From NCBI GenBank assembly GCA_964602245.1, contig CAZRPY010000001.1, positions 88,246 through 152,245 on the forward strand: a stretch of DNA of 64,000 nucleotides, written 5' to 3'. Positions 1-64,000 of the stretch are shown one piece after another. Source of the stretch: an uncultured Methanosarcinales archaeon. GTDB taxonomy: Archaea > Nanobdellota > Nanobdellia > Woesearchaeales > JACPIF01. Made by a program: the position numbers and the translations under genes. The notes under the pieces are model-generated. The model saw only the letters and a list, made by a program, of their open reading frames with translations. It ran no database searches and was not told the DNA's origin. How positions within the stretch are numbered: position 1 is the stretch's first letter; each line of letters opens with the position of its first letter.

Positions 1-281
1 GAGATTCTGGAGCAGGTATTCCTTACAGAAAAACTTTGTTTAGCTATGGCTTTCATGCCTTAGAAGAATCTCAAGAGTTTTTTTATGGTTATAGAGATAT
101 TTGTGCATTTGATTACTATGTTTTTGATAAGATTGGAAGCCAGCAGTCTGTGCCTATTATACAGTTTAACAATATCATTAAGAATATTTATCTCAGGAAT
201 GGGATGAAAGAGGTTTTTAGCAATGAAATTACATCAGTAGTTAAGAATGAAAGGCCAGGAGAAAATTGTCTGGCTGCTTGA
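1..281 (+). CDS. hypothetical protein, C-terminal fragment running off the 5' window edge
   Basis: Open frame from nt 3 with no upstream stop. The track ORF begins at a TTG at 36, which is unlikely to be the real start. Confidence 0.3.
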   Translation, partial: DSGAGIPYRKTLFSYGFHALEESQEFFYGYRDICAFDYYVFDKIGSQQSVPIIQFNNIIKNIYLRNGMKEVFSNEITSVVKNERPGENCLAA

Positions 282-284
282 AAA

Positions 285-647
285 ATGGATGAAGAAATAA
301 TCAAGAAGATGAAAAATGAAAGCTTATGGTTATTGATTTTAATAGTATTGTCTATATTAGTTTTTAAGGTATTATTTTATAAGGAATCTATTCTAGTAGT
401 TATTAGAACTGTGCTAGCTATTACTTGGTTGTTTGTTTTGCCGGGATTCTTAGCATTGTATTATTGGCATGATAAGCTGGAGTTTACAGAAAGATTAATT
501 GCAGGAGCGGCTTTAAGCACTGCCTTAGTTGCTATACCTAGCTATTATCTTGGATTACTAGGATTGAATATAAAGTATCACGGCATAATATTGCCTTTGG
601 CTATAATTGTTGTGGGAGTTTTAATATTAATGAGGAAGAAAAGTTAG
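285..647 (+). CDS. small polytopic membrane protein, hypothetical
   Basis: 120 aa, ATG start, 3-4 hydrophobic helices. Confidence 0.4.
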   Translation: MDEEIIKKMKNESLWLLILIVLSILVFKVLFYKESILVVIRTVLAITWLFVLPGFLALYYWHDKLEFTERLIAGAALSTALVAIPSYYLGLLGLNIKYHGIILPLAIIVVGVLILMRKKS

Positions 648-807
648 AAAGATTGGTTAATAGTAATTATACTCAACCACAAAGATTATTAGGGATAGTT
701 GTGGTTTCGTAATAGTCAACAACAAACAATACATAAACCATAATTACTTTGTTGGTTGACTATAATAGAATATAACTAGTATCTTTGTGAGCAGGTTAGG
801 ATATCTG

Positions 808-881
808 TGCCGTTCTTAATGCAATCATAAAATTGCCGGACATAGCCTGGAATAGTAAGGTTATTAATAACTATGGCATAG
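808..881. repeat. degenerate copy of the 3' end of gene 1756..2241 (matches 1783..1858)
   Basis: About 58 bp nearly identical (3 mismatches), with weaker similarity extending leftward. The copy lies in an intergenic region just downstream of the methyltransferase gene. Confidence 0.6.
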
Positions 882-933
882 TGCTACCTCTAATTATATT
901 TATAGGATCCTTTATGGCTATATGCAAAAAATA

Positions 934-1716
934 TTATACTTTTCTGGCTATTACAATAATGTCATCTGCCAATGGTACTGCAAACTGTCTTCTGTCTATG
1001 AATAAAAACTTGTCATAGAGCTTGAGCAACATGTTCAATTTTTTTGAAGATTTTTTTGACAGTTTTTTGACTACTTCAATATTTGTATTCTGAAATATTT
1101 TTCTAAGCAGCTTTGATGCATAAATCATCGGGAAACCGAAATAATAACGCTTAATCTCTTGCAAATTACTCTGCTCCAATAAATTATTTATACGCTTTAC
1201 TGTGTACCTGCGATAATGACCGCAGAGTTCGTCTGCTTTACTATACAAATGTGGATGTAAGGGGACATCAATGATAATAATGCCATTTCTCTTAAGCAGT
1301 GACACTAGATGCCTGAGGGCTTTATAATCATCTTTAATGTGCTCAAGCACTTCATAGCAAATAATTATGTCATATTGCTTTCCTGGATTGAATGTTTGCA
1401 GAGGAGTAGTGTAGAACTTAATTTTTCCCCAAAAAGAATTCTTAAATTTCTTTTTTAGAATGTTGATTGCTTTGAAAGATGGATCAACAGCGTCTACTAT
1501 AAATCCTTGCTTTAACAGAACTGTGGTGATATGGCCCGTGCCGCAGCCAATGTCTAGAGCATATTTTCCTGTGCCACTGAACTGAGCAATAATATCTGAT
1601 TGAAATTTTTTTCTTATTCGGAAAGTTGGCTCATAGATATGAGTATGCTCATCCTCAAGACGCTCATGAAATTTGTCATAGTAGTTTTTAATATTGATAT
1701 TCTTTTTATTAAACAT
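934..1716 (-). CDS. class I SAM-dependent methyltransferase
   Basis: DIGCGTGHIT glycine-rich SAM motif; 260 aa Methyltransf_11/23-like. Confidence 0.8.
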   Translation of the reverse strand: MFNKKNINIKNYYDKFHERLEDEHTHIYEPTFRIRKKFQSDIIAQFSGTGKYALDIGCGTGHITTVLLKQGFIVDAVDPSFKAINILKKKFKNSFWGKIKFYTTPLQTFNPGKQYDIIICYEVLEHIKDDYKALRHLVSLLKRNGIIIIDVPLHPHLYSKADELCGHYRRYTVKRINNLLEQSNLQEIKRYYFGFPMIYASKLLRKIFQNTNIEVVKKLSKKSSKKLNMLLKLYDKFLFIDRRQFAVPLADDIIVIARKV

Positions 1717-1755
1717 GAGATGGAGTATTCTTAAATGTTATTTAAATCTTTTGAG

Positions 1756-2241
1756 TTAATATTTTTGCCCACAACTTAGAGTATCAGTTCCATTCTTTAC
1801 ACATTCATAAAATTGCTGGACATAAGCTGGAATAGTAAGGTTATTAATAACTATGGCATAAGCTAAAAACCAGAGAATTAGACCAATTGCTACAAGAGTT
1901 AGGATAATGTATAATTGCTTTCTTGTAGCTTGATAGAAATGGAATGCTATTGTTATGCAAATGATTAATGCTAGAGATATCGCCATTCCTATTCTTATGG
2001 AGCCTATAAGCAAAGAGAGCCAATATGTATAAGTAGAAAATATGCCAATGCTAAATATTGCTGAGAAGATAAGTTTCTCTACTGTTTCTAGATCAAAATT
2101 GTGTAGTAGCATGTAAAATGCAAATGATACTAGAGTAAACCAAAGCAGCATTATAACAGATGAGAAGCCAAAGTAGATGAAAAGCAGAACTGCTAGAAAG
2201 ATTGCTATTACTGGTAGTAATATCTTAGTTTCTAGTTTCAA
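1756..2241 (-). CDS. polytopic membrane protein, hypothetical
   Basis: 161 aa, 4 TM helices. Overlaps the upstream 526-aa membrane protein by 17 nt and may be functionally linked to it. Confidence 0.45.
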   Translation of the reverse strand: MKLETKILLPVIAIFLAVLLFIYFGFSSVIMLLWFTLVSFAFYMLLHNFDLETVEKLIFSAIFSIGIFSTYTYWLSLLIGSIRIGMAISLALIICITIAFHFYQATRKQLYIILTLVAIGLILWFLAYAIVINNLTIPAYVQQFYECVKNGTDTLSCGQKY

Positions 2242-3805
2242 GTTTATACACCCTTACAAGATCTTTATCATAGACAAGTGTTGCATTCTTTAAGTTATCT
2301 TGCTCCCATCTCTGTAGTGCATCTATTTCTGCCTTAAACCTTGAATCTTGCTGGCTTAATATTACGAAATCTGAGTAATCCAGCAAGACATAATCATGAT
2401 TACTTGTTATATCGTTTCTGACCCAGTCAATATGTCTTAAGCTTAAAGCTTGTATCCATTTCTTTTTAGTATAAACTACTGTCCCTTTTATCAGTATATC
2501 TGAATCTTCTGGAACATTCTTGTTCAGCCATTCCACTACTTGATATTCAAAAGGGGTTAGCCTTAGAATTCCTGTGTAAGCATTATTTAATGTGGAGTAA
2601 GAATTCTTTGCATTAATGGAGACAGCAATTAATAGGAAAACAGCTACAAGGAAATATTTCGCATATTTTTTAAAGTCTTGATTAAAATTGAATAAAGATG
2701 TTATTCCTAACAAGCCTAGAACTGCAACTGGGTAAAGGATATGTGCTTCTGTTTCAATAAACCTTTCTGCCCTAAACAGGCCAAAAACAAAGTCATGGCT
2801 CATAATGTAGAATGCTATTAGCCAACTAATTAGCAATAAATCTTCAGTTTTCCTTCTAAGTATAAGGAAAAGAATTCCTATTAGAAATAAAGGCAGAAGC
2901 CATGGAAACTTAAAATTTCCTAGGCTAATGAAGCCATGCATTTCATTAAAAGAGTAATAAGAATAAGGAACGCCAACTGGTTTAAGAACACCATACCAAT
3001 GAGGGAGGCTGTTTAAATGCTCAGGGTGGAAGCCAAAACCTGAACTGACAGCTCCAGTATAAATAGTACCTGTGCCAAAAGGAAATACATAAAATGGTAA
3101 AATTAACAGGAATGCAAGTGCTATGAAAATACTTATATCTTTGAGCTTAAGTGGAAGCTTCTTTTTCTTTAGATAAAATAAGACTGTAAAGATTGCTGTG
3201 ATTAAGAATGCTAGAATAATTGATTGAGGATGGATATAGAACTGGGTGGCAAGAAATATTGCTGCTAAATAAAGATAATGGGTTTTTTCATTATCAGTTA
3301 GGTATCTATAGAAGCAGTAAACAGTTAAAGGAACTATTGCAAATGATAATACTTGAGGATATTGGCCCCAGATATACCAAAGAATGTCTCTTATTGAGAA
3401 AATTAACAGGAAACTTGAGAGAAAGGCTGCTAGAGTGCCATATAAGTGCCTTATTAGCAGGAAGCTGGTAAAAACAATGACAAAATTGGAGAGTGCATGG
3501 AATAATAATATTCCTATAGTTCTGTTGGCTGAGAGAATTTGGTAGATGGCTGAGGTTAAATGAAACTGTGGAGGATACCATAGCTTGCCAGCTCCTTCAT
3601 CAACATAGCCGCCTGCAGCAATATAATAAGGCAGATAATAAGTAGCCTTATCTTTCTGGCCCATGTAATCTGCCAGAGTGAAATGTGTGCTGGAATCTAC
3701 ATCACCATATGGAACTAAATTGGTTTTGAAAGGCAGAGTCCAGAAGTAAAATGAAATAAGAAATAATACTACTAGAAGCAATAATTCAATGTTTTTCTTT
3801 TCCAT
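2225..3805 (-). CDS. large polytopic membrane protein, putative GT-C fold glycosyltransferase or polymerase
   Basis: 526 aa, more than 10 TM segments, acidic residues in the first loop (YGDVDSS). No WWDYG AglB motif. Confidence 0.45.
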   Translation of the reverse strand: MEKKNIELLLLVVLFLISFYFWTLPFKTNLVPYGDVDSSTHFTLADYMGQKDKATYYLPYYIAAGGYVDEGAGKLWYPPQFHLTSAIYQILSANRTIGILLFHALSNFVIVFTSFLLIRHLYGTLAAFLSSFLLIFSIRDILWYIWGQYPQVLSFAIVPLTVYCFYRYLTDNEKTHYLYLAAIFLATQFYIHPQSIILAFLITAIFTVLFYLKKKKLPLKLKDISIFIALAFLLILPFYVFPFGTGTIYTGAVSSGFGFHPEHLNSLPHWYGVLKPVGVPYSYYSFNEMHGFISLGNFKFPWLLPLFLIGILFLILRRKTEDLLLISWLIAFYIMSHDFVFGLFRAERFIETEAHILYPVAVLGLLGITSLFNFNQDFKKYAKYFLVAVFLLIAVSINAKNSYSTLNNAYTGILRLTPFEYQVVEWLNKNVPEDSDILIKGTVVYTKKKWIQALSLRHIDWVRNDITSNHDYVLLDYSDFVILSQQDSRFKAEIDALQRWEQDNLKNATLVYDKDLVRVYKLETRN

Positions 3806-4563
3806 TACTCACCTAAATGTATGTATTCACCATGAGTGAAAAAGCCTGCTAATTGTTTGATTCTTGCTATTTTTGGGAATAAATCCCTTTCTAAAGAGAT
3901 AATATTATTATCTATAAATTCAAAGATTTCTGGCTTAAGGATATAGATGCCTGCATTAACCACATGTGTTTCTTTTTTCTCACTTTTTTCTCTAAAGTCT
4001 ATAACCAAATCTCCATCTAGGATGGCTGAGCCGTATTCCGAGGGCTTTTCCCTAGTCATTAGGCCCATTGTCATTATTTTATTGTTTTCATTATGCTTCT
4101 TTATCATCTGTTTAATGTTGAAGTTATTATAAATATCTCCTGACATTGCAATAAAGGCTTTGCCTTTAAGTTTATCTGCAAGTGCTTTTAAAGCCTGTGC
4201 ATTGCCCTTTGCCTCTTTTTCTATAACTCTAAAGTTAACTTTTTCCTTGCCTGCTTCCTGTTCAATCTTTTCAACTAAATTACTGTGCTGTGTTACAAGG
4301 AAGATATTGGTTATGTTATTTGCTGCAAAGAAAGATAATTGATGCCTGATTAATGATTGGCCTTTAAATTCTTTTAATGCTATACTATGGTGTCTTCTGC
4401 TAAGCAATAGAACTGCAGTGTCAACTGCAAACTCACCAATGCCTTTAGATAAGAAATATTCAATAGCCTGAGATCTAGATCTTATTGTGCTGTTATCTAT
4501 TCTTGAATCTACTAAGTCTAATAGCTCTTTATCAATTGAAATTGCTATCTTTAGCTTTTTCAT
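3805..4563 (-). CDS. ribbon-helix-helix DNA-binding domain fused to a sugar-phosphate nucleotidyltransferase-like domain
   Basis: N-terminal RSRSQAIEYFL CopG/RHH signature, then an NTP_transferase-like fold. The Gly-rich loop is degenerate (AVLLLSRR instead of LAGGxGxRL). Confidence 0.6.
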   Translation of the reverse strand: MKKLKIAISIDKELLDLVDSRIDNSTIRSRSQAIEYFLSKGIGEFAVDTAVLLLSRRHHSIALKEFKGQSLIRHQLSFFAANNITNIFLVTQHSNLVEKIEQEAGKEKVNFRVIEKEAKGNAQALKALADKLKGKAFIAMSGDIYNNFNIKQMIKKHNENNKIMTMGLMTREKPSEYGSAILDGDLVIDFREKSEKKETHVVNAGIYILKPEIFEFIDNNIISLERDLFPKIARIKQLAGFFTHGEYIHLGE

Positions 4564-4574
4564 ACCTTTGCATA

Positions 4575-4590
4575 CCCCTATTAGTAGGGG
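4575..4590. promoter_or_regulatory. palindrome cccctattagtagggg immediately upstream of the RHH-NTase start
   Basis: 6-bp arms, 4-nt spacer, 12-27 nt upstream of the start codon at 4563. Confidence 0.3.
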
Positions 4591-4734
4591 ATAGAAGAGG
4601 GTATATAAAGGTTATTCTAAATAAATTCAATAGATTGTACAGAGGATAAAGTTACCTTGATTAATCTATCACTTGAATCATAGTAGTAGTTCTTCTTAAA
4701 GAATCGTACCTAAATCGAAAGATTTATATATCAA

Positions 4735-5031
4735 TTGATATATTATACTATTATGCAAAAGCTAATAAGAAAGAATCCATTTGTAAGATCGCCAACTTTA
4801 GAAACAGTGATTATGGTAGAGAAAGCTATTGATAAATATAGTGGTGAATTTAATAGAACTGAGTTATGGAAAAAACTTCCTAGAAAAGTAATGTGGCAGA
4901 CTTACCTTGTTATTCTTGATTATCTGCAGGATATAAATAAAATCGCAATTGATAGAGAGGGAAAGGTAGGCTATATATGGAATCCAGCACTTGCAAGGAA
5001 GCTTGCCAAAAGAAAGGAGATTAAGGTATGA
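4735..5031 (+). CDS. hypothetical protein, candidate antitoxin partner
   Basis: 4-nt ATGA overlap with the downstream RelE-like ORF. The track start is a TTG; the ATG at 4753 is preceded by a TATA-like box (tttatata, 4723-4730) and is the more likely start. Confidence 0.35.
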   Translation: MIYYTIMQKLIRKNPFVRSPTLETVIMVEKAIDKYSGEFNRTELWKKLPRKVMWQTYLVILDYLQDINKIAIDREGKVGYIWNPALARKLAKRKEIKV

Positions 5032-5354
5032 TTAAGCCTTCTAAAGTGATATTTATCTCTCAGAAATTGGAGAATAGTTTTAATGCTCTACCAAGTAATG
5101 ACTTTCTTAAGAAGTCCATGATCCGGGCAATTAAGGACCTAAAACAAAATGCTTTTGCAGGCGTACATGTTCCAAAAAGGTTAATCCCAAAAGAATACAT
5201 ACAGAAATATGGCATTAATAACCTTTGGAAGTATGATTTGCCTAAAGGATGGCGTCTTTTATATACAGTAACCAGTGAAAATGAAGTTGAACTAATTTCT
5301 GCAATACTTGATTGGTTTGACCATAAGGAATATGAACGGAAATTTAAATATTAA
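5028..5354 (+). CDS. RelE/ParE-family toxin-like protein
   Basis: C-terminal LWKYDLPKGWRLLYTVTSENEVELISAIL...HKEY matches the RelE/YoeB pattern LWKLR..YRvvYrv.de..l.v..v.hRkdvY. Confidence 0.5.
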   Translation: MIKPSKVIFISQKLENSFNALPSNDFLKKSMIRAIKDLKQNAFAGVHVPKRLIPKEYIQKYGINNLWKYDLPKGWRLLYTVTSENEVELISAILDWFDHKEYERKFKY

Positions 5355-5548
5355 AAATATGGTATGTCGTGCTGCTAGGCGACAGTGACCTATTAAAAAA
5401 GTGTTCTGGTTATTAGTCATTGGGCTTGTTATGCCAGCAGCTTGCTACATCTGATGTTATCTCCAAAAGATGCCATTTAATCTTATTATAATTTCTATCT
5501 TAATTAAATTTTTCCTAATACTTCCGATACATAACTTTTAAATAATAT

Positions 5549-6793
5549 ATGGCAATCTTTCTGGGTATGGATATTGATACTATGAGGAAGATAGATTATT
5601 GGGTAGGGATACCTGTATGCTTCTTTCTATCAATTATACATAATATTGGCAAGCTATTTAGAGGTAAAACTCGGGTAAAGAGTCCTAGGAAGTTCTTGTT
5701 TATGGAGATATCTGAGATGGGTAGCACTATTATTGCTTATTCTGCAATGTATTATATCAAAAAGAAGTATCTTGGAGCACAGCTTTACTTTCTTCTATTT
5801 AAAAGGAATAAAGAAAGCATAGATATCCTGAAAATAGTGCCTCAGGAGAATGTTATAACAATAAGAGATAGTTCTTTTCCAGCGTTAACTATTGATACGT
5901 TAGCAGCTATCTGGAAGCTTAGGAGAGAGAGGATTGATGTTTCATTCGACTTAGAGCTTTTTTCCAGATATTCTGCAATAATAAATTATTTAATAGGAGC
6001 TAAAGCTAGAGTTGGATTTCATAACTTTACAGCAGAAGGGCTTTACCGAGGAAATTTACAAACGCATGATGTAATGTACAATGCTTATTATCACATGAGC
6101 CAGAATTTTATGGCATTAGCTAAGGCATTAGAAGGGCCTGATGAAATACCTTTTCTAAAACAAGCAATAGATAAGAAAGAGGTTAAAGTGCCCAAGATAA
6201 TTAGCGAGAAAAGGGATAGAGAAGCTATAATCAAAAAAATACAGACATTAAATCCTGCAATCAATGAGAAAAAGAGAATAATATTGTTAAATCCCGGGGC
6301 TAGCAAATTGTTGCCATTAAGAGAATGGCCTCTGCAATACTATAAAGAATTGACAAAAAATCTGCTTGAGGATAAGAATAATTTTGTTGTTATAACTGGG
6401 CTTATAGGTGATAAGGCTTATGCACAGGAGATTTGTAAGTTTGCTGGAGATAAATGCCTTGATTTTACAGGAATGACTAAGACATTAAGAGAGTTAATTG
6501 ATTTGTATAATACTGCTGATGTATTAGTAACAAATGATTCAGGGCCTGCACATTTCTCTGCATTATCTGATATTAGAACAATTGTGTTTTATGGTCCTGA
6601 GACTCCTGTGCTATATGCACCTTTAGGAAGTAATTATACTGCTTTGTACTCAGGATTTGCCTGCTCGCCTTGTGTTTCTGCATATAATCATAGAAAAAGT
6701 CCATGCACTAACAACTTATGTTTGCAAGTGATAAAGCCTGAGGTTGTTCTTAAACTTATAAAGGATCATTTTAATGCAAGAGGAGATAAGTAA
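5549..6793 (+). CDS. glycosyltransferase family 9 (heptosyltransferase-like)
   Basis: LNPGASKLLPLREWP and VTNDSGPAHFSAL motifs typical of GT9. Confidence 0.8.
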   Translation: MAIFLGMDIDTMRKIDYWVGIPVCFFLSIIHNIGKLFRGKTRVKSPRKFLFMEISEMGSTIIAYSAMYYIKKKYLGAQLYFLLFKRNKESIDILKIVPQENVITIRDSSFPALTIDTLAAIWKLRRERIDVSFDLELFSRYSAIINYLIGAKARVGFHNFTAEGLYRGNLQTHDVMYNAYYHMSQNFMALAKALEGPDEIPFLKQAIDKKEVKVPKIISEKRDREAIIKKIQTLNPAINEKKRIILLNPGASKLLPLREWPLQYYKELTKNLLEDKNNFVVITGLIGDKAYAQEICKFAGDKCLDFTGMTKTLRELIDLYNTADVLVTNDSGPAHFSALSDIRTIVFYGPETPVLYAPLGSNYTALYSGFACSPCVSAYNHRKSPCTNNLCLQVIKPEVVLKLIKDHFNARGDK

Positions 6794-7892
6794 GATGCTG
6801 GTAAAGATTCTAGGCAGGATAATTAAGCCTAAAAATAAAAAGATTCCTGGAACAGTAAGGAACATACTTATTATTAGATCTGGTGCTTTAGGAGATGTGT
6901 TAATGACAACTCCGTTAATAGCTGCTATAAGAAAGAAGTACAAAAATGCTAAGATAAGTTATCTTGTAGGAGAGTGGTCTTCTATTGCTTTAAAAAATAA
7001 TCCTAATATTAATGAGATAATTGAATTTGATGATAGAATAATATTTCAAAGAAATATGGGAGAGATAATTAAACTAATTAGAAAAATTAGGGCTTTAATA
7101 TTTGATATTTGTTTTATATTAGATAAATCATATCATTGGAATCTTTTTGCATATCTTGCAAAAATACCATTTAGAATTGGGTTTGAGAGGAATGGAGAGG
7201 GGTTAGCTAATAACTTGGATGTTAAGTTTGATGCTAGTAAGCATGAGATTGAATATTATATGGATATTGCAAGGCTAATTGGAGTAAAAAATGCTAGCAA
7301 CGAGATGAAAATATTTACAACAGCGAAAGATAGGAAAAAGGTAAATAAATTCTTTAGGAAAAATAAGTTAATAAATAAGATTGTAATAGGTATTGCTGCT
7401 GGAGGGGCTGAAAATCCTGGACAGGCTATGTATGAAAAGAGATGGACGGTTGAAAAGTATATTGGGTTAACAAATATCTTGACTGAGAATCATAAAATAA
7501 TTGTGTTGCTGTTTGGGGGCAGGAATGATGCTAGTGTTAATAAGCTGATTAAGGAACAATGCTTGCATAAAAATCAAGTGTTAGATATTTCTAACTATAA
7601 CTTACATGAAGCTTTTGAAATGATGAAAAAATGCAGTTTATTTGTAACGCATGATTCTGGAGCAATGCATATTGCAGGAGCTTCCAAGGCTAAGCTAATT
7701 GCTTTATTTGGGCCAACTCAGGCAGAAAGGTTTGCTCCCAAGAATGCTATTATTATTAAGAGTCCTGCTGAAGGATGCCCTTGCTATGATATGTATGGCG
7801 ATTATAATAGGAAAGTTGCTGAGAAGTGTATGAGGGCTATCAGCGTTGATACTGTTTACCAGGAGATTAAGAAAATTATTAAGAATATTTAG
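6774..7892 (+). CDS. glycosyltransferase family 9
   Basis: IRSGALGDVLMTTPLIAAIRKKYKNAKISYLV and VTHDSGAMHIAGA. Overlaps the upstream gene by 20 nt; an alternative ATG sits at 6795. Confidence 0.8.
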   Translation: MQEEISKMLVKILGRIIKPKNKKIPGTVRNILIIRSGALGDVLMTTPLIAAIRKKYKNAKISYLVGEWSSIALKNNPNINEIIEFDDRIIFQRNMGEIIKLIRKIRALIFDICFILDKSYHWNLFAYLAKIPFRIGFERNGEGLANNLDVKFDASKHEIEYYMDIARLIGVKNASNEMKIFTTAKDRKKVNKFFRKNKLINKIVIGIAAGGAENPGQAMYEKRWTVEKYIGLTNILTENHKIIVLLFGGRNDASVNKLIKEQCLHKNQVLDISNYNLHEAFEMMKKCSLFVTHDSGAMHIAGASKAKLIALFGPTQAERFAPKNAIIIKSPAEGCPCYDMYGDYNRKVAEKCMRAISVDTVYQEIKKIIKNI

Positions 7893-9000
7893 AGGGATTA
7901 AATTGTATCAAGTTAACTGGAAGTATAAACCAATTTTGTTTATTATTGATATTATTGGATATGTAATTTTCTTCCCATATAGGATATTTAAAAGTAAAAT
8001 AAATGAAAATGAGATTAAGAAAATTCTAGTTATAAGGATTGATGAGATTGGGGATGTTTTATTGACAACACCTGTGTTCAGGGCTTTAAGGAGGAGGTTT
8101 CCTAAAGCTGAGATAAATGTGCTAATTAAGAAGGAGACTAAAGAACTATTGGAAAATAATCCAAATGTCGATAGCTTACTTATATGTGAACAGCCATGGC
8201 TTAAAAAGCCTATAAACTTGTTTTACTATTTCTCATTAATTAAGCAGTTAAGGAAAGAGAAATTTGATTTGGCAATAGAGCTGCATCCAGATGCTAGGAA
8301 TATTTTTCTAGGGTTTATTTCTGCAAGATGTGTTATAGGGCATACGTTTAGAGGCTTAGGTGTTTTGTTAGATAAAGTTACAAAGAGTAATCCTAATAAT
8401 GAACATATCATACAGCTTAATCTTGATGTTGCAAGATTAGTTAGAGCTAATGCTAGTGATGAATTAGAGGTGTATTATAGCAAAGAGAATGCGCAAAATG
8501 CTAAGAAGTTAGTTAGAAAATTAGGGAAGAAAATTGTTTGCATTAACCCTGGAACAGGAAGAGAGAGTAAGTTATGGCTGAATGAAAGATGGGCAAGATT
8601 AGCTGATGTCTTAATTGAGAAATATAATGTTCAGGTAATATTTACAGGAAGTAAGGAAGAGGAAGGTTTAATAAAAGACATCCAATTGCAAATGAGAAAT
8701 AAAAAGCAGACAATTAATTTAGCTGGAAAAACTAGTTTGTTGGATTTAGCTGCTTTGCTTAAGAAATGTAGATTGTTGATAGCAAGTGATTCAGGAACTT
8801 TACATATTGCAAAAGCTTTAGAAGTTCCATTAATAGGATTATATGGGGCTGTTAATCCTATGATATGGGGATATAATGATAAAAATGCCAGAAGTGTTTG
8901 CAAGGCTAAAGAGTTTAAAGAAAATAAAGGCAGGGCTATGATGGAGCTAATACAAATAGAGGATGTTTTGAAAGAGGTAAATGAATTATGGGAAAGGTAA
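7846..9000 (+). CDS. glycosyltransferase family 9
   Basis: IRIDEIGDVLLTTPVFRALRRRFPKAEINVLI and IASDSGTLHIAKA. No in-frame ATG before the conserved core; TTG candidates at 7846 and 7903. Confidence 0.75.
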   Translation: MILFTRRLRKLLRIFRGIKLYQVNWKYKPILFIIDIIGYVIFFPYRIFKSKINENEIKKILVIRIDEIGDVLLTTPVFRALRRRFPKAEINVLIKKETKELLENNPNVDSLLICEQPWLKKPINLFYYFSLIKQLRKEKFDLAIELHPDARNIFLGFISARCVIGHTFRGLGVLLDKVTKSNPNNEHIIQLNLDVARLVRANASDELEVYYSKENAQNAKKLVRKLGKKIVCINPGTGRESKLWLNERWARLADVLIEKYNVQVIFTGSKEEEGLIKDIQLQMRNKKQTINLAGKTSLLDLAALLKKCRLLIASDSGTLHIAKALEVPLIGLYGAVNPMIWGYNDKNARSVCKAKEFKENKGRAMMELIQIEDVLKEVNELWER

Positions 9001-9692
9001 AACTTAGCATTATAATGCCTGTATATAATGAAAGGCATACACTAAAACAAATAATAAAAGAAGTTATGCAACTTAATATTAAGGATGTAGAAAAAGAGGT
9101 AATAATAATTGATGATGGCTCAACTGACGGGTCAAGAGAAATATTAAAGAGCTTAGAGAGATTTGGCAAAGGAGATTGTAAAATATTCTACCATAGAAAG
9201 AATCTTGGCAAAGGAACTGCAGTTAATACTGGAATACAGAGATCTTCAGGCGATATAATAATAATACAGGATGCTGACTTAGAATATGATCCAAAAGAAA
9301 TACCTAAACTGCTTCAGCCAATAATAAATAATGAAGTAGAAGTAGTTTATGGCTCTAGATTCTTAAGACATCATAAGCCTCAATACCCTGTCTATTACTT
9401 TGGTAATATAGTCCTAAGCTGGGTAACAACTTTAATCTTTTTTACAAAAATCACAGATATGGAGACTTGCTATAAAGTTTTTAAAAGGGAGGTTATTAAA
9501 GATATTAAATTAAAGGCTAGAGGATTTGATTTAGAACCTGAGATAACAGCAAAAATTCTTAAGAACGGATATAAGATAAAAGAGTTATCTATTTCTTTTA
9601 GACCAAGGAAATTTGAAGAGGGTAAGAAGATAACATGGAAAGATGGACTTATGGCAATATTCTATCTACTAAAATATAGATTCTTTGATTAA
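8988..9692 (+). CDS. GT2 polyprenyl-phosphate sugar synthase (DPM1/GtrB-like)
   Basis: IIMPVYNE...IIIDDGSTDGS...DADLEYDP GT-A DXD architecture; 234 aa soluble form. Confidence 0.85.
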   Translation: MGKVKLSIIMPVYNERHTLKQIIKEVMQLNIKDVEKEVIIIDDGSTDGSREILKSLERFGKGDCKIFYHRKNLGKGTAVNTGIQRSSGDIIIIQDADLEYDPKEIPKLLQPIINNEVEVVYGSRFLRHHKPQYPVYYFGNIVLSWVTTLIFFTKITDMETCYKVFKREVIKDIKLKARGFDLEPEITAKILKNGYKIKELSISFRPRKFEEGKKITWKDGLMAIFYLLKYRFFD

Positions 9693-9780
9693 ATTATTTA
9701 AAAGATATAATTTATTTACCTATAATTTACTTATAGAATACAATATCTTTATATACTAAATATTAGTTTCTCGAATAAAG

Positions 9781-10920
9781 ATGGTTAAGAATAGTTTGAC
9801 TAAAAAAACTAAAGTATCAGTTATTATTCCTTTTCTGAATGAAGAAAAGTCAATAGGCAGATGTATTAGAAAAGTACAGGCTGTATTCAAGAGAAATAAT
9901 ATAAAAGGGGAAATAGTTACCATTGACTCAGATTCAACTGATAATTCTGCAAAGATTGCTAAATCATTAGGAGCTATTGTTGTAAATCAGCCATTAAGAG
10001 GTTATGGAAATGCTCTTAGGAAAGGGTTTGAAGTTGCTACAGGAGATATTATTGTTATGGGGGATGCGGATGATACATATAATTTTGATGAAATGCCAAA
10101 ACTATTAAGTCCTATAATTAATGAAGGTTATGATATTGTCAATGGCAACAGATTTGAAGGAAAATTAATGCCTGGGGCTATGAGCATATCTCATATTATA
10201 GGCAACAAGATGCTAACAATGTTTGTAACATTATTCTTTGGAAAGTTTAGCTCAGACCCTTATTCTGGGTACAAAGCAATAACAAAAGAGGCCTTAAATA
10301 AGATGGATTTAAAATCTAATAACTGGGAACTGAACTCAGAAATGATTTTGAAAGGCAAGAAAGCAAGACTAAAGACAAGAGAGGTTCCAATACATTATTA
10401 TCCAAGAGAGGGGGAATCAAAATTAAGTAGTATTGATGCTGCTTGGAAAAATATTAAGTTCATGTTACTCAACAGCCCTAATCATGTTTTCATTGTACCA
10501 GGAGCCATTATTATGTTTATTGGTTTTATTGCATTCTTACTTTTATATTTTAAAGGGATAACTATAGGTGCAATTAAGCTAAGTTATCTGTCATTGCTTC
10601 TTTCTGGAATTGTTATAATAATTGGTTTCCAAATACTATCTTTAGGATTTGTAGGAAAGATTTTTTTTGAAAGGAAAGAAAGTAATAATTATGTCAAAAG
10701 AATACTAACACTAGAGCAAGGACTTTTGCTAGGTTTTGCATTGCTTCTATCTAGTATAATTTTTGGTTTAGCTATATTATATAACTGGTATGTTGCAGGA
10801 TTTGCCGTTCTTGGTTTTAATAATATTGGGCTTGGAATAATATCGTTTGTGCTGACATCAATGGGTGTTCAAATAATTTTTACATCATTCCTCATGACTA
10901 TGATAAGGATTGATAAATAA
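9781..10920 (+). CDS. GT2 polyprenyl-phosphate sugar synthase with C-terminal TM helices
   Basis: VIIPFLNEE...TIDSDSTDNS...GDADDTY, followed by a hydrophobic C-terminal anchor. Confidence 0.8.
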   Translation: MVKNSLTKKTKVSVIIPFLNEEKSIGRCIRKVQAVFKRNNIKGEIVTIDSDSTDNSAKIAKSLGAIVVNQPLRGYGNALRKGFEVATGDIIVMGDADDTYNFDEMPKLLSPIINEGYDIVNGNRFEGKLMPGAMSISHIIGNKMLTMFVTLFFGKFSSDPYSGYKAITKEALNKMDLKSNNWELNSEMILKGKKARLKTREVPIHYYPREGESKLSSIDAAWKNIKFMLLNSPNHVFIVPGAIIMFIGFIAFLLLYFKGITIGAIKLSYLSLLLSGIVIIIGFQILSLGFVGKIFFERKESNNYVKRILTLEQGLLLGFALLLSSIIFGLAILYNWYVAGFAVLGFNNIGLGIISFVLTSMGVQIIFTSFLMTMIRIDK

Positions 10921-10959
10921 TCAATAAATTATATATATTACATCTGTAAATCCGTTCAT

Positions 10960-12525
10960 ATGAAGTTATATACAGAGAAATTTGATAAACTAGTAGTTGC
11001 TGTAATTGCTTTTTCTTTTATTCTTAGAATATATTTATCTCTAATTTCTGTACCACTGAATGGAGTTGAAACTATACACCCAAATATTATTAGGTATATG
11101 GCTGAGACCAAAACAATACCTCTCCTTGCACCTTTACCTCCAACAGCTGACTTGTTTCATTATACTCCCTTATTTCATATTATTGCCTCATTGTTGTATT
11201 TGATTTTTATCCATGTGAGTTACACTGCTGCTGAATTTTCTATCAAGATGTTATCTCCTATTTTTGCTTTATTTTCAATGATTTTGATATACCTCATTTC
11301 TATAAAATTATTTGGTAGCAAAAAAATAGGGTTTTATGCAGTATTGTTTTTTGCGTTTCTGCCATTAAGCATAAGCATGAGTAGCTATATGACCCTTGAT
11401 AATGAATTTGCTTTTTTAATCTTACTGAGCTTTTACTTTTTCATTACTAATCACTTTTTATTATCTGCGCTGTCATTAGGTCTTTCCTACAATGTGAAAG
11501 CAATTGCACTCTTTTACTTTCCATTTTTTGCATACTGCGTGTATGTTAAGTATAAATCTAGCAATTATGTTAGAAAAATGCTATTATATTTTGTGTTGAC
11601 ATTGCTTCTGGTTGCGCCTTGGATGATTAGAAATGCTATTATGCTGGATAATCCTGTTTACCCTTTGCTTAATAACTTTTTTAATGGGTGCAAGTACGAG
11701 ATACTTGATGATACATTTAACAAAGGCGGAAATACCTATAATTTCTTTTCTAAGAATTTTCTAGCAAAATTCTTTTTTGGGATATTCGGATTCCCAGAGG
11801 AGAATAAAGACATTAAATTTACTTACTATGGAATTTCACAAGATAGTGTAAGGAGTCTTATTAAGTTAGACTCTCAGTTTGCAGTAATATTGCTGAACTT
11901 ATGGGCTCTTGCAATTGTTATTTTTTCTATCCCAATAATCTTAGGGCTTTATTATTTATTTAAGAATAAAGAAAAATTCTCCATTTATGTTATTGTAATC
12001 ATTGTGTCAGGTATGATAATACATATGCTGTATATTTATCTGGCAGGCGATACAGCTACTAGATATTTTAGCCCAGTAATACCTTTCCTTGCCATTCTGT
12101 GGGCATATGGGTTAGTTATGACTATACAAAAATCTTTTTTCCGAGCATCATTTGTAAAAATAAGTGGAAAGATGTTTATTGTTGCTATGCTGCTTGGATT
12201 TATGGCAACTGAAGCATATAAAACCCAGCTCCTAGCATTTGGTGTTCATAAATATGACTCTTTATTTCTCTGGATAAATACCTATATTCCAGATGACGCA
12301 TATATTTATGAAGTCAGTGGAATAATTACTTATTACACTAATAATTATTATACTGATTCAGTTGAAAAACTGAAAGAAACTAAAGGATATATAATCATAC
12401 AAGATCCTAAGCAAATATATGGACCACCGTTATATATTCCATCAAAGATTCCAGATGAAATTGAATACTATAAAGAATTGTACTATGATACAAAATCAGG
12501 AGTTAAAATATATAAAGTCAGCTGA
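10960..12525 (+). CDS. large polytopic membrane protein, putative GT-C-like glycosyltransferase
   Basis: 521 aa, about 11 TM segments, aromatic-rich C-terminal soluble domain. Confidence 0.45.
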   Translation: MKLYTEKFDKLVVAVIAFSFILRIYLSLISVPLNGVETIHPNIIRYMAETKTIPLLAPLPPTADLFHYTPLFHIIASLLYLIFIHVSYTAAEFSIKMLSPIFALFSMILIYLISIKLFGSKKIGFYAVLFFAFLPLSISMSSYMTLDNEFAFLILLSFYFFITNHFLLSALSLGLSYNVKAIALFYFPFFAYCVYVKYKSSNYVRKMLLYFVLTLLLVAPWMIRNAIMLDNPVYPLLNNFFNGCKYEILDDTFNKGGNTYNFFSKNFLAKFFFGIFGFPEENKDIKFTYYGISQDSVRSLIKLDSQFAVILLNLWALAIVIFSIPIILGLYYLFKNKEKFSIYVIVIIVSGMIIHMLYIYLAGDTATRYFSPVIPFLAILWAYGLVMTIQKSFFRASFVKISGKMFIVAMLLGFMATEAYKTQLLAFGVHKYDSLFLWINTYIPDDAYIYEVSGIITYYTNNYYTDSVEKLKETKGYIIIQDPKQIYGPPLYIPSKIPDEIEYYKELYYDTKSGVKIYKVS

Positions 12526-12531
12526 TGAACA

Positions 12532-13440
12532 TTATTTTTTAATAGCATACACAAGCATATGGGTCTCTGTTCTTGTTAGCTTAGTTAAAGCTAGAATAGT
12601 GTATCCTGATAATTTTAACAATGGATTTCGAGCCCATTTCTGCTTTTCGAATAGCAGGAAAAATTGCTTGTTAATATCTAAGCTAACCGGTTGGATTTCT
12701 TTAATTACGAAGCCCTCCTTTCTTAATATGTCCGATAAAGTTTTCTTGGTAAAATAAAAGGTATGCCTTGGATAGTAAATTTTCTTTATGGCAAAATAAC
12801 TACTTGTTAATTTATAGTAGATATGAGCTAGCTTATGGAATAAGCTGTTTGCATTTGGAGTGAAAATAACTAAAACTCCACCTTTTTTTAGGATTCTATT
12901 GCTCTCTTTTAAAAGTTTTCTTGGGTTGCCTACATGCTCTATAACTCCTAGTTGAGTAATAGAAGTAAAATAAGCTTTTTTGAAATGCGATTTTTCTAAA
13001 CTTGCATTTTTAACTTTAAGACCTAAATTCTTAGCATGTTGTGCTGCATTCTTAGCAATTTCTACACCTTTAACTTCCCAATCTCTATCCTGAGCGAATT
13101 TTAGAAAGTAACCTGTGCCACAGCCAACATCAAGTAATCTGCCATAGCCACCATACTTCTTAATTTTATTAAGAACTTCATCAAAATTACGAATGGTTCT
13201 GCTTTCGCCTTCTTCATGAAGATGCGTTTCTTTAAAGAAAATCTCGTCTAACTTATTCTTCTCTTCTTTTGGTTGATGAACTTTGGCATAAATAAGACTG
13301 CAGTTCCTGCATTGATAGACTCTCATCAATCTCTTTTTTTTGTCATAAAAAGAATCAATTTCATCAAAAAACTCGTAAAGAAGCTTTTGGTTACTAAAAT
13401 GACAGTTAGTACATTTCAAAGCAGTATTTTCCATAGACAA
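12532..13440 (-). CDS. SAM-dependent methyltransferase with N-terminal zinc ribbon
   Basis: CTNC...CRNC pair, then LDVGCGTGYF SAM motif. The architecture recalls sugar C-/O-methyltransferases. Confidence 0.75.
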   Translation of the reverse strand: MSMENTALKCTNCHFSNQKLLYEFFDEIDSFYDKKKRLMRVYQCRNCSLIYAKVHQPKEEKNKLDEIFFKETHLHEEGESRTIRNFDEVLNKIKKYGGYGRLLDVGCGTGYFLKFAQDRDWEVKGVEIAKNAAQHAKNLGLKVKNASLEKSHFKKAYFTSITQLGVIEHVGNPRKLLKESNRILKKGGVLVIFTPNANSLFHKLAHIYYKLTSSYFAIKKIYYPRHTFYFTKKTLSDILRKEGFVIKEIQPVSLDINKQFFLLFEKQKWARNPLLKLSGYTILALTKLTRTETHMLVYAIKK

Positions 13441-13600
13441 TGAAGGATTTATATAGCTTTTTAAGCCTTACTATAAGGCTCAAAGATATAATTTTTAAAA
13501 TTTAATACAATAGGGTTTTAGACTGTAATATTATATATGAGGCTTAAATTTCATAATATTTAAATAGAGTATGGTATAAGCTATTAACTATGGTTAACTC

Positions 13601-15007
13601 TTGCTTGAAGGTGGTGCAATGAAGAGAGTAATATTAGTTAATCCCAATACAACTGAAGTATACGAATCTTCTAAAGTCAAGTACTCTGTACCACAGTATG
13701 CTCCTTTAAATCTACTTATAATAGCTGGAGCATTGAAACAGGAAGGGCATAAGGTTAAGCTAGTGGATCTTGACCTAATTGAAAAGAATATATTTGAGAC
13801 TTTAGAAAAAGAAGTCAGTGAGTTTCAGCCTGAGATTGTGGGTATTACCTTTACCTCTGCGTTATATAGCCAATGCATGAAAACAATTGAGATAATAAGA
13901 AAAAATGTTCCTAATGCACTAATAGTTGCGGGAGGTGCACATGCCTCTTCTGAGCCTAGGTCAGTATTGAAAAGGGATATAGATATTGCAATAATGGGGG
14001 AAGGGGATTATGCTATTAACGATATAATTAAATTTGACTTAAAAGACATCAGAGGAATTGCATATAAAAATGAGAAAAAAGATATTATAATAAATCTTCC
14101 GAGACCATTTGAAAAAGATTTGGATAAGACTCCTATGCCTGATTATGACTTGGTTGATATTTATACCTATAAAGTACCTTATACCCTCAGAAGAAGATTG
14201 CCGGTTGCACCTTTAGAAACTTCTCGAGGATGTCTGTTTGGATGCGTATACTGCACAAAATCAGTTCAAGGAAAAACATTTAGAGTGAAAAGTTCTCAGA
14301 GAGTATTTGAAGAGATTAAGGCATTAAAAGAAAGAGGATATAGAGAATTCCATATAGTTGATGACATGTTTACTACATTCCCTTCTAGGACTAAAGATAT
14401 CTGTAAATTAATGATTGAAAATAAAATAGATATGAAATGGATGTGCTCTAATGGAATTAGAGTGAATTCTGTTGATGAGGAATTACTAAGAATAATGAAA
14501 AAAGCTGGCTGCTACTCTGTATCATTTGGAGTGGAATCTGGAAATGATAAAATATTAAAAAGGATTGATAAAGCTGCTACAACTGATGATGCAAGAAAAG
14601 CAGTCAAGTTATGCAAAAAAGTTGGCATACAGACTATATGCTTCTTTATGTTTGGTTTGCCAGATGAAACTGAAGAGAATTTAAGGGAGACATTAGACTT
14701 TGCCAAAGAGCTTAATCCTGATATTGCTAAATTTGATATAATGATACCATTGCCTTCTACCATTATCTATGAGGAATGGAAAGGAAAGTACATTGAAAGC
14801 TATAACTGGGATGATTATGCTTTTCATAAGAGAAAGCCAGTGTACAATCATCCTAACTTAAGCTGGGAAACTCTTAATAAATACTATCATCAGGCTTATA
14901 GAGAGTTCTATCTTAGACCTTCTTATATATTTAGAAGACTCGTTAAAAGCACACTACAGGGAACTATCTTTAAAGATATAGGGATGCTTATGAGGGTGAG
15001 GTTCTAG
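13601..15007 (+). CDS. cobalamin-binding (class B) radical SAM enzyme
   Basis: N-terminal Rossmann-like B12-binding region, then CLFGCVYC (CxxxCxxC) radical SAM motif. Confidence 0.85.
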   Translation: MLEGGAMKRVILVNPNTTEVYESSKVKYSVPQYAPLNLLIIAGALKQEGHKVKLVDLDLIEKNIFETLEKEVSEFQPEIVGITFTSALYSQCMKTIEIIRKNVPNALIVAGGAHASSEPRSVLKRDIDIAIMGEGDYAINDIIKFDLKDIRGIAYKNEKKDIIINLPRPFEKDLDKTPMPDYDLVDIYTYKVPYTLRRRLPVAPLETSRGCLFGCVYCTKSVQGKTFRVKSSQRVFEEIKALKERGYREFHIVDDMFTTFPSRTKDICKLMIENKIDMKWMCSNGIRVNSVDEELLRIMKKAGCYSVSFGVESGNDKILKRIDKAATTDDARKAVKLCKKVGIQTICFFMFGLPDETEENLRETLDFAKELNPDIAKFDIMIPLPSTIIYEEWKGKYIESYNWDDYAFHKRKPVYNHPNLSWETLNKYYHQAYREFYLRPSYIFRRLVKSTLQGTIFKDIGMLMRVRF

Positions 15008-15024
15008 TTACCTCTAAAAAATAA

Positions 15025-16431
15025 TTAGAGATACTTCAAGCGGTCTTTTTCCTTCCATAAGCCTAGATCTTCATGTGAGCTAGTAAATAGAGAGACATTA
15101 TTGTTCCATAATTTTTCAAGAATATTAATAGTCTTCTTTGCAACATCCTTACCATATATCTTTTTTGCCTTACTCATTTTATGCCTTAAATTTGGCTCAT
15201 TGTAAACTTTTGATATATTATCTGAAACAAAATTGCTACTAAAAGGTGGAATTAATAGATTACTCTTTGCTTCGAAGACTGTTTCTGGCCTGTCTGTATT
15301 AAATCTGGCTGTCAGGCAAGGCTTGCCAAGCTCGTTCATTTCTTCCTGCATACTACCTGAATCTGTATAAATAGCCCAACAATTACTGCTTTCAAGAAAT
15401 TCTATTACTTGTGAATACTCTCTCCATAATTGAGTAAAAAGGAAGTTTTCGTTTGTATTGCTTAAATCTATCAATTTATTTCTTATTTTATAACGCTCTA
15501 ATGCTAACTTAGAAGCGGTTAATTCAACAAAAACAACTTTTATTTTTTTCCTAACCAGATCCAATAAACCATTAATTATTGCTTTAAACCTGCGATCTGT
15601 TAGATTATCCCTTCTATGGATATCAACTCTTAGCCATTCACCTTTCTCAAGCTTAGAATACTCAGCAAAAATACTATTCGCAGATTTCTCCCTTTTTTTA
15701 AGATTTACAGCGTCAACTACAGTGTTTCCTGTTACAAATATTCTTTCTTCTTTATAGCCTTCTTTTACTAAATTTTTTTTATTTAATGCGACTGGGGCAA
15801 AATGGTACTGGCAGCCTGCTGATGCGACAAAAGTATCCCATTGCTCAGGAAATGGCTCGCTTCTGTCAATAAACCATGCCCCATTAAATTGTTGCTCAAC
15901 AAGTTGCTCAAATTTGAGCTTTTCTTTTAATTTCTTAAAAGACTCGGGAGACATTCCACGCAAGCCAGCTTCGCCTTGCAAAGATTTATTATTGGTTGCA
16001 AAGAGCCATGCAGATGGTATAATTGCAGATGAAATAGTATCGCCATTGACATATATCCAGCTCTCTACTTCTGGATATTTCTTCTTTAATTCTGCTGCAA
16101 GCCATCTTGTTTTAACAAACATTTCTGATGATTTCTGGCTTAAATCGCCTCTAATCTGGAAGTCTATTGCAAGATGCTCTTCAAATTTGAATTCTTTAAT
16201 GCCATAACCTAAAAGATTATCAAAATGCTGGCCTGTGTTTAGCACTATAAATGGGATATTTCTTTTATTGCATTCGTACATTAGACTCCATTCCTTATAA
16301 AAGCAAGGTTTAGTGGCTATCACTAGAACAAGAACCTTTTTACTTGCCTTTACTGCATTACTATATGCTTTATTCAGAATCTGTTCATTAATTTTTATTG
16401 GCAGCCAATTAACATTAATTTTTGCTTCCAT
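15025..16431 (-). CDS. UDP-N-acetylglucosamine 2-epimerase (WecB/NeuC family) with N- and C-terminal extensions
   Basis: VNGDTISS, QGEAGLRG, IFVTGNTVVDA, DSGSMQEE and NTDRPE align to WecB motifs. 468 aa versus about 370 typical. Confidence 0.75.
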   Translation of the reverse strand: MEAKINVNWLPIKINEQILNKAYSNAVKASKKVLVLVIATKPCFYKEWSLMYECNKRNIPFIVLNTGQHFDNLLGYGIKEFKFEEHLAIDFQIRGDLSQKSSEMFVKTRWLAAELKKKYPEVESWIYVNGDTISSAIIPSAWLFATNNKSLQGEAGLRGMSPESFKKLKEKLKFEQLVEQQFNGAWFIDRSEPFPEQWDTFVASAGCQYHFAPVALNKKNLVKEGYKEERIFVTGNTVVDAVNLKKREKSANSIFAEYSKLEKGEWLRVDIHRRDNLTDRRFKAIINGLLDLVRKKIKVVFVELTASKLALERYKIRNKLIDLSNTNENFLFTQLWREYSQVIEFLESSNCWAIYTDSGSMQEEMNELGKPCLTARFNTDRPETVFEAKSNLLIPPFSSNFVSDNISKVYNEPNLRHKMSKAKKIYGKDVAKKTINILEKLWNNNVSLFTSSHEDLGLWKEKDRLKYL

Positions 16432-16458
16432 TATAGTCCCTTTGTTCTAATTATTTCT

Positions 16459-16666
16459 AAAACCATTTATCTTAGATAAATGGAATTTTGTTCTGTCAAA
16501 AACCACCCATCAGAAATGGGTGGCATGATTGTATCACTATTACATTCAGGTGGTTTTTGATGCTCAAAATTCTACGTGTTATGGGTAGTTTTTGAACACA
16601 CAAAATTCCATCTGCATTTATTGCTAACATCCAAAACCACTTATCCTAGGTAAGTGGAATTTTGTT
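16459..16666. repeat. cluster of short hairpin repeats with conserved flanks (AAAACCA-stem-loop-TGGAATTTTGTT)
   Basis: Units at 16459-16492, 16498-16523 and 16633-16666. Stems differ but each is self-complementary. Inverted partial copies (ggtggttttt at 16549, caaaattcca at 16601). Confidence 0.55.
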
Positions 16667-16668
16667 GT

Positions 16669-17730
16669 TTAAAACTCTTTTAATACTTCGTCAACTGTCT
16701 TAATAACTGTATCTGGTTTTAAAGTTTCCATACACCATATATTTTCAGTACACTCGCTCTTAAAAAAGCATTTGCATTCCTGTTTTGGCTGTATTAGTTT
16801 ACCTAGGCCATACAGCTCAAACTCATGCTTATTAAATATATTATTGTACACTACTATTTTCTTCTCAAGTGCTATAGCAATATGCATTGCCATAGTAACA
16901 GCTGTAATTACTAACGTGCACTGATCCACAATATTTACAAAATCATGAAATGGATGACAGCCAAAGTAATAGGCATGAGTTTTTTTTGACATTTCTTTAT
17001 TTCTAATATCTTCTAATTCACCGCCTAGAAATACTACATCATAGCCTTTTGCCATTAATTTATTAGCTAGTTCTATCCAATACTTGTCAGGCCACATCCT
17101 AGTCTTCCATCTTGGATTACAGCCTGTATTAAGACCAATTACTATTTTTTTGAATTTTGGAAATTTTAATTTAGTAGGTTGCTTCTGTAGCATGTAACGC
17201 TGCATCTCATATTTGAAACCGCAAAGCTCAAATATTTCTTCATAATAACTTTTTGTATTCTCTCTATTATAATCGTCGTCAACACCAGAGAAGAATTTAT
17301 GTTCCGCATTCTTGTTTATTGGCTCACATCTTCCATTTAATAATTTATAGCCATGTTTTTCATCTGCCTTTACCATGTTGATTATTGCGCATGCTTCTCT
17401 GTCTTTATCTAAATTATATATTATATCAAACTTATCTGCCTGCAAATAGGCTAGATTTCCTGCGTTAAGTTCAAGAGGTACTTCTACTATTCCTTTTATT
17501 ATTTCTGGAAAGTATGTTACCCATGTAATTTCACAATTAGGATAAACTTCCTTCAGTTTTCTAATTAAAGGGGTTGTTCTAATTACATCGCCCATTGCAC
17601 CTAATTTAACAATAAGAATTCTCCTACCTCTTTTAATGTAGTGCTCACACTGACATTTTGAGCCTTCTTTCTTGTGCCAGATACATGGCCTATCGCCTAA
17701 AAAATATAAACAGTCCTTGCTTAGATACAT
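16669..17730 (-). CDS. glycosyltransferase family 9 with Cys-rich N- and C-terminal extensions
   Basis: VKLGAMGDVIRTTPLIRKL GT9 motif; N-terminal C-x8-C-x9-CxC plus His; C-terminal CKC...C...WC. Confidence 0.7.
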   Translation of the reverse strand: MYLSKDCLYFLGDRPCIWHKKEGSKCQCEHYIKRGRRILIVKLGAMGDVIRTTPLIRKLKEVYPNCEITWVTYFPEIIKGIVEVPLELNAGNLAYLQADKFDIIYNLDKDREACAIINMVKADEKHGYKLLNGRCEPINKNAEHKFFSGVDDDYNRENTKSYYEEIFELCGFKYEMQRYMLQKQPTKLKFPKFKKIVIGLNTGCNPRWKTRMWPDKYWIELANKLMAKGYDVVFLGGELEDIRNKEMSKKTHAYYFGCHPFHDFVNIVDQCTLVITAVTMAMHIAIALEKKIVVYNNIFNKHEFELYGLGKLIQPKQECKCFFKSECTENIWCMETLKPDTVIKTVDEVLKEF

Positions 17731-17747
17731 GGTGCCTCTGCTAATTG

Positions 17748-18683
17748 TTAGTAGCCTGCTAATAGGTCTTGAACAGATTTTCTAACTGCCTCATTTGAAC
17801 TTAATTTTGCTTTCCATCCTAATTTGTTTATCTTTGAAACATCGAGTGACATTAAAGGAACATCTCCTTTCCATCCTCTTTTTCCTCCAGTGTACTTAAA
17901 CTTAACACCCTTTAACCCCATTTCTTCTACTACAATATTTGCAATTGCATCAACCTGAGTGCTGGAATTACATCCAAGATTAAAAACATTAATAGCCTCT
18001 TTTGCGTTTTCTAAGCCAAATAGCATTCCATCAACACATTCTCTAACCTCTAAATAAGATTTTTTCTGCTTTCCATCACCAAGTATTTCAAGCTCATTTG
18101 GATTATTTCTTAGTTTTTTAATAAAATCGACTAAAACCCCATGGGTGCCTCTCTTCCCTATAATATTGGCAAACCTAAAAATCCAGATTTGAAAATCAAA
18201 GTTATGGGAAAAGGCTGTCATCAAACCTTCACAGGCTAATTTGCTTGCGCCGTATAGTGATATAGGTTGTAATGGCCCATAGTCTTCTTGAGTTGGCATT
18301 ATTCTTGGTTCTCCATATATAGCAGATGTAGATGAATAGACTATTTTCTTGATGTCATTTAGCCTCATTGCTTCCAATACATTATAAGTTACTAAAGTAC
18401 CTTGCTTAAGGTCTATATCTGTTACATTATTATTGCTAATATCTGAATTAGCTGATAGATGAAAGACTATATCATGACCTTTTATTGAGTTTAAAAGTTT
18501 ATTAAAATCGAGTAAATCTGCTTTAATAAATATAAAATTTTTGTTAGAGAAATGATACTTTACCCTATCTTCAGTGCCAAGGCTAAGATTATCGTAAACT
18601 GTTACCTTATACCCTTTTTCAAGAAGTGCATCTACTAAATTACTTCCAATAAAGCCTGCACCGCCTGTAACAAACGCTTTCAT
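17748..18683 (-). CDS. NAD-dependent epimerase/dehydratase (UDP-hexose 4-epimerase-like)
   Basis: [17 protein letters not shown] Rossmann motif, YxxxK region, 311 aa extended SDR. Confidence 0.85.
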   Translation of the reverse strand: MKAFVTGGAGFIGSNLVDALLEKGYKVTVYDNLSLGTEDRVKYHFSNKNFIFIKADLLDFNKLLNSIKGHDIVFHLSANSDISNNNVTDIDLKQGTLVTYNVLEAMRLNDIKKIVYSSTSAIYGEPRIMPTQEDYGPLQPISLYGASKLACEGLMTAFSHNFDFQIWIFRFANIIGKRGTHGVLVDFIKKLRNNPNELEILGDGKQKKSYLEVRECVDGMLFGLENAKEAINVFNLGCNSSTQVDAIANIVVEEMGLKGVKFKYTGGKRGWKGDVPLMSLDVSKINKLGWKAKLSSNEAVRKSVQDLLAGY

Positions 18684-18921
18684 ATTTCAATTGTGTGGTT
18701 TTATTATAACTTTTATATTATAAATAATATAGGGTTATGACCTACTGGTATTATTATGTCATCAGAGGGGTTTTATACAGCTTATTTAAAATTTGCGTAT
18801 CTTAGGAATAGCTGGAAAAGTTATTAATCAATAATGTTTAGAAAACGACATTAATATATAGCAACTAATCATCGCTGACTTTCTCAATATGAGAAAGTAT
18901 GGACAACATATGTAGTTTTCT

Positions 18922-18972
18922 AACTAGTGAAAGACATTTATATTGCCCTAAATCTTGTGTCTTTCACTAGTT
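18922..18972. promoter_or_regulatory. 15-bp perfect inverted repeat aactagtgaaagaca / tgtctttcactagtt with 21-nt spacer
   Basis: Read directly from the sequence. Lies 42-92 bp upstream of the GMC oxidoreductase start, in a divergent promoter region. A second palindrome, ctttctcaatatgagaaag, sits at about 18880-18899. Confidence 0.5.
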
Positions 18973-19013
18973 TAACGTTACCTTTATAATGGGACAATTA
19001 TTTTACAAAGAAT

Positions 19014-20642
19014 ATGATATATGTTGTAGGATCTGGACCAGCTGGCGTGGCCTGCGCTTATGCCCTTATAAGGAAAGGGCTGAAAGTTACTATGCTAGAT
19101 GCTGGAATAGAATTAGAGCAAGTGAAGAGTAAAATTCTGGAGAAATTGCAAAGGTCAAAGAAGTGGGATCCTAAATTGCTAGAAAAGATAAAAGGTAATA
19201 CAAAAGTGACTGTTAAGGGTGTGTCAAGGAAATTAATATATGGTTCTGATTATCCGTATAAAGAAGCTGATACTAACATAAAGTTAACTGCTGAGGGAAT
19301 TACAGCTAATCCTTCTTTTGCATATGGTGGATTGAGTAATGTGTGGGGGGCAGCAGTAATGCCCTATAGAGCTGAAGATATAAAAGACTGGCCTATAACT
19401 TTAGAGCAAATAGCTCCATACTACACAGCTGTGTTGGAATTCATGCACATTGCAGTTGCAAACATAGGAAATCCTAAGGATTTCCTAGCTGTAAAGGAAT
19501 CTAAGATTCCTTTAAGAGATTATCTGCAAGAATTGTTTCCTATTTACGCTAGGTATTGCCAAGATTTTAATTATAGCAGACAGGCTTTTTTGATGATAAA
19601 AGATTTAGAAGTTAATAAAAAGAAATTGAATGATGCTGGAATATTCTTTGGGAGCTCACGATTGGTTGTGCAATTTGAGGCTGGAGAAAAGAAACCTGGA
19701 TGTGTGTATTGTGGACTATGCCTGCATGGTTGCCCTTATAAGTTAATTTATAGCAGCGCTTTTACTGTTGACAAACTTAGAAAAAATAAGAATTTTAGAT
19801 ATCAGAAGGATGTGATTGTAGAAAAGATAAATGAAAAAGAAGATAATGTTATTATTTTGGCGCATGAAAGAAATAATAAAAAAAGGATAATATTTAAAGG
19901 CTCGAGAGTTTTTTTAGCGTGTGGTGCATTAACAACAACTAGAATAATGCTGGAATCTATGAGAGCTTATAATGAAGAGGTGATCTTAAAAGATTCTCAA
20001 TATTATCTGTTTCATCTGCTAAGATATAAAAGTGCTGGTAATGTTACAAAAGAGCCTTTGCATACTTTAGCTCAGATGTATATTGAAATATTTGATAATG
20101 AAATTGATAATAATTCTGTTCATTTGCAGCTATATACTTACAGCGATTTATATGATAGTGCATTAAAGAGTATTTTTAGAGTTGGTTATAGTCTTCTAAA
20201 AAGACCTTTAGTACAAATTATGAGCAGGCTCATAATAGGACAGGGCTATCTTCATTCAAATAGCTCGTCAACAATTTCTGTCAAATTAGAAAAGGGCTAT
20301 AAGAAACTTTATTTAAGAAACAATGAAAATAAGAGTTCTAATAGAAAAATTAAGGATATTATGTGGAAGTTATTTAAGAATAGGAGGTATATTAAGGCTA
20401 TGCCTTTGATACCCTTACTTAAGATAGGCAAGCCAGGAGAGAGCAATCATCTTGGAGGGAGCTTTCCAATGAGAAAGAATCCTAAAAGATTTCAGACAGA
20501 TGTTTTAGGCAGACCTTTTGGATACAAGAAGGTTCATCTTGTGGACTCAAGCGTATTTCCAAGCATACCTGCACAGACTATAACTCTAACTGTCATGGCA
20601 AATGCTTATAGAATTGCAGACCAGTATGATAAACTAAAATGA
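19014..20642 (+). CDS. FAD-dependent GMC-family oxidoreductase with embedded 4Fe-4S-type cysteine motif
   Basis: N-terminal VVGSGPAGVACA FAD motif; C-terminal VHLVDSSVFPSIP...MANAYRIADQ GMC_oxred_C-like; internal CVYCGLCLHGCP (CxxCxxCxxxCP). Confidence 0.65.
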   Translation: MIYVVGSGPAGVACAYALIRKGLKVTMLDAGIELEQVKSKILEKLQRSKKWDPKLLEKIKGNTKVTVKGVSRKLIYGSDYPYKEADTNIKLTAEGITANPSFAYGGLSNVWGAAVMPYRAEDIKDWPITLEQIAPYYTAVLEFMHIAVANIGNPKDFLAVKESKIPLRDYLQELFPIYARYCQDFNYSRQAFLMIKDLEVNKKKLNDAGIFFGSSRLVVQFEAGEKKPGCVYCGLCLHGCPYKLIYSSAFTVDKLRKNKNFRYQKDVIVEKINEKEDNVIILAHERNNKKRIIFKGSRVFLACGALTTTRIMLESMRAYNEEVILKDSQYYLFHLLRYKSAGNVTKEPLHTLAQMYIEIFDNEIDNNSVHLQLYTYSDLYDSALKSIFRVGYSLLKRPLVQIMSRLIIGQGYLHSNSSSTISVKLEKGYKKLYLRNNENKSSNRKIKDIMWKLFKNRRYIKAMPLIPLLKIGKPGESNHLGGSFPMRKNPKRFQTDVLGRPFGYKKVHLVDSSVFPSIPAQTITLTVMANAYRIADQYDKLK

Positions 20643-21493
20643 AAAAGGCTTTAATATGTGCTATCACGGGGGCAAATGGGTATGTTGGATCATGTATTGC
20701 AGATTATCTTAGAAAGCGTAATTTTGTTGTATATGAGATGGGCCGCTCTTTAAAAGGCGATAAAGACTATTTCATTCCTTTCTCTTTGGAAAAAGAAATC
20801 CCTAAAAATAGTTTAAAGAATGTTGATGTGCTTGTGCACTGTGCATGGGATTTTAAACAAATCATATGGAAAGATATAATTAGAATTAATGTTAACGGCT
20901 CTTTAAGATTGTTTAAGGCTGCTAAAAAAGATGGTGTTAAAAAGATTATTTTTATATCTACTATGTCTGCATTTGATGGCTGTAAATCCTTATATGGAAA
21001 AGCTAAGCTTAAAGTTGAAAGAGAGGCTAAGAAATTAGATGTGATAATTATAAGGCCTGGTTTGGTTTATGGCAGTAAATCTTCTGGAATGGTGGGAGCT
21101 ATAGGAAGGTTAATGGCAATCTCTCCTTTAGTTCCAGTTGTTGCTGCTAATCAAGTATTGTATCTTTGCCATAGCAAAGATTTGTCAAAACTAATTTTTA
21201 GATTATGTACTTCAAAGAGCAAGATTACAAAACCAATAATTGCTGCGAGTGAGGGAGGTCTAAGATTTAAAGAAATACTTAGGAGATTAGCTTTAAGGAG
21301 AGGGAAGAAAATAATGCTAGTTCCAATCCCTTCCTGGGCAGTTTTATTCGGATTAAAAACCTTAGAGAAAATAGGTCTAAAAGCTAGGGTTAAGAGCGAT
21401 AGTTTAATAGGTTTGTTGAATGCTGATCCAAAGCCTGATTTTACAGAAACCAGAAAGACTAAAGTAAGGTTTAGAGAATTTTTAATCGAATGA
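20639..21493 (+). CDS. NAD(P)-dependent epimerase/dehydratase family protein (SDR)
   Basis: ICAITGANGYVGSCIADYL glycine-rich motif; 284 aa; 4-nt overlap with the upstream gene. Confidence 0.7.
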   Translation: MKKALICAITGANGYVGSCIADYLRKRNFVVYEMGRSLKGDKDYFIPFSLEKEIPKNSLKNVDVLVHCAWDFKQIIWKDIIRINVNGSLRLFKAAKKDGVKKIIFISTMSAFDGCKSLYGKAKLKVEREAKKLDVIIIRPGLVYGSKSSGMVGAIGRLMAISPLVPVVAANQVLYLCHSKDLSKLIFRLCTSKSKITKPIIAASEGGLRFKEILRRLALRRGKKIMLVPIPSWAVLFGLKTLEKIGLKARVKSDSLIGLLNADPKPDFTETRKTKVRFREFLIE

Positions 21494-21550
21494 TTAGCTG
21501 GTTACTTCTTTCACTAACTTTATATAGTCTCTTTTACTTTCTCGTCTATA

Positions 21551-22150
21551 ATGAGGAAACTTAAGGTTGAGTATAATCATGACAGATGTATAGGGACTAA
21601 GGCTTGTATAGCTGCTGCTCCTAGGTATTTTGAGTTAAAGGGAGGCAAAGCTCATTTAATAGGCAACTACAAGCATGAGGGGATACAGACTTCTGAATAT
21701 TCATGTGATGATATCACTTATAATGAAATTGTGGAAGCAGGAAAGTCTTGCCCTGTTAATGCAATTAAGGTAATGGACATGAATTTAAACAAGGTTTTAG
21801 TTGGGACTGAGATTACTACAGATCCAGACTATAAAGAGGTTATAGCTGAATATGACGACAGCAAAGAATTTGAGTTAGATCATAACGGATATTTTCTTAT
21901 TAGAGTAAATCATGAGACTAAGGATATTGAGGTTGGTTTTTGCAATGAAAAAAATATTGTTTTAGTAAAGGTAACAGGTAAAAAGCCAATTGATATTTAC
22001 CAGACAATTATAAATAAGCTAAAGCTAGTTAGCAGGACTGATCATGGGGCTTATATTGGTAGAGAATTGCAGAAGGCTTATACTGCTTTGCAATTAGGTT
22101 TAGAATATGTGCAAGATGATGAATTAGAATTTAATAAGAAAGCTAAATAA
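21551..22150 (+). CDS. ferredoxin-like mono-cluster domain protein with unknown C-terminal domain
   Basis: N-terminal HDRCIGTKACIAAAP...SCPVNAIKV resembles single-cluster ferredoxins. Confidence 0.5.
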   Translation: MRKLKVEYNHDRCIGTKACIAAAPRYFELKGGKAHLIGNYKHEGIQTSEYSCDDITYNEIVEAGKSCPVNAIKVMDMNLNKVLVGTEITTDPDYKEVIAEYDDSKEFELDHNGYFLIRVNHETKDIEVGFCNEKNIVLVKVTGKKPIDIYQTIINKLKLVSRTDHGAYIGRELQKAYTALQLGLEYVQDDELEFNKKAK

Positions 22151-22188
22151 CAAAGATTAAATAAAAATAAAGCTATATATCCAGTAAA

Positions 22189-23757
22189 ATGACATCAAAG
22201 ATAGTTTTAGTTTATCCATCTTCTTCACCAGATATTGAAGGTGGAGAGGTTGACTTTGAACGCTACAAGAGTGTTCCTATTGGGATTCTTAATATTGCTA
22301 CTTGGCTAGATCATAATGGTTATGATGTTAAAGTTATTGATGGAAGGGCTTATACTAAGAAAGAGACTTTAGAAAGGCTAAAGAAAGAGTTGCATGGGGC
22401 ATTATGTGTTGCATTTGGCATTACAACTGTGCAAATCAAGCATGGATTGTATCTTTCTGAATTTATTAAGAAAACAGATAAAGATATTCCTGTAATATGG
22501 GGTGGCATTCATCCTACAATGTACCCTGTGCAGACTATACAAGATAAGGTTGTTGATTATGTTCTTTATGGAGAAGTAGAGTATCCTTTACTAGATTTGA
22601 TTAGATTTCTTGAAGGAAAGAAAAGGAAAATTAGTGATGTAAAAGGATTAGTGTATAAAAGAAATGGTGAGGTTATAATTAATCCAATGCATCAAGGAAT
22701 TAATCCAAATGAATTGCCAATTCCAAAATATGAGTTATTAGATATTAACAAGTATATTGAAAGAGAGTTCTTAACTAACTTAGGCAAGATTAGGAAGATG
22801 AGAGCTTTAGATATTAACACTAGCAGAGGATGTCCTTATAGATGTAATTTCTGTCCAAATACTATGGATGTGTTTAAGAGGTATAGAGTTCAGGCATTAG
22901 ACAGGGTTTTCCAGCTTATAGATCATTTGGTTGAAACTTATAAGCTTGATCATATATGGTTTTGTGATGAGCTTTTCTTTGTTGAGAAGAATAAGGTTAG
23001 AGCTATTGCTGAGCATTTGATTGAGAAAAATTATAATATAACATGGGAGTCTAATGCTAGAGTTGACCAGTTTAATGACAGACTATTGGATGATGAACTA
23101 CTTGCGTTGATAAAGAAGTCTGGATGTTTTGCGTTAAGAATGGGGATGGAGTCTGGCAGCAACAGAATTCTAAAGCTTATGAAGAAAGATTGTGTAGTTG
23201 ATGATGTAATAAGATCAGTAAAACAATGTGAAAAATATGGAATAATACCTATAGGCAATTTTATCATTGGTTTTCCAACTGAAACTAGAGAGGAAATGAT
23301 GGCTACTGCCAAGCTGATATTAAAGCTTAAGGATATATCGCCAAATGGATTGTTTTATAGCCCTGGATTGTTAAGGCCTTATCCTGGAACAGAGATTTAT
23401 GAGTATGCAAAACAGTATGGTGGCTTTGATGAACCTAAGACTTTAAGGGAGTGGGCTGAGAAAGAGATTGATGTTGGCTTGTTTGTTAATCCTAAAGACT
23501 TAAGATGGATTAGGGATCCTGAATGGCTGCTTAATTTCCAAGTATATTTCTATGTTTTAACTGTAATGAAAACTCATGAATTGACTAAGAAGCATTTATC
23601 ACCTGCATGGAAGTTAGCTGGCAAGATTTCTGAGTTCAGGCTTAAGCATAATTTCTGGAAGTTTGGCTGGGAGCCAAGGATGATGATAGAGATAAAGAAA
23701 TTCCTAGACAGAGATTCATCTTTAGCAAGGGTTATTAAAAGTACTTTGAGTCTGTAA
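22189..23757 (+). CDS. cobalamin-binding (class B) radical SAM enzyme
   Basis: B12-binding-like N-terminal domain, CPYRCNFC radical SAM motif, 522 aa. Confidence 0.85.
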   Translation: MTSKIVLVYPSSSPDIEGGEVDFERYKSVPIGILNIATWLDHNGYDVKVIDGRAYTKKETLERLKKELHGALCVAFGITTVQIKHGLYLSEFIKKTDKDIPVIWGGIHPTMYPVQTIQDKVVDYVLYGEVEYPLLDLIRFLEGKKRKISDVKGLVYKRNGEVIINPMHQGINPNELPIPKYELLDINKYIEREFLTNLGKIRKMRALDINTSRGCPYRCNFCPNTMDVFKRYRVQALDRVFQLIDHLVETYKLDHIWFCDELFFVEKNKVRAIAEHLIEKNYNITWESNARVDQFNDRLLDDELLALIKKSGCFALRMGMESGSNRILKLMKKDCVVDDVIRSVKQCEKYGIIPIGNFIIGFPTETREEMMATAKLILKLKDISPNGLFYSPGLLRPYPGTEIYEYAKQYGGFDEPKTLREWAEKEIDVGLFVNPKDLRWIRDPEWLLNFQVYFYVLTVMKTHELTKKHLSPAWKLAGKISEFRLKHNFWKFGWEPRMMIEIKKFLDRDSSLARVIKSTLSL

Positions 23758-23819
23758 ATTTAAGTTGTAATTAAAACTACAATGAGACTATTTTTATGCT
23801 TTTACTTGCATCTTATATA

Positions 23820-24527
23820 TTATTTACTTGCTTCAAGAATTATATAATGTCTATAAATATGGAAAATCCTACTCATAAAGAAATTAATAATATCTGCTAT
23901 AGGCCTTACTGAAATTATCAAGTTAAACCATCTAACTGGAGGAAAATTCCAATATTTAACTAAAATCGGAGGGTAAAACATATAGACTTTATATTTCTTT
24001 ATACCTATTCCAACTGCTAAATTCTCCATAGTCCTTATTGTAAATGGTTTAATATGAGTCCAATCATCGTAAAATAAAGTGTAGTCTATATCAGGCACTA
24101 GAATTATTAATAAACCTCTTGGCTTTAGTATCCTATAAAGCTCGTAAATCGCAAAATCTGGGTCTTCAGTATGCTCTATTACATTTGTGCAATAAATTCC
24201 ATCAAAAGTAGAATCTTTGTAAGGCAGTTTCTCTGATAAACTTGCATATCTAGCTTCTATACCTCTTTTTTTGCAGTAGGAAACTAAATCAAAATTAGAA
24301 TCAAAGCCATATGGCTCCATGCCTGCTTTTTTTGCCTCAAGCAAAAATCTACCATCGCCGCAGCCTGCTTCCAAGATTCTCTTAACATTATTTTTTCTGA
24401 ACTTGTCTAGAATTTTATTATTAACTATTTTGAAAGTTGTATTTTGAGCATATCCTTCTTGATTTAAAACACTAATATGAAATTTACTATAAATAGAGTT
24501 CTTGACTTTTTTCTTGTAATCGTCCAT
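23820..24527 (-). CDS. class I SAM-dependent methyltransferase
   Basis: ILEAGCGDGRF motif, 235 aa. Confidence 0.8.
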   Translation of the reverse strand: MDDYKKKVKNSIYSKFHISVLNQEGYAQNTTFKIVNNKILDKFRKNNVKRILEAGCGDGRFLLEAKKAGMEPYGFDSNFDLVSYCKKRGIEARYASLSEKLPYKDSTFDGIYCTNVIEHTEDPDFAIYELYRILKPRGLLIILVPDIDYTLFYDDWTHIKPFTIRTMENLAVGIGIKKYKVYMFYPPILVKYWNFPPVRWFNLIISVRPIADIINFFMSRIFHIYRHYIILEASK

Positions 24528-24585
24528 TATATATAGAAATTAGAAGAAGTTATTTAAAAGTTGTGGTTTGATATTATTAAAATAA

Positions 24586-25698
24586 TTATTTTATCTTAGC
24601 ATATTTCTCTAAAATACTCTCAAACTGCCTTGATTGTTTATCAAGATTATATTTATCTATGATTCTTTTTCGTGCTAATTTACCTAGGTTTTCTCTTAGT
24701 TTTGGGTTATCGGCTAACTTTATGATTGCATTAATAATATCATCTTGTTTGTAATCTATTAAAATACCACACTTGCCATTATCTAGATCTGTTATGTTTT
24801 CTCCAATTCTTAAGCTTATAGCTGATTTTGCCATTGCCATATATTCTTTAAGTTTCATTGAACTTCTATTTTGCATATTATGTTTTGATGGATCCCAAAT
24901 AACATCAATGCATATGTTAGCAATAGAGATATATTTTGGTATATCTTTATTATTTATAAAACCTGTAAACTTAAAATATAGTTCTAATGAATTTTTTATA
25001 ACATAATCTTGCAATAATCTAAGACCTTTACCATAACCAACTATTAAGAACTTTATATTCTTATTTTTGATGATAATCTCTTTTGCTGCGTCTACTAATT
25101 CTTTTCCAACAAATTTGCCAGCAACAGAACCAATATGAGCTATAAATAATACTATTATATCATTAGGGAAGTAATCAAATTCTTTCCTCAATTTTATTTG
25201 GTCAAATCTTACAGGATTAAATTTTTGAACATCGACTCCATTTGGAAGATAGTAGATATCTTTCTTACTGTCTCGAATGTAAGCGGCTGTATCTGCCAGA
25301 TTTTTTGATACAACAATGACTGCATTTGCTTTTTTCACAGCAGTATATTCCCAATAGGCAAATTTCCATGGCTCTGGCTTGAATGCTTTAAAATTATAGA
25401 ATGAATCGTCCCAGTCAAGAATCAATGGTTTCTGCTTGATTCGTTGTGCATACAATCCTGGCAATGCGCCTGAGATTAATGGAGCTGCTGTAAAGATGCT
25501 GTCTGGATTAAAAGTGCTACTTTTGATCCGTCTGAGTAGCTGAGCAATATAGTAAAGTTTCAGCAGCCTATTTTCATACCAAGGTTCAACAACAATCTCC
25601 TGCACTTTGATCCGCTTCAGCCGTGAGAGCAGACGTTGCAGGCGGATACTCACTCCGTATTGCTTTGGCATGGGATAGATAGCGCCTAGTGTAATCAT
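24586..25698 (-). CDS. GT-B fold glycosyltransferase (GT4-like)
   Basis: 370 aa, two Rossmann-like halves, C-terminal KLKEYMAMAKSAI region resembling the GT4 E-x7-E area. The N-terminal roughly 85 codons are visibly GC-richer than the surroundings. Confidence 0.6.
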   Translation of the reverse strand: MITLGAIYPMPKQYGVSIRLQRLLSRLKRIKVQEIVVEPWYENRLLKLYYIAQLLRRIKSSTFNPDSIFTAAPLISGALPGLYAQRIKQKPLILDWDDSFYNFKAFKPEPWKFAYWEYTAVKKANAVIVVSKNLADTAAYIRDSKKDIYYLPNGVDVQKFNPVRFDQIKLRKEFDYFPNDIIVLFIAHIGSVAGKFVGKELVDAAKEIIIKNKNIKFLIVGYGKGLRLLQDYVIKNSLELYFKFTGFINNKDIPKYISIANICIDVIWDPSKHNMQNRSSMKLKEYMAMAKSAISLRIGENITDLDNGKCGILIDYKQDDIINAIIKLADNPKLRENLGKLARKRIIDKYNLDKQSRQFESILEKYAKIK

Positions 25699-25784
25699 GT
25701 ATATATGCTACATCGTTTGCTTTAAAAAGCTTTCACTATGCTAAATAGGTAAAATATAAATAATGATAACCAGCACTTTAGTAT

Positions 25785-27236
25785 ATGTCTGACTCTGCAA
25801 TTATCGCAAAGAATACTCTTGCTATATTTTCTGGAGAGATTGTAGCACATGCTTTAGGATTTTTCATAACCATTATTCTTGCGAGATATTTGGGAGATGC
25901 AGGATTTGGTGTATATTCATTTGCTTTTGCGTTTGCAAGTATAATGATTATCTTTTCAGATTTAGGTGTTTCAACGTTAATGGTGCGAGAGGTTTCTAGG
26001 AAACCCAAGCTGTTGAATAACTATGCATCAAATATTTTTTTAATAAAATTTATACTTACTATAGCAATTGCTCTGATACTTTTTATTATTGTAACCCAAA
26101 TAGAAAGTCTAAGCGAAGTGGGATACGCTATTTATTGGGCTTCTTTTGCAATGCTTTTCTTAGAATTTAGCTTTTTCTTTAGGAAGTTTTTACATATAAA
26201 ACAGATTATGGAATATGAAGCAATTATTAAAATTTTTGAAAAAGTAATTACTTTACTTTTTCTGCTTCTTATGTTTTATTTATTTAAGAAAATAACTGTT
26301 TTTGTTGCTGTCGTTACTTTTTTTGTTGGCTATGCTTCGACATTTTTGCTATCGTTTTATTATGCTAAAGTTAAAGTAAATCCTTCTATTAGGATGGCTT
26401 ATGTCAACTTAGATATAAGTAAACATCTATTAAAAAATTCGTGGCAGTTTTGGCTTACTACTGTTTTTATTATTATCTATTTCAAAGTCGACACACTTAT
26501 GCTTTCTTTTATGACGAGCTATGAATCTGTTGGCTGGTATAATGCTGCTTATAAGTTAATTGAGGGTCTAAATTTTATGCCAACGTTATTTATTGTAGCT
26601 ATATTTCCAGCAATGTCAGTCTTGTATGTAAAAAATAAACAGTATTTGCAAACTGTATTTGAGAAGACTATATATTATCTGTTACTATTGTCCATACCCA
26701 TCGGTGTAGGAGTTTCATTGCTAGCTTCACGCTTTATCCTGTTGTTTTATACCTCGGAATATGGTGCTGCTATCGGAGTGCTACAAATTCTTATATGGGC
26801 TGAGGTGTTTGTATTTGTAAACTATTTTATGGGGTTTCTGCTCAACTCCATTGATAAACAAGGGCTCTTTACGAGAACTATATTCATAGGCCTCATCATT
26901 AATGTAGTTTTAAACACAGTTCTTATACCCTCATATGGTATTTATGGTGCGGCGTTTGCAACACTTGCTACTGAAATCATTAACTTCTTCCAGCTCTTTA
27001 GATATACCCAAAATAGTGGATATACATTTAACATTTTAAAAACGATATATAAGCCGTTACTAGCAGCGCTCGTAATGGGTATAGTGATATATTTCAGTTT
27101 ATCATTACACTTGGTGCTAATTCTGTCATTAGCAATTCTTACTTATTTCTTAGTATTGTTCTTGACTAAAAGTATAGGAAAGAACGAGTTTAATCTTTTT
27201 CTTAGAGCTATTAAGAAGTTAAGGCAGAGAAATTAG
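25785..27236 (+). CDS. polysaccharide biosynthesis flippase (MOP superfamily, Wzx-like)
   Basis: 483 aa, 12-14 TM helices, typical Wzx N-terminal region. Confidence 0.8.
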   Translation: MSDSAIIAKNTLAIFSGEIVAHALGFFITIILARYLGDAGFGVYSFAFAFASIMIIFSDLGVSTLMVREVSRKPKLLNNYASNIFLIKFILTIAIALILFIIVTQIESLSEVGYAIYWASFAMLFLEFSFFFRKFLHIKQIMEYEAIIKIFEKVITLLFLLLMFYLFKKITVFVAVVTFFVGYASTFLLSFYYAKVKVNPSIRMAYVNLDISKHLLKNSWQFWLTTVFIIIYFKVDTLMLSFMTSYESVGWYNAAYKLIEGLNFMPTLFIVAIFPAMSVLYVKNKQYLQTVFEKTIYYLLLLSIPIGVGVSLLASRFILLFYTSEYGAAIGVLQILIWAEVFVFVNYFMGFLLNSIDKQGLFTRTIFIGLIINVVLNTVLIPSYGIYGAAFATLATEIINFFQLFRYTQNSGYTFNILKTIYKPLLAALVMGIVIYFSLSLHLVLILSLAILTYFLVLFLTKSIGKNEFNLFLRAIKKLRQRN

Positions 27237-27238
27237 GT

Positions 27239-29113
27239 CTAAGAGATTGCTAGAATAATAGCCCCTTGGTTTTGGAAGATTGGCTTAAATCTGCCAGATT
27301 CCACTAACTCTTTTATCTTTTGGTTTGTGGCATTTCCTAAATGTTGAGGTTTGACACAATCTCCATCAATAACTAGGTAATCGTAGCCTTTTGATTTGAT
27401 ATAATTCGCTGCTTCTGCTGCAGGCAGAGTTGCTGCTTTGTCTAAGGTTTTATATTCCCAAGCTCCTTCATCTCGCCATGAGAATGCTAGTTTATCAAAT
27501 CCAATTAATTTCTTATCACCTGAACCGCAGATTGGATAGACTTTTGTATCAATTGGAAGATTATCCTTGAGCCAATTATAGGCTTGTATTTCTTCAAAGG
27601 AATTCCAGATAAAGCCAGGAGGCCAGCCTGGAGTTGTATTGAGCTGGTATTTCTGTAAGCCAGAGGTAAACAAGATACCAGTAAAGATAACAATAATAGG
27701 GATGAAGAATGGCATGTTATATTTCTTTAGCTGCATTGCAATTACGTATATTGCTTCAGCAGCTATAATAGCAACAGTAAAGGCAAGAAGCATCCAGCTT
27801 CGATGGAAATCCATACGGATTGGAAGATAACTGCCAAGCACTGAAAGTAGGTTAAAGATGAGCCAGGCAAACACTATGGGGATATAGCTGAATTTACTTG
27901 CTTGTTCCTTATTTCTTATTGAAAATAGGGCAATGGTTAGATATGCAATACCAATAAAGCATAATATGGTAACAATAACACCTATACCGATTGGACTATT
28001 GATCATATTTTGACTTCGTGCAAAGAAGAAATCGGAAAATGTGTAGAAGATTTTTGCAGCAGGATTAAAAACTGCACCAACGCCTGATTGACCGAGGCCA
28101 CGCATTACATGAGATATATCATTATATTTGAAGAACATTGGAATCCACCAGAAAATAAAAGCTAGTAATGCTCCTATGGGTGCTGAAAGGAATAAAGGCC
28201 AGAGGAATTTTCTTTCAGTTAATGCTTTAATTAGCCAGTAAATGCCAAAGAAAATGGCAAATTTAAAGCCTGTTGTTGTTTGTGTTAAGAGTATTCCTGC
28301 AATAACAAAAGATGTTGCATAAAGCCAACTCTTATCGTATTTAGTGCGTTCCATGCAATAAAATGCAACAAAGTAGAGTGCCATTGACAAGGATAATGAC
28401 CAGATAAAATGGCTCATATAAGCTGGAATAGCTGCAAGTACTAACGTAGCTAATAATGCTTTCTGAGAGTTATTTGTAAATTCCTTAGCGAAATAGTAAG
28501 AGAAGATTATTGACAAAGAAATAATTAGTGAGTTAAAAAATTTTAGAGTCCAGTTTAATGATGGAGAGATTTGATGGAGCATGCCAAGCAAGATGCCATA
28601 GCTAGGTGGGTATGGATCTAGGTAGTGGAATAAGCCATGACCTGGCAAGGATAAGGCTTCCTTTGGCTCAAATGCTGTTTTTTCAATTGAAATATACTTA
28701 ATGCTTCTTGCATGCTCCCATGAATCATCATCTTCTAAGTAAGGATAGGCAAAAGAACCTTTAACGTACATGTATAAGGTGAAAGAGAAAATTATTAAAA
28801 CAAGTAATAGGTAGAGATTTGATTTTGTAAGTCTAAAATGATTTTTCAGTTCAAGCAGAGTTTGGTAATTTCTGAATAAATCATAAAGAGGAAGTATTAA
28901 GGCTAGTATTAAGAATAGCCACCAGTTTAAAGGAATTCTAAACAAGTTTAATATAACAGACAATATGCTAAAAATGCCTATGCCTATGCCTATGTTCATT
29001 AAATTTCTTTCAAAAAATTTTTCTGAGTTCTTTAGGAATCTAGTTACAGAATAGCCAAAGCACCATGTGTATAGGAAAAATAATAATATTGCAAGATAGC
29101 TCATTTTAGGCAT
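27239..29113 (-). CDS. large polytopic membrane protein, putative GT-C-like glycosyltransferase or polymerase
   Basis: 624 aa; acidic first-loop motif YLEDDDSWEH; many TM segments; C-terminal soluble domain. Confidence 0.45.
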   Translation of the reverse strand: MPKMSYLAILLFFLYTWCFGYSVTRFLKNSEKFFERNLMNIGIGIGIFSILSVILNLFRIPLNWWLFLILALILPLYDLFRNYQTLLELKNHFRLTKSNLYLLLVLIIFSFTLYMYVKGSFAYPYLEDDDSWEHARSIKYISIEKTAFEPKEALSLPGHGLFHYLDPYPPSYGILLGMLHQISPSLNWTLKFFNSLIISLSIIFSYYFAKEFTNNSQKALLATLVLAAIPAYMSHFIWSLSLSMALYFVAFYCMERTKYDKSWLYATSFVIAGILLTQTTTGFKFAIFFGIYWLIKALTERKFLWPLFLSAPIGALLAFIFWWIPMFFKYNDISHVMRGLGQSGVGAVFNPAAKIFYTFSDFFFARSQNMINSPIGIGVIVTILCFIGIAYLTIALFSIRNKEQASKFSYIPIVFAWLIFNLLSVLGSYLPIRMDFHRSWMLLAFTVAIIAAEAIYVIAMQLKKYNMPFFIPIIVIFTGILFTSGLQKYQLNTTPGWPPGFIWNSFEEIQAYNWLKDNLPIDTKVYPICGSGDKKLIGFDKLAFSWRDEGAWEYKTLDKAATLPAAEAANYIKSKGYDYLVIDGDCVKPQHLGNATNQKIKELVESGRFKPIFQNQGAIILAIS

Positions 29114-29232
29114 AGAAATCCTGATGTAATATAAAGTTTTGGTTTTGGTATAATTTAGTATTTTTGCTGACTATACTCTGTACATTGATACATAAGTTTT
29201 AAATAAGGTTGTAAAATCTGACTAACACTGCT

Positions 29233-30933
29233 ATGAAGATTTTAGGGGTTCATAATTCTCACGACGCTGGGGCAGCTATAATTGAAGATGGAAAAATACT
29301 TGCAGCTGTGAATGAGGAAAGGCTGAATAGAATTAAGTTATATTGGGGTGTGCCTGAGCTTGCAATCAAAGAGGTTTTTAGAATTGCTAAAATTGAGCCT
29401 GAGGATATTGATTATGTAGCTTTTTCTAATATTACTCCAGGAGGTGGTATGCATGCTAATTTTAGTAAGCTTACTGCAAGAATTGAGATAATGAATGTTG
29501 CTGCCAAACTTTTCCCTTGGCTTGTAGGCAGTAAATTATTTGCTGATACCTATAGAGCAATTTATTCTGGGCTGAGGAAAGGTAAAACTGTTTTAGAGTA
29601 TCTCAAGAAATTAGGAGTAGAATCTCCTGTTAGATATGTTGAGCATCATCAATGTCATGCGGCATCTGCATTTTATACTTCTAATTTTGATAATGATACA
29701 TTACTTGTTACAACTGATGGAACAGGTGATGGTTATTGCTCCAGTGTAAATATAATTAATGATTATGAGATAAAAAGGATTACTGCTACACCTTTCTTTC
29801 ACTCCCCTGCTGCAATCTATGCTTATATAACATTTAACCTAGGTTTTGAGCCTAATAAGCATGAGGGTAAAATCACTGGGCTAGCTGCATATGGAAAGCC
29901 TGAAAGGACTTATAATGTTTTTAGTAAAATAATGCAAGTAAAGGGCTTGAATTATAGAACAATTGGATTGACAACAGGGCATCAGGGTTGCAGGAAGTTG
30001 CATGAGTTAATGTTGAACAAAAAATGGGAGGATATTGCTGCTGGGCTGCAGAAAAGATTTGAAGAGGTAATGGTAGAGCTTGTTGAGAATTCCTTGAAGA
30101 AATATCCTAGGAAGTTTGTTGCAGTTGCTGGAGGGGCTTATGCTAATGTTAAGGCTAACCAAAAAATTTCTGAAATTAAGGGAGTGAAAAAATTATCTGT
30201 GCATCCTAATATGGGAGATGGTGGATTAGCTGTTGGAGCTGCACTGCAAGTATGGGCTGATGAAGTGATTAAGCAAGGAAAAAAGCCTAGACCAGTTGCA
30301 ATAGAGCATGTTTATTTTGGTTCTGAGTATAGTGAAGAAGAGATTGAAAATCAATTGAGGAGAGGTAAATTGAAATTTAAGTATTATAATAATATTGAGA
30401 CAGAGGTTGCAAATTTATTAAAGAAAAAGAAAGTTGTTGGCAGGTTTAATGGAAGGATGGAATATGGGCCAAGAGCGTTAGGAAATAGAAGCATATTAGC
30501 AGATCCAACTGACAAAACTATAAATGATTGGCTTAATAAAAGGCTGAAGAGGACGGATTTTATGCCTTTCGCTCCCTCCATCATGAGAGAATATGCTGAA
30601 AGTTATTATGAGAATTTTGCTCCAGGAGAGATTGCTGCTAAGTTTATGACAATTACATTTAATGTTAAACCAGAAGGTGCTAAAAAAGCACCTGCAGTTA
30701 ATCATGTGGATAATACAGCTAGACCGCAGACAGTCACTAGAAAGCAGAATAAGAGTTATTATGAAATACTTAAAGCGTATAAAGATGTAACTGGATTGCC
30801 AATTTTTGTTAACACGTCATTTAATATGCATGAAGAGCCAATTGTTTGTAGCCCTCAAGATGCTGTAAGAGCTTTTAAGCAAGGTGCTATTGATGTGTTA
30901 GCAATAGGCAATTATCTTGCGTATAATGGATAA
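29233..30933 (+). CDS. carbamoyltransferase (NodU/CmcH family)
   Basis: MKILGVHNSHDAGAAIIEDGKILAAVNEERLNRIK ASKHA-type N-terminal domain plus C-terminal carbamoyltransferase domain, 566 aa. Confidence 0.85.
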   Translation: MKILGVHNSHDAGAAIIEDGKILAAVNEERLNRIKLYWGVPELAIKEVFRIAKIEPEDIDYVAFSNITPGGGMHANFSKLTARIEIMNVAAKLFPWLVGSKLFADTYRAIYSGLRKGKTVLEYLKKLGVESPVRYVEHHQCHAASAFYTSNFDNDTLLVTTDGTGDGYCSSVNIINDYEIKRITATPFFHSPAAIYAYITFNLGFEPNKHEGKITGLAAYGKPERTYNVFSKIMQVKGLNYRTIGLTTGHQGCRKLHELMLNKKWEDIAAGLQKRFEEVMVELVENSLKKYPRKFVAVAGGAYANVKANQKISEIKGVKKLSVHPNMGDGGLAVGAALQVWADEVIKQGKKPRPVAIEHVYFGSEYSEEEIENQLRRGKLKFKYYNNIETEVANLLKKKKVVGRFNGRMEYGPRALGNRSILADPTDKTINDWLNKRLKRTDFMPFAPSIMREYAESYYENFAPGEIAAKFMTITFNVKPEGAKKAPAVNHVDNTARPQTVTRKQNKSYYEILKAYKDVTGLPIFVNTSFNMHEEPIVCSPQDAVRAFKQGAIDVLAIGNYLAYNG

Positions 30934-30936
30934 AAA

Positions 30937-31374
30937 ATGAAAAAGTTTTATATTGCTTATGGTTTATCTGTGGTTATTCTATTTGCTTTAATGTTTTACT
31001 CTTATGAGAATTATCATAAATATTATCCCTCTTTAGCAACATTTCAAGATAATCCTGAGTTTCTTGAGGGTGTTAGAGCTGAGAATTGTGGGATTGCTGA
31101 GCAGGTAAATGAGCAAGGATTAATTATTAGAGGTGGCTCTGAGAGAATAAAAGTAAAAGCTGAGAATGCAAGATATCCAAAATATGGCACAATATGTGTT
31201 GTTGGGACTTATAAAAAAGACGGATTTATTGAAGCTGAATATGTGAGGTATAATGACTATATCTTTGTAAAATATTTCCTTTCTGTTCTATCAATTATTT
31301 ATGTTATTTATATCTTCTTTATGGAATGGAAAATAACTAGAAAGTGTTTTATTGCTAGAGGTAAAAATGCCTGA
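30937..31374 (+). CDS. hypothetical membrane protein
   Basis: 145 aa with N- and C-terminal TM helices. Confidence 0.35.
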   Translation: MKKFYIAYGLSVVILFALMFYSYENYHKYYPSLATFQDNPEFLEGVRAENCGIAEQVNEQGLIIRGGSERIKVKAENARYPKYGTICVVGTYKKDGFIEAEYVRYNDYIFVKYFLSVLSIIYVIYIFFMEWKITRKCFIARGKNA

Positions 31375-31864
31375 CTGGATTACACATATATTAATTGGTT
31401 TAATAATTGCTGAGATTTTCAATATTAAGAGGAAGAGTTTAATTGTTATTGGAGCGATATTGCCGGATATTTTAGTTAAACTTGAGTTATTGAGTGTGTT
31501 TTTTCCAGTTGATAAGTATGCAATTACATGGCTATTTAATCCATTGCATACTCCACTAGGGATGGCACTGTTTTCATTGCTTTTAGTTCCTTTGTTTAAT
31601 TTTGATAAATATAAGACTTATTTTCTGTTATTTATAGGCTGGTGTTCTCATTTATTATCTGATTTGATCAATAAACATATTTTGCTAGGCCAAAATTTAT
31701 TGCTCTTTCCTTTTTCATGGCAGAACTTTGAGCTAGGTTTAGTATGGCCTGATCAATATTATTTAATTCTGGTTCCAGTTGCAGCAATATATGCAATAAT
31801 ACTAATTCATAAGTATTATAAAAACAGTAAAAATACGAGGAAAGGTAAAAGGCTGAAAATATGA
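31352..31864 (+). CDS. membrane-bound metal-dependent hydrolase-like protein (YdjM/DUF457-like)
   Basis: MPDWITHILIGLII start and His-containing TM helices. Confidence 0.45.
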   Translation: MLEVKMPDWITHILIGLIIAEIFNIKRKSLIVIGAILPDILVKLELLSVFFPVDKYAITWLFNPLHTPLGMALFSLLLVPLFNFDKYKTYFLLFIGWCSHLLSDLINKHILLGQNLLLFPFSWQNFELGLVWPDQYYLILVPVAAIYAIILIHKYYKNSKNTRKGKRLKI

Positions 31865-32745
31865 ACATTATAGTTACAATACCTGCCTATAACGAAGAGT
31901 TTACAATTGGTAAGGTTATACAGGATATAAAGAAAATAATGTCTGCAAATAGATATAGCTACAAAATATTAGTTGTGGATGATGGCAGCACAGATAAAAC
32001 TGTAGAGATTGCTAGAAAAGCTGGAGCAATAGTTTACTCTCATCCTAAGAACTATGGACTTGCAGAGACTTTTAAGACAGAGGTTGAGCAATGCTTGAAA
32101 CTTAATGCTGACATTATAGTGCATACTGACGCAGATGGGCAATATCTGGCAGAGGATATACCTAAGCTGATAAAAGATGTGGAGAAGGGTAATGATTTAG
32201 TTTTAGGCTCAAGATTTCTAGGAAAGATAGAAGAGATGCCTTGGCTTAAAAGATTTGGGAATAGATTTTTTAGCAGGATTATTTCAGGTGTTGCTAGGCT
32301 AAAGATTAATGATGCACAGACAGGGTTTAGAGCTTTTACCAGGAAAGTTGCTGAGAAATTGCCAATTACTTCAAATTTTACTTATACACAAGAGCAGATA
32401 ATCAGGGCTGTGAGGGCTAAGTTTAGGATTAAGGAAGTTCCTGTTTACTTTGCAAAAAGGAGGAATGGCCAGAGTAGATTAGTAAAAAGTCCATTTGATT
32501 ATGCTTTAAGATCAACAATAAGCATTCTGAGGATTTACAGGGATTATGAGCCTTTGAAATTTTTCTGGAGTGTTGGCGGAACATTTTTTTTGCTTGGCTT
32601 AGGAGTTGGTAGCTGGTTGCTTTATCTTTTTGTTAGATATGGAAGTATTGGGCATGTTCCATTAACTATTTTAAGTGCTTTGTTAATGCTGATTGGTGTG
32701 CAGATAATGCTGTTTGGATTCCTTGCTGATATTTTAAGGAGATAA
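31861..32745 (+). CDS. GT2 polyprenyl-phosphate sugar synthase with C-terminal TM helices
   Basis: VTIPAYNEE...VVDDGSTDKT...TDADGQY; C-terminal hydrophobic segment. Confidence 0.85.
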   Translation: MNIIVTIPAYNEEFTIGKVIQDIKKIMSANRYSYKILVVDDGSTDKTVEIARKAGAIVYSHPKNYGLAETFKTEVEQCLKLNADIIVHTDADGQYLAEDIPKLIKDVEKGNDLVLGSRFLGKIEEMPWLKRFGNRFFSRIISGVARLKINDAQTGFRAFTRKVAEKLPITSNFTYTQEQIIRAVRAKFRIKEVPVYFAKRRNGQSRLVKSPFDYALRSTISILRIYRDYEPLKFFWSVGGTFFLLGLGVGSWLLYLFVRYGSIGHVPLTILSALLMLIGVQIMLFGFLADILRR

Positions 32746-32755
32746 ATATTTCAAA

Positions 32756-33709
32756 ATGAAAAAGGTAGTTGAGGTTCTTGTAAAAATCATAGTCGGGGTT
32801 GCACTTATCTCTTATTTATTTTATAAGATAGGGGTTCAGCAAATAATAGAGATATTGCCAAAAATGAATATTTTTTATTTTTCTTTGTTTCTGGTTTCTT
32901 TCTTTGCCTCACTTGCATTAGGGATATTTAATATAAAAATATTATTAGATGGCTTAGGATATGATTTGACTTTTAAGAGAGTTGCAAAATATTATACTGC
33001 AAGCTGGGCAATTGGTTTATATGCTCCAGGAAAGCTTGGAGAGTTTTCTTTGGTTTACTTATTGAAAAGAGAGAAGATTGGGATGGGACAGAGCATGGCT
33101 ATAGCTGTGCTTGATAAGATGATAACTTTTATTGTGTTTAGCTTGTTTTCTGTGATAGGATTTATAGTTTTTCTGACATTGACTGAATCGTTATGGCTGT
33201 TGATGGTTATTTTAAGTTTGTTAATTATTGCACTATTTTTTATGTTATCTGAGTTTGGAAGAAACTTAGTTAGGAAATATCTGCTAAGGAGATTTTCAGG
33301 AAAATTTAGTGGATTTTATGTAACTGTTAAGATGTTTATTAAGGAGAAAAAAATATTATTAGTTTATAATTTATTATTAACTGTGGTAAAACTTTTACTT
33401 ATGGCGTTATCAATTTTCTTATTATTTTTGTCATTTGATACGTTAGTGCCATTTATTTATACTATGCTTATAATAGCAATAGGAACGATTATTTCTTTAG
33501 TACCAATAACATTTTCTGGATTTGGTGTTAGAGAGGCTGCTTCTGTTTACCTGTTTTCAAAGCTTGGAATTAGTGCTGCTGTAACATTGACTGTTTTTCT
33601 GATAGCCTTAATAACAAATTTCATAATATCTGCAATTGTTTTGTTCATTGTGATAAAGAAGATGAGGTTGTATGAGGAGTTAAAGGAGGCGAGGGAGATT
33701 TTTAGGTGA
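32756..33709 (+). CDS. flippase-like integral membrane protein (lysylphosphatidylglycerol synthase TM-region family)
   Basis: 317 aa, 8 TM helices. Pairing with a DPM-like GT2 is typical of PF03706-type proteins. Confidence 0.55.
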   Translation: MKKVVEVLVKIIVGVALISYLFYKIGVQQIIEILPKMNIFYFSLFLVSFFASLALGIFNIKILLDGLGYDLTFKRVAKYYTASWAIGLYAPGKLGEFSLVYLLKREKIGMGQSMAIAVLDKMITFIVFSLFSVIGFIVFLTLTESLWLLMVILSLLIIALFFMLSEFGRNLVRKYLLRRFSGKFSGFYVTVKMFIKEKKILLVYNLLLTVVKLLLMALSIFLLFLSFDTLVPFIYTMLIIAIGTIISLVPITFSGFGVREAASVYLFSKLGISAAVTLTVFLIALITNFIISAIVLFIVIKKMRLYEELKEAREIFR

Positions 33710-33711
33710 TA

Positions 33712-35415
33712 TCACTTAGTCACCAAATAATTACCTATTGCAAGATAGTCCATTCCTGAGCCGAAGAAGTCTTTTATTGCCTCTTCTGGCTTGTTGACAA
33801 TTGGTTCTCCTGCTAAGTTGTAGGAGGTATTTAATAAAACTGGAGTTCCTGTTAACTTGCCAAATTTCTTTATTAAATCATAGTATAAAGGATTATGTTT
33901 TCTTTCTAATGTCTGAGGTCTAGTTGTTCCATCAACATGAATACCTGCTGTTACCTCTTTCCTTCTATCTTCAGGAACATCGTCAATCATTATCATGAAA
34001 GGTGATTTAAAACCATGTGCCAAGTATTTGTCTTTATCTTCATGCAACATTGAGAGTGCAAATGGGCGCCATAATTCACGGTTCTTTACATAGTAATTGA
34101 CTTTGAATATCATATCTTTATCTGAAGGATCAACTAAAATGCTGCGGGAGCCTAAGGCTCTTGGACCAACTTCCATCCTGCCCTGGAACCAACCAATTAT
34201 CTTGTTTTTAGCAAGCAGCTCTGATGTAACTCCTGCTATATCTTTGTAGAATTTGTATTTGGTTTTGCATTTATCGAGAATTTTCTTTATCTCTTCATTA
34301 CTGTACTCAGTGCCTAAGAAGACATGCTCTATTGGCTCTGGACGTTTTCCAGTTAATTGGTTATAGACAACCATTGCTGCACCCATTGCTGCTCCTGAGT
34401 CTGTTGCAGCTGGTTGAATGTAAATATTATCAACATAATCTTGCTGACCAATCAAGCCATTCATCTTTGCATTTAAAGCTACACCACCTGCAAGGCAAAT
34501 GTTTTTGCAACCAGTTCTTTCATACAGCATTTTTGACATATGCAAGCCAATGTCTTCAGTTTTTTTCTGCAAAGATGCTGCGATATGCTCATAATGATTG
34601 TTAATTGCTGGCTCATTAGTCCTTGGCTTTCCTAGAAGCTTAATTGTATCCTGAGTAAACCATCTTGCTTTTGCCCTGCCCCATTCTTCAATATGACCCC
34701 AGATATATTTTGGATTAGTCTTAAAACCATTTTTTGTTGGCCAGATTATTTTGTCAAATTCTTTTCTGAATTTATCCTTGCCATATGGAGCTAAGCCCAT
34801 TACTTTGCCTTCACCATCATTTGGGCTGAAGTTAAGGAAATCTGTTATTGCAGTATAAGTAACACCAACTGAATGTGGAAGTGGAACTTCACCAAATTTT
34901 TCTATCTCAGAATTATTGCCAATGCCATATAAGCTAGATACAAGCTCACCTCTACCATCTAATGTCAGGATGTTAGCTTTCTTGAAGTCAGAGCCGTAAA
35001 AGGCTGAGGCTGCATGTGTAAGATGGTGATTAATAAAATGTACTTTTGCATTAGCTTCCTTTCCTAGCTTTAAAACTTCTCTGTCATTCATCTTAAATAA
35101 GTATAAAGCTCCAAAGAATTTCCAGGGCTTCCAGATAAGTTTGTTGAAATATGGCTGGAATTTCCAGGGCTTTCTAATAAAGAGATTTTGGTTAATATAG
35201 TAAGCAATATGGTCAACATATTGAAGCTTAATACCTGTTTGCTTTAAACAGAATTCAATTGCCTTGTAAGGAAATGAATGTGGGGAATGCTTAATTCTAG
35301 TAAATCTTTCCTCCTCAGCCAAGGCTAGAACTTTACCATCTTTCATTATGCAAGCTGAGGTGTCATGATAAAAAGCGTTAATGCCTAGGATGTACATTGA
35401 ATCACCTAAAGCCAA
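33712..35415 (-). CDS. carbamoyltransferase (NodU/CmcH family), second paralog
   Basis: MYILGINAFYHDTSACIMKDGKVLALAEEERFTRIK; 567 aa. Confidence 0.85.
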   Translation of the reverse strand: MALGDSMYILGINAFYHDTSACIMKDGKVLALAEEERFTRIKHSPHSFPYKAIEFCLKQTGIKLQYVDHIAYYINQNLFIRKPWKFQPYFNKLIWKPWKFFGALYLFKMNDREVLKLGKEANAKVHFINHHLTHAASAFYGSDFKKANILTLDGRGELVSSLYGIGNNSEIEKFGEVPLPHSVGVTYTAITDFLNFSPNDGEGKVMGLAPYGKDKFRKEFDKIIWPTKNGFKTNPKYIWGHIEEWGRAKARWFTQDTIKLLGKPRTNEPAINNHYEHIAASLQKKTEDIGLHMSKMLYERTGCKNICLAGGVALNAKMNGLIGQQDYVDNIYIQPAATDSGAAMGAAMVVYNQLTGKRPEPIEHVFLGTEYSNEEIKKILDKCKTKYKFYKDIAGVTSELLAKNKIIGWFQGRMEVGPRALGSRSILVDPSDKDMIFKVNYYVKNRELWRPFALSMLHEDKDKYLAHGFKSPFMIMIDDVPEDRRKEVTAGIHVDGTTRPQTLERKHNPLYYDLIKKFGKLTGTPVLLNTSYNLAGEPIVNKPEEAIKDFFGSGMDYLAIGNYLVTK

Positions 35416-35580
35416 AATTAATGGCTTGTTTATTAAAATCTTATTGATTTATGGCTTATATCTAAGGAATAATAGCGTGATAGAGCCTATTAAGAGGTTA
35501 TTTAAAGGTTATGAACATTACAGTAGAAAGGTTTATAAAGCAAATTAAGTCTTTTAATCACTATAGTTAATTGGCTTAAA

Positions 35581-37014
35581 ATGAAGGTCTTGCTTGTTAA
35601 TCCAATAATAAGGGCATCTGAATTTCCACCTAGCAGGTTTCCATTAGGCTTAGCCTATATTGCTTCTGCATTACTTGATAAAGGGCATGAGATTGAAGTT
35701 CTAGACCTTAATATGAATAGATTACCAGAAGAAGAGATTAAAAGAAGAATTAAGGCAAGTAGATTTGATGCTGTTGGCTTAACTGGAATGATAACTGAGT
35801 ATCAGCAGATTAAGTATCTTTCTGCTTTAATTAAAGAAATAAGGCCTGATGCTAAGATTATTCTTGGAGGAAGTGGTGGAACTTCAGTGCCTGAATTAGT
35901 GCTTAGGAAAACTAAAGTAGACATTATTGTTATTAGTGAAGGTATAGACACAACAGTTGAGCTTGCTGATTTTCTTGAGAGAGGTAAAGATATTAAAGAT
36001 ATAAGAGGGATTTATTATAAGGATGAAGAAGGAAAGATACATATAACATTGCCAAGAGCGCCAATTAAAGAGGTTGATAAGATATTATTTCCAGCAAGAG
36101 AAGAGTTTGATTTTGAGAAATACATACAACCTTCTAATTTAAGGATATTTAACAGTAAGATAAGAACTACTAATGTAATTGGAAGCTATGGATGTCCTTA
36201 CAGATGTACTTACTGTTATCACCAATTGTTTGGATATGATTTTAGAGGAAGAAGCCCTGCTAATTTAGTTGAGGAGCTAAGAATGCTTTATGATGACTAT
36301 AAAGTTAATGGGATTATTTTTAATGATGATGAGTTTGTCATGGATAAAGGCAGGGTGCATGAGATTTGTGATGAGATTAAGAAAGAGAAGCTGGATGTTT
36401 TATGGGGGCAGAATGGAAGAGTGAATTTAATGGATGATGAATTGCTAGCTAATATGTATTCAGCTGGATGCAGGTTTTCTTGTTATGGTATTGAATCTGG
36501 TAGCCAGTTAATTTTGAATGAGATTAAGAAGGGTGTTAGAGTTGAGCAGGCTAAAGAGGCTGTATTGAAGACATGGGAATCTGGGATGCTGCCTCATGGT
36601 TATTTGATAATTGGCTCGTTTTCTGAAACTCCTGAAACAGTTATGGATACTATTAAGTTTTGTCATGAGACTTCACTGATTGGACAATTTTCATTTATGA
36701 CTCCTTTGCCTAATACACATCTATATCAGCAAGCAAGGCAGATGGGAAGATTAAAGCAGAGTGATGAATGGCTGCTTGAGAGATGGGGAGAGTGGAATGA
36801 GAAGTTAATAACTAATCTTTCTTTAATACCTGATAAAGAGCTTATTAGATTGAAAAGATGGGCTGAGAGAAAAATATTATTTGGAAATTTAACAGGAAAT
36901 GTCTGGCAGCACATGAAAATAATAAAGATGAGAAATATTATGAAAGAAGGTCTTACACTTGCAAAGAGATGGTACTTCAGAGAATATGAGCCTGCTGCGA
37001 GTGTGCCTGCTTAG
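35581..37014 (+). CDS. cobalamin-binding (class B) radical SAM enzyme
   Basis: B12-binding-like N-terminal domain; CPYRCTYC motif; 477 aa. Confidence 0.85.
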   Translation: MKVLLVNPIIRASEFPPSRFPLGLAYIASALLDKGHEIEVLDLNMNRLPEEEIKRRIKASRFDAVGLTGMITEYQQIKYLSALIKEIRPDAKIILGGSGGTSVPELVLRKTKVDIIVISEGIDTTVELADFLERGKDIKDIRGIYYKDEEGKIHITLPRAPIKEVDKILFPAREEFDFEKYIQPSNLRIFNSKIRTTNVIGSYGCPYRCTYCYHQLFGYDFRGRSPANLVEELRMLYDDYKVNGIIFNDDEFVMDKGRVHEICDEIKKEKLDVLWGQNGRVNLMDDELLANMYSAGCRFSCYGIESGSQLILNEIKKGVRVEQAKEAVLKTWESGMLPHGYLIIGSFSETPETVMDTIKFCHETSLIGQFSFMTPLPNTHLYQQARQMGRLKQSDEWLLERWGEWNEKLITNLSLIPDKELIRLKRWAERKILFGNLTGNVWQHMKIIKMRNIMKEGLTLAKRWYFREYEPAASVPA

Positions 37015-37071
37015 TTCTGTTTCAATTTTTGGCACAAAATTTAAAAAGCATATGTTATTTTTACTATATTT

Positions 37072-37524
37072 ATGGAAAAACCTAATCCACCGAATGGCTG
37101 GAATGTTATAGATTTCCTATATAAAGGTGCATCTGCTGCACATTATGAAGATGATGATAGCGTATTTACTCTAGAGAAAATTGCAGGGAAGAATCCTCAA
37201 TGTCCAGATCTTGTATTTTTAGAAGTTAGGGGAGGAATTGATACGGCTACTGCTGAGAGGCTTAAGACAAGACCAGTAGAAAATTGCTTTAATGTCTATA
37301 GGAGAGTTGATGGTAATGTTGAAGCTATAGACCCATTAATTCCGACGGCTCAAAGAGGGATTGAATACTGTATCATGGTTGCTGACAAATATATGGACGC
37401 GCAATTAGATGATATACCAGGGGCTCGCGAAAAGTTCTATGAGACTATGAAAGAAATAATTAGACTTGCTAAAGAAAGAGGTACTGAAATACGAGACATA
37501 AGAACAGGAGAAAGGCTTATTTGA
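37072..37524 (+). CDS. hypothetical soluble protein
   Basis: 150 aa, acidic; local GC visibly higher than flanking genes; no family recognised. Confidence 0.4.
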   Translation: MEKPNPPNGWNVIDFLYKGASAAHYEDDDSVFTLEKIAGKNPQCPDLVFLEVRGGIDTATAERLKTRPVENCFNVYRRVDGNVEAIDPLIPTAQRGIEYCIMVADKYMDAQLDDIPGAREKFYETMKEIIRLAKERGTEIRDIRTGERLI

Positions 37525-38577
37525 TCACAAATACTTCTCCACCTCTTCCATCACATCCTCATCCGTAATCTTCTCTAGGCTTTCTTTGTAGTTGCCTTTG
37601 GGGTTTGGGTTTGTAGAGTAGAAAGGATATTTAATTAATATTGGGCTTTTCTGGATAACAGAGACTTTCTTGCCATAGGGTTTTGTTCTATTAGGGTTGG
37701 CTGGGCCAAATAAGGCAATTACTGGAACTTGTTTGGCTGCTGCAATATGGCCTAGCCCTGAATCTGTGGAAATAAATAACTTACAATGCCAGATTAAAGC
37801 TGCATTTTGTTTTAAGGTATTGTCTTTAACTATAGTTACTTTATCTCTTGCACTGACATTTTTTAGTATTTCTAATGCTAAGCCTTTCTCATCAGGACCT
37901 TCAAATAATAATATTCTGGATTTGTCATATTTTTCTAAGATTTGATTAATTAGTTCGTTAAATCTTTCTTTGGGCCATCTTCTATAAAGTGCAGTTTTGC
38001 TTGTGCCAGGATGGATGCCTATTAATGCAAATTTGTTTAATGCATTTTTCTTAATAAAATCTAAAGCATATTTCTCATCTTCTTTTGAGGTTTCAAATAT
38101 TAGCTCTCTTTTTTCCTTATCTGTATTAATACCTAAATGTTCTATTAGATTGATGTTATTTTCAACGTCGTGCAATTTCTCTTCTGCAATTATAAGATCG
38201 TTTTGCAAAAAGCTTAGTCTGTTTCCTACTTTATACTTGTGAGTCAATCTTCTTTTAGCTCCTACTAGAAATGCAAATAAATTAAATTCATATCTGTTAG
38301 AGGGCATTGCTGTTATTGAAATATCATATTTTTCTTTTCTTAGCCTCCAAAGTAGCTTTATCCTGTTAAATATGCTGCCATTAAAAACTATTATTTTATC
38401 TATAAATTTACTATTGCTCATACATTCTGCGAAGCTTTTTTCTCTAACTAATAATGTAATTTCTGCTTTTGATAAATTCTTTCTTAATATTCTTAAAGCA
38501 GGTGTAAAAAGGATAGTATTGCCTATGCCTGACAAGCAGAAGATAATTATTTTTAGCTTTAGGTTCTTAAGTTCCAT
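37525..38577 (-). CDS. glycosyltransferase family 9
   Basis: GIGNTILFTPALRILRKNL and STDSGLGHIAAAKQVPVIALFGP motifs. Confidence 0.75.
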   Translation of the reverse strand: MELKNLKLKIIIFCLSGIGNTILFTPALRILRKNLSKAEITLLVREKSFAECMSNSKFIDKIIVFNGSIFNRIKLLWRLRKEKYDISITAMPSNRYEFNLFAFLVGAKRRLTHKYKVGNRLSFLQNDLIIAEEKLHDVENNINLIEHLGINTDKEKRELIFETSKEDEKYALDFIKKNALNKFALIGIHPGTSKTALYRRWPKERFNELINQILEKYDKSRILLFEGPDEKGLALEILKNVSARDKVTIVKDNTLKQNAALIWHCKLFISTDSGLGHIAAAKQVPVIALFGPANPNRTKPYGKKVSVIQKSPILIKYPFYSTNPNPKGNYKESLEKITDEDVMEEVEKYL

Positions 38578-38602
38578 ATAAGAAAAGAACTTTAAAGCAT
38601 TA

Positions 38603-39544
38603 TTAAGCTTTACTCATCTCTTGTCTAAAATATTCTATTGTTTTAGCTAAACCTTCTGTAAGCCCTACTTTTGGCTGCCAGTCTAGCCCTTTACTAGATT
38701 TAGCAATGTCTGGACATCTGACATGAGGATCATCTACAGGCAATGGCTTAAATACTATCTTGCTTTTGCTTTTTGTTAATTTAATTATCTCCTGAGAAAA
38801 TTCTAGAACTGTCATTTCATCTGGATTGCCTAAATTTACAGGATCATTTATCTTGGAATTCATTAATTTATAGATTCCATCAATTAAATCTGAGACATAG
38901 CAGAAGCTTCTTGTCTGCTTTCCATCTCCAAAAACTGTTATGTCTTGGTTTCTTAGAGCTTGGTTGATAAAAGCTGGGACTACTCTGCCATCATCTGCTC
39001 GCATTTTTTCTCCGTAAGTATTAAATATTCTAGCGATTTTTGTATCTATCTTATGAATTCTATGATATGCCATTGTAAGTGCTTCTGCAAATCTCTTGGA
39101 TTCATCGTAGCATCCTCTTAACCCAATAGGATTAACATTACCCCAGTAAGTTTCTGACTGTGGGTTTACTAACGGATCACCATAGACTTCTGAGGTTGAT
39201 GCTAGCATGAAAACTGCTTTCTTATCTTTAGCTAAGCCTAATAAGTTGTGAGTGCCTAGAGCTCCTGCTTTTAAAGTTTGGATTGGAATTTTCTGATAAT
39301 CAATAGGAGAGGCTGGAGAGGCGAAATGCAGAACAAAGTTTAACTTGCCTTCAACTGAGACATGCTTGGAAACATCATGGTCGACATAAGAGAATCTCTT
39401 ATGGCCCATTAAATGCTGTATATTTTTTAGGTTACCTGTTATTAAATTGTCCATGCAGATTACTTCATGTCCTGTAGCGAGCAGGAACTCGCATAAATGA
39501 CTGCCAATAAAACCTGCTCCTCCAGTAATAAGTATCCTTGTCAT
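38603..39544 (-). CDS. UDP-glucuronate decarboxylase (UDP-xylose synthase)
   Basis: [22 protein letters not shown]...[10 protein letters not shown], 313 aa, UXS-type extended SDR. Confidence 0.85.
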
Positions 39545-40290
39545 TTGAAACCTTTGAATTCGTTCTTTGCTGTCTCCAAAGCCTCTTTCCAGCCTACATC
39601 AAACCATTTTTCATTAAAGATTTTACCATATACAGGCTCTCTTCCTATAAGCCATATCATGAAATAGCCCATTTTATCAGCATTATTTCCATCATTGAGG
39701 TATTTTTCAATTAAATTAATTTTTTCTTTTGGAAAGAAGTAAGCGCCTTGAGAAATTAAAGTGGTTTTTGGCGTTGGAGATTTTTCCATAAACTCAATAA
39801 ATTTTCCGTCTTCATCAATAACTACAGTGCCTTGCTCCTGAGCAACCTTAATTGATTTTGAATCGTGTAAGGGATTGACAATAGCCTTTCGTTTCTTGAA
39901 TTCTTCAAACGCTGTCTTAAGTGAAAAATTAAAAAGATTATCCCCTGCAACGATTAAAAGGTCATCATTAATTTCTGCCTTTTCTAGAACGAAACTGATG
40001 TCGCCAATCTGGCCGAGTCTATTTTCATTTGAAGTTGTTTCATCATTATAAAGAGTTACTGGAACCTTACATTTGAAGGATTTGAGCCATTCCTGGAAGA
40101 TGCTGTGGAATTTCTGATTAGTTACTATATAAATATGGTTGACTTCTTCAATTGTAAGAATATTATTAATGATATGTTCAATTATTGGCTTATCATTAAC
40201 TGGAATCAATGGCTTGGGAGTTTCTTGAGTAAGTGGCCAAAGCCTGGTTGCATATCCAGCTGCTGGGATTATTGCTTTCATAAGAATCAC
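39541..40290 (-). CDS. sugar-1-phosphate nucleotidyltransferase (likely UTP--glucose-1-phosphate uridylyltransferase)
   Basis: [28 protein letters not shown] canonical GxGxR motif; 249 aa. Confidence 0.8.
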
Positions 40291-41576
40291 CTACCAACTG
40301 AGATGTACTTAAATCCTAGTTGTTTCATTTTTAGAGGGTCAAATATATTTCTTCCATCTATAATTATTTTTGTTCTCATTAGATCTCTTATTTTTTCAAA
40401 ATTTAGCTCAGAGAATTCTTTCCATTCTGTAAGGATAAGCAAGGCATCTGAATTTTCTGCGACTTGATAAGGATTATCATAATATTCTACGCCTTGCAAG
40501 ACTTCTTTTGCCTTTTCCTCTGCCTTTGGGTCATAAGCTTTTATTATAGCACCTTCATGCTTTAAAGTGTTAATGATCTCTATTGAAGGAGCACTTCTCA
40601 TATCATCTGTATTAGGCTTGAAAGCCAAGCCAAGAACTCCTATGTTTTTGCCTTTAACAATCCATAGTGCTTTTTCCACTTTTCTTATGAAATCAAATTT
40701 CTGTAGTTCATTGATTTCTTCAACTGCTTTTAGCAACTTAAAGTTATAGCCGTATTTATCAGCGATTTTAATGAAAGCTGCAACATCTTTTGGAAAGCAA
40801 CTTCCACCGTAGCCAATACCTGCATTAAGGAATTGTCTGCCTATTCTTTTATCATAGCCCATGCCATCTGCAACTTTTGTAACATCTGCTCCCGTAAGTT
40901 CACAAATATCAGCTATTGCATTAATGAAAGATATTTTAGTTGCTAAGAAAGAATTTGAGGCATGTTTAATTATTTCTGCACTTCTTATATCTGTTATAAC
41001 TATTGGAGTGTTTAAAGGCTCATAGAGCTTTTTCATTAACTCTGCAGCCTTTTCAGATGATGTGCCTATGACAATCCTGTCTGGATGAAAAGTGTCATAA
41101 ACAGCGCTGCCTTCTCTTAAGAATTCTGGATTAGAGACAACATCAAAGGGAACATTATTTATATTATACATTTGTATGGTTTCAGCAACCTTCTCGCCAG
41201 TTTCTACTGGAACAGTACTTTTTTCTACTATAATCTTATAGCTATCTAAATGCTCTGCAATGCTTCTGGCAACATTTTCAACATAAGAAAGGTCTGATTC
41301 ACCACTTTCTTTTGAAGGAGTACCTACACAGATAAAAATAATATCGCTTTTCTTAATAGCCTCTTCCATATTTGTAATGAAGATAAGTCTTTTGGCTTTC
41401 ATGTTTTTATGAACTAATTCATCTAAGCCTGGCTCGTAAATAGGGATAATGCCTTTATTCAAGTTTGCAATCTTGTGCTCGTCTATATCAACGCCTACTA
41501 CGTCATGGCCGAGCTCCGAGAGCATGGCAGCAGTGGTGAGCCCTACGTATCCAATTCCTACGATTCCAATCTTCAT
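40287..41576 (-). CDS. ugd: UDP-glucose 6-dehydrogenase
   Basis: MKIGIVGIGYVGLTTAAMLS NAD motif, GGSCFPKD catalytic Cys, 429 aa. Confidence 0.9.
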   Translation of the reverse strand: MKIGIVGIGYVGLTTAAMLSELGHDVVGVDIDEHKIANLNKGIIPIYEPGLDELVHKNMKAKRLIFITNMEEAIKKSDIIFICVGTPSKESGESDLSYVENVARSIAEHLDSYKIIVEKSTVPVETGEKVAETIQMYNINNVPFDVVSNPEFLREGSAVYDTFHPDRIVIGTSSEKAAELMKKLYEPLNTPIVITDIRSAEIIKHASNSFLATKISFINAIADICELTGADVTKVADGMGYDKRIGRQFLNAGIGYGGSCFPKDVAAFIKIADKYGYNFKLLKAVEEINELQKFDFIRKVEKALWIVKGKNIGVLGLAFKPNTDDMRSAPSIEIINTLKHEGAIIKAYDPKAEEKAKEVLQGVEYYDNPYQVAENSDALLILTEWKEFSELNFEKIRDLMRTKIIIDGRNIFDPLKMKQLGFKYISVGR

Positions 41577-41577
41577 T

Positions 41578-42780
41578 TTATTTACCTCTCACAGAATATT
41601 TTCCTAGAACAATTTGTTGCAGTTCATTTCTCTTTTTCATAGTACGTATAAGTTGTCTTAACCTAAAAGAGACATTAGAGTTCGAAGTGAAACAAGTTTG
41701 AATTTGATATAGAGTAATTGTTTTATTCGAGAAATTGGTTAATATGTGTTTTCTAATGGCTGTAGCTTCATCCTTCAAACGAGCTTTTCGTAGTGTGGTT
41801 TTAGCCATCTTTACTTTTCTTTGAAAAACTTCTTCTCTATGTAATAAACTTAGGTCATATTTTTTAAGAAGACTGAACAAACGAGAAAGTTGAATAACTC
41901 CTTCTGAGCTGATTCTTATGACCCACTTATCTCCTTTTTTATTTTTTGACCAAGATATACCGAATCTTGTTAATAATTTACCAAATTTTTCAAGAAGTAG
42001 TAAATTTCCCTCTTGATGTAATGTTATCTCAGAGTTTGACTTTGCTTTAGACATTCCAGCTTCATCCATAAAAAATGCGCACAAGAGAGCTAGCTCATAT
42101 TCTTTTCCTAGTGATTCAGATGCCTTAATTATATTACTTCTTATGGCCTTTCCAGAATCCAGTTTTGTCATAAATGATCCCGCCTTTCTGATTAACTGCG
42201 GGATAGTTAGACCATGTTTGGTGCTCTGTGGAAGTCTATCATAAATAAAACCCATCTTATTTAAGAGCTCTATTATTTTTAATTGCCCTTCTGGTTTTTG
42301 ATACCAAACAAATTTGTTTTTATCCTTTCGAATATGACCATCACCAACAGAGAGACAAAAAATAAAATGCCAAAGCGGGCTATATATGATGGGGAATTTA
42401 CCGGCGAAGGTGATTGAGCTACTTCCACAGTCATCGTTAAATTGTACTATTTCATTAAGAAGAGTCTTTTCTGCAGACAAATCTACAATCTTTTTAAAGG
42501 TTTGAGTGTCAATTTTTTCATTTTTAGTAAAGTTATGAAACCAATAATCAGGGACATTTAGAGTCTTAGCGATGTGAAATTTAAATCTATGGCTACTTGT
42601 TAAAAGATTTATTATGTCATCTTTTGCTTTATCGGTAAGTTTTACATACCCCAAAATATCCCAAGGAAATACTAAATTTTGATTTTGATTTTCCATAATT
42701 TGTCCAGATTTGGGAAAGTCAAATAAAAATGTATTGGATTTGGAATTTGGAAGTAAAACTCTCTTTAGCATCGTTCCCAT
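41578..42780 (-). CDS. double-motif LAGLIDADG-like protein (homing-endonuclease fold candidate)
   Basis: Two candidate motifs, FIFCLSVGDGHI and LLCAFFMDEAGMS, about 100 aa apart. 400 aa basic protein. Confidence 0.35.
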   Translation of the reverse strand: MGTMLKRVLLPNSKSNTFLFDFPKSGQIMENQNQNLVFPWDILGYVKLTDKAKDDIINLLTSSHRFKFHIAKTLNVPDYWFHNFTKNEKIDTQTFKKIVDLSAEKTLLNEIVQFNDDCGSSSITFAGKFPIIYSPLWHFIFCLSVGDGHIRKDKNKFVWYQKPEGQLKIIELLNKMGFIYDRLPQSTKHGLTIPQLIRKAGSFMTKLDSGKAIRSNIIKASESLGKEYELALLCAFFMDEAGMSKAKSNSEITLHQEGNLLLLEKFGKLLTRFGISWSKNKKGDKWVIRISSEGVIQLSRLFSLLKKYDLSLLHREEVFQRKVKMAKTTLRKARLKDEATAIRKHILTNFSNKTITLYQIQTCFTSNSNVSFRLRQLIRTMKKRNELQQIVLGKYSVRGK

Positions 42781-42850
42781 ATGGCTTTAGAATGCTGGCA
42801 TATTTAAATATCTTACCTTTATCCTACTTTATGCGATAGATTTAAATAGA

Positions 42851-43675
42851 GTGTTATATTTCTTGCAAATATCAAATATGAAAGAGAAGATTAGCATTAC
42901 AATTGAAAAGAACGTAATTGATGAGATAGATTCAATTATTGATAATATTTATATAAGGAACAGAAGCCAGGCAATAGAGCATTTGGTTAAGACTGCCCTT
43001 GGGGAGAATAAGATTGCTGTGATATTAGCTGGGGGACCAGAAGAACAGTTAAGAACAAGAACAAAAAAGTTTTGTTTTGAGCTTGAGGTTAAAGGACTTA
43101 GCTTAATAGAGAATGTTATTAAAAAGTTAAGAGACAGCAAATTTAAGACTATTTATATTATAGGGAGGCATGCTATTATTACTAAGATATTTGAGATAGT
43201 TAAAGATGGAAATGATTATGGTGTAAAAGTTAATTATTTTGAAGAAAAGATTTCTAAAGGAACTGCTGATTCCTTAAGAATCCTAAAAGGAAAGATAAAT
43301 ACTACATTTCTAGTGGTTTATTGTGATATATATTTTGGCAGAATAAATTTAGATGAGATTTGGAAGGATCATTTGAAACAAGGAGCTTTGTGCACTTTAA
43401 TGCTTACAACCTCTCCTAAGCCTAGTGAGAAAGGTACTGTTGTGGTTGAAGGAACTAAGATACTGCAGTTTATACAGAAGCCTAGGCAATCAGATATATA
43501 CCTAGTGTTTTCTCCTATATTTGCTGCTGAGCCTGAGATATTTGATTATGAGGGCAGTAGCTTGGAAAAAGATGTATTTTCAGCATTGGCTGAGAAAGGT
43601 TTGTTGAATGGGCATATGAGTTCAGAGAAAGAGATACATGTGAGGAGCAGGGAAGAGGCTGATAGGATAAGGTAA
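42851..43675 (+). CDS. ribbon-helix-helix domain fused to nucleotidyltransferase-like domain (paralog of 3805..4563)
   Basis: NRSQAIEHLV RHH signature, then AVILAGGPEEQLRTRTKK (degenerate G-loop) and an NTP_transferase-like fold. Confidence 0.6.
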   Translation: MLYFLQISNMKEKISITIEKNVIDEIDSIIDNIYIRNRSQAIEHLVKTALGENKIAVILAGGPEEQLRTRTKKFCFELEVKGLSLIENVIKKLRDSKFKTIYIIGRHAIITKIFEIVKDGNDYGVKVNYFEEKISKGTADSLRILKGKINTTFLVVYCDIYFGRINLDEIWKDHLKQGALCTLMLTTSPKPSEKGTVVVEGTKILQFIQKPRQSDIYLVFSPIFAAEPEIFDYEGSSLEKDVFSALAEKGLLNGHMSSEKEIHVRSREEADRIR

Positions 43676-43676
43676 A

Positions 43677-44699
43677 ATGCAAATTTCTAAGAAAGAATTA
43701 AATAAGCTAAAGAAGATTAGAGAAGAAATTAGAAAAAGTTCTTTTAAACCAATAGGTTGGATAAAAAATCCACATCTGCAAACTATAATAGGTGTTTCTT
43801 CTAAGTTTAAGGGAGAATTTGAGAGTAAAAGATTAATAATTCCTGTTGAGAAAGGAAAGGTTGCTGTAGATTGCTCATGGAAATTTAATAGAGAGAATAA
43901 GCCTACATTAATTATAATGCATGGAATTGTTGGATCTAGCTCTGCATCTTATGTTAAGAGAATTGCTTATAAAGCTTTTAAGAATGGGTTCAATGTTGCT
44001 AGAATAAATTTAAGAGGTTTTGGTAATACAGAGCATTTATCTGAGAAAATATATCATGCTGGACAGAGTAATGATATGAAGCGAGTAATAAATTATATGA
44101 ATAAGAAATATAAGCTCAGTAAATTTTATCTTTTAGGATTTTCTTTAGGAGGGAATTTGTGCTTGAAATTTGCTGGAGAATCAAAAGATAATAAGGTTAG
44201 AGGTGTTGCTTGCATATCGCCATTAGTTGATTTAGAAGTGAGCTGGAAGCCAATAGAAAATCCAGAGAACATACTTTATAGAGTAATATTTATCAAAGGT
44301 TTAAAAAATCTTATAAGAAGAAAGGCAAAACTATTTCCTAATATCTATTACCTTAAAAAATTAAAAGGTCTAAATACAATTAAAGATTTTGATGAGAGAT
44401 ACCAGGCATCTTTAAATGGCTTTAAGGATGCTATTGATTACTATAAGAAAACAAGTGCAATCAGGGTTATTAATAAAATTAGGATTCCTACTTTAATTAT
44501 TCATTCTCATGATGATACACTTACACCTTATGAGCCATTAACTAGAAAAGATGTTAGGGATAATCCTTATATTATTATTCTTATATCGCATTACGGTGGG
44601 CATGTGGGATTTCTTGGGAAAGATGAAAATGAGGATAGACATTGGGCAGAGAATAGAGTTATGGAGTTTTTTAAGATTCTAGAATCGCAAGGCTTTTAA
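43677..44699 (+). CDS. alpha/beta hydrolase (YheT-like)
   Basis: GFSLGGN nucleophile elbow; HG oxyanion region; 340 aa. Confidence 0.75.
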   Translation: MQISKKELNKLKKIREEIRKSSFKPIGWIKNPHLQTIIGVSSKFKGEFESKRLIIPVEKGKVAVDCSWKFNRENKPTLIIMHGIVGSSSASYVKRIAYKAFKNGFNVARINLRGFGNTEHLSEKIYHAGQSNDMKRVINYMNKKYKLSKFYLLGFSLGGNLCLKFAGESKDNKVRGVACISPLVDLEVSWKPIENPENILYRVIFIKGLKNLIRRKAKLFPNIYYLKKLKGLNTIKDFDERYQASLNGFKDAIDYYKKTSAIRVINKIRIPTLIIHSHDDTLTPYEPLTRKDVRDNPYIIILISHYGGHVGFLGKDENEDRHWAENRVMEFFKILESQGF

Positions 44700-44721
44700 A
44701 TATCTCTTTATTACCTAGCTT

Positions 44722-44841
44722 TCGTGGACGGTCATAGTGGCATGGTTCCACCTGATCCCATTCCGAACTCAGAAGTTAAACATGCCAACGTCTTGGATTG
44801 TACTGTACTTTAGTACGGGAAGTCCAAGAAGCTGTCCCACT
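44722..44841 (+). rRNA. 5S ribosomal RNA (archaeal type)
   Basis: ggtcatagtggc...ccgaactcagaagttaaac...ggattgtactgtactttagtacgggaag aligns to archaeal 5S. The terminal helix GUGGACGG pairs with CUGUCCCAC. Followed by T-runs. Confidence 0.85.
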
Positions 44842-44941
44842 TTATATTATAATAGATTAGATTTTTCTTTGTTTTTTGATTCTATTTGCACTCTTCGGCA
44901 TATTGCTATACCTAGAGTCCGCTTCTCATATATTTTAATGT

Positions 44942-45026
44942 GCACTAGCGGACCAATGGCATAGCCTCGTGTTCGAGGCTCGTAATGCTAATTATTATTC
45001 TTTCAATACTTTTTGCTTAATGCAAA
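44942..45026 (+). repeat. conserved structured element, copy A (gcact..gcggacc, hairpin gcatagcctcg-loop-cgaggctcgtaatgc, T-rich tract, ttgcttaatgcaa)
   Basis: Near-identical to 60431..60524 over about 90 nt in the same orientation; extended 11-bp bulged hairpin. Confidence 0.6.
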
Positions 45027-45050
45027 TTCGATTTCTATAAATACTATCTT

Positions 45051-46151
45051 TCATAAATCTATCTCTACTTTGCCTTCTTTCTCATTGACATCCTTTATAA
45101 TCTTATGCCCTTTCAATTTCTCTTTAATCTCTTTCCAAGAATACTTTTGTCTGGCTTTTTTGAGTTCTGTAAGGATTTCTTGGATAAGTTGATAGTTGTT
45201 ATAGATAGCTTCTGCCCGGCTTCTTTCTAGCATTTCTTGTTCTTCAAGCTCTAATATTTTAGCTTGCTCTTGCTCAATTATTTTCCTTAGCTTATTGATT
45301 TCTTTTTCATACTTGCTAGATTTTTTAGAAACAGTTTGATAATATGTATCTATTGCTTCATTAAAACTGGGAAATTCTTTTTTAGGATAATCTTGATAGA
45401 GCTTTAAGTCTATAGGAACTACATCAATTGCTTCTTGATTATCTTTTGAGTAAATTATAAATGCCTTTATTTTTGAGTCTAGTAAGTTGCTTAGATTTTC
45501 AAAAAGCCTTTTAATTTCCTGGCCCGAAAGAGCTTTCTTGGTTTTATCTAGCCCACTTAAAAGACAGAGTTCTTCTGCATAAATGCCACTAAGACCAATT
45601 TCAATTGCCAAAGTCTTAACAATAGAATCTCTAGAGCTTTCTTTTACTATTTTATTGAATTGATTAAAATCCTCTGAAAATAGATTATAACTAGATTTTG
45701 GATAAATGTATTTAATTCCTTGTATTATTTGTCTGTCTTTAAAAGACTGATTTTCAAGGGCTTTAAGTATTATGCTGTCTTTATCGCATAAAATAACATT
45801 ACCTTTGCCAAACATTTCAAATATCAGATAATAGGTTTCCTTAGCTAGCTCGAGTTTTATTATTCTTTCAGAATCTATTTGAGAAATGCTCTTTAATCTT
45901 GCATTAGTCAGATATTTTCTTAGATATTGAGAGAAATTGCTGCCAGTAGCTTCTATTTTTTGTTTAGTAAAGCAGAAGTATTTTCCTAAGGATATTTTTA
46001 AAAGTTTCTTACCTTTAGAAGTAACATAAAATTCTAATAGCCATGTAGAATCTTGTTTGGATATCTTGTCTAATCTTGCGTTTACTAAAAGGGATAATTC
46101 TGAAAGCAAGAATTTGTAATCAAGAGAAGATAATTTGTCTTTCATTTTCAA
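45051..46151 (-). CDS. NFACT-N domain protein (Rqc2/FbpA homolog, apparently lacking NFACT-R)
   Basis: MKMKDKLSSLDYKFLLSELSLLVNARLDKI resembles the NFACT-N start; coiled-coil C-terminal region; 366 aa versus roughly 650 in typical archaeal homologs. Confidence 0.5.
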   Translation of the reverse strand: MKMKDKLSSLDYKFLLSELSLLVNARLDKISKQDSTWLLEFYVTSKGKKLLKISLGKYFCFTKQKIEATGSNFSQYLRKYLTNARLKSISQIDSERIIKLELAKETYYLIFEMFGKGNVILCDKDSIILKALENQSFKDRQIIQGIKYIYPKSSYNLFSEDFNQFNKIVKESSRDSIVKTLAIEIGLSGIYAEELCLLSGLDKTKKALSGQEIKRLFENLSNLLDSKIKAFIIYSKDNQEAIDVVPIDLKLYQDYPKKEFPSFNEAIDTYYQTVSKKSSKYEKEINKLRKIIEQEQAKILELEEQEMLERSRAEAIYNNYQLIQEILTELKKARQKYSWKEIKEKLKGHKIIKDVNEKEGKVEIDL

Positions 46152-46175
46152 ATATTTGTTAATAGTATTTTAATA

Positions 46176-47936
46176 TTATTTTACTGTTACACTTTTGGCA
46201 AGATTTCTTGGTTTGTCTGGATCTAGACCTTTTTCAACAGCTAGATAATAGGCGAGTATCTGTATGGGTATTATGCTTAAGATTGGATTAGCCATACCAT
46301 ATTCAGGAACTTTTATGAAATAATCGTATACCTCATTATTATTGCTATTAATTCCAATTATATAGCCACCTCTGGCTTTGACTTCCATTGCATTTGACAG
46401 GATTTCTTTTTTTGTATGTTCTGTTGATAAAACAATGACAGGAATTCCTTCTTCTATTAATGCTATTGTGCCATGTTTAAGCTCTCCTCCGGCAAAGCCT
46501 TCAGCATGAATATAGCTTACCTCTTTTATTTTTAATGCTCCTTCTAATGCACTTGGATAAGCCAGATCTCTGCCTATTAAGAATATGCTATGATGATTTT
46601 TAAGATTGTTTGCTAAATTCTTTAATTTCTGTTCATTTTCTTTTATAATTTTATTAACCTCCATAGAAGATTTTATGACTAACTTTTTTCCATCATTTAA
46701 CTTATTTACACAGCCATAAGCAAGCATAGTAAGTATTGCTAACTGAGCTGTATAACTTTTAGTGCTTAATACACATATCTCTGGACCACAGTTCATCATT
46801 ATATTCTCATCAGAGAGAAGAGTTAGAGTAGAGCCTACAACGTTTGTAATAGAAATGATTTTAACGCCTTTTGATTTTGCTGTTTGAACTGCTTCAAGCA
46901 GGTCTGCTGTTTCTCCTGACTGGGATACTGCTATCATTAGAGTTTTATTTGTAAGGAATTCCTCATAATTCTTGAACTCGGATGCTAAAACCACATTTAC
47001 ATGCTTTTTTGCAATATGAGAAAAGACATAAGATGCTGAGACACAAGCATGATAGCTTGTTCCACAGCCTACTAAAAATACTCCAAAAGCCTTTTTTATA
47101 GCATTAATAACTTTTTTAATAAGCTTAGGATCCTGCTGGACTGATTTTTTAATAGTAGAGCTTTGCTCTTCAATCTCTTTCATCATAAAATGCTTATAAT
47201 CACCTTTCTTTGACTGCTCAAAATCCCAGTGCATAAGGAATATCTTTTTCTTGACTGGCTTGCCCGTCTTGAAATTCAGGATTTCTATTTTTTCATTAAT
47301 AGATACCATTTCATTATCAGCAAGAAGCAATGATTTTTTAGTAGATTCTATAAAAGGGCTGAAATCAGATGTAATATAAATACCATCTTTGGCTAAGCCT
47401 AATACTAATGGTGAATTTAGCCTTGCCCCAAGGATAGTATCTGAGGTTTCTTCAACAGCAACTATTGAAAAGCTGCCCTTTAATTTTTTTAAAGTTTCAA
47501 GGAAGGCTGCCCTGACATTTTTTCCATTTTTCATGAAATATTCTATTAAGTTGGGGATAACTTCTGTGTCTGTTTCGCTAATAAATTTAAAGCCTTTTGA
47601 TTGCAGAAAATTTTTAAGCTCCTGATAATTCTCTATTATACCATTGTGCACAACTGCTATCCTGAAATTATTTGAAAAGTGCGGATGCGCATTTGCTTCA
47701 GTAACTTTGCCATGAGTTGCCCATCTTGTGTGACCTATTGCTAAATTTGATCTGCTGAGGTTAAGGTCTTTAATAGTAATATCCTCAATTTTGCCAACTT
47801 TCTTTATGTAGGTGAATTTACTGTTTTTAGAACAGATACCCCAGGAATCGTAGCCACGGTATTCTAATTTTTTAAGTCCTTCTAATACAATTTCTACAGC
47901 ATTTCTTTTTCCTTTATAGCCAATTATTCCACACAT
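46176..47936 (-). CDS. glmS: glutamine--fructose-6-phosphate aminotransferase
   Basis: MCGIIGY N-terminal nucleophile; two SIS domains; ends KPRNLAKSVTVK; 586 aa. Confidence 0.95.
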   Translation of the reverse strand: MCGIIGYKGKRNAVEIVLEGLKKLEYRGYDSWGICSKNSKFTYIKKVGKIEDITIKDLNLSRSNLAIGHTRWATHGKVTEANAHPHFSNNFRIAVVHNGIIENYQELKNFLQSKGFKFISETDTEVIPNLIEYFMKNGKNVRAAFLETLKKLKGSFSIVAVEETSDTILGARLNSPLVLGLAKDGIYITSDFSPFIESTKKSLLLADNEMVSINEKIEILNFKTGKPVKKKIFLMHWDFEQSKKGDYKHFMMKEIEEQSSTIKKSVQQDPKLIKKVINAIKKAFGVFLVGCGTSYHACVSASYVFSHIAKKHVNVVLASEFKNYEEFLTNKTLMIAVSQSGETADLLEAVQTAKSKGVKIISITNVVGSTLTLLSDENIMMNCGPEICVLSTKSYTAQLAILTMLAYGCVNKLNDGKKLVIKSSMEVNKIIKENEQKLKNLANNLKNHHSIFLIGRDLAYPSALEGALKIKEVSYIHAEGFAGGELKHGTIALIEEGIPVIVLSTEHTKKEILSNAMEVKARGGYIIGINSNNNEVYDYFIKVPEYGMANPILSIIPIQILAYYLAVEKGLDPDKPRNLAKSVTVK

Positions 47937-47973
47937 GTTGTTGCTTTTGATATATAGTTGATATATAGATTAA

Positions 47974-49158
47974 TCATAATATATCTGATTTAACAACTTC
48001 TCCAGGAGTTGTAATTTTATCTGGCCAGATTTTTCTGCCTGGATTTATAGAAGTATTAATGCCTAGCTTAACATTATCAGCTATAACAGCTCCAAATTTC
48101 TTTCTATTAGTATCAATTAATTCATCTTCATATAAGCTTTTAACATTTTCATTATCATGCCTTAAATCTGCAATAACTGTTCCTGCGCCTATGTTTACAT
48201 TTTCTCCAATTATACTTTCACCAATATAGGCAAAATGTTTCGAAGTAACATTATCCATAATAATAGAATTTTTAACTTCTGACAAGCCAATTCTGCAGTT
48301 ATTGCCTATAAATGTATAAGGTCTTATAAAACAGTTTGGACCTATTGTACAGTTATCTCCTATAACTACTGGACCTTCGATATAGCTTCCTGACTTGACA
48401 ATTGTGTTTCTTCCTATTATTACATTGCTTTTTATTGTGACATTTTTTTCTACCTTGCCATCAATATTTTCTCTTATGCTTTCCAGCAAGTTTTTATTTG
48501 CCTCTAAGAGGTGCCATGGATATCCTATAGGAATCCATTTATCTGCTCTAATTGCTTTTACTTGCTCTCTTTCTGCTAGAACATTAATAGCATCTGTTAT
48601 CTCATACTCACCTCTAGTAGATTGCTCAATATTTTCTAGGATAAGAAAGATTGAATCTGAGAGTAAATACATGCCAGTATTAACTTGATGTGATATAAAT
48701 TGTTCTGGCTTTTCCACAATTCTTTTTAGGACGCCTTTTTCCTCAACAATAACACCAAAATTTTCAGGCCATTCCATGTCATGGCACATTACTGCAGAAG
48801 CTTTATTTTTCATTAAGTCTTTGACATCCTGCTTAAAAAATAAATCATCTCCACCAAAAACAATAAAATTTCCTTTCAAATGCTCTTTTGCCTGCAATAA
48901 TGCATGGCCTGTGCCAAGCTGCTCTAATTGCTCTACATACCTTATTTTAACACCTGAGTGTTTCAGGCCTATAAGTTTTTGAATCATATCACCCTTATAG
49001 CCAATAATAATAATCATTTCGTCAAATAAATTACCAATTTGCTCAAGATTATGCTCAATAATTGTTTTATTTGCAACCTTAAGTAGAGGCTTAGGCCTTG
49101 TTAATGTTAAAGGATAACATCTCTTGCCTATTCCTGCTGCTAACATGACTGCTTTCAT
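47974..49158 (-). CDS. glmU: bifunctional sugar-1-phosphate nucleotidyltransferase / acetyltransferase (archaeal GlmU-like)
   Basis: MKAVMLAAGIGKRCYPLTLTRPKPL NTase motif plus C-terminal left-handed beta-helix hexapeptide repeats; 394 aa. Confidence 0.85.
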   Translation of the reverse strand: MKAVMLAAGIGKRCYPLTLTRPKPLLKVANKTIIEHNLEQIGNLFDEMIIIIGYKGDMIQKLIGLKHSGVKIRYVEQLEQLGTGHALLQAKEHLKGNFIVFGGDDLFFKQDVKDLMKNKASAVMCHDMEWPENFGVIVEEKGVLKRIVEKPEQFISHQVNTGMYLLSDSIFLILENIEQSTRGEYEITDAINVLAEREQVKAIRADKWIPIGYPWHLLEANKNLLESIRENIDGKVEKNVTIKSNVIIGRNTIVKSGSYIEGPVVIGDNCTIGPNCFIRPYTFIGNNCRIGLSEVKNSIIMDNVTSKHFAYIGESIIGENVNIGAGTVIADLRHDNENVKSLYEDELIDTNRKKFGAVIADNVKLGINTSINPGRKIWPDKITTPGEVVKSDIL

Positions 49159-49304
49159 TTTTTCTCCGCTTGCAAGGAAGAAGTTGGAACCGCATGCAAA
49201 GACTTACACACTGTGCATTGTATTAGTGTATCTTTATGAAAAATGTCATTTGTCTTAGTAAAGGTAGTTACTTTTTTGCATTGCTCGCAATATAGTTCCA
49301 ACAT
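49155..49304 (-). CDS. unannotated small zinc-ribbon protein (49 aa): MLELYCEQCKKVTTFTKTNDIFHKDTLIQCTVCKSLHAVPTSSLQAEKK
   Basis: ATG lies 2 nt after the glmM stop. Its TGA overlaps the glmU-like ATG (ATGA). CxxC-x20-CxxC. Below the ORF-track length cutoff. Confidence 0.45.
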   Translation of the reverse strand: MLELYCEQCKKVTTFTKTNDIFHKDTLIQCTVCKSLHAVPTSSLQAEKK

Positions 49305-49306
49305 AA

Positions 49307-50668
49307 TCACCCTAATACTGCTTTAATTTCTGTTGCAATAATATTTGCAATTTCTGCTATTTCCTTTTGGTGTTTGCCTTCAACCATAACTCTTGCTAGA
49401 TCTTCTGTTCCAGAGTACCTAACAAATACTCTCCCATTATTGTTAAGCCTTTTCTCTGCATTTTTAATCATTTTATAAACTTTTGGCATTTTTTCAAAAT
49501 CTCTTTTTTCTCTGACTTTAACATTTACTAAGACTTGTGGATACTTCTTAAAACTATATAATTCTGATAGCTTTTTGTTGGTCTTTTTCATGATACTTAA
49601 TACTTGCAGGCTAGCAATTATACCATCTCCTGTTGGATTATAATCTGCAAAAATTATATGTCCTGCTTGCTCACCACCAAGGTTAAGGGATTTCTCAAGA
49701 ATAGTGTCTATTACATACCTGTCACCTACTTTTGTCCTGATAAGCTTAATGCCATGCATTTTTAGTTCTTCTTCAATGCCTAAGTTACTCATAACTGTTG
49801 CAACTATAGTGTTTTCTTTTAGTTTTCCATTATTTTTCATGTCTATTGCACAAATTGCTAGTATATCATCGCCATCTATGAGCTTACCATTTTCATCGCA
49901 CATGACAACTCTGTCAGCATCTCCATCTAAGCCTATGCCTAAGTCTGCTTTATGCTTCTTAACAGCTGTAGAGAGATTATTGGCATATAAGGCACCACAG
50001 TTAAGGTTTATGTTAAGTCCATTAGGTTTATCATTTAAGACTATCGCATCTGCTCCCAGCTCTTTAAAGATGGTAGGAGCAACTGCATAGGCTGAGCCAT
50101 TTGCACAGTCTAACACTATTTTTAAGCCATACAGTTTGTTGCTAATAGAGCCTTTTGCAAGTTTAATATACCTGGCCCTTGCATCATCTATCCTATAGGC
50201 TTTTCCAAGCTCTTTTGCACTTACACCCTCTAAGTCATCAGAAAAGAGAAGCCTCTCAATTTCTAGCTCAATCTTATCCTTTATCTTAATACCCTCTTCT
50301 GAGAAAAACTTAATACCATTGTCTTCTGCTGGATTATGGGAGGCTGATATAACAATACCTGCATTAGCCTTAAGCTCTCTTGTCAAATAAGATATGGCTG
50401 GAGTAGGGATAGGGCCTACTAATAGCACATCAACACCCATAGAGCATATCCCAGAGGTTAAGGCTGTTTCTAGGATATAACCAGAGATTCTAGTATCTTT
50501 ACCTATAAGGATTTTAGCCCTATTATTAGCCTTATTAGGCTTTTTTTGCTTTGCTTTGGAAAATACCATAGCTACTGCTTTTCCAAGCTTTAAAGCCATT
50601 TCAGGGGTTATAGGATATTTATTAGCAACCCCCCTAATGCCATCTGTTCCAAATAACCTTTTCTCCAT
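49307..50668 (-). CDS. glmM: phosphoglucosamine mutase / phosphohexomutase
   Basis: GIVISASHNPAEDNGIKFF active-site Ser loop; 453 aa. Confidence 0.9.
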   Translation of the reverse strand: MEKRLFGTDGIRGVANKYPITPEMALKLGKAVAMVFSKAKQKKPNKANNRAKILIGKDTRISGYILETALTSGICSMGVDVLLVGPIPTPAISYLTRELKANAGIVISASHNPAEDNGIKFFSEEGIKIKDKIELEIERLLFSDDLEGVSAKELGKAYRIDDARARYIKLAKGSISNKLYGLKIVLDCANGSAYAVAPTIFKELGADAIVLNDKPNGLNINLNCGALYANNLSTAVKKHKADLGIGLDGDADRVVMCDENGKLIDGDDILAICAIDMKNNGKLKENTIVATVMSNLGIEEELKMHGIKLIRTKVGDRYVIDTILEKSLNLGGEQAGHIIFADYNPTGDGIIASLQVLSIMKKTNKKLSELYSFKKYPQVLVNVKVREKRDFEKMPKVYKMIKNAEKRLNNNGRVFVRYSGTEDLARVMVEGKHQKEIAEIANIIATEIKAVLG

Positions 50669-50757
50669 GCATTGAAAATCAGAAAGAGTTATATATAAGT
50701 ATTACTAAAGTATTTATAATACTATTAAAATTAATTTTTTAGTAGTTTGAGGTATTT

Positions 50758-51681
50758 ATGTATATAGTTACTAAAACAAAGGACAAAGTAGAGTCTCTAG
50801 CTGCTAAAGAGCTTAACCATAGGCAAATAAAGGCTTTAACATCTGAGTTAGCTAATAAAATCCTTATTGAGCTAGCTAAAGAGCCATCATATCCAATGGC
50901 TTTGGCAAATAAGCTTAGTATGAATGAACAGAAGATTTATTATCATATTAGGAAGCTGGAAAGAGAAAGGATAATACAGGTTGTTAAGACAGATAGTGTT
51001 CATGGGGCTGTGGCTAATTTCTATGGTCTTGTTGAGCCTGCTTTTGTGGTGAAATATGCTGAGTTTCAAGAGGCGCAGAAAATAGGCATAGAGGAACAAA
51101 CATCATATACTATACTAGATCCGTTTATTGAGAATGGACAGTTGAATGCTGTTATAATAGTAGGAAGTCCTGATCCTCATGGGCCTGAAAAGGCAAGAAG
51201 CAGAGATGGTTATTATGGCATTGATTTTGCCCTTTTCTTAGGCTCTTTTCTTAATGGAGTAAGTAACCTTAATGTTAAGCTGGACACAGAAGCAAGAACT
51301 GAAGATTTACAGAAGAATATTATCCTTATTGGAGGACCAGTAGTTAATAGCATTACTGCTGCAGTCAATTTAAAGATGCCTATAAGGTTTAACAAGGAAG
51401 GTAACTGGGCAATATTTTCAACTATTTCTAATAAAGAATATCACTCTGATGAGGCTGGGGTTATAGTGAAGATGAAAAATCCCTTTAATAAAAAGAAATT
51501 TGTATTAATAATAGCTGGAAAGAGATATGCTGGAACTAAGGCTGTAATGATTGCTTTTATCAAGCATTTTAAGGAGATTGCAAAGGGTAATAAGTTTAAC
51601 GATAAAGTGTTTGCAAAGGTTATTGAAGGGATTGACCTTGACTCTGATGGGATTGTGGATGAGATTGAGGTATTAGAGTAG
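50758..51681 (+). CDS. winged helix-turn-helix domain protein with uncharacterised C-terminal domain
   Basis: N-terminal ArsR/MarR-like wHTH (KILIELAKEPSYPMALANKLSMNEQKIYYHIRKLERERII); 307 aa. Confidence 0.45.
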   Translation: MYIVTKTKDKVESLAAKELNHRQIKALTSELANKILIELAKEPSYPMALANKLSMNEQKIYYHIRKLERERIIQVVKTDSVHGAVANFYGLVEPAFVVKYAEFQEAQKIGIEEQTSYTILDPFIENGQLNAVIIVGSPDPHGPEKARSRDGYYGIDFALFLGSFLNGVSNLNVKLDTEARTEDLQKNIILIGGPVVNSITAAVNLKMPIRFNKEGNWAIFSTISNKEYHSDEAGVIVKMKNPFNKKKFVLIIAGKRYAGTKAVMIAFIKHFKEIAKGNKFNDKVFAKVIEGIDLDSDGIVDEIEVLE

Positions 51682-51693
51682 AATGGAATTACC

Positions 51694-52194
51694 TTAAAAA
51701 ACTGCTTTTAGGACTTTATTTACTATCTTACTTAAAGATTTCTTATTAAGTGTTGTTGTATCTATTTTAAGTACCTTATGTCCTTTTTCTATAGCTTCAT
51801 TATAGCATATTTCAAAGATCTCTGCATCAAGGTTTTCTCTAATCTTCTTGCTAGTATAGCCTCTCTTCTCTAGAATTCTTTTTAGTTTTTTAATATCACA
51901 AATAAGTACAATGCATAACTCTACTAATTTTCTTGGCAGATAGTGAGATAGGTGAGAGTCAAATATAATACCCTTGTAATTCTGATTCTTAGCATGATTG
52001 TATAACCTTTTAAATGCGATGACCATTTTATTGGTATCAACTATCTTAACCCTTCTTGATTTGTCATAGCCTGCATAGATGCTATTTCCTAGTTTAGGTA
52101 TATCAACATAATAAAAGCCAAGTTTTTTTGCAAGAATTTTGCTAAGGTATGTTTTACCAGTTCCTGGAGTGCCTGTTATAGCTACTACTTTCAT
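51694..52194 (-). CDS. putative adenylate kinase (AK6/Fap7 family)
   Basis: MKVVAITGTPGTGKTYLSKILAKKLG P-loop; 166 aa; pattern matches archaeal AK6. Confidence 0.8.
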   Translation of the reverse strand: MKVVAITGTPGTGKTYLSKILAKKLGFYYVDIPKLGNSIYAGYDKSRRVKIVDTNKMVIAFKRLYNHAKNQNYKGIIFDSHLSHYLPRKLVELCIVLICDIKKLKRILEKRGYTSKKIRENLDAEIFEICYNEAIEKGHKVLKIDTTTLNKKSLSKIVNKVLKAVF

Positions 52195-52269
52195 TTAATT
52201 GTGATGTAATACTTTGTATATAAAATTTCTTCCATAAAGCATATATATTCTTAATAATTACCTTAGCAA

Positions 52270-52725
52270 ATGCAATGTGATGTCTGTGGCCAGAGAGAGC
52301 AGCAATATATAGCTATAATTGAGGGAAGCACTTTAAGTGTATGCCAGTATTGTGCAAAATTTGGTAAGGTTTTAAGAAAAATTAACTTAAATAAAGAAAA
52401 ACTAAGTTCTAAAAATCTAAATAGCAAGATAGAAGTGGAAATAATAGAGACAATTGTACCAGATTTTTCTACATTAATTAAAAAGAAAAGAGAATCAATG
52501 AAGTTGAATCATGAGGAATTCGCAGCTAAATTAGGAATAAAGGCTTCGATTCTTCATAAAATTGAAACAGGACATTACAATCCAGATATAAGCACTATTA
52601 AAAAAATAGAGAGCATATTAAATTTAAGATTAACAGAGAAAAATGAGTATAAGGAAGAAGTAAAAGGTAGTAAAGAAATAAAAGGAATGACGATAGGAGA
52701 TTTTATTAAAATAAATAGAAAATAA
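52270..52725 (+). CDS. archaeal multiprotein-bridging factor 1 (aMBF1): Zn ribbon plus Cro/C1-type HTH
   Basis: CDVCGQ...CQYCAKFG zinc ribbon and EEFAAKLGIKASILHKIETG HTH. Confidence 0.7.
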   Translation: MQCDVCGQREQQYIAIIEGSTLSVCQYCAKFGKVLRKINLNKEKLSSKNLNSKIEVEIIETIVPDFSTLIKKKRESMKLNHEEFAAKLGIKASILHKIETGHYNPDISTIKKIESILNLRLTEKNEYKEEVKGSKEIKGMTIGDFIKINRK

Positions 52726-52726
52726 T

Positions 52727-53368
52727 TTAAATTGATTCTATTGTTTGTTCTATAACATTACTATCCATAAAACCAATATATTTACTATCATTCACTATTA
52801 TTGAAGGTGCTTGATCAATATTATAAAGAGTTTTTATAGTGTTTACAGCGCTGTTATTAATATTTATATCAAACGAATAAACTCTAGCATTTGGATGCTT
52901 TTTTCTTATATAGTTAAGGACAAAACCTTGTTCTTGACATTTTGGACAATCTCCTTTATTAGAGTAGAAATATAGTATTGGTATTAAGGAATTCTGGCAT
53001 TCTTTGTTTGTTTTCTTAATAAATAGCCAATGCCTTATCTCTAGCAAAGAATAATATTCTTTTAATGCTCTAACTCTTTCGTCTTTCTCTCCAAGGCTGT
53101 TTTCCATAAAATCGAGTTTTATACCAACATTATAAAGCTCATCAGTTAATGAGCTTGTGTTTGCTGCATTGCAAGGGTTTTCTGATACTAATAGGTATTC
53201 AATTTCTAGCGCTAATGTATCTACCCTGAGGTCTTGTTCAAGTCTTTCCAATTTCTCTAATTTGATATTTGTTATATAAGAACCTATTAGCAAGCCTATA
53301 ATAAAGATAAGAGTGGTTGTGGCAAAAATAGCCAAGTATTTTGTTTTTGATATTACTTTCCTGTCCAT
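52727..53368 (-). CDS. membrane-anchored thioredoxin-fold protein (CPKC motif)
   Basis: N-terminal TM helix; YFYSNKGDCPKCQEQ...APSIIVND resembles Trx/DsbA-type CxxC folds. Confidence 0.4.
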   Translation of the reverse strand: MDRKVISKTKYLAIFATTTLIFIIGLLIGSYITNIKLEKLERLEQDLRVDTLALEIEYLLVSENPCNAANTSSLTDELYNVGIKLDFMENSLGEKDERVRALKEYYSLLEIRHWLFIKKTNKECQNSLIPILYFYSNKGDCPKCQEQGFVLNYIRKKHPNARVYSFDININNSAVNTIKTLYNIDQAPSIIVNDSKYIGFMDSNVIEQTIESI

Positions 53369-53420
53369 TTTAAGCTTAAAAATAGGGTATTTTATAAATC
53401 TTTAGAGATTAATATATTAG

Positions 53421-54659
53421 TTAAAGCCTTTTGTTACCCCATTTAATCTTTCTGCCTGTAGCTTTGTAAAAAATTGCTGCTATCCACCAAAAGCCGAAAA
53501 GTATCCAATAAGCTATAATATAAAGGACATAATGCCATTTAATACTTAATTTTTCCTTTGAAATATTCTTTGCAAAATATACTATCATAATTCCTAGCAC
53601 TAATGCTAATAAGGAGAGGAACATGAGTGAATTGGTATTTATTAAGTATGTGTCAAAATTGAAATCTATTAAAGTTTTAAAGTCAAAGCCTATAGAATAG
53701 AAGTTAATTATGTTTTGTATTGCACTATCAATGAATTTATAGCTAAAGTAAATTAACGATATAATTACCAGAAATACAGAAAAAAAGGAGGCTGGCAGAA
53801 TAAATAAGCCTAGATTGCCATATTTTCTGCTAAACAGTTCTCTGTATTTCCAAGTATTTTCAAAAAAGCCAATATACCATCTTAATCTTTGCTTATAAAG
53901 CGTACCAAATTTATTTGGGGAAATAGTAAATACCTCTGCGTTAACTGAATTTTCAATATAGTAATTGTGTTTTTGGATTCTTAGAGCAACTTCTATGTCT
54001 TCTGTTAGATTGTTTTCGTCATAGTAGCCATATTTTTCAAAGAATGATTTACGGTATATAGTAAAAGGGCCAGGTGTAACATGTATGCTGCCTAAAAATG
54101 CGAACATTTTTCTAAGAAAAACTCCTATTAAATACTCAATTCTTTGAATTTTTTGCAGGAAATTAGTTGGCTTATGAACTTTTAAGGAGGGAGTTACAGC
54201 CATTATTTTGGGACTTAACTCGAAGTAACTTATGATTTTCCTTAACGCATCTCTTTTTACATACGAATCTGCGTCAAGAGCACCTACAAACTCTGAAGTG
54301 CATCTTTTAAGAGCATAATTGAGAGCTGAAGCTTTTCCTCCATTCTTTTTTCTATATACTCTGCAGTTTTCGTTTTCAAAGTTTTTTGCAATTTTATAGG
54401 TGTTGTCTGTGCTTCCATCATCAACAACTATAATCTTTAATTTATCTTTTGGATAGTCTAGATTTATTAAGGAATTTAAAGTTATTTCTATATTAGATTC
54501 TTCATTAAAGGCTGGAACTATTATTGTTACTTCGGGGTATTTTTCTGGATTTTTGGTTCTTATTGTGCCTTTATTTTCAATAAGTGTTAATATAAAGAAT
54601 ATTGATGTAAATAAACTAAAGTACGCTACTATGTAAACTATTAAATCGCCTGTATTCAT
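53421..54659 (-). CDS. processive family-2 glycosyltransferase (cellulose/chitin/hyaluronan-synthase-like)
   Basis: VTIIVPAFNEE, VDDGSTDNT, LDADSY and QRLRWYIGF (QxxRW) motifs; N- and C-terminal TM helices. Confidence 0.8.
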   Translation of the reverse strand: MNTGDLIVYIVAYFSLFTSIFFILTLIENKGTIRTKNPEKYPEVTIIVPAFNEESNIEITLNSLINLDYPKDKLKIIVVDDGSTDNTYKIAKNFENENCRVYRKKNGGKASALNYALKRCTSEFVGALDADSYVKRDALRKIISYFELSPKIMAVTPSLKVHKPTNFLQKIQRIEYLIGVFLRKMFAFLGSIHVTPGPFTIYRKSFFEKYGYYDENNLTEDIEVALRIQKHNYYIENSVNAEVFTISPNKFGTLYKQRLRWYIGFFENTWKYRELFSRKYGNLGLFILPASFFSVFLVIISLIYFSYKFIDSAIQNIINFYSIGFDFKTLIDFNFDTYLINTNSLMFLSLLALVLGIMIVYFAKNISKEKLSIKWHYVLYIIAYWILFGFWWIAAIFYKATGRKIKWGNKRL

Positions 54660-54665
54660 ACATAT

Positions 54666-56108
54666 CTACCCTATGTATTTCCATATACTAATATCACGTT
54701 CTTGATAAATATTTCTAAAAGTTTGATTATTCCTTAGCATATATAATAATCCTTCGTCAGGCTTATTCCATACTAGACCCTCTTTCATATCTTTATCAAT
54801 CCAGATATAAGTAACATTATAAAGCTCTAATAATCTTTTTGTCTCTCTTAGATTCCTTCCATAGAAGATTTTATTAGCGTTCTCAAATCTTTCTAGGGCA
54901 TCTGGGATATAGCTAAAATCGTTATCAAGAATAACTTTTCTATCTGCAAGAAACTCTATCCAATAACCTTTTGAAAAATGAGATAAGACTATTTCATTCC
55001 TTTTAGAATTAACATTTAACCAAACTAAGCTATCTACGACATTTTTGCTAGGATTAGTTGTGGCTAGTCTGCTTAAATATGATATTGAAGAGAATAGTAA
55101 TCCACAAAATATTGCCAAGATAGTTAGTTCCTTAATTAAATACATTGTCCATTTTCTTTTAATGAGGTAGTAAACTCCTATTCCTGAGAAAACTGAGATA
55201 AAAAAATTGAGATAAATATTGGGCAGATCGTTAAATATTGTTAAGACGAATAAAGCGAAAATTGTTAAATATATAATATACAGTTTTCTTTTTTGTCCCC
55301 ATGTAAATACTAGTCCTAAACCTGAGAGAATTAAAGAGAAAACGGAAAAACCTAAATTGTCTCCCATATCAGAAAAAAATCTTTGGAAGAAATTTTTTGG
55401 AAGAAAGTTAACATTATTTGGTAGACCGTATTTCCAATAGAGGACTGAAGAATAAAATATAATGAAAAATGTTAATATGCAGAAAAGCAAGAGATAAAGC
55501 CTTAGCATATGTTTTTTATAAAATGAATATGATAGTAAAACGGCTAATGCGATAAAAGGAGCAATAAAACTGAAAAATGCAGAGATTATTAAGAAGAATA
55601 TTGATAAACTAAAAGAGAGCATATCTTCTTTAAGGAAAAAATAAATTCCCAACAAAGTGAAGAGAATGGCTAATGCCCCTGGACTCGAATAGCTAAAAAT
55701 TCCTAGAAAATGTGGAGAAAGGATTAATATAATTAATATATAAAAGATGCTCTCATTATTAAATTTTAGGTTAGCTAAAAGAGAATGAAAAATAATTAAA
55801 GAAATAAGTCCACTTAATAATGGTAGTAATTGTGACGAGAATTCAGTTCCTAAAAGATAACCAACTCTTGATAAGACTAAATGATAAGGCTCTATAATAT
55901 AAGGTCTTATTCCTGTCACTAACTCATCTTTTTCAGGAATACCATGCTCAATAAGATATCTTGCCATTCTAGCGTGATAATATGATTCTTCTCCTACCAT
56001 TAGAGAATTGAAATTAAAAAACCTGATAAATGGGGTAAGCAATAGAGTAATTATTCCTATAAATATCATTAAAAGGAAGACATTTCTAGTAGTAAAGTAA
56101 GTTTTCAT
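54666..56108 (-). CDS. polytopic membrane protein, hypothetical (GT-C or polymerase-like)
   Basis: 480 aa, at least 12 TM segments, C-terminal soluble domain. Confidence 0.4.
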   Translation of the reverse strand: MKTYFTTRNVFLLMIFIGIITLLLTPFIRFFNFNSLMVGEESYYHARMARYLIEHGIPEKDELVTGIRPYIIEPYHLVLSRVGYLLGTEFSSQLLPLLSGLISLIIFHSLLANLKFNNESIFYILIILILSPHFLGIFSYSSPGALAILFTLLGIYFFLKEDMLSFSLSIFFLIISAFFSFIAPFIALAVLLSYSFYKKHMLRLYLLLFCILTFFIIFYSSVLYWKYGLPNNVNFLPKNFFQRFFSDMGDNLGFSVFSLILSGLGLVFTWGQKRKLYIIYLTIFALFVLTIFNDLPNIYLNFFISVFSGIGVYYLIKRKWTMYLIKELTILAIFCGLLFSSISYLSRLATTNPSKNVVDSLVWLNVNSKRNEIVLSHFSKGYWIEFLADRKVILDNDFSYIPDALERFENANKIFYGRNLRETKRLLELYNVTYIWIDKDMKEGLVWNKPDEGLLYMLRNNQTFRNIYQERDISIWKYIG

Positions 56109-56109
56109 T

Positions 56110-57609
56110 TTATATCCCTAAAGTACATAAAGATTTGTATAATTGAATATCATCCTTATTGTAAATTTCTTTGAAACATTCTTTATTGCTGACAAAAGAT
56201 AATAATTGAATATTATAAAGTTCTTTTGTTCTTTGTGAAAAATAAATATAACCAATGCCATACTTGTCAATTATCCTTATTGCCTCTGTCTCTAGAGGCG
56301 TACGATAAAATATATTTATATCTTGAAATCTTTGATCTATATTATCAATCAAAAGAAAATTTGTGTCAATAACGTTTCCTCTTTTTCCAATAGTGTTGAT
56401 AAGGTGTCCCTCATATAGATTTCCTAATATTATAGCTTTATCTTCAGTATTTCTGGAGATCCATTCTAGAGCTTTAATTTCTGAATTTGTTACGGTACCT
56501 TGCAAAGCTTTATCTGCTGAATAAAGCGAAGGAATTACTGAAAAGATAAGGAATATCATGGTAAAGAATAAAACAAAGAGATATTGCTTTTTTTGGAACC
56601 TAGTCTTTGATAAATATTGTAAAAATTCTTTATAATAAACTGAAAATAGAATAACTAGTATGGGGCTAAGGAAAAGCATACCTATAACTAGACTAATTAA
56701 TTTTAACCATAATGAAATTGAAATTGAAATTGAAAAAGATATTATAAGATATAATTTTCTATTCTTTTCCTTAAAAAGATATTTATAGATAGTATATACG
56801 CCAAAGATTAATGGAATAAGACCAATTGAGTATATAGATTCAATAATACTTATATCTTTAAAATAATTGATTAGAATCTCAGAAGGTATGTTTTGCCAAA
56901 TGACAAAAATTCCATGAGTGAGAAAAGGTTTTTTAAATGTTATAAAAATTGACCATAATATGAGGAATGTTGAAAATAAGATTATTTCTATTTCTTCTTT
57001 TAATTGAGGCAAACCCTCAAACTTAATCATTATTAAGTAAATCAATAGAGAAAATATGAGTAGAAGAACAGAAGGATGGATAACTCTTAAAAAAAGTATT
57101 AAGATTATTATAATGAACACGTATTTTCTGCTTTCATAAAGTCTTAGCATACAATAAATAAAAAGTAAGATTATAGGGGTTACAAGAGAGTAGACTGAAA
57201 TGTCATTTATTGTTCTGAGATAAAATACTGGGATAAAGCCTGAGACATATGCTGAGAATAATGAAGTGTTTTTATTTTGCGTTAAATATAATGAGAGGTA
57301 ATAGATAATAATTATAATTGAGGTAACTAGTAAATTAGGAATAATCTTATAAACTACAAATTCTGGCAAGAAAAGCCTAAAAAAGGCTAAAACATAAAAG
57401 TAAAGAAATCCTTGGAATAAAGTTCTGCCACCATAACTTAAATTATCCTTAAAGACTGGTAATCCGGTATCAAGAATGTGATCAACTTGTCTTATAGTAT
57501 AGTAAGCATCCAATAAATAATTGTCTGATTGGAAGGCAAAATATAGCCTAACACTAAAGATAATTATAAATAGAATGGCAAGGATTAAATATTCGCTTTT
57601 AATTCTCAT
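56110..57609 (-). CDS. polytopic membrane protein, hypothetical (GT-C or polymerase-like)
   Basis: 499 aa, highly hydrophobic; 1-nt gap to the downstream gene. Confidence 0.4.
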   Translation of the reverse strand: MRIKSEYLILAILFIIIFSVRLYFAFQSDNYLLDAYYTIRQVDHILDTGLPVFKDNLSYGGRTLFQGFLYFYVLAFFRLFLPEFVVYKIIPNLLVTSIIIIIYYLSLYLTQNKNTSLFSAYVSGFIPVFYLRTINDISVYSLVTPIILLFIYCMLRLYESRKYVFIIIILILFLRVIHPSVLLLIFSLLIYLIMIKFEGLPQLKEEIEIILFSTFLILWSIFITFKKPFLTHGIFVIWQNIPSEILINYFKDISIIESIYSIGLIPLIFGVYTIYKYLFKEKNRKLYLIISFSISISISLWLKLISLVIGMLFLSPILVILFSVYYKEFLQYLSKTRFQKKQYLFVLFFTMIFLIFSVIPSLYSADKALQGTVTNSEIKALEWISRNTEDKAIILGNLYEGHLINTIGKRGNVIDTNFLLIDNIDQRFQDINIFYRTPLETEAIRIIDKYGIGYIYFSQRTKELYNIQLLSFVSNKECFKEIYNKDDIQLYKSLCTLGI

Positions 57610-57662
57610 ATTAAAGGCTTTTTGGCATTAGATTTATTAATTTTGTTGAAATTCTTAGTTAA

Positions 57663-58313
57663 ATGGCTATAAAAATTGAGAAGATTCTGAAAGAAGTCTA
57701 TTCAAAGCCTGGAGTAAAGCTTATTTATGGACCAGCCGGGAGCGGAAAGAGCTTATTTTGCTTACTTGCTATTAAACTGAGGAAAGATAAAGAAGGCAAG
57801 ATAATTTACATTGATTGCCAATCAAGCGTTTTTCCTTATTCAAGATTAAAACAAATATTAAATAGCCAGGACTTAGACTATATAAAAGAAAGTATATTTT
57901 TTATACACCCGAAGAGTTTTTATGAACAGTCTAGAATTATAGATAATGTTTCTAAATTAAAAGATATCAGTATAATTATAATTGATAATATAACTTACCT
58001 CTATAGGTTAGAAAAGGGAGGGTATGGGAAAGCATATAATATTAGTAAAAGTTTAATGAAACAAATTGATACATTAGCTTATATTTCTAATAATCTAAAA
58101 ATACCGATTGTGATTTCCGGTCATATTTATTCTGTACCAAATGAAAGGTCTATGAAAAAGTTTGAGATAGTGGGTGGACAGATATTAAGAAAGAAGGCTG
58201 TGTGGCAGATAGAGCTAATAGAAAGTAGTAGTGAAAGGAAGGTTATTATAGTGCAAGATGGGAAAAAGAATGAGTTTTTATTTAGAATCACTGAAAATGG
58301 AATTGAAGACTAG
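57663..58313 (+). CDS. radB: DNA repair and recombination protein RadB
   Basis: IYGPAGSGKSLFCL Walker A; 216 aa; C-terminal FLFRITENGIED matches the RadB terminus FRITERGIEDVE. Confidence 0.8.
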   Translation: MAIKIEKILKEVYSKPGVKLIYGPAGSGKSLFCLLAIKLRKDKEGKIIYIDCQSSVFPYSRLKQILNSQDLDYIKESIFFIHPKSFYEQSRIIDNVSKLKDISIIIIDNITYLYRLEKGGYGKAYNISKSLMKQIDTLAYISNNLKIPIVISGHIYSVPNERSMKKFEIVGGQILRKKAVWQIELIESSSERKVIIVQDGKKNEFLFRITENGIED

Positions 58314-59653
58314 GTATTTTTAAGAAGCCTAAATGAGAGAGAACTTGGATATTTTTTGTATCCTTTTTTAATGTAAAATATATCTTTTATCTGATCATTG
58401 CAAAGAATTAATAAGGCTACTAGTAATAGTATATTAAAGATTAATACTATGATAATTACTTGCTGTATGCTTTGATGGAAGAGAAAAATTAACAACATTT
58501 CTATGAATAATGCAGGAAATAAAACATATAGAATATTCCATTTTTTAATTGCTAGATTATAGACAACAATAACATTGGTTAATGCTAAAAGGCTCATTGC
58601 AATTGAGTAGATACCAATATAAGAAGAGATATTGTACTTATTGCCAACTGCTATATTTACGATAAATGATGGAAACAGAAAATAAGATATTATGACAATA
58701 GAGCAGCCTAAAGTTGTCCAAAATAAGCCAAATCTTAAATATTCTGAGGTATCTTCCCCATTACTATATAATTCTGAAACTTTTGGAAAGATTATAGTGT
58801 TTAATGCACTGGAAATGAAAAAGACAATACTACCGACAAGAGATGTAGCTCCATAAAAACCACTTTCTGTTTCATCAAAAAAAGATTTTACCATCATTAC
58901 ATCGATATTAAGCATAATTCCTATTAGTGATGAGATAAGAGTTGCTAGGATAATATACTCCATTAAGCCAATCTTACCAAGAGGAGTCTTTTTTATCATT
59001 ATTATATTTTTGAGAGCTCCTAGACAGAAAGGTATTGTTGCAACTGCTCCCAGAAACATTGCCAGCACTGCACCATTAACATTGAGTCTTAATAAATAAA
59101 CAAATAATATTCCTAAAATTAGCGTGGCTATGGCTTCAAATATTCTATTAAGCCCTAGAGTAAAATATCTTTGAAGGCCATTAAGAGCGCTTAGCAAAGA
59201 TGTGATAAATAGGAATGACCATATAAATAGACCTAATAGAACTACTGCAAATCTTGAGTTTAAATTGAATAAATCTGAAATATCCTGGGAGAAGATGCTA
59301 AGAAGCAGAAAGACAAGAAAGCCAGAGGCAAACAAGTATTTTATAGAAAGATTAAGGAGCATACTGATTTTATCGTATTGGCTCTTTGCCTTAAAGTAAG
59401 AGATATATTTAATGATGACGATACTAACTACACCTGCTGTGACTGAAGCTATTTGGAATATGGCAAGAAGGACTGCAAAAGCAGAGTAAGATTCTGGGCC
59501 TAACTTTCTACTCATTATAAAGTAAAAGGCTACTGTAAAAATGTTAGCTATGCTGGAGAGCATGAAAGTAGTAAGAAGATGCTTTAAAGCACCTCTATTT
59601 TGGTTTAGGGTACTGGAGATATAAGATTTAGCTTTATCTATAATTTTTGTCAT
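58310..59653 (-). CDS. MOP-superfamily flippase (Wzx-like), second copy
   Basis: 447 aa, 12-14 TM helices. Confidence 0.7.
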   Translation of the reverse strand: MTKIIDKAKSYISSTLNQNRGALKHLLTTFMLSSIANIFTVAFYFIMSRKLGPESYSAFAVLLAIFQIASVTAGVVSIVIIKYISYFKAKSQYDKISMLLNLSIKYLFASGFLVFLLLSIFSQDISDLFNLNSRFAVVLLGLFIWSFLFITSLLSALNGLQRYFTLGLNRIFEAIATLILGILFVYLLRLNVNGAVLAMFLGAVATIPFCLGALKNIIMIKKTPLGKIGLMEYIILATLISSLIGIMLNIDVMMVKSFFDETESGFYGATSLVGSIVFFISSALNTIIFPKVSELYSNGEDTSEYLRFGLFWTTLGCSIVIISYFLFPSFIVNIAVGNKYNISSYIGIYSIAMSLLALTNVIVVYNLAIKKWNILYVLFPALFIEMLLIFLFHQSIQQVIIIVLIFNILLLVALLILCNDQIKDIFYIKKGYKKYPSSLSFRLLKNT

Positions 59654-59689
59654 TTGAAGATTTTTAATATAGCTAAGATTTAAATGTTA

Positions 59690-60289
59690 TTATTCATCTG
59701 AGAAATCTTCTAGCTTAAGATTAATCTCCTCATTTTCTTTAATTAAGCCTCTTTTCTTCATATACTCATTAGCAAGTATCCAGAACAATACCCCTAGGCT
59801 TTTCTTACCTTTATTATTACAAGGCACAACTAAATCGATATTATTTGACTGATTATTAGTATGGCATAGGGCTATAACAGGAATCCCTATCTTTAAGGCG
59901 TCATTAACTGCGTTTCTATCAGGCCAAGCATCTGTAACTAGAATAATTTTAGGCTCAAAATATGTTTCAAGCTTGGGATTTGTTAGAATGCCTGGAGGGT
60001 ATCTTCCTGCAAATACTCTAGAGCCTGTAACCTTGCCAAAGGCTTTAACTGGTTTCCAACCATTTTCTCTCCTGCTAACAATGAGAATTTCTTCTGGCTT
60101 ATAGTTTGCCAGTAGGTTTGCTGCCTGCTTAATTCTTTCATCTATCTTTTGCAAGTTAAGAACTGACAAGCCATCTGGTCTAGTCTTGTAAATAAACTGT
60201 TCCATATGCCTAGTCTTGAATTTAGTGCCAATATAGATTCCCGATTTTAAGTAGATATCCTGTGGAACTAGTAATGCTTCTTCTGCCAT
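59690..60289 (-). CDS. rps2: 30S ribosomal protein uS2 (archaeal type)
   Basis: MAEEALLVPQDIYLKSGIYIGTK...PDRNAVNDALKIGIPVIALCHTNN. Confidence 0.9.
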   Translation of the reverse strand: MAEEALLVPQDIYLKSGIYIGTKFKTRHMEQFIYKTRPDGLSVLNLQKIDERIKQAANLLANYKPEEILIVSRRENGWKPVKAFGKVTGSRVFAGRYPPGILTNPKLETYFEPKIILVTDAWPDRNAVNDALKIGIPVIALCHTNNQSNNIDLVVPCNNKGKKSLGVLFWILANEYMKKRGLIKENEEINLKLEDFSDE

Positions 60290-60430
60290 TTTAGCCTTAT
60301 ATTTTTAATTTGTACTTTTTTATTGTAATTCTTTTATTTTTTAAATTGTATTTTTGTTTATTTTTTATTTACTTAATTTGCAATACGGTTACGAACTACG
60401 CAACATACCTGTCAGCTAGTACACTTTACA

Positions 60431-60524
60431 GCACTGATAAGCGGACCTAGTGCATAGCCTCGTATTTCGAGGCTCGTTAATGCTAATTATTATTTTATTA
60501 ATATTTTTTATTTGCTTAATGCAA
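60431..60524 (+). repeat. conserved structured element, copy B (paralog of 44942..45026)
   Basis: gcactgataagcggacctagtgcatagcctcgtatttcgaggctcgttaatgctaattattatttt...ttgcttaatgcaa; the same hairpin stems with different loop and bulge. Confidence 0.6.
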
Positions 60525-60669
60525 GTTACTATTAATTATTTTAAATAGTACTTTCTGCCATTTTTATTGCCTTATGCAGTTATCGCAAGCACTATAGCCA
60601 GTACTTGCTTTTGGCATTATAATAATGGAAAGAAGATGGAATTTATAAAGGTTGTGGGGTTTTGTATGC

Positions 60670-61206
60670 TTAAGGTTCTAATTTGAATATTTCTAGGTCC
60701 TCATATAAGGCACCCTGTCTAGTAAGAGTGCTTTTCATGAGCCTGAAGTCTTTAACATTCGCTTCTAAGTTTTTAATTTTAAGCTTAGAAACATTTTGAA
60801 CAAATTCTTCTTTGTTTTTCAAGAATTTTACTCTAGCTAGAGTTATATGAGGCTTAAACTTCTTTTCTTTAGGGGAATATTCTAACATAGATTGGTCTAT
60901 TAATGATTGAAGTTCTAATGCGTCATTTTCTGGATTAATTCCTAGCCACACAACTCTTATCATCTTATTGCTAGGGAAAAAGCCTATTCTATCAAGGCTA
61001 AAGGTAAAGCTTTTAAATTTTATAGCAGAAAGCTTCTCCTTTACTTTTTCTAATAACTCATTCTCAATATAGCCTAAGAATTTTAGAGTTAAATGATAGT
61101 CTTTTACTAAAGAAATACCTTTGAGGTCTTTTATGAACTCTTTTTGCAGTTCTGCTAGATAAGATTTAATTTGCTCAGGAAGAGCTACTGCTATGAAAGT
61201 CCTCAT
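60670..61206 (-). CDS. RNA 2',3'-cyclic phosphodiesterase / 2'-5' RNA ligase (LigT/ThpR)
   Basis: Two H-x-T/S-x motifs (HLTLKFLG and HITLARVK); 178 aa. Confidence 0.8.
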   Translation of the reverse strand: MRTFIAVALPEQIKSYLAELQKEFIKDLKGISLVKDYHLTLKFLGYIENELLEKVKEKLSAIKFKSFTFSLDRIGFFPSNKMIRVVWLGINPENDALELQSLIDQSMLEYSPKEKKFKPHITLARVKFLKNKEEFVQNVSKLKIKNLEANVKDFRLMKSTLTRQGALYEDLEIFKLEP

Positions 61207-61245
61207 ATTACCTCATTGGGGAATAAGAAAGATTAGAAAAATAAT

Positions 61246-61578
61246 TTATTGCTCTTCTTCTCCAAAATCTTCTGTGTCTTCATAACTTTCTGGCTCAGAA
61301 GCAGATTCTTGGCTTTCTTCTGTGTAGTCTTGTTTTGGTTCTTGTGCCTCTTTTTCACTTTTACCAATAACCTCCCCAAAGCCAACTTTGCTAAGAACCT
61401 TTTTAACTCTGATTCTTACCTCATCACCTTGGCTGGTGTTAGGCACAAATAGCACAAAGCCGTCTTTTTTAGCTATGCCATCGCCTTTCTCGCCAACTGC
61501 TTCTATCTTCACATCTAACTCATCTCCAACATTAACTGGAGCTGATCTAGGCCTAAAACCTCTATCTTCTCTTCTCAT
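61246..61578 (-). CDS. TRAM domain protein with acidic C-terminal tail
   Basis: VGDELDVKIEAVGEKGDGIAKKDGFVLFVPNTSQGDEVRIRVKKV matches the TRAM beta-barrel. Confidence 0.7.
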   Translation of the reverse strand: MRREDRGFRPRSAPVNVGDELDVKIEAVGEKGDGIAKKDGFVLFVPNTSQGDEVRIRVKKVLSKVGFGEVIGKSEKEAQEPKQDYTEESQESASEPESYEDTEDFGEEEQ

Positions 61579-61686
61579 TATTTACTTCACCTTTGAATTT
61601 AGGTATTTAACTACCCTATTAACCTATTATGAATTTTATTGTATTTATAAATATATGCCTTTTTAGAATGAAAAATAAAAAAGAAA

Positions 61687-62745
61687 TTAGAGATCTTTCA
61701 AGCCCGCTATGTCGAGATAGAAGGTAGCTTCTCCTTCAGGCAGGTTTGGACTGTCAACAAGCTTTGCAACTCTGCTGCCTTTCTTACCTTTCCTTAGATA
61801 AATTCTAAAGGTAGAGGTATGGGCTACAATATGGCCACCAATTGCTTGTGTTGGGTCACCAAAGAAGATATCTGGTCTGGCCATTACTTGATTAGTAACA
61901 TAGACACACAAGTTATAGGTGTCTGCAAGCTTAAGCAATGTGTGCATGTGCTTGTTAATTCTTTGCTGCCTATCTGCTAGAGTACCTCTGCCTATAAACT
62001 CTGCCCTGAAATGAGCAGTTAATGAGTCAACTACAACAAGTTTGACTTTTAGACCTTGTTTTTTTATAAGGTCTTCTATCTTTTCGGCTAGAAGCGTTTG
62101 ATGATCTGAGTTATAGGCTCGAGCAACCTTTATGTTTCTCAAGACTTGCTCTGGATCCATGCCAAAGCCTTCTGCAATCTGCTGAATTCTCTCTGGCCTG
62201 AATGTGTTCTCAGTATCAATGAATACTGCTATTGCTTCTGGATCATTTTTCTGGCACTGGACTGCTAAAGAATGTGCAATCTGGGTTTTTCCACTGCCAA
62301 ATTCTCCAAATGCTTCTATTATACAGTCAGTTTCAAAGCCACCACCAAGTAAGTTGTCTAGAGCTTGACTTCCTGAATGGATTTTTTCTATCATTGCTCT
62401 TTTGGCAAGCAAATCAATGCCAGATTCAAAACCCATCTGTAAAGCGCTTCTTGCTGCATGAATCATTTTTCTAGCTACTAGTTCGCTAACACCTGTAGCA
62501 TCTACTATCTCTCCAGGAGAAGCAACTGCTATACTCATTAAAGTAGAGAAGCCTACTTCTTCAAGCTTTGAAGCTGTAGCTGGACCTACTCCAGGCAGAT
62601 CTGCAACATTAATCTCTCTTTTTATGTGGACTGTTTTTTCAGTCCTTGCTCTTTGCTTTTCTTTTGTTTCAGAAATCGTAGATTTCTGAGACTCGGAACT
62701 TTGTTCCTTTGTTTCCAAGATAACCACTTTTTGCATCATAATCAC
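61687..62745 (-). CDS. radA: DNA repair and recombination protein RadA
   Basis: N-terminal HhH domain (DLPGVGPATASKLEEVGF); GEFGSGKTQ Walker A; 352 aa. Confidence 0.9.
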   Translation of the reverse strand: MIMMQKVVILETKEQSSESQKSTISETKEKQRARTEKTVHIKREINVADLPGVGPATASKLEEVGFSTLMSIAVASPGEIVDATGVSELVARKMIHAARSALQMGFESGIDLLAKRAMIEKIHSGSQALDNLLGGGFETDCIIEAFGEFGSGKTQIAHSLAVQCQKNDPEAIAVFIDTENTFRPERIQQIAEGFGMDPEQVLRNIKVARAYNSDHQTLLAEKIEDLIKKQGLKVKLVVVDSLTAHFRAEFIGRGTLADRQQRINKHMHTLLKLADTYNLCVYVTNQVMARPDIFFGDPTQAIGGHIVAHTSTFRIYLRKGKKGSRVAKLVDSPNLPEGEATFYLDIAGLKDL

Positions 62746-62752
62746 CTCTGAT

Positions 62753-63064
62753 TTATATAATTTCCTCTACAACTTTCTCAGAATCATAGCCAGAGCTGAT
62801 CTCTCTCATTGTGAGATACTCATAGGCTTTCTGAAGAACTAGAGATGCTCTTGGCAGGTCATTAACTCTAAGAGTTGCAGAATTCTGCCATACTCCATTC
62901 TTGTCTTTGTATCTTCTTTGGAAAGATACTGTACGGAAATTTACAACACCATCCTTGCCAGCTGCTTGGTTTAGCCAAACTGTTGCACTAATTGGGCCGC
63001 TAACAAACTTTTTTTCAGGACTATTGCCTGAGTCCTCAACAAAACTACTTTTCATTTTAAACAC
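62753..63064 (-). CDS. hypothetical small protein, possible ssDNA-binding (PC4/YdbC-like) fold
   Basis: 103 aa. Its position between radA and an RPA-like gene suggests a DNA-metabolism role. The fold assignment is tentative. Confidence 0.3.
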   Translation of the reverse strand: MFKMKSSFVEDSGNSPEKKFVSGPISATVWLNQAAGKDGVVNFRTVSFQRRYKDKNGVWQNSATLRVNDLPRASLVLQKAYEYLTMREISSGYDSEKVVEEII

Positions 63065-63280
63065 CCTTATTTGCTGTTCGCATTTTCTTTCAATACTTCC
63101 CTTATTTTGCGTATCATAAAGAACGCCAGGAAGTGGGTAAAGCCAAAATGGCCTTTAGCAATCTTATTTAGCTATTATCTTTATATACCTCACGTGAAGA
63201 TGTCTTGTGACTTGTGGTATGTCTAATAAGATAATAAGGCTTATAAATGAAGAATATTAGGATTATAGGCTGTCCAGTGG

Positions 63281-63916
63281 TTATTCTATGATTTCCTCTG
63301 GAACCTCTTCTATAACATTATTCAGGTTTTCTTTATCTTTATTTTTGCTAAATATTATAGGATTTGGGCTCTGCTGAGGACTAAGGGATAAAATCTCTTT
63401 TTCTGGATCTATATTAGTATGAACATTATTGGAAATAAATTCTAGTCTGTCAAACATCTGATTTTTGGTGCATCTGCCCCTAACCTTGATTGTAGTGCCA
63501 AGAAGAGCAGCTCTTATTTCTTCAAAAATCTCTGGAGAGTCTTTTATTTTTAGTATTTCTATACTATTTTTTGCTAGAAGGGCTTCAAGCTGGTTTCTAA
63601 AAAAGACTGCTCTAATATTATCTGTTCCATCATCAAGGGTTAAATTAAGTACATAGGAATAAGCAGGAGTTATTATGCCATGTTCTTGGCATTTAAAATC
63701 ATCAGCAAACCTGACTCTTCTGCTGCATTTGTCGCAAATCTCAAAGAACTTTATATCAAAAACCTGGACAATTGTTGCTAATAATTCAATATCAGAGTCA
63801 TTTTCAGTAATATCTTTAATATCTTTCCTAGTGGAAGTTTTATAGCTATCTGGATTTATATTTATTGTAACATTTTCTATATCTGTTAGAAGTTGCCCAT
63901 TATCATTTAAATGCAC
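63281..63916 (-). CDS. replication protein A-like OB-fold protein with zinc finger
   Basis: CDKCSRRVRFADDFKCQEH (C-x2-C-x12-C-x2-H) embedded in an OB-fold-like region; 211 aa. Confidence 0.5.
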   Translation of the reverse strand: MHLNDNGQLLTDIENVTININPDSYKTSTRKDIKDITENDSDIELLATIVQVFDIKFFEICDKCSRRVRFADDFKCQEHGIITPAYSYVLNLTLDDGTDNIRAVFFRNQLEALLAKNSIEILKIKDSPEIFEEIRAALLGTTIKVRGRCTKNQMFDRLEFISNNVHTNIDPEKEILSLSPQQSPNPIIFSKNKDKENLNNVIEEVPEEIIE

Positions 63917-64000
63917 CTCTTTTCTTCCATTGTTATCTTTTACATATCCATTTTTTATTTTAACAATAGAATTAACTTTTAATGTTCTTATTTTATCAGC

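Follow-up and report, generated by a model that had tools for sequence, protein, structure and literature searches.

What does a GMC-type flavoprotein with four closely spaced cysteines do, and do the SDR and the ferredoxin-domain protein encoded immediately downstream belong to the same machinery? The question arises from three genes in the 64,000-nucleotide stretch of DNA analyzed here (the window; Table 1). An earlier note, which had described these three open reading frames as we find them, took them as one electron-transfer module that oxidizes a sugar to a keto product or a uronate, with a ferredoxin-type motif inserted into the flavoprotein in a manner atypical of GMC enzymes.

Table 1. 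Features of the window discussed in the text, with the basis of each assignment.
Feature	Coordinates	Strand	Basis
GT2 with four C-terminal TM helices, polyprenyl-phosphate sugar synthase-like	9781..10920	+	Pfam GT2, TM, NCBIfam, PDB, HMM
10-TM protein adjoining the GT2, near-threshold PMT_2 (GT-C)	10960..12525	+	Pfam PMT_2 24.2 bits versus cut-off 26.1; TM count
GMC-fold FAD dehydrogenase with Fe-S loop, 542 aa	19014..20642	+	ORF, Pfam, AF2 model, fold matches
GSGPAG dinucleotide-binding motif, residues 6–11	19029..19046	+	Conservation in alignment A1, N-terminal Rossmann-type Pfam matches
CVYCGLCLHGCP, predicted [4Fe-4S] (or 3Fe-4S) binding loop, residues 230–241	19701..19736	+	Conservation; BcGDH alignment; AceDH spacing
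His479 codon, candidate catalytic base	20448..20450	+	Invariant in A1; aligns to BcGDH His476
ATGA overlap of GMC stop and SDR start codons	20639..20642	+	Sequence
NAD(P)-dependent extended SDR, 284 aa, conserved GMC partner	20639..21493	+	Pfam, invariant residues, adjacency, fusions, AF2
Ferredoxin (3-Cys, 3Fe-4S type) + DUF4346 (Fd-DUF4346), 199 aa	21551..22150	+	Pfam Fer4_15, PterinBD-DUF4346; homologue motifs; neighbourhoods
B12-binding radical SAM enzyme, 522 aa	22189..23757	+	Pfam, NCBIfam

The first of the three proteins begins MIYVVGSGPAG. In the alignment of its GMC homologues (A1), G6, S7 and G8 of the GxGxxG motif never vary and conservation of G11 reaches at least 90%, and residues 2–46 match Pfam NAD_binding_8 and Pyr_redox_2. 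Both Pfam GMC thresholds are passed marginally, at 28.3 bits for GMC_oxred_C (cut-off 24.6) and at 23.4 bits for GMC_oxred_N (cut-off 23). The AF2 model (pLDDT 92.6) displays the two-domain GMC fold, and all 50 Foldseek matches listed are GMC enzymes, with E values down to 3e-25. [quoted passage not shown] BcGDH α is also the best sequence match in the PDB, with an E value of 1.6e-4 for the single sequence and 4e-14 for the family profile, whose top-scoring stretch includes the cysteine loop. The earlier assignment to GMC flavoproteins, made from the GxGxxG motif and a C-terminal signature, thus holds.

The catalytic residues of BcGDH are a His/Asn pair, His476 being the His (PMC6719666). By sequence alignment alone (HMMER), the invariant H479 of our protein pairs with His476, and Thr522 pairs with the second catalytic residue, Asn519. 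Because Thr522 stands at the Asn519 position, the active site appears to be unlike that of canonical GMC enzymes. The protein is probably a cytoplasmic GMC-fold FAD dehydrogenase that belongs to the iron-sulfur-bearing branch of the GMC superfamily. Its family comprises about 1,900 clusters at 50% identity in bacteria and archaea, and its members are frequent in strict anaerobes and DPANN archaea; in the literature searched, we found no family member that had been studied and no GMC-SDR-polyprenyl system.

The CxxCxxCxxxCP motif that had drawn attention to the flavoprotein is present, with a spacing of the 4Fe-4S type. Among aligned homologues 45–69% identical to the protein, no substitution occurs at C230, C236, C240 or P241, and 61 of 63 have C233. 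The homology check that the earlier note had suggested bears the motif out more widely: the four-cysteine pattern is kept in 143 of 150 representatives of the 50%-identity clusters (in 134 of them as the complete motif including the proline), the second cysteine alone is missing in six, and no other cysteine is ever lost. An incidental motif is rejected by this retention in diverse proteins. An inserted ferredoxin domain is likewise rejected: the Pfam Fer4 profiles detect no independent ferredoxin fold or domain in the protein (the best, Fer4_16 over residues 230–277, reaches 19.6 bits against a cut-off of 30), and the motif belongs to a loop that is part of the GMC fold itself. Rather than an insertion, it is the homologous cysteine-rich loop of an already described iron-sulfur branch of GMC enzymes.

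In the HMMER alignment, C230, C236 and C240 correspond to BcGDH C212, C218 and C222, which are crystallographic ligands of a 3Fe-4S cluster (PMC6719666). In acetol dehydrogenase (AceDH), all four cysteines of the CxxCGFCxxGC motif hold a cuboidal 4Fe-4S core located 10.9 Å from the flavin (bioRxiv 10.64898/2026.06.11.731722). Because the motif is conserved in orthologues and maps to the iron-sulfur site of these solved relatives, it is very likely that an Fe-S cluster sits near the flavin. The cluster bound by the C230-x2-C233-x2-C236-x3-C240-P loop is most likely a cuboidal [4Fe-4S] that, by homology, would lie roughly 10–12 Å from the flavin, and homologues devoid of the second cysteine would carry a 3Fe-4S cluster instead. 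As Fe-S GMC enzymes are already known (BcGDH, fructose dehydrogenase and AceDH), the motif is unusual in comparison with classical GMC oxidases, as had been noted, but not unprecedented.

The resemblance to these enzymes has clear boundaries. The GMC fold is common to BcGDH α and the Gluconobacter japonicus fructose dehydrogenase large subunit, their cysteine-rich loop occupies the same position as in our protein, the catalytic His aligns, and their cluster moves electrons from FAD to an external partner, as we propose here. However, sequence identity to BcGDH is about 16%, the loop of the two enzymes reads CCxxxxCxxxCP (3Fe-4S), and the His105 that binds FAD covalently in BcGDH is replaced by Val110 (GGLSNVWGAA versus GGTTWHWAAS, a manual reading of a low-confidence stretch of the alignment). 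Furthermore, both enzymes operate in the periplasm as membrane-bound complexes that include a Tat hitch-hiker subunit as well as a multihaem cytochrome c, and they oxidize free sugars for respiration with no SDR partner. In contrast, neither a small Tat-motif ORF nor a multihaem ORF (at least two CxxCH) lies within 4 kb of the GMC gene in any of 78 loci, and no conserved small-ORF cluster was found beside it.

Judged by its published motif, the GMC α subunit of Methylacidiphilum fumariolicum AceDH has the same CxxCG[F/L]CxxGC spacing as our protein. Its motif, however, ends in T instead of P, its FAD is covalent, its substrate is acetol, and its cluster holds an additional Cu, the ligands of which are Asp188 (Val231 here) and Met144 from a Tat-exported β subunit, which is absent here (bioRxiv 10.64898/2026.06.11.731722). 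The next-best fold matches, pyranose 2-oxidases and C-glycoside 3-oxidases (9fl2, 7qva, 7dve; TM of about 0.6), oxidize secondary sugar hydroxyls to ketones, the type of reaction proposed here, but they use O2 and have neither the Fe-S loop nor an SDR partner.

In line with the earlier note, the SDR proves to be a true functional partner of the GMC protein. In 64 of 81 loci from bacteria and archaea, its gene comes directly 3′ of the GMC gene and is co-directional with it; in three more it lies elsewhere within the locus, and in 11 loci none was found within 10 kb. Moreover, the two are naturally fused in two proteins (P0400 and P0486). The protein matches Pfam Epimerase (50 bits) and other SDR families, and all 46 sequences aligned retain G11, G14 and G17 of the TGxxGxxG motif and the catalytic S107, Y119 and K123. 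The family is routinely annotated as 'nucleoside-diphosphate-sugar epimerase'. The AF2 model (pLDDT 93.6) is closest to NDUFA9 of complex I, a membrane-interface SDR (TM 0.78–0.84), whereas nucleotide-sugar epimerases reach a TM of 0.60–0.67.

A probable source of substrate is found 8 kb from the GMC-SDR pair. The GT2 encoded there has TM helices near residues 232, 260, 308 and 338, its best PDB matches are ArnC and P. furiosus DPMS, and its top NCBIfam matches, all below cut-off, are AglJ, Dol-P-hexose transferase, ArnC and PpgS. With an HMM built from the GT2 genes with four TM helices (GT2+4TM) that neighbour GMC-SDR pairs elsewhere, it reaches 456 bits. Such an orthologue lies within 10 kb of the GMC gene in 44 of the 81 loci, the window included, and is undetected in 37, in part owing to short contigs. 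The GT2 of the window probably supplies the substrate of the GMC-SDR pair. The adjoining 10-TM protein might conceivably be a user of the lipid-linked sugar; the large membrane proteins that recur near the pair in other loci (M635, M655) have no detected homology to GT-C enzymes.

Considering (i) the conserved pairing of an oxidase with a reductase and (ii) the GT2 that resembles polyprenyl-phosphate sugar synthases, we propose a two-step epimerization. The GT2+4TM synthase would produce a dolichyl- or undecaprenyl-phosphate-linked sugar, a secondary hydroxyl of which the GMC flavoprotein would oxidize to a ketone. The Fe-S cluster would then pass the two substrate electrons, one at a time, from FADH2 to an external acceptor, and the GMC enzyme would therefore need no O2. 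Acting as a fixed pair with the flavoprotein, the NAD(P)H-dependent SDR from the overlapping gene would reduce the ketone from the opposite face, and the epimerized product would go to membrane glycosyltransferases of the surrounding glycan island. The ferredoxin gene stands apart from the pair, and its product probably works for the B12-radical-SAM enzyme encoded downstream. The analysis shows the fold, the conservation of the motif and its homology to known cluster sites, the coupling of GMC and SDR genes with its fusions, the link to the GT2 and the absence of such a link to the ferredoxin; we infer the cluster type, the substrate, the epimerase chemistry and the electron acceptor, the reaction being read from gene context only. 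Several points weigh against the proposal: Thr522 in the active site, the 8 kb between the GT2 gene and the pair, the 37 loci in which no such gene was detected, the 11 loci with no SDR gene nearby, the lack of detected GT-C homology in M635 and M655, and the choice of electron acceptor, since quinones are not known from Woesearchaeota-like anaerobes. We regard this explanation as a whole as having an even chance of being correct.

The proposed logic has a counterpart in DprE1/DprE2, the mycobacterial decaprenylphosphoryl-ribose 2′-epimerase (PMC11127046). In DprE1/DprE2, as in the scheme proposed here, a flavoprotein turns a hydroxyl of a polyprenyl-phosphate sugar into a ketone and delivers the electrons to an external acceptor, an NAD(P)H-dependent SDR re-reduces the product with inversion, and the genes are adjacent. 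The likeness is confined to the proposed mechanism, as the two pairs are not homologous: DprE1 is of the VAO-type fold and lacks an Fe-S cluster, and DprE2 is a classical SDR, in contrast to the GMC-fold flavoprotein and the extended, NDUFA9-like SDR found here, and the DprE1, DprE2 and VAO-type families are absent among the Pfam and NCBIfam matches. The lipid-linked sugar of DprE1/DprE2 stems from a PRPP-dependent UbiA-type enzyme, whereas here it would come from a GT2 synthase.

A soluble substrate, be it a nucleotide sugar, a free glycoside or another alcohol, with the glycan-cluster context loosely related, is unlikely. The nearest solved relatives oxidize free glucose or fructose, and both the loci in which no GT2+4TM gene was detected and the usual annotation of the SDR family would fit this explanation. 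On the other hand, the GT2+4TM gene appears far commoner near the pair than a gene with a few copies per genome would be by chance, one SDR normally suffices for nucleotide-sugar epimerization, and the SDR fold is closer to the membrane-interface protein than to GalE-type enzymes.

Somewhat less plausible still is that the pair carries out a net modification, for example SDR-mediated decarboxylation to a pentose after C6 has been oxidized to an aldehyde or acid, or formation of a stable lipid-carried keto- or deoxy-sugar. GMC enzymes oxidize primary as well as secondary alcohols, extended SDRs include decarboxylases and dehydratases, and the SDR weakly matches a uronate dehydrogenase (6mfh) and a decarboxylating sterol-4-carboxylate 3-dehydrogenase (6jkg). 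Against this, no aminotransferase, dehydratase or other tailoring gene is conserved beside the pair, and oxidation followed by re-reduction, as in DprE1/DprE2, is the simplest role for a flavin oxidase coupled to an NAD(P)H reductase. The keto-sugar or uronate end product of the earlier note is not indicated; the oxidase-reductase pair and the GT2 point to epimerization.

That same note had counted the ferredoxin-domain protein as the third component of one module, and we consider it improbable that this protein accepts the electrons of the cluster and that a keto-sugar or uronate is the product. The ferredoxin gene does lie next but one after the GMC gene, the three genes are contiguous and co-directional, a close relative apparently has the SDR and ferredoxin genes on one short contig (P0242, P0125; 2739 bp), and a ferredoxin is conceivable as an acceptor in an anaerobic DPANN archaeon. 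The gene is, however, not a conserved partner of GMC genes: a homologue occurs in none of the 80 other GMC loci, and no GMC gene is present in seven neighbourhoods of such homologues (L082–L084 checked by tblastn), in five of which a B12-radical-SAM gene is adjacent or at most two genes away. A 57-bp AT-rich spacer with a TATA-like TTTATATA also parts it from the SDR gene, and passing electrons from the oxidation of an alcohol to a low-potential ferredoxin is unfavourable thermodynamically. The protein consists of a Fer4_15 domain (residues 6–74) and a PterinBD-DUF4346 domain (residues 109–189); CxxXxxC...CP is found in 119 of 120 homologues and its CP in all 120. In Woesearchaeota GCA_016188215.1, an 80% identical gene is followed by an 86% identical orthologue of the radical SAM enzyme, which is the probable client of the protein.

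Finally, it is very improbable that the cysteine loop holds no redox cluster and that the protein is an ordinary O2-using GMC oxidase: four clustered cysteines could bind a structural Zn or make a disulfide-rich loop, but two relatives have Fe-S ligands, proven by crystallography, at the homologous positions, loss is limited to the second cysteine and reproduces the 3Fe-4S ligand set, and an O2-dependent oxidase makes little sense in the strict anaerobes and DPANN archaea where the family is common.

To our knowledge, Fe-S GMC enzymes have so far been known only as periplasmic respiratory dehydrogenase complexes, used in biosensors, and as one copper-containing oddity. The family described here represents a much larger Fe-S GMC branch, with the canonical four-cysteine motif and a reductase partner, without hitch-hiker or cytochrome genes nearby, which sits in glycan-assembly loci across many phyla, anaerobes and DPANN archaea included. 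Should the epimerase reading be false, a clean re-annotation remains, in which the motif forms an Fe-S site of a kind already described and the ferredoxin goes with the radical SAM enzyme. It is possible, and we put it forward tentatively as something short of an even bet, that this very widespread family provides an unrecognized O2-independent two-enzyme epimerase for dolichyl- or undecaprenyl-phosphate sugars, made up of an Fe-S GMC dehydrogenase and an NDUFA9-like SDR, a non-homologous counterpart of DprE1/DprE2 that supplies unusual epimers for extracytoplasmic glycosylation. If true, epimerization of lipid-linked sugars by this pair would explain rare carrier-lipid sugar epimers in organisms without DprE1/E2, provide a new enzyme pair for glycoengineering, and give a function to thousands of genes labelled 'choline dehydrogenase-like flavoprotein' or 'nucleoside-diphosphate-sugar epimerase'.

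The three ORFs described in the earlier note, encoding a GMC-fold protein, an SDR and a ferredoxin-domain protein, are present exactly at the positions and with the domains it had reported. The Pfam assignment of the GMC protein is marginal (23.4 bits versus a cut-off of 23 for GMC_oxred_N and 28.3 versus 24.6 for GMC_oxred_C), and the Fer4_16 match over its Cys motif is sub-threshold. The stop codon of the GMC gene overlaps the SDR start codon (ATGA), and an AT-rich gap of 57 bp lies between the SDR and ferredoxin genes and contains a TATA-like TTTATATA some 25 nt upstream of the ATG. A scan for sigma-70 promoters and terminators was uninformative, with counts equal to the shuffled expectation and a host that is probably archaeal.

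Features of the window discussed in the text
Feature	Positions	Strand	Description
GMC-fold protein, 542 aa	19014-20642	+	N-terminus MIYVVGSGPAG; Pfam
Cys motif	GMC protein residues 230-241		CVYCGLCLHGCP
Extended SDR, 284 aa	20639-21493	+	Epimerase family (Pfam)
Ferredoxin-domain protein (Fd-DUF4346), 199 aa	21551-22150	+	N-terminal single-cluster Fer4_15, C-terminal PterinBD-DUF4346 (Pfam)
GT2 with four C-terminal TM helices	9781-10920		
Five GT9 ('LPS heptosyltransferase'-like) genes	5549-9000, 16669-17730, 37525-38577		
Three B12-binding radical SAM genes	13601-15007, 22189-23757, 35581-37014		
UDP-GlcNAc 2-epimerase-like protein, 468 aa	15025-16431	-	Pfam match residues 188-435 only
GlmS	46176-47936		Bacterial-type by score
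GlmM	49307-50668		Bacterial-type by score
Chitin-synthase-like GT2	53421-54659		
Three ORFs of 450-500 aa	54666-56108, 56110-57609, 58310-59653		No Pfam/NCBIfam match; beside chitin-synthase-like GT2
RadA/Rad51-type recombinase	61687-62745		

The GMC protein belongs to a large family, with at least 2,405 matches in a word-indexed search, 1,891 clusters at 50% identity (E ≤ 1e-30) in an exhaustive profile search, and no fewer than 583 loci in the genomes of species representatives. Its carriers are Woesearchaeota and Micrarchaeota among archaea and, among bacteria, Verrucomicrobiota, Acidobacteriota, Dormibacterota, Chloroflexota, Actinobacteria (Dactylosporangium, Catelliglobosispora), cyanobacteria and Melainabacteria. 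The closest genomic homologue, at 67% identity, comes from an 11-kb contig (CAZBGH010000044.1) of a 'Methanosarcinales' MAG; as other genes of the window point to Woesearchaeota, that contig may be mis-binned or reflect lateral transfer. Across 63 aligned members of 45-69% identity, C230, C236, C240 and P241 never vary, and 61 members have C233. The CxxCxxCxxxC pattern is retained by 143 of 150 mutually diverse representatives; six lack the second Cys alone and one fails the pattern. The motif is thus conserved among homologues and not incidental.

The AF2 model of the GMC protein (pLDDT 92.6) matches best the folds of the Burkholderia cepacia FAD-glucose dehydrogenase alpha subunit (BcGDH) and the Gluconobacter fructose dehydrogenase large subunit (TM 0.71), and pyranose oxidases and C-glycoside oxidases rank lower (TM about 0.6). 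In a sequence/profile search of the PDB, the top-scoring segment of the comparison with BcGDH is the one holding the Cys loop, and HMMER aligns C230, C236 and C240 with C212, C218 and C222 of BcGDH, placing C233 opposite Asn215. In the BcGDH crystal structure, these three residues ligate a 3Fe-4S cluster, through which FAD hands electrons on to the cytochrome subunit (PMC6719666). A second precedent is the GMC alpha subunit of Methylacidiphilum fumariolicum acetol dehydrogenase (AceDH), described in a June 2026 preprint (bioRxiv 10.64898/2026.06.11.731722), in which all four Cys of C187-DQ-C190-GF-C193-FQG-C197 enclose a cuboidal 4Fe-4S core that has an additional Cu and lies 10.9 Å from the flavin. 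The GMC protein of the window has the same Cys spacing as AceDH and shares its CG[F/L]CxxGC core. The motif is therefore conserved and has demonstrated Fe-S sites as its homologues; the 'inserted ferredoxin-type' motif of the earlier note is instead a loop homologous to the Fe-S site of BcGDH.

The loss of only the second Cys matches, by analogy, what BcGDH and AceDH would predict, namely three core ligands and a fourth whose presence or absence sets 4Fe-4S apart from 3Fe-4S. In AceDH, Cu is bound by Asp188 and by a Met of the beta subunit (bioRxiv 10.64898/2026.06.11.731722); the GMC protein has a counterpart of neither, as Val231 stands in place of Asp188 and the beta subunit is missing, so the predicted cofactor is most likely a plain [4Fe-4S] cluster. 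Our confidence in this assignment, as in that of the SDR as partner, is high, and the rival reading of the motif as a non-redox Cys site is improbable.

The GMC protein differs from the characterized Fe-S enzymes of its fold in several respects. BcGDH, fructose dehydrogenase and AceDH reside in the periplasm, which they reach via a small Tat hitch-hiker subunit, and the first two pass electrons on to a multihaem cytochrome c. In the present family, a search of 78 loci found neither a small ORF with a Tat motif nor one with at least two CxxCH motifs in the 4 kb around the GMC gene. His105 of BcGDH, which binds FAD covalently, corresponds to Val110 in an alignment read by hand over a stretch of low confidence. 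Of the catalytic residues of BcGDH, His476 aligns with H479 and Asn519, the second, with Thr522.

Because antisense ORFs hid the SDR gene in high-GC genomes, SDRs were counted by a six-frame HMM search over 81 GMC loci. The SDR lies immediately 3′ of the GMC gene on the same strand in 64 loci and elsewhere in the locus in three; it is absent from 11, and in the remaining three the contig end is too near to judge. Two of the 150 best representatives, P0400 (829 aa) and P0486 (782 aa), are natural fusions of an N-terminal GMC-FeS part to a C-terminal SDR with 39% and 42% identity, respectively, to the full length of the window SDR. These fusions may stem from a stop-codon or assembly artefact; as single polypeptides, they are handy for biochemistry. 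The TGxxGxxG motif and the Ser107-Tyr119-Lys123 triad are invariant across the SDR family. The SDR is thus an obligate partner of the GMC protein, sometimes fused to it, with its catalytic residues intact. Its AF2 model (pLDDT 93.6) superimposes best on NDUFA9, an accessory subunit of complex I that is itself a membrane-interface SDR (TM 0.78-0.84, rmsd about 3 Å), and more poorly on nucleotide-sugar 4-epimerases (TM 0.60-0.67).

The third ORF keeps different company. Its family (about 200 aa, 381 matches, mainly Woesearchaeota and Nanoarchaeota) shows, in 119 of 120 sequences, a Cx2Xx2C...CP pattern whose middle residue is not Cys; all 120 have the CP, and the cluster site is predicted to be of the three-Cys, 3Fe-4S type. 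The earlier note had placed this protein in an electron-transfer module with the GMC protein and the SDR. Such a three-protein module, in which it would be the redox partner of the GMC protein, fits the gene order of the window, but no homologue occurs in the other 80 GMC loci, and none of seven homologue neighbourhoods has a GMC gene. A B12-binding radical SAM gene adjoins the homologue or lies at most two genes away in five of these seven; the ferredoxin-then-radical SAM order is kept in the closest relative, and a Candidatus Woesearchaeota gene pair (GCA_016188215.1) has 80% identity to Fd-DUF4346 and 86% to the radical SAM protein that follows it. Given these neighbours and the GMC loci that lack it, Fd-DUF4346 is best read as a helper of a radical SAM enzyme and not as an electron acceptor of the GMC protein. 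For B12-radical SAM enzymes, it might serve as a dedicated reductant or as a corrinoid/pterin helper, and the fusion appears to be uncharacterised so far. As in the window, the pairing occurs in DPANN glycan clusters, and once inside a phosphonate cluster (loci L082, 7001-9190; L087, 5001-7015; L086, 3203-5588).

In 44 of 81 loci, a GT2 gene whose product has four C-terminal TM helices is found no more than 10 kb from the GMC gene; many of the remaining contigs are short. The window copy scores 456 bits against an HMM of those that neighbour GMC genes elsewhere. By NCBIfam, this GT2 resembles AglJ, Dol-P-hexose transferase, ArnC and PpgS, each below its cut-off, and by PDB comparison ArnC and Pyrococcus DPMS; its nearest likeness is thus to polyprenyl-phosphate glycosyltransferases. 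The GMC-SDR pair is thus often associated with a GT2 like a polyprenyl-phosphate sugar synthase. The gene after the GT2 in the window encodes a protein of 10 TM helices whose PMT_2 match is near threshold.

Large polytopic membrane proteins occur near GMC-SDR in 52 of 65 loci with sufficient flank. The main such family, M635 (about 635 aa, 7-10 TM helices, many invariant Trp, Pro and Arg; locus L031, 13732-15636, and 15 more loci in alignment A3), adjoins GMC-SDR-GT2 in Verrucomicrobiota and Acidobacteriota. Neither M635 nor M655, a second such family, matches Pfam, and the only NCBIfam match is a sub-threshold one of M655 to WsfD (21.7 bits versus a cut-off of 80). A PDB profile search with the recurrent membrane proteins, M635 included, gave nothing, hhalign found them unrelated to the 521-aa and 624-aa membrane proteins of the window, and the M635 HMM has no match in the window. 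A GT-C glycosyltransferase assignment of M635 and M655 is unsupported by these searches and, as M635 has no detectable similarity to known proteins, we do not call it a glycosyltransferase.

The window (GC about 33%) is one very large glycan-assembly island that holds, besides its GT9 genes, several GT2 and GT4 genes, a Wzx-like flippase, methyltransferases, two NodU-like carbamoyltransferases, UDP-glucose dehydrogenase, and GlmS, GlmM and GlmU-like genes. The RadA/Rad51-type recombinase indicates an archaeal host, and the 80% and 86% identities to the GCA_016188215.1 gene pair indicate a Woesearchaeota-like (DPANN) one, despite the bacterial-type scores of GlmM and GlmS; no tRNA gene was detected. 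GT9 and bacterial-type GlmM/GlmS on such a contig may mean that a DPANN genome carries an extensive set of glycan genes of bacterial type. The three B12-binding radical SAM genes, whose best matches are sub-threshold (BchE, HpnJ, P- or C-methyltransferase families), suggest that sugars undergo radical C-methylation or rearrangement of an unusual kind. The stretch of the three ORFs without a family match (52000-58000) has a lower GC of 27-30%. The N-terminal ~185 aa of the UDP-GlcNAc 2-epimerase-like protein lie outside its Pfam match, and a homologue with 47% identity is found near an Fd-DUF4346 gene in another locus (L084).

We propose the following model for the GMC-SDR pair. The flavoprotein would oxidise a hydroxyl group of a Dol-P- or Und-P-linked sugar, its electrons would exit via the cluster to an external acceptor, which would make O2 dispensable, and the SDR would then reduce the ketone, inverting the configuration. 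The same oxidation-reduction logic is found in DprE1/DprE2 (summarised in PMC11127046), whose folds are unrelated. We hold the epimerase function with moderate confidence; the competing readings are (i) net oxidation or decarboxylation rather than epimerisation and (ii) a soluble substrate for the pair. We found no account in the literature of this GMC family, nor of a GMC-SDR pair with polyprenyl-linked sugars as its substrates. That a GMC enzyme can contain an Fe-S cluster is established; glucoside 3-dehydrogenase may also have a 3Fe-4S cluster. What is new here is a large four-Cys branch of GMC proteins, coupled to an SDR and located in glycan loci without hitch-hiker or cytochrome genes.

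Follow-up and report, generated by a model that had tools for sequence, protein, structure and literature searches.

Two RHH-nucleotidyltransferase paralogs and the region between them

The window, by which we mean the whole 64-kb stretch of DNA analyzed here, carries two genes, denoted A and B, that each encode an N-terminal ribbon-helix-helix (RHH) domain followed by a nucleotidyltransferase (NTase)-like domain:

3805-4563, minus strand: gene A, 252 aa, RHH plus NTase-like domain, G-loop absent, paralog of B
42878-43675, plus strand: gene B, RHH in residues 1-46 (42878-43015), NTase-like domain in residues 47-265 with a degenerate G-loop

A distance of 38.3 kb separates the two genes, which occupy opposite strands and are both transcribed outward, as an earlier note on this DNA had described. 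The interval between them (4.7-42.8 kb) is a glycan-synthesis region. It holds five GT9 and three GT2 genes, a GT4, a PMT_2 and a Wzx-like flippase gene, along with three B12-binding radical-SAM genes, two carbamoyltransferases, methyltransferases, epimerases, a UDP-glucose/GDP-mannose dehydrogenase (UGDH), and an NTase. The same note had the pair bracketing a glycan island; both genes do flank this glycan-rich interval, but glycan genes continue past each of them. To the left of A lie a PMT_2-like gene and then a methyltransferase, and to the right of B lie GlmS, GlmU-like, and PGM/PMM genes. GC content is flat across the window (0.31-0.36), with no compositional boundary. We also considered a mobile island and rejected it, since the window has no tRNA genes and no GC shift.

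The list of open reading frames gives B as 42851-43675 on the plus strand with a GTG start. Orthologs of B are 264-267 aa long and begin with M(P)K(T)KISITI, and the GTG at 42851 is overlapped by a TATA box (42841-42848). We therefore place the true start at the ATG at 42878, which yields a protein of 265 aa that is identical to P0001.

A and B are related along their entire length, with 31% identity across 261 aa in a collinear, end-to-end BLASTP alignment (E 2e-32). Both match the Pfam family NTP_transferase (PF00483; E 1.3e-17 for B and 8.9e-22 for A), in each case after an N-terminal segment of ∼46 residues. As single sequences, the N-terminal segments gave weak NikR and RHH matches: ∼1e-3 for the NCBIfam NikR N-terminal model, and 15.6 bits for A against Pfam RHH_1, below the cut-off, with a third paralog (C, described below) scoring above it at 24.7 bits. 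A profile of this segment built from 36 diverse family members (A3) matched the RHH domain of Escherichia coli NikR (1q5v) over residues 2-46 with an E-value of 4.6e-8, and also matched Pyrococcus horikoshii NikR (2bj1; 1e-4) and CopG (5e-3). The segment can thus be assigned to the RHH domain by sequence similarity over the full strand-helix-helix unit. The helix NRS(Q/H)AIE and the strand predicted to contact bases are conserved among family members.

An AlphaFold2 monomer model of B (mean pLDDT 86.8) places helices at residues 11-20 and 29-40 after an extended N terminus; the RHH beta-strand forms only in a dimer. The part of the model that follows the two helices has an RmlA/GMPP-like fold, with Foldseek TM-scores of 0.7-0.76 to RmlA, VTC1, and GMPPA/B. 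A and B are true paralogs that join a NikR-type RHH to an NTase fold. The shared architecture and atypical G-loop that had been proposed for them stand, the loop being degenerate in B and absent in A, and the strings NRSQAIEHLV and AVILAGGPEEQLRTRTKK are both found in the proteins as they had been quoted.

Paralog families and their catalytic motifs

A and B fall into different orthologous families, each of them widespread among Woesearchaeota and Nanoarchaeota. The B family comprises >100 clusters (at 90% identity) that are 62%-66% identical to B, and the A family a similar number of clusters at 56%-60% identity; both are found in metagenomes of Woesearchaeota, Pacearchaeota, and Nanoarchaeota. 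The names carried by homologs put the source of the window in the Woesearchaeota (DPANN). A third family, C, was observed 7 kb from B at two loci (L052 and L073), and a further locus (L080) has a second RHH-NTase placed like C. At the two loci examined (L052 and L073), C is divergent to the rhamnose genes RmlC-RmlB(-RmlD). The three families differ in their RHH beta-strand, which reads KISITI in B, KIAIS(I/L) in A, and RVSISI in C.

We aligned the catalytic motifs of 223 members of the A and B families with those of two canonical NTases from the same window. The canonical loop GxGTRLxPLTxxxPKPL is replaced in B by AGGPEEQLRTRTKK (consensus GGNEEHLRI), and the consensus of the B-family G-loop region is AVILLGGNEEHLRI-SKDEYRP. 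In A the loop is absent (AVLLLSRRHHSIALKEFKG); A reads LLSRRHHSIA with a deletion, which is seen family-wide, and the A-family consensus, AVLLLKGEHQSIA---LKEIKG, has lost most of the loop. In both families, His takes the place of the second metal Asp (WxDxG), within EIH(V/I) in B and Y(I/L)HLG in A. The G-loop of C is also degenerate, and the loss of the G-loop Arg and Lys and of the second metal Asp is family-wide in A, B, and C. The motifs GD, G(T/N)AD(S/A)L, and (E/Q)KP are retained in A and B. Profile alignments to solved NTases in the PDB (GDP-mannose pyrophosphorylases) begin only past the G-loop. The operon adjoining B already has a canonical NTase (39541-40290). Given these motif losses and the canonical enzyme in the predicted target operon, A and B resemble ligand-binding pseudo-enzymes rather than pyrophosphorylases. 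Their NTase domains are probably catalytically inactive, with the proviso that loss of the G-loop alone is no proof that every catalytic activity is gone.

Beyond the three families, a combined profile of A and B recovered 255 clusters (50% identity) at E ≤ 1e-30. Among the best 150 of the 255, most matches were full length and began at profile position 1-4. The matches listed form a continuum from canonical to degenerate G-loops. The canonical loop and the catalytic Asp are intact in, for example, P0390, P0304, P0328, and P0386, and both are lost in many of the lineages listed, A and B included. The clade with the canonical loop spans Altiarchaeota, Nanoarchaeota, Woesearchaeota, and Aenigmatarchaeota, and its members are annotated only as "nucleotidyltransferase family protein." One of them, P0328, is divergent to RmlC.

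These relatives bear on whether A and B might be trigger enzymes, that is, nucleotidyltransferases that are still active with an unusual loop and that also bind DNA, comparable to PutA, BirA, NadR, and RbkR (PMC5397151). The intact loop and Asp of the four proteins named above would fit such a role, as would the position of P0328 next to RmlC and the GD, EKP, and GxA(D)xL motifs that A and B still have. We nevertheless consider it unlikely, because the residues lost from the G-loop and the second metal site are missing throughout A, B, and C and because the target operons encode their own canonical NTase or CTP_transf_like enzyme.

Conserved neighbors and repeat elements of A, B, and C

The features next to B are as follows:

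38603-42780, minus strand: operon divergent from B, predicted target of B (Pfam and conserved synteny)
41578-42780, minus strand: LAGLIDADG-like ORF, 400 aa, weak match, an insertion specific to this genome
40287-41576, minus strand: UGDH (Pfam)
39541-40290, minus strand: canonical NTase, 249 aa (Pfam)
38603-39544, minus strand: NAD epimerase/dehydratase (Pfam)
42801-42848, no strand assigned: B control region, between B and the divergent operon
42801-42810, in the control region: left palindromic TATA box, TATTTAAATA
42810-42837, in the control region: three tandem 10-11-bp repeats, ATCTTACC / TTATCCTAC / TTTATGCGAT
42841-42848, in the control region: right TATA box, TTTAAATA, 30 nt before the B ATG

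We compared the surroundings of B across species, taking one genome per species and the best 80 loci, all of them B orthologs (55%-79% identity). A UGDH gene lies immediately upstream of B on the opposite strand in 71 of the 80 species, and the genes after it are usually an NTase and an epimerase/dehydratase; the last three genes of the divergent operon in the window are this same operon. The inserted 400-aa ORF matched Pfam LAGLIDADG_3 at a sub-threshold level only and had no matches in a PDB sequence search. B is followed directly by an alpha/beta hydrolase gene (43677-44699), which was considered as a conserved partner and rejected, as it has no homolog at any of the 80 B loci.

The intergenic regions between B and UGDH are typically 56-130 bp long and contain a nearly invariant element, TtTAAATATCTTACCnTTATCCTACtTTATcCgA, made up of three repeats of 10-11 bp in tandem, built on a TAC core, beside a palindromic TATA box. 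It is found in 70 of 72 intergenic regions at six or fewer substitutions over 27 positions (62 at three or fewer), and this near-invariance contrasts with B proteins that are only 55%-65% identical. An exact copy of the 12-mer TAAATATCTTAC is shared by 66 of 71 regions; as a control, the 120 nt downstream of B gave a best 12-mer common to 13 of 66. Within 1.2 Mb around the 80 B orthologs, all 70 copies of the element are upstream of B, 69 of them less than 450 nt away and one at 450 nt exactly. The window has a single copy, in the B control region. No further copies at three or fewer mismatches were found in the window, and matches there to a looser two-repeat pattern were at chance level. The copy in the window precedes each of the two divergent promoters and covers both BRE positions. 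We also considered whether the element is an RNA. In the window and in other intergenic regions of the long type it sits between two divergent TATA boxes; it is therefore not transcribed and must act as DNA.

Around A, the corresponding features are:

2225-3805, minus strand: PMT_2-like GT-C membrane glycosyltransferase, 526 aa, weak PMT_2 match
4561-4609, minus strand: A promoter region, with TATA box TTTATATA (4609-4602) and GTATG half-sites (4575-4571 and 4565-4561)
5549-12525, plus strand: operon divergent from A (three GT9, two GT2, and a PMT_2), candidate target of A
5565-5580, plus strand: tentative degenerate A-type palindrome, GTATGGATATTGATAC, ∼20 bp downstream of the TATA-like TTTTAAATAA, at the start of the GT9 operon

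Orthologs of A are typically divergent to SIS(GmhA-like)-x-PfkB-HAD-CTP_transf_like-GT2, a heptose-nucleotide pathway, and their other flank is GT9-DUF2304-GT2-STT3(AglB). The A gene of the window belongs to a derived subclade of this heptose-operon-associated family (relatives 73%-97% identical), in which the order of A followed by the PMT_2-like gene is conserved. The start of the latter overlaps the stop of A by one base, so the two are predicted to be co-transcribed. Between A and the divergent GT9 operon, two small ORFs (4735-5354) have been inserted; at another locus (L171), the A ortholog has a GT9 gene as its immediate divergent neighbor.

Across the A family, 40 of 74 upstream regions carry an exact palindrome, GTATGAA-N3-TTCATAC. 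Allowing up to two mismatches gives 46 copies, of which 45 are situated 85-111 bp from the ATG. Three tandem repeats (TAATAC / TACTAC / TCATAC) precede the ATG in 46 of the 74 regions, and in 32 of these 46 the repeats end 1-10 bp from it. Some variants have the form GTATGA-N15-TCATAC. Neither the palindrome nor the tandem operators occur in their canonical form in the 64-kb window, so the targets of A there rest on a short, conserved GTATG repeat and one palindrome noticed post hoc. The repeat consists of two direct half-sites 10 bp apart, the second overlapping the ATG of A. The pattern TTTATATA-N~25-GGTATGCAAAGGTATG, which lies over the start codon, is conserved in four independent sequences of the subclade. 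In the window, GTATG-N5-GTATG has one exact copy, at the start of A itself, and its one-mismatch matches are at chance level. For the palindrome at 5565-5580, the count of such sites is within chance for the window, and only its position is suggestive.

Repeats of the C family (TTGTTAC / AGTAATA / AGTATTAC) occupy the same position as those of the A family. The repeats thus differ between A, B, and C together with the RHH beta-strand, as would be expected if the fused RHH reads them, although another factor could bind the conserved repeats. An alternative along these lines takes GMPPA as its model: the NTase-like domain would mainly bind and inhibit the catalytic NTase of the operon, the RHH would serve oligomerization in place of specific DNA contacts, and the repeats would either be core promoter elements or attract a different factor. 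In both fold and sequence, GMPPA and GMPPB rank among the best matches, and GMPPA itself lacks catalysis, binds GDP-mannose, and regulates GMPPB (PMC11228364). Against this, the RHH is of NikR type with a conserved base-contacting strand and NRS(Q/H)AIE helix, the repeats vary between paralog families along with that strand, and the C-terminal LbH domain of GMPPA is missing, B ending after its NTase domain. We regard this alternative as quite improbable.

The earlier note had gone further and proposed that A and B form a two-regulator boundary system that jointly delimits and controls the whole 38-kb glycan island. The pair does flank the island and read outward, and the operons divergent to A and B are its two outermost inward-reading operons. 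In one other genome, GCA_016185865.1, they flank ∼19 kb of glycan genes as well, 18.7 kb apart and in the same orientation; in GCA_016181305.1 they are on different contigs. However, neither the pairing nor the orientation is conserved across genomes, and the 10 kb around B holds no A-type gene in 80 species. The operators are local and present as single copies, the glycan genes run on beyond A and B, and the compositional boundary is absent. The boundary system is not borne out, and we consider joint control of the island very improbable. A regulatory role as such is the best reading of the data, with A and B belonging to separate families that have their own partner operons. The outward orientation of the two genes is explained by each sitting divergent to its own inward-reading target operon.

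A putative family of regulators and its relation to known systems

These observations suggest that B, and in parallel A, are local one-component regulators built from an RHH and a pseudo-NTase, each serving its neighboring operon, a reading to which we assign a probability of roughly 0.6. B would act as a transcription factor whose RHH binds DNA and whose NTase-derived domain senses a ligand and oligomerizes, so that oligomers of B would set RHH dimers on the three tandem ∼10-bp repeats at 42810-42837. From there it would govern both its own expression and that of the divergent (LAGLIDADG-like)-UGDH-NTase-epimerase operon. The signal may be a nucleotide sugar or sugar-1-phosphate of that pathway, such as UDP-glucose, UDP-glucuronate, or a derivative. 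The sign of such putative regulation is not readable from the position of the operator. A would act likewise on heptose-type glycan genes, which here may be its own operon with the PMT_2-like gene and probably the divergent GT9 operon. Sites in this genome were scanned over the 64 kb of the window.

Taken together, the A, B, and C loci show that in other archaeal genomes the RHH-NTase fusion is strongly associated with loci for glycans and nucleotide sugars, an association that the earlier note had proposed to check. The best-supported reading is that each paralog is tied to one nucleotide-sugar pathway and may regulate itself. A broader proposal, for and against which we see about equal odds, is that RHH-NTases form a DPANN-wide family of nucleotide-sugar-sensing transcription factors. 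The family, previously unrecognized, would descend from active RHH-fused pyrophosphorylases that became pseudo-enzyme sensors and diversified into paralogs, each devoted to a single pathway (UDP-glucuronate, NDP-heptose, or dTDP-rhamnose). Each paralog would read the product of its pathway at an operator of three repeats within a bidirectional archaeal promoter.

DPANN archaea are either uncultured or difficult to grow, and we know of almost no work on gene regulation in them. Their cell-surface glycans are probably central to host attachment. If the proposal holds, these proteins would be, to our knowledge, the first regulators described for the supply of glycan precursors in DPANN archaea. 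With sharply defined, nearly invariant candidate operators and ligands that can be guessed, they would offer directly testable entry points into DPANN regulation. Database labels such as "nucleotidyltransferase family protein" and "hypothetical" probably mis-assign catalytic steps in metabolic reconstructions of these genomes. Our search of the literature, whose coverage was incomplete, found no description of an RHH-NTase regulator, and no nucleotide-sugar NTase fold in the role of an enzyme-derived regulator is described in the literature searched.

The nearest enzymes, RmlA, GMPP, and HddC (PF00483), share with A and B the fold and the GD, EKP, and base-binding motifs. They keep the signature G-loop and the second metal Asp, whereas A and B have lost both and gained an N-terminal RHH. 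NikR has the same overall layout as A and B, an N-terminal RHH followed by a C-terminal sensing and oligomerizing domain. In NikR the latter is an ACT-like nickel-binding tetramerization domain with a His/Cys site, whereas the C-terminal 220 aa of A and B have the NTase fold. Unlike those of NikR, the predicted targets of A and B are nucleotide-sugar operons, and the candidate operators of B and C are three direct repeats. The E. coli NikR box is GTATGA-N16-TCATAC, which the A-family half-sites GTATGA/TCATAC resemble, including the GTATGA-N15-TCATAC variants. PutA also uses an RHH domain.

GMPPA, a non-catalytic paralog of GDP-mannose pyrophosphorylase that binds GDP-mannose and serves as a nucleotide-sugar sensor for feedback (PMC11228364), has a disrupted catalytic loop in an NTase fold, like A and B. 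It works through protein-protein inhibition of GMPPB and has an LbH domain but no DNA-binding domain, where A and B have the RHH. A precedent for the path from enzyme to regulator is NrtR, a Nudix-like pseudo-enzyme regulator once mis-annotated as an enzyme (PMC2330246). Like NrtR and the trigger enzymes, in which a DNA-binding domain is joined to an enzyme or enzyme-like effector encoded beside the controlled pathway and which can be recognized by comparative genomics of operators (PMC2330246; PMC5397151), A and B combine such a fusion with pathway co-localization and a conserved candidate operator, the marks of an enzyme-derived one-component regulator. The folds and pathways of NrtR, RbkR, and PutA (Nudix, riboflavin kinase, and proline dehydrogenase) differ from those of A and B. 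If our reading is correct, the RHH-NTases would add a clear case of an enzyme turned sensor, in which active-looking and degenerate forms coexist within one superfamily.

Conserved surroundings of B

To the right of B, one of the two paralogous RHH-NTase genes, lies a cluster for UDP-GlcNAc supply:

46176-50668, minus strand: GlmS, GlmU-like and PGM/PMM genes

The synteny of this cluster is kept in four homologous loci (L010, L039, L065 and L073), and genes for NFACT_N, AAA_18 and HTH_3 proteins are likewise syntenic in many loci; the B side is therefore conserved core genome. When the 120 nt 3' of B were compared across loci L009-L088, some 13-16 of the 66 loci proved to share GGTGGACAGCTT directly after the gene; it is either some conserved element or the start of a gene. 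Many of the MAGs with typical Woesearchaeota-type B loci (L009, L012, L013, L021-L023 and others) are titled "uncultured Methanosarcinales archaeon," which is probably a placeholder or mislabelled taxonomy.

Probable insertions beside the two predicted regulators

Additional ORFs lie next to both B and its paralog A:

41578-42780, minus strand: 400-aa LAGLIDADG-like ORF with two motifs, between the candidate B operator and UGDH
4735-5354, plus strand: two small ORFs that overlap, of 98 and 108 aa, separating A from the GT9 operon

The two motifs of the 400-aa ORF are FCLSVGDGHI and CAFFMDEAGM, and its stop directly adjoins the UGDH ATG. The Pfam match was weak and sub-threshold (LAGLIDADG_3, E 0.024), a PDB search returned zero matches, and a pairwise comparison with the UGDH insert of L010 gave a weak match over the motif (E 0.006). 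The ORF is missing from the closest relative (L009). The UGDH ORF of L010 is 899 aa long and probably bears an intein, and the epimerase of L005 reaches 651 aa, with a faint LAGLIDADG_3 match. The UGDH operon looks like a hot spot of both inteins and homing endonucleases. On the A side, the second small ORF has weak ParE/YoeB toxin matches (E 0.03-0.05, below the cut-off), and together the two may represent a toxin-antitoxin pair whose insertion has split A from its divergent operon.

Related NTase fusions

Two proteins (P0505 and P0510, 462-483 aa) join a TrmB-type HTH (PF01978), NTP_transferase and hexapeptide repeats in one chain. One RHH-NTase member with a canonical G-loop (P0328, locus L173) is divergent to RmlC. 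Its contig also encodes trigger factor and ClpP; because these are bacterial as a rule, either the RHH-NTase fusion may also be present in bacteria or the bin may be mixed.

Sugar chemistry of the glycan cluster

The cluster holds several putative sugar-modifying genes and five GT9 (heptosyltransferase-family) genes:

13601-15007, 22189-23757, 35581-37014: three B12-binding radical-SAM enzymes
21551-22150: ferredoxin/PterinBD protein
29233-30933, 33712-35415: two carbamoyltransferases
5549-9000, 16669-17730, 37525-38577: five GT9 genes

The first three entries together suggest unusual sugar modifications, for example C-methylation and carbamoylation. Heptose pathway genes are absent from the 64-kb window. 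In relatives (loci L006-L008), a complete GmhA-kinase-phosphatase-nucleotidyltransferase heptose pathway adjoins GT9 and AglB/STT3, which, together with the five GT9 genes of this archaeon, suggests heptose-containing N-glycans in Woesearchaeota.

Follow-up and report, generated by a model that had tools for sequence, protein, structure and literature searches.

Two copies (A and B) of a structured element lie in the stretch of DNA analysed here (the window, 64 kb in all), and both are best explained as short, non-coding, imperfectly palindromic repeats of a non-autonomous, MITE- or REPIN-like kind that are mobile, or were so until recently, in a lineage of Woesearchaeota; we put the probability of this reading at about 0.7. 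The MITE-like assignment follows from an element that is small, non-coding, dispersed and palindromic, whose presence at a given site varies between related genomes, that is restricted to one lineage and that is far better conserved than its surroundings. Copy A lies beside a 5S rRNA gene, and this position is incidental. For Woesearchaeota the result is a repeat family that is defined and comes with a structure model. The family represents an ordinary kind of miniature mobile element, and the result also removes a false lead, that of a new terminator or processing RNA linked to 5S. To our knowledge, very little has been described of the mobile DNA of Woesearchaeota beyond bulk MITE counts.

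The host is a DPANN archaeon with 33% GC, assigned to Woesearchaeota by searches with its RadA and NFACT proteins. The window is densely coding and includes genes for archaeal RadA, uS2, LigT, a TRAM protein, NFACT_N and GlmS, together with a large glycosylation cluster inside which the GC content is 27–30% (52–58 kb). Neither 16S nor 23S accompanies the 5S gene, and ARAGORN found no tRNA gene in the 64 kb.

Palindromic architecture of the two copies

A sequence-only reading had described a conserved structured element of about 90 nt at 44942–45026, about 100 nt downstream of the 5S rRNA gene, together with a second, almost identical copy. The start given for copy A lies 102 nt past the 5S gene, the second copy is present at 60431–60524, and the layout was exact, running from gcactagcggacc through the bulged hairpin and a T-rich tract to TTTGCTTAATGCAA. 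The size had been set too small, since conservation runs upstream of 44942 into a central stem (H1) and a degenerate left arm; the whole element measures ~145–155 nt in A and B and ~145–215 nt across the family (Table 1). The near identity of the two copies holds for the core from AGCGGACC to TAATTATTAT (48 of 54 columns) and was overstated elsewhere, with 76 of 95 columns over the span first considered. The limits of copy A were taken from its similarity to B and to two copies found outside the window (L010 and L034a), with a start at ATTTGCA and an end at TGCAAAT, the inverse of that start. Orientation was defined by the well-kept right arm.

Table 1. Positions of the 5S rRNA gene and of the parts of copies A and B in the window.
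Feature	Position	Strand	Details
5S rRNA gene	44724–44840	+	Rfam, 79.4 bits; sole Rfam-detectable RNA gene of the window
5S with its own oligo-T trailer, outside the element	44724–44877	+	T5 44862–44866 and T6 44872–44877, both before the element
Copy A, whole element	44884–45028	+	Edges approximate: left ~±10 nt, right uncertain
Copy A, left-arm remnant hairpin	44897–44912	-	GGUAUA-GCAA-UAUGCC, one G-U pair; read directly from the sequence
Copy A, central stem H1	44917–44953	+	GTCCGCT 44917–44923 : AGCGGAC 44947–44953, 23-nt AT-rich loop; from predicted folds
Copy A, right-arm bulged hairpin H2	44959–44988	+	GCAT+AGCCTCG, loop TGTT, CGAGGCT, 3' bulge CGTA, ATGC; from folds and covariation
Copy A, tail	44989–45028	+	TAATTATTAT, T-rich stretch (T5 45008–45012), TTTGCTTAATGCAA (45012–45025), end TGCAAAT
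Copy B, whole element	60375–60527	+	Edges approximate
Copy B, left-arm hairpin	60388–60404	-	GUUGCG-UAGUU-CGUAAC, one G-U pair; from the match to model R1
Copy B, central stem H1	60411–60446	+	GTCAGCT 60411–60417 : AGCGGAC 60440–60446, one A/G mismatch, 22-nt loop
Copy B, right-arm bulged hairpin H2	60452–60483	+	GCAT+AGCCTCG, loop TATTT, CGAGGCT, bulge CGTTA, ATGC
Copy B, tail	60484–60527	+	TAATTATTAT, T-rich stretch, TTTGCTTAATGCAA (60511–60524), end TGCAAGT

The overall build is an imperfect palindrome, an inverted doublet of hairpin units in which the left arm has decayed. H1 forms the centre of the palindrome and reads GTCCGCY – 21 to 24 nt – RGCGGAC across copies, with a T-A pair replaced by C-G in L005/L010. 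The right arm carries the bulged hairpin H2, the first strand of which is GCATAGCCTCG in copy A, followed by TGTT-CGAGGCT-CGTA-ATGC. H2 is present in the minimum-free-energy fold of copy A, and the corresponding fold of copy B contains its 7-bp upper stem, in both cases with RNA and DNA parameters alike. The 3' bulge of H2, CGT(T)A, is kept in sequence between copies.

The left arm of copy A shows inverted similarity to the right arm, both as a motif match (44904–44923, minus strand) and in an alignment of arm to arm; the G-U pair of its remnant hairpin on the minus strand corresponds to a C-A mismatch on the plus strand. In copy B the left-arm hairpin has the same loop as H2 of L010 and a similar bulge (CGUAU) next to it, and its stem, unlike that of H2 in sequence, is still paired. 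A covariance model made of H1 and H2 (R1) also matched the opposite strand of the same loci, with the match on the minus strand of copy B (60370–60446) scoring 29.6 bits (E = 7e-4). Since R1 matches both strands, the left arm is a decayed mirror image of the right. The two arms are unequal, the left arms of A and B being ~50% identical (by eye, from a pairwise alignment) compared with 89% for the right-arm core.

The ends of the element read (TA)AYTTGCA ... TGCAARTTA, an inverted match over only 8–9 bp, and local alignments of arm to arm gave no consistent termini. TTA stands on both sides of three of the five known copies (B, L034a and L034b), where it overlaps the inverted end TAAYTTGCA and is indistinguishable from it; at copy A the flanking TTA is not clean, and the relatives are too diverged for junctions to be placed at the level of single bases. 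TTAC, which B, L010 and L034a have immediately beyond the left end and which is also present in most H1 loops, behaves as part of the element and not as a target. The element contains no ORF, its sole ATG lying in the context atg-gca-tag. The left arm of L034a (L034 6710–6758) has ~45 extra nt with two more perfect hairpins (AGGAAGC-TAT-GCTTCCT and GGAAC-ATA-GTTCC), which suggests either that the family gains hairpins as modules or that one insertion is nested in another.

Structural constraint and dispersal of the family

The bulged hairpin, proposed at first from one pair of copies, is real: compensatory substitutions between copies preserve its pairing, as expected of a sequence that folds as a single-stranded nucleic acid. 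In a six-row alignment of arms, standard pairs occupied 96% of cells and changes on both sides were seen in 8 of 18 pairs, including 6 of the 7 pairs of the upper H2 stem, these being counts from few sequences on an alignment fitted to the model, in which the left arms are not independent loci. None of 500 shuffles reached the observed covariation values, and when partners were slid by 1–3 columns only 32–40% of cells were paired. The effect is seen when L034a (GCAC-AGCCUUC/GUA/GAAGGC(G)U/CGUA/GUGC) is set beside A (GCAU-AGCCUCG/UGUU/CGAGGCU/CGUA/AUGC). These data indicate that the H2 hairpin is under structural selection, and the existence of subfamilies in which the stem sequence has changed while the pairing was kept suggests that propagation depends on the folding of the arm hairpin. 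Chance is excluded, with no match to the hairpin pattern in 100 dinucleotide-preserving shuffles and four occurrences of the 5' motif against 0.09 expected.

A search for copies beyond A and B found three more, giving five in total, and none further within the 64-kb window. One of the three, L005/L010 (L005 and L010 are the same sequence), comes from a related archaeon and was found by pattern scan. The other two are diverged copies on a single contig, L034, at 6760–6842 on the plus strand (L034a, 43 bits with R1) and at 2520–2594 on the minus strand (L034b, 29 bits). L034 derives from ENA sample ERZ27284378, as do L038 and L039, both 100% identical to the window at the nucleotide level, and from this common sample we infer that L034 and the window are parts of one genome. 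L038 (contig k139_221540), an independent assembly of the window's genome, has a break at position 60650 of the window, some 120 nt away from copy B, which is weakly consistent with a repeat disturbing assembly.

Elsewhere, nhmmer --max and model R1 run over 292 kb of archaeal loci returned nothing beyond the five copies, and ~200 kb of loci from relatives held none. When 185,579 species genomes and JGI metagenomes, two large collections that are without the source genome, were scanned for exact patterns, only L005/L010 and high-GC bacterial chance matches came up, and viral contigs, phage records and plasmid records yielded nothing relevant. Between genomes, the core of the element is ~85–90% identical where the flanking proteins are 60–83% identical and the intergenic DNA is unalignable.

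A comparison with related genomes was possible at four of the five insertion sites, and at none of these four did the relatives have the element. At site B, ~270 nt separate the rpsB start from a conserved upstream hairpin in the window, compared with 40–50 nt in L020 (RadA 83% identical) and L023 (75%), both of which keep the order RadA-TRAM-LigT-uS2 without the element; copy B sits inside ~220 nt missing from relatives, inserted between the hairpin element upstream of rpsB and the rpsB start. At site A the element lies between the 5S trailer and NFACT_N, and the DNA to its left matches the 5S trailer of the relative L024. The synteny of NTP-transferase, 5S and NFACT_N is kept in L024/L025/L026 (NFACT 77% identical) and in L027, and in L024/L025 and L027 a convergent gene follows ~50 nt past the 5S, without the element. 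The copy in L010 occupies 254 nt between two genes that are 11–13 nt apart in L034 and L035, and L034a lies in a 205-nt gap between blaI-like and blaR-like genes that measures 39 nt in L035. In the closest relative, L019, four tandem copies of TATATGTCCT at the contig end (4990–5061), orthologous to the right flank of copy B, stand exactly where copy B would be.

The hairpin upstream of rpsB belongs to a conserved structured element in its own right (60552–60645, minus strand), in which TTTATAA is followed ~25–30 nt later by a 10-bp hairpin, GCAAGUAC-UGGCUAUA-GUGCUUGC, and then by CUGCAUnAGGCAAUAAA. It is found at the same place in L019, L020 and L023, with TTTATAA invariant and compensatory changes in 4 of 13 pairs, and it had no Rfam match. 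It could be an rpsB mRNA leader or an unannotated small RNA.

Alternative explanations

It is unlikely that the copies represent a family of small ncRNA genes, each giving a plus-strand RNA of ~60–120 nt (H1 and H2) that ends at the T-runs and that has spread by duplication. Such a family would account for a GC-rich hairpin kept by covariation in a genome of 33% GC, and for a right arm that is far better conserved than the left. The pattern of a hairpin followed by a T-tract, pointed out by the sequence-only reading, does occur on the plus strand in A and B and would provide the 3' end; however, the T-run after H2 is absent or weak in L010, L034a and L034b, and the pattern is therefore not kept in the other copies. 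The orientation of the copies would also fit an independent transcription unit. All four copies located between protein genes of the same direction (B, L010, L034a and L034b) are antisense to them, a suggestive bias that is statistically weak, and copy A shares its sense with the 5S gene but runs opposite to NFACT_N. Against an RNA gene, neither the five copies nor the DNA upstream of them showed a conserved promoter-like box and no TATA box stands at a fixed distance from them, whereas a clear promoter-like box, TTTAAATA, precedes the 5S gene by ~25 nt and the rpsB leader has its TTTATAA. Rfam returned nothing credible overlapping A or B even at E ≤ 10, with only the 5S gene passing the gathering threshold in the window. 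A palindrome with a decayed mirror arm would be unexpected for an RNA gene, and the element is missing from the orthologous sites at all four comparable loci. The suggestion of a small ncRNA is disfavoured on these grounds, namely the lack of promoter conservation and of an Rfam family, the insertion polymorphism and the palindromic build.

Several specific structures were tried and rejected. A tRNA, whether intact, split or permuted, was set aside, as ARAGORN found none in either the window or L005; neither GCGGACC nor the 7-bp stem can be read as an acceptor stem, since both the D-arm and the T-arm are missing and the loops have the wrong lengths. Inspection revealed no K-turn, C/D or H/ACA boxes, bulge-helix-bulge, group II intron domain V or origin-recognition-box. 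The motif GYGGAC...CATAG resembles the 5' end of 5S rRNA, but the Rfam 5S model gave no match to the element at E ≤ 10, and a 5S-derived origin was rejected.

The odds are also poor for a host-retained, REP-like cis element, mobile in the past, whose hairpins would affect mRNA stability, processing or read-through when present in sense or antisense transcripts. All copies are intergenic, several of them within one apparent operon, and the right arm is selectively conserved, as might be expected of such an element. The left-arm hairpins of A and B also pair better on the gene-sense strand (G-U as opposed to C-A), but this argument concerns two pairs only and the symmetry of the arms predicts it equally. 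Close relatives are without the element at the same sites, which makes any role in the host dispensable and recent.

A terminator-like or processing element had been suggested by the sequence-only reading; as a terminator or 3'-processing signal of the 5S rRNA transcription unit, this is highly improbable. Copy A does follow the 5S gene closely and on the same strand, and the T-runs after a GC-rich hairpin on one strand in A and B recall archaeal oligo-T and bacterial intrinsic terminators. By contrast with these, the T-run of the element lies 20–25 nt from the stem and is unconserved in the other copies, and the element is antisense to its neighbours. Archaeal termination depends, as far as established, on an oligo-T tract and does not need a hairpin. 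The 5S gene has an oligo-T trailer of its own, in which T5 and T6 precede the element and which aligns by eye with the trailer of L024. Past the 5S gene, this trailer is all that the window shares with the 5S loci of L024, L025 and L027, which are without the element. The other four copies (B, L010, L034a and L034b) adjoin no RNA gene, and a scan for bacterial-style terminators found nothing.

It is scarcely credible that A and B are direct repeats (attL/attR) bounding an integrated island: two repeats in the same orientation 15.5 kb apart and a lower GC content at 52–58 kb would fit it, but the interval holds rpsB and the glycosylation cluster, gene order is kept in a relative that has neither repeat (L023 and L027 lie next to each other on its contig JACPIF010000008.1), A and B differ by indels in the core, and further copies lie elsewhere.

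Known mobile repeats and a possible route of propagation

Prokaryotic MITEs include Correia/NEMIS in Neisseria, ERIC, RUP and the SM MITEs of Sulfolobus. The element resembles MITEs in being small (less than ~500 bp), non-coding, multi-copy and intergenic, in its imperfectly palindromic build, the inverted ends of which match over 8–9 bp, and in its confinement to one lineage, with dispersed copies and with orthologous sites that are filled in one genome and empty in another. It differs from them in that no parent insertion sequence was found and one arm is better conserved, and in that its arm hairpins are kept by compensation, something that recognition of a terminal-inverted-repeat duplex by a DDE enzyme would not need. 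In a census of MITEs, a Woesearchaea genome was among the archaea with the highest density, at 105 per Mb (PMC11602168).

REP elements and REPIN doublets mobilised by RAYT transposases are described in bacteria (PMC3116915, PMC3733652), and the REP unit is given as an imperfect palindrome of 20–40 nt that ends, on one side, in a conserved GTAG or CGTC tag left unpaired (PMC3733652). REP units resemble the element in form, in that both are short imperfect palindromes with an unpaired conserved motif beside the stem, both are extragenic, an inverted pair of units gives a larger hairpin, and subfamilies vary in stem and loop while the pairing is kept. However, the 30-nt unit of the element has an internal 3' bulge (CGTA, CGTTA or CGTT) and not a terminal GTAG or CGTC tag; these two tetranucleotides occur only in L034a, by chance. 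The host is moreover an archaeon, and no RAYT gene was seen.

The TnpA of IS200/IS605 recognises subterminal hairpins in single-stranded DNA (PMC6006769). With IS200/IS605 and their non-autonomous derivatives, PATEs, the element shares a subterminal, imperfect, bulged hairpin a few nt from the end, a priority of structure over sequence, an orientation bias and the lack of a clear target duplication. In IS200/IS605 the end hairpins are on the same strand, the ends are not inverted, the whole is non-palindromic and insertion takes place 3' of a fixed tetra- or pentanucleotide, whereas the hairpins of the element studied here lie near both ends in mirror orientation; in addition, there is no tnpA or tnpB near the element, and no conserved target tetranucleotide is demonstrable.

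In the mobile-repeat reading, each arm carries, or once carried, a GC-rich hairpin with the bulge CGT(T)A on its 3' side, followed by the terminal motif TGCWARTTA. A transposase encoded elsewhere in the genome may recognise the arm hairpin and the end motif, and would have moved the element into AT-rich intergenic DNA. Folding of the hairpin, most simply in single-stranded DNA, would be required for propagation, and the hairpin is probably required for mobilisation. Because hairpin folding appears to be needed, an enzyme of the HUH/Y1 type, like that of IS200/IS605 or RAYT, is indicated; a possible alternative is an IS5/PIF-type DDE enzyme producing a 3-bp TTA target duplication, since TTA flanks three copies. 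With regard to orientation, selection would be the simplest explanation, the copies that survive being those with the T-rich strand antisense to neighbouring genes; turned the other way, their oligo-T runs would probably cause archaeal transcription to stop within operons. The bias might alternatively reflect a replication-linked strand bias of single-strand transposition.

The main weaknesses of the mobile-element reading are the unequal decay of the arms and the fact that no transposase was found. The divergence of the left arm is unusual for recently transposed copies, and the right arm could be under host-level selection. Among 45 ORFs of the window, inspected by eye over their first 150 residues, none looked like a transposase, RAYT included, nor did the precomputed Pfam lists of L034 and L038 contain one, and the analysis revealed no autonomous partner in which these ends enclose a transposase gene. 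A more speculative proposal, which we consider doubtful, is that the hairpin doublets are an archaeal counterpart of bacterial REPIN-RAYT, kept over the long term in a DPANN lineage by a single-copy, vertically transmitted HUH/Y1 transposase acting on single-stranded DNA, with the right arm as the recognition and cleavage hairpin. Were the hairpin an HUH-type substrate, REP/REPIN-like biology would be extended to archaea.

The family marks recent genome rearrangement, as seen in a remodelled 5S neighbourhood and an expanded rpsB leader region. The repeat may contribute to assembly breaks in MAGs and could serve as a strain marker.

The surroundings of the 5S gene (43677–45050) are remodelled in comparison with relatives. 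An alpha/beta-hydrolase gene (43677–44699, Pfam Abhydrolase_1) between the NTP-transferase and 5S genes is present in the window only, and a gene of 367–380 aa found between 5S and NFACT_N in L024–L027 is missing from the window, where copy A stands at that junction. The 5S genes of the closest relatives at this locus measure 149 nt as opposed to 117 (L024 11770–11918; L025 8445–8593, minus strand). They carry a 32-nt insertion, TAAAGGCAAGCTGAGGCTTCCTTTATGAGATA, after ...CCGAACUCAGAA, and score 39.9 bits with Rfam, compared with 79 for the window and L027; the insertion may be intron-like. In the window, the NTP-transferase and UDP-glucose dehydrogenase genes are separated by a 400-aa ORF (41578–42780, minus strand) that matches no Pfam family and is absent from that position in L024 and L025. 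The UDP-glucose dehydrogenase of L027 itself carries an intein with a LAGLIDADG domain, and the 400-aa ORF may represent an insertion, either of a homing-endonuclease-like gene that stands by itself or of some other kind.

Follow-up and report, generated by a model that had tools for sequence, protein, structure and literature searches.

The zf-DNL family (Hep1/Zim17, PF05180) is composed of escort chaperones of a partner protein and is essentially eukaryotic-organellar. In archaea, DUF35 is a zinc-ribbon, non-catalytic scaffold of the thiolase/HMG-CoA synthase (HMGS/ACAT) complex (PMC12960953; Voegeli 2018 cited therein). Two small proteins of Methanosarcina mazei bind metabolic enzymes: sP26 binds glutamine synthetase (10.1101/2020.05.06.080432) and MtrR, of 49 aa, binds the Mtr complex (PMC13370731). 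LysW carries its substrate on its C-terminal Glu, E53 in T. kodakarensis (PMC12998189). The synthesis of UDP-GlcNAc is a core pathway, and a full-text literature search found no zinc-ribbon or small-protein partner of archaeal GlmU or GlmM.

Here we describe a small ORF located between glmM and a glmU-like gene in a 64-kb stretch of archaeal DNA, which as a whole is referred to as the window. Its G+C content is 32.7%, an MBF1-like HTH protein, an NFACT_N protein and an HTH/S_layer_C protein serve as archaeal markers, and the nearest matches to its GlmU are proteins of MAGs named Candidatus Woesearchaeota. The initial annotation had proposed, from the window alone, a 49-aa CxxC-x20-CxxC ORF with its ATG 2 nt past the glmM stop and an ATGA shared with glmU. 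Reading of the sequence and of the ORF list bears out each of these points, and the profile scores of both neighbours (Table 1) agree with their proposed identity.

The glmM-glmU junction

glmM is the upstream partner and the first gene of the glmM/small ORF/glmU unit, and glmU is the downstream partner. The closest solved relative of the window GlmU is ST0452 (2ggo_A, E = 2.9e-75). glmS follows after a spacer of 37 nt, AT-rich and with TATA-like repeats of its own. Upstream of glmM, a TATA-like box is the putative archaeal promoter of the unit, and its distance to the glmM ATG suggests that glmM is the head of the transcript. Bacterial-type promoter and terminator scans remained at background level; such models are not relevant to an archaeon. 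An Rfam gathering scan of the region gave nothing but 5S rRNA, which rules out a conserved RNA element of that collection.

Table 1. Features of the glm region; positions are those of the window
Feature	Coordinates	Strand	Basis or remark
glmS, glutamine--fructose-6-phosphate transaminase	46176..47936	(-)	downstream of glmU
GlmU-like (ST0452-type) archaeal bifunctional sugar-1-phosphate nucleotidylyltransferase/acetyltransferase, 394 aa	47974..49158	(-)	TIGR03992, 477.9 bits
ATGA stop/start overlap, small ORF/glmU	49155..49158	(-)	small-ORF TGA 49157-49155, glmU ATG 49158-49156; invariant in 5/5 lineages
Gene of the small protein (predicted zinc ribbon)	49155..49304	(-)	49 codons + TGA, ATG 49304-49302; sequence read, ORF list, orthologues, selection, AlphaFold
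GGAG, Shine-Dalgarno-like motif for glmU	49164..49167	(-)	within the last small-ORF codons; junction table
Start region, three in-frame candidates	49299..49310	(-)	GTG 49310-49308, ATG, TTG 49301-49299
GGGTGA, last Gly codon + stop of glmM	49307..49312	(-)	glmM TGA 49309-49307; doubles as Shine-Dalgarno-like GGTG for the small ORF; junction table
glmM, phosphoglucosamine mutase (bacterial-type), 453 aa	49307..50668	(-)	TIGR01455, 593.5 bits, above cut-off; four PGM_PMM domains
TATA-like box cttatatataa	50689..50699	(-)	21-31 nt upstream of the glmM ATG; sequence only
Separate divergent HTH gene	50758..51681		

On the minus strand, from 49304 to 49155, the small ORF reads ATG TTG GAA CTA TAT TGC at its beginning and AAA AAA TGA at its end. 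Its product, MLELYCEQCKKVTTFTKTNDIFHKDTLIQCTVCKSLHAVPTSSLQAEKK, has 49 aa and the Cys layout C6-x2-C9-x20-C30-x2-C33; the two knuckles are CEQC and CTVC, and C33 is followed by KSLHAVP. Three in-frame start codons are candidates: the GTG overlaps the glmM TGA and gives the 51-aa ORF of the ORF list, the ATG lies 2 nt downstream of that stop, and the TTG is aligned with the start codon of four orthologues.

A GGTG is located 3-5 nt upstream of the start of the small ORF in 5/5 lineages, and presumably pairs with the 3' end of the 16S rRNA, whose gene lies outside the window. The Shine-Dalgarno-like motif of glmU occupies the same place in the orthologues, as GAGGAG, AGGTGA, GGGTGA or GGGTGG. 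The C-terminal tail of the small protein is variable and Lys/Glu/Gly-rich (...AEKK, ...EEKK, ...QVKK, ...GETK, ...LGGQ), probably in part because this motif sits there. The spacing between glmM and the small ORF ranges among lineages from a 1-nt overlap (TAATG; L007 and L009) to a gap of 5 nt after the glmM stop. Tight coupling to glmM and, through ATGA, to glmU is thus a property of every relative carrying the small ORF, as well as of the window in which it had been noticed.

Orthologues and selective constraint

The window GlmU forms a tight group with four homologues (P0001-P0004; 87, 79, 78 and 74% identity), the next ones being at most 58% identical. In all four corresponding contigs an uninterrupted ORF, 47-50 codons long, lies between glmM and glmU, i.e. 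in five lineages of five with the window. The orthologous products are MEMYCEQCKKVTNFAKTKDSFYRDAIVQCTVCNSLHAVPINSLPPKEEKK (L001/L002), (L)EMYCEQCKKHTNFVKTNNIFYKDAIVECTVCKSLHAIPISAVQADQVKK (L003/4/5/10/20), MEIYCENCKKNTEFTRTKDMFQKDAIMECTACKALHAVSVNKTLGETK (L006/7/8/11) and MELYCDTCKKKTTFSKTNHVFKKDILMECSACKSLHAVSINTKLGGQ (L009). Sixteen residues are invariant across the five lineages (E3, Y5, C6, C9, K10, K11, T13, F15, T18, F22, D25, C30, C33, L36, H37 and A38), including all four Cys and an L-H-A motif. The proteins are Lys-rich, with 7-8 K+R and a net charge of +1 to +4.

In codon-aligned comparisons of the small ORF, identity is 0.57-0.76 at codon position 1, 0.74-0.88 at position 2 and 0.32-0.52 at position 3. 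dN is 0.22-0.43 while dS is saturated in 9/10 pairs; omega is 0.12 for the single pair that allows an estimate. The codon periodicity by which the initial annotation proposed to judge the ORF is therefore present (2 > 1 >> 3). For the flanking glmM, glmU and glmS, omega is 0.06-0.11 and dN 0.07-0.29. The small protein is thus clearly constrained, although its rate of evolution is some two to three times that of the flanking enzymes. For a shuffled sequence of the same composition, the probability of being stop-free over 47-50 codons is P = 0.013-0.042 per lineage; a frame that has stayed open in five lineages, in spite of saturation at synonymous sites, is not due to chance. On this comparative evidence the small ORF is a genuine protein-coding gene under purifying selection, and we infer that it is translated.

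Distribution and origin

A word-indexed homologue search with the 49-aa peptide returned nothing. An exhaustive phmmer search of 1.84 billion cluster representatives gave one true match, P0121 (the L007 orthologue, E = 1.1e-10); a second match, P0122, was discarded as a repetitive artefact. Profile A1 run against 5.8 billion proteins retrieved P0121 and P0123 (L001) alone. P0121 is deposited as 'hypothetical protein HYV81_03665 [Candidatus Woesearchaeota archaeon]', and the second called orthologue comes from a Logan assembly. The description of the ORF as unannotated has thus to be restricted: it is called as a gene in two of the five lineages only. Pattern scans detected two true loci and three Archaeoglobaceae PF19769 proteins among 185,579 species genomes, one locus (same species as L003) in the JGI metagenomes, and no locus in viral contigs. 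The three Archaeoglobaceae proteins were rejected as relatives: their similarity (22.8 bits, including a gap of 5 residues) is limited to a first knuckle selected by the pattern itself, and their gene context is different. An hmmsearch of all six-frame fragments of the window and of the outgroup loci found nothing else below E = 0.04, which rules out a paralogue in these sequences. Neither a second copy nor another gene context was found in the databases searched.

The recurrence of the ORF at the equivalent junction of relatives holds for all four other loci whose GlmU is at least 74% identical and stops there, the ORF being absent from the six of six outgroup loci with a GlmU 55-58% identical. 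In the outgroups L016/L017 and L021, glmM and glmU are separated by 1 nt or share a 4-nt overlap. glmU is preceded by the HTH gene or by glmS in L015 and L018, the glm genes of L022 are scattered, and in L023 a gene of the inositol-monophosphatase family occupies the glmM|glmU junction. The presence of the small ORF in 5/5 clade lineages and its absence from these outgroup loci point to a clade-specific insertion, not to an ancestral component of the pathway; it is a lineage-specific gene and not a general part of this pathway. In the genomes and metagenomes searched, it is confined to one narrow Woesearchaeota-like DPANN clade.

An origin by fusion, or as a split-off domain of GlmU, was rejected: the 11 longer GlmU homologues (408-444 aa) carry no Cys-rich N-terminal extension. 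The 410-aa GlmU call for P0004 is an over-extension of the start codon across the small ORF.

Predicted fold and family membership

AlphaFold2 models were built from alignments of 2 and 3 sequences. Both runs agree on one model, with mean pLDDT of 77.0 and 80.7, in which strands span residues 2-6, 11-22, 25-30 and 36-40 and the tail (41-49) is of low confidence. C6/C9 and C30/C33 are placed at two hairpin knuckles in both. The small protein is thus predicted to be a classical four-stranded zinc ribbon; with 2-3 confident models of five per run, the prediction is supportive rather than decisive. The model presents the features that define the zinc-ribbon class, i.e. two CxxC at beta-hairpin turns and four ligands, and the protein would accordingly bind zinc, as we infer from this arrangement.

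The fold could not be attached to a described family. None of the neighbours that Foldseek returned from the PDB is significant: the best has E = 0.36, and they are SH3 domains and various zinc ribbons such as ELOF1, Rpb9 and eL42; a sequence-profile search of the PDB gave nothing below E = 0.35, and no DNL-finger protein is present among the PDB matches of profile A1. NCBIfam returned 0 families for the small protein, and Pfam only sub-threshold matches to generic zinc ribbons (zf-DNL, Zn_ribbon_4, zf-C2HCIx2C, CPxCG_zf). zf-DNL is the top Pfam match of the window protein and is tied for the most members matched among the five; these matches (4/5 members) are all sub-threshold, with 16.7-16.8 bits against a gathering value of 27 and E ~0.007. 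The D-N-L motif that gives the family its name is absent after the second knuckle, where the KSLHAVP stretch stands. For CPxCG_zf (PF19769), whose threshold is 27.2 bits, the best E is 0.037 and 2/5 members match. The conserved acidic C-terminal tail and terminal Glu of LysW are found in none of the five small-protein tails. A DUF35-type scaffold is not recovered either: at 49 aa the protein is too short to include an OB fold, and Pfam gives no DUF35 match.

Possible roles of the small protein

The reading that we tentatively favour is that of an accessory zinc-ribbon protein, made together with GlmM and GlmU and binding one of them. In this reading the gene entered the glmM|glmU junction in an ancestor of the narrow Woesearchaeota-like clade, and purifying selection has maintained it since. 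It would be carried by the same mRNA as glmM and glmU: its start lies close to the glmM stop and behind a GGTG, its final codons contain the Shine-Dalgarno-like motif of glmU, and it ends at ATGA. With a shared mRNA and these coupling signals, synthesis of the small protein would coincide in time and place with that of both enzymes. The four Cys would hold Zn2+ and so stiffen a small beta-sheet, from which the conserved surface residues E3, K10, K11, T13, T18, D25 and H37 could dock onto GlmU or, less probably, GlmM. Once docked it would serve as a non-catalytic accessory subunit and help to stabilise, assemble or tune the enzyme, partner and effect on activity both being putative.

Several observations are consistent with the accessory role: the conservation of the junction in 5/5 lineages, with its ATGA and Shine-Dalgarno-like motifs, the 16 invariant residues and the selection on them, the predicted zinc-ribbon fold, the modest net charge (+1 to +4) and the lack of a match to any nucleic-acid-binding family. 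sP26, MtrR and DUF35 are precedents for it, and the GlmU changes shared by the clade (see below) are a weak further hint. Others argue against it: the protein is basic and Lys-rich, and zinc ribbons also bind nucleic acids. The weight of gene position is small because the clade is close (GlmU 74-87% identical) and synteny could persist by inheritance, and five lineages are too few for co-evolution to be measurable. The outgroups run the same pathway without the small ORF, so it is not required for catalysis. DPANN genomes are reduced, so that a gene gained and kept under purifying selection in this operon likely earns its keep. As to the regulatory or chaperone-like subunit imagined in the initial annotation, it is plausible, the sole hint in this direction being the sub-threshold zf-DNL match (16.8 vs 27 bits).

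The small protein could instead be a lineage-specific micro-protein, functionally unrelated to its neighbours, that is expressed from a permissive operon junction and has its target elsewhere in the cell. The junction does accept other insertions, as in L023, archaea have many one-domain zinc-finger micro-proteins with pleiotropic roles (PMC6562870), and in so shallow a clade synteny is no proof of linkage. However both junctions, including the exact ATGA, are kept in 5/5 lineages despite saturated synonymous sites, and no second copy or other context appears in any database searched. We consider this explanation rather unlikely.

We also regard it as unlikely, and slightly more so, that the small protein is a nucleic-acid-binding zinc ribbon acting on the operon mRNA or DNA, or on another RNA, and regulating expression without contact with an enzyme. 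Zinc ribbons are common RNA- and DNA-binding modules; the weak neighbours of the small protein are ribosomal or transcription zinc ribbons (L33, eL42, ELOF1, Rpb9, aIF2-beta), all non-significant; and K10 and K11 are invariant among 7-8 basic residues, with a positive net charge. This charge is however just +1 to +4, no nucleic-acid-binding family is matched significantly, the Rfam gathering scan gave no conserved RNA element in the region, and the divergent HTH gene is a more obvious candidate for a regulator.

A more specific form of the accessory reading makes the small protein a third component of the UDP-amino-sugar machinery, which would tether the bacterial-type GlmM to the archaeal GlmU trimer, for a direct handover of GlcN-1-P, or re-tune GlmU. 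We hold this form to be improbable. The GlmU of the clade does show changes of its own: T12K, L124M, D314E and N331D are common to the five clade GlmU, in columns whose conservation among 86 outgroup sequences reaches 90% or more. Clade GlmU deviates at 5-9 of 94 conserved columns, the outgroup median being 3 and the maximum 7. [quoted passage not shown] The co-occurrence of these changes with the small ORF is a hint, to be read as a lead and not as evidence.

The peptide itself might be irrelevant, the ORF serving only as a translated spacer by which ribosomes move on from glmM to glmU, or not being translated. The glmU Shine-Dalgarno motif at its 3' end and the variable tail would suit a spacer, as would the outgroups in which glmM is coupled directly to glmU. 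But the constraint is exerted on amino acids (identity 2 > 1 >> 3 by codon position, dN far below dS), hence the peptide sequence matters beyond mere translation; 16 invariant residues with four Cys at fixed spacing make a zinc site that is not expected in a spacer, and the fold is predicted confidently. A spacer is therefore highly improbable. As for a LysW-like carrier, whose C-terminal residue would covalently bear an amino-group-bearing intermediate of the pathway (here an amino sugar), the size, the zinc ribbon with flexible tail and the place in an operon for amino-compound biosynthesis recall it (PMC12998189), but the variable tail ends in KK, TK or GQ where LysW uses a C-terminal Glu, the operon holds no LysX-type ATP-grasp ligase, and the idea is scarcely credible.

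Binding to GlmU or GlmM would place the small protein among the few archaeal micro-proteins that tune central enzymes, and would offer a simple three-gene system for reconstitution in E. coli. Should the third-component form be true, the UDP-amino-sugar pathway would have its first described small-protein subunit. If there is no such binding, it is one more lineage-specific zinc-ribbon micro-protein. Whichever role holds, this is a gene that gene callers miss in most lineages of the clade.

Comparison with known systems

The small protein and the zf-DNL proteins (Hep1/Zim17) have in common a CxxC-x(about 20)-CxxC layout and a His at the fourth position beyond the final Cys. The 185-aa Archaeoglobaceae proteins of PF19769 (CPxCG_zf; L012-L014), also archaeal, have a near-identical N-terminal knuckle, MEIYC[DE]xCK. 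They differ by their gene context, the match covers ~28 residues with the gap and score given above, and the PF19769 model (183 positions) includes a large C-terminal domain that the small protein does not have.

Like the small protein, sP26 and MtrR are archaeal proteins of 23-49 aa; each modulates the activity of a metabolic enzyme to which it binds. Their genes do not lie between those of their targets, and neither is homologous to the small protein. To our knowledge no zinc site has been reported for either. LysW is comparable in size (~50 aa), in its zinc ribbon followed by a tail and in its location within a biosynthetic operon, and differs in having a conserved acidic C-terminus and a cognate ligase.

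The one-domain zinc-finger micro-proteins of archaea, e.g. the C(P)XCG set of Haloferax volcanii (PMC6562870), resemble the small protein in being shorter than 70 aa, in having a single four-Cys site and in being often missed by annotation. The small protein has CEQC/CTVC knuckles and no detectable sequence relationship with this set; it is translationally coupled inside a metabolic operon and belongs to one Woesearchaeota-like clade. It is a newly found member of the archaeal zinc-ribbon micro-proteins, with a very narrow distribution.

DUF35 is encoded with two consecutive enzymes of a pathway and is built into their complex. It has a rubredoxin-like zinc ribbon followed by an OB fold, ~130 aa in total (PMC12960953), whereas the small protein is the ribbon alone. 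By analogy, DUF35 would be the best functional model for a protein bridging GlmM and GlmU.

Sequence changes in GlmU and type of GlmM

Four substitutions, T12K, L124M, D314E and N331D, are common to all five GlmU proteins of the clade, i.e. the lineages that carry the 49-codon zinc-ribbon gene (the small ORF) at the glmM-glmU junction (window, L001, L003, L007 and L009). The corresponding columns are at least 90% conserved among 86 GlmU of the outgroups. T12K falls within the G-x-G-T-R nucleotide-binding motif, and position 331 of the window GlmU corresponds to Asn331 of ST0452, its closest solved relative. The reported importance of Asn331 in ST0452 is limited to GalN-1-P acetylation (Zhang 2015, as summarised in PMC4909775). 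An altered substrate preference of the clade GlmU is possible.

The GlmM of the window scores 593.5 bits against the bacterial-type model TIGR01455 (cut-off 447.55) but only 344.5 bits against the archaeal model TIGR03990, below its cut-off of 439. Together these scores suggest either a horizontal acquisition or a DPANN-specific lineage.

Gene content of the glm loci

Gene callers treated the small ORF unevenly: they picked it up for L001 and L007 but overlooked it for L003-L006 and L008. In L009 they over-extended the start of glmU (protein P0004) by 16 codons, running across the small ORF. The glmM-glmU junction has taken up a different insertion in one outgroup, L023. Between glmS and the NFACT gene, the insertion of an abortive-infection phage resistance (AIPR) gene is confined to the L007 lineage. 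The window NFACT protein is N-terminal-only and aligns with the NFACT_N model at positions 8-364 out of 456. L003 and L007 share this short form, with lengths of 368 aa and 364 aa, respectively. Besides the 5S rRNA gene, no further rRNA and no tRNA were found across the 64-kb window. A 75-aa ORF listed on top of the 5S rRNA gene was rejected as spurious.

Features of the window and of related glm loci
Feature	Locus	Position	Strand	Remark
HTH + S_layer_C (PF05124) protein, ~307 aa	window	50758..51681	+	transcribed divergently from glm genes
HTH + S_layer_C counterpart	L003	1449-2378		glm-adjacent
HTH + S_layer_C counterpart	L007	1525-2448		glm-adjacent
HTH + S_layer_C counterpart	L015	2027-2947		glm-adjacent
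HTH + S_layer_C counterpart	L018	138-1070		glm-adjacent
glmM	window	49307..50668	-	bacterial type by TIGR01455
glmU	window	47974..49158	-	
glmU (P0004), as called	L009	579-1811		
NFACT gene, short form, 366 aa	window	45051..46151	-	NFACT_N model match
75-aa ORF	window	44737..44964		
5S rRNA gene	window	44724..44840	+	stand-alone; 79.4 bits
Inositol-monophosphatase-family gene, 257 aa	L023	1728-2501		exactly between glmM and glmU, tight coupling
AIPR gene (PF10592)	L006/L007	7168-8892		
CofD/YvcK-family gene (PF01933)	L015	6037-7023		immediately after glmS in outgroup

The locus L004/L010 is collinear with the window, and its glmM, glmU and glmS are 76-83% identical to those of the window, whose remaining close relatives bear Woesearchaeota names. 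Its contig (GCA_964491335.1, CAZBGH010000032.1) is titled 'uncultured Methanosarcinales archaeon'. The bin is probably mislabelled or contaminated.

Candidate regulators of the glm genes

The divergently transcribed HTH + S_layer_C gene is conserved beside the glm genes in the clade and also in outgroups without the small ORF; its product is a candidate for transcriptional control of the glm operon. Because YvcK/GlmR regulates GlmS in Bacillus, the CofD/YvcK-family gene of L015 may be, by analogy, a distinct and non-homologous regulatory addition to the UDP-GlcNAc pathway.
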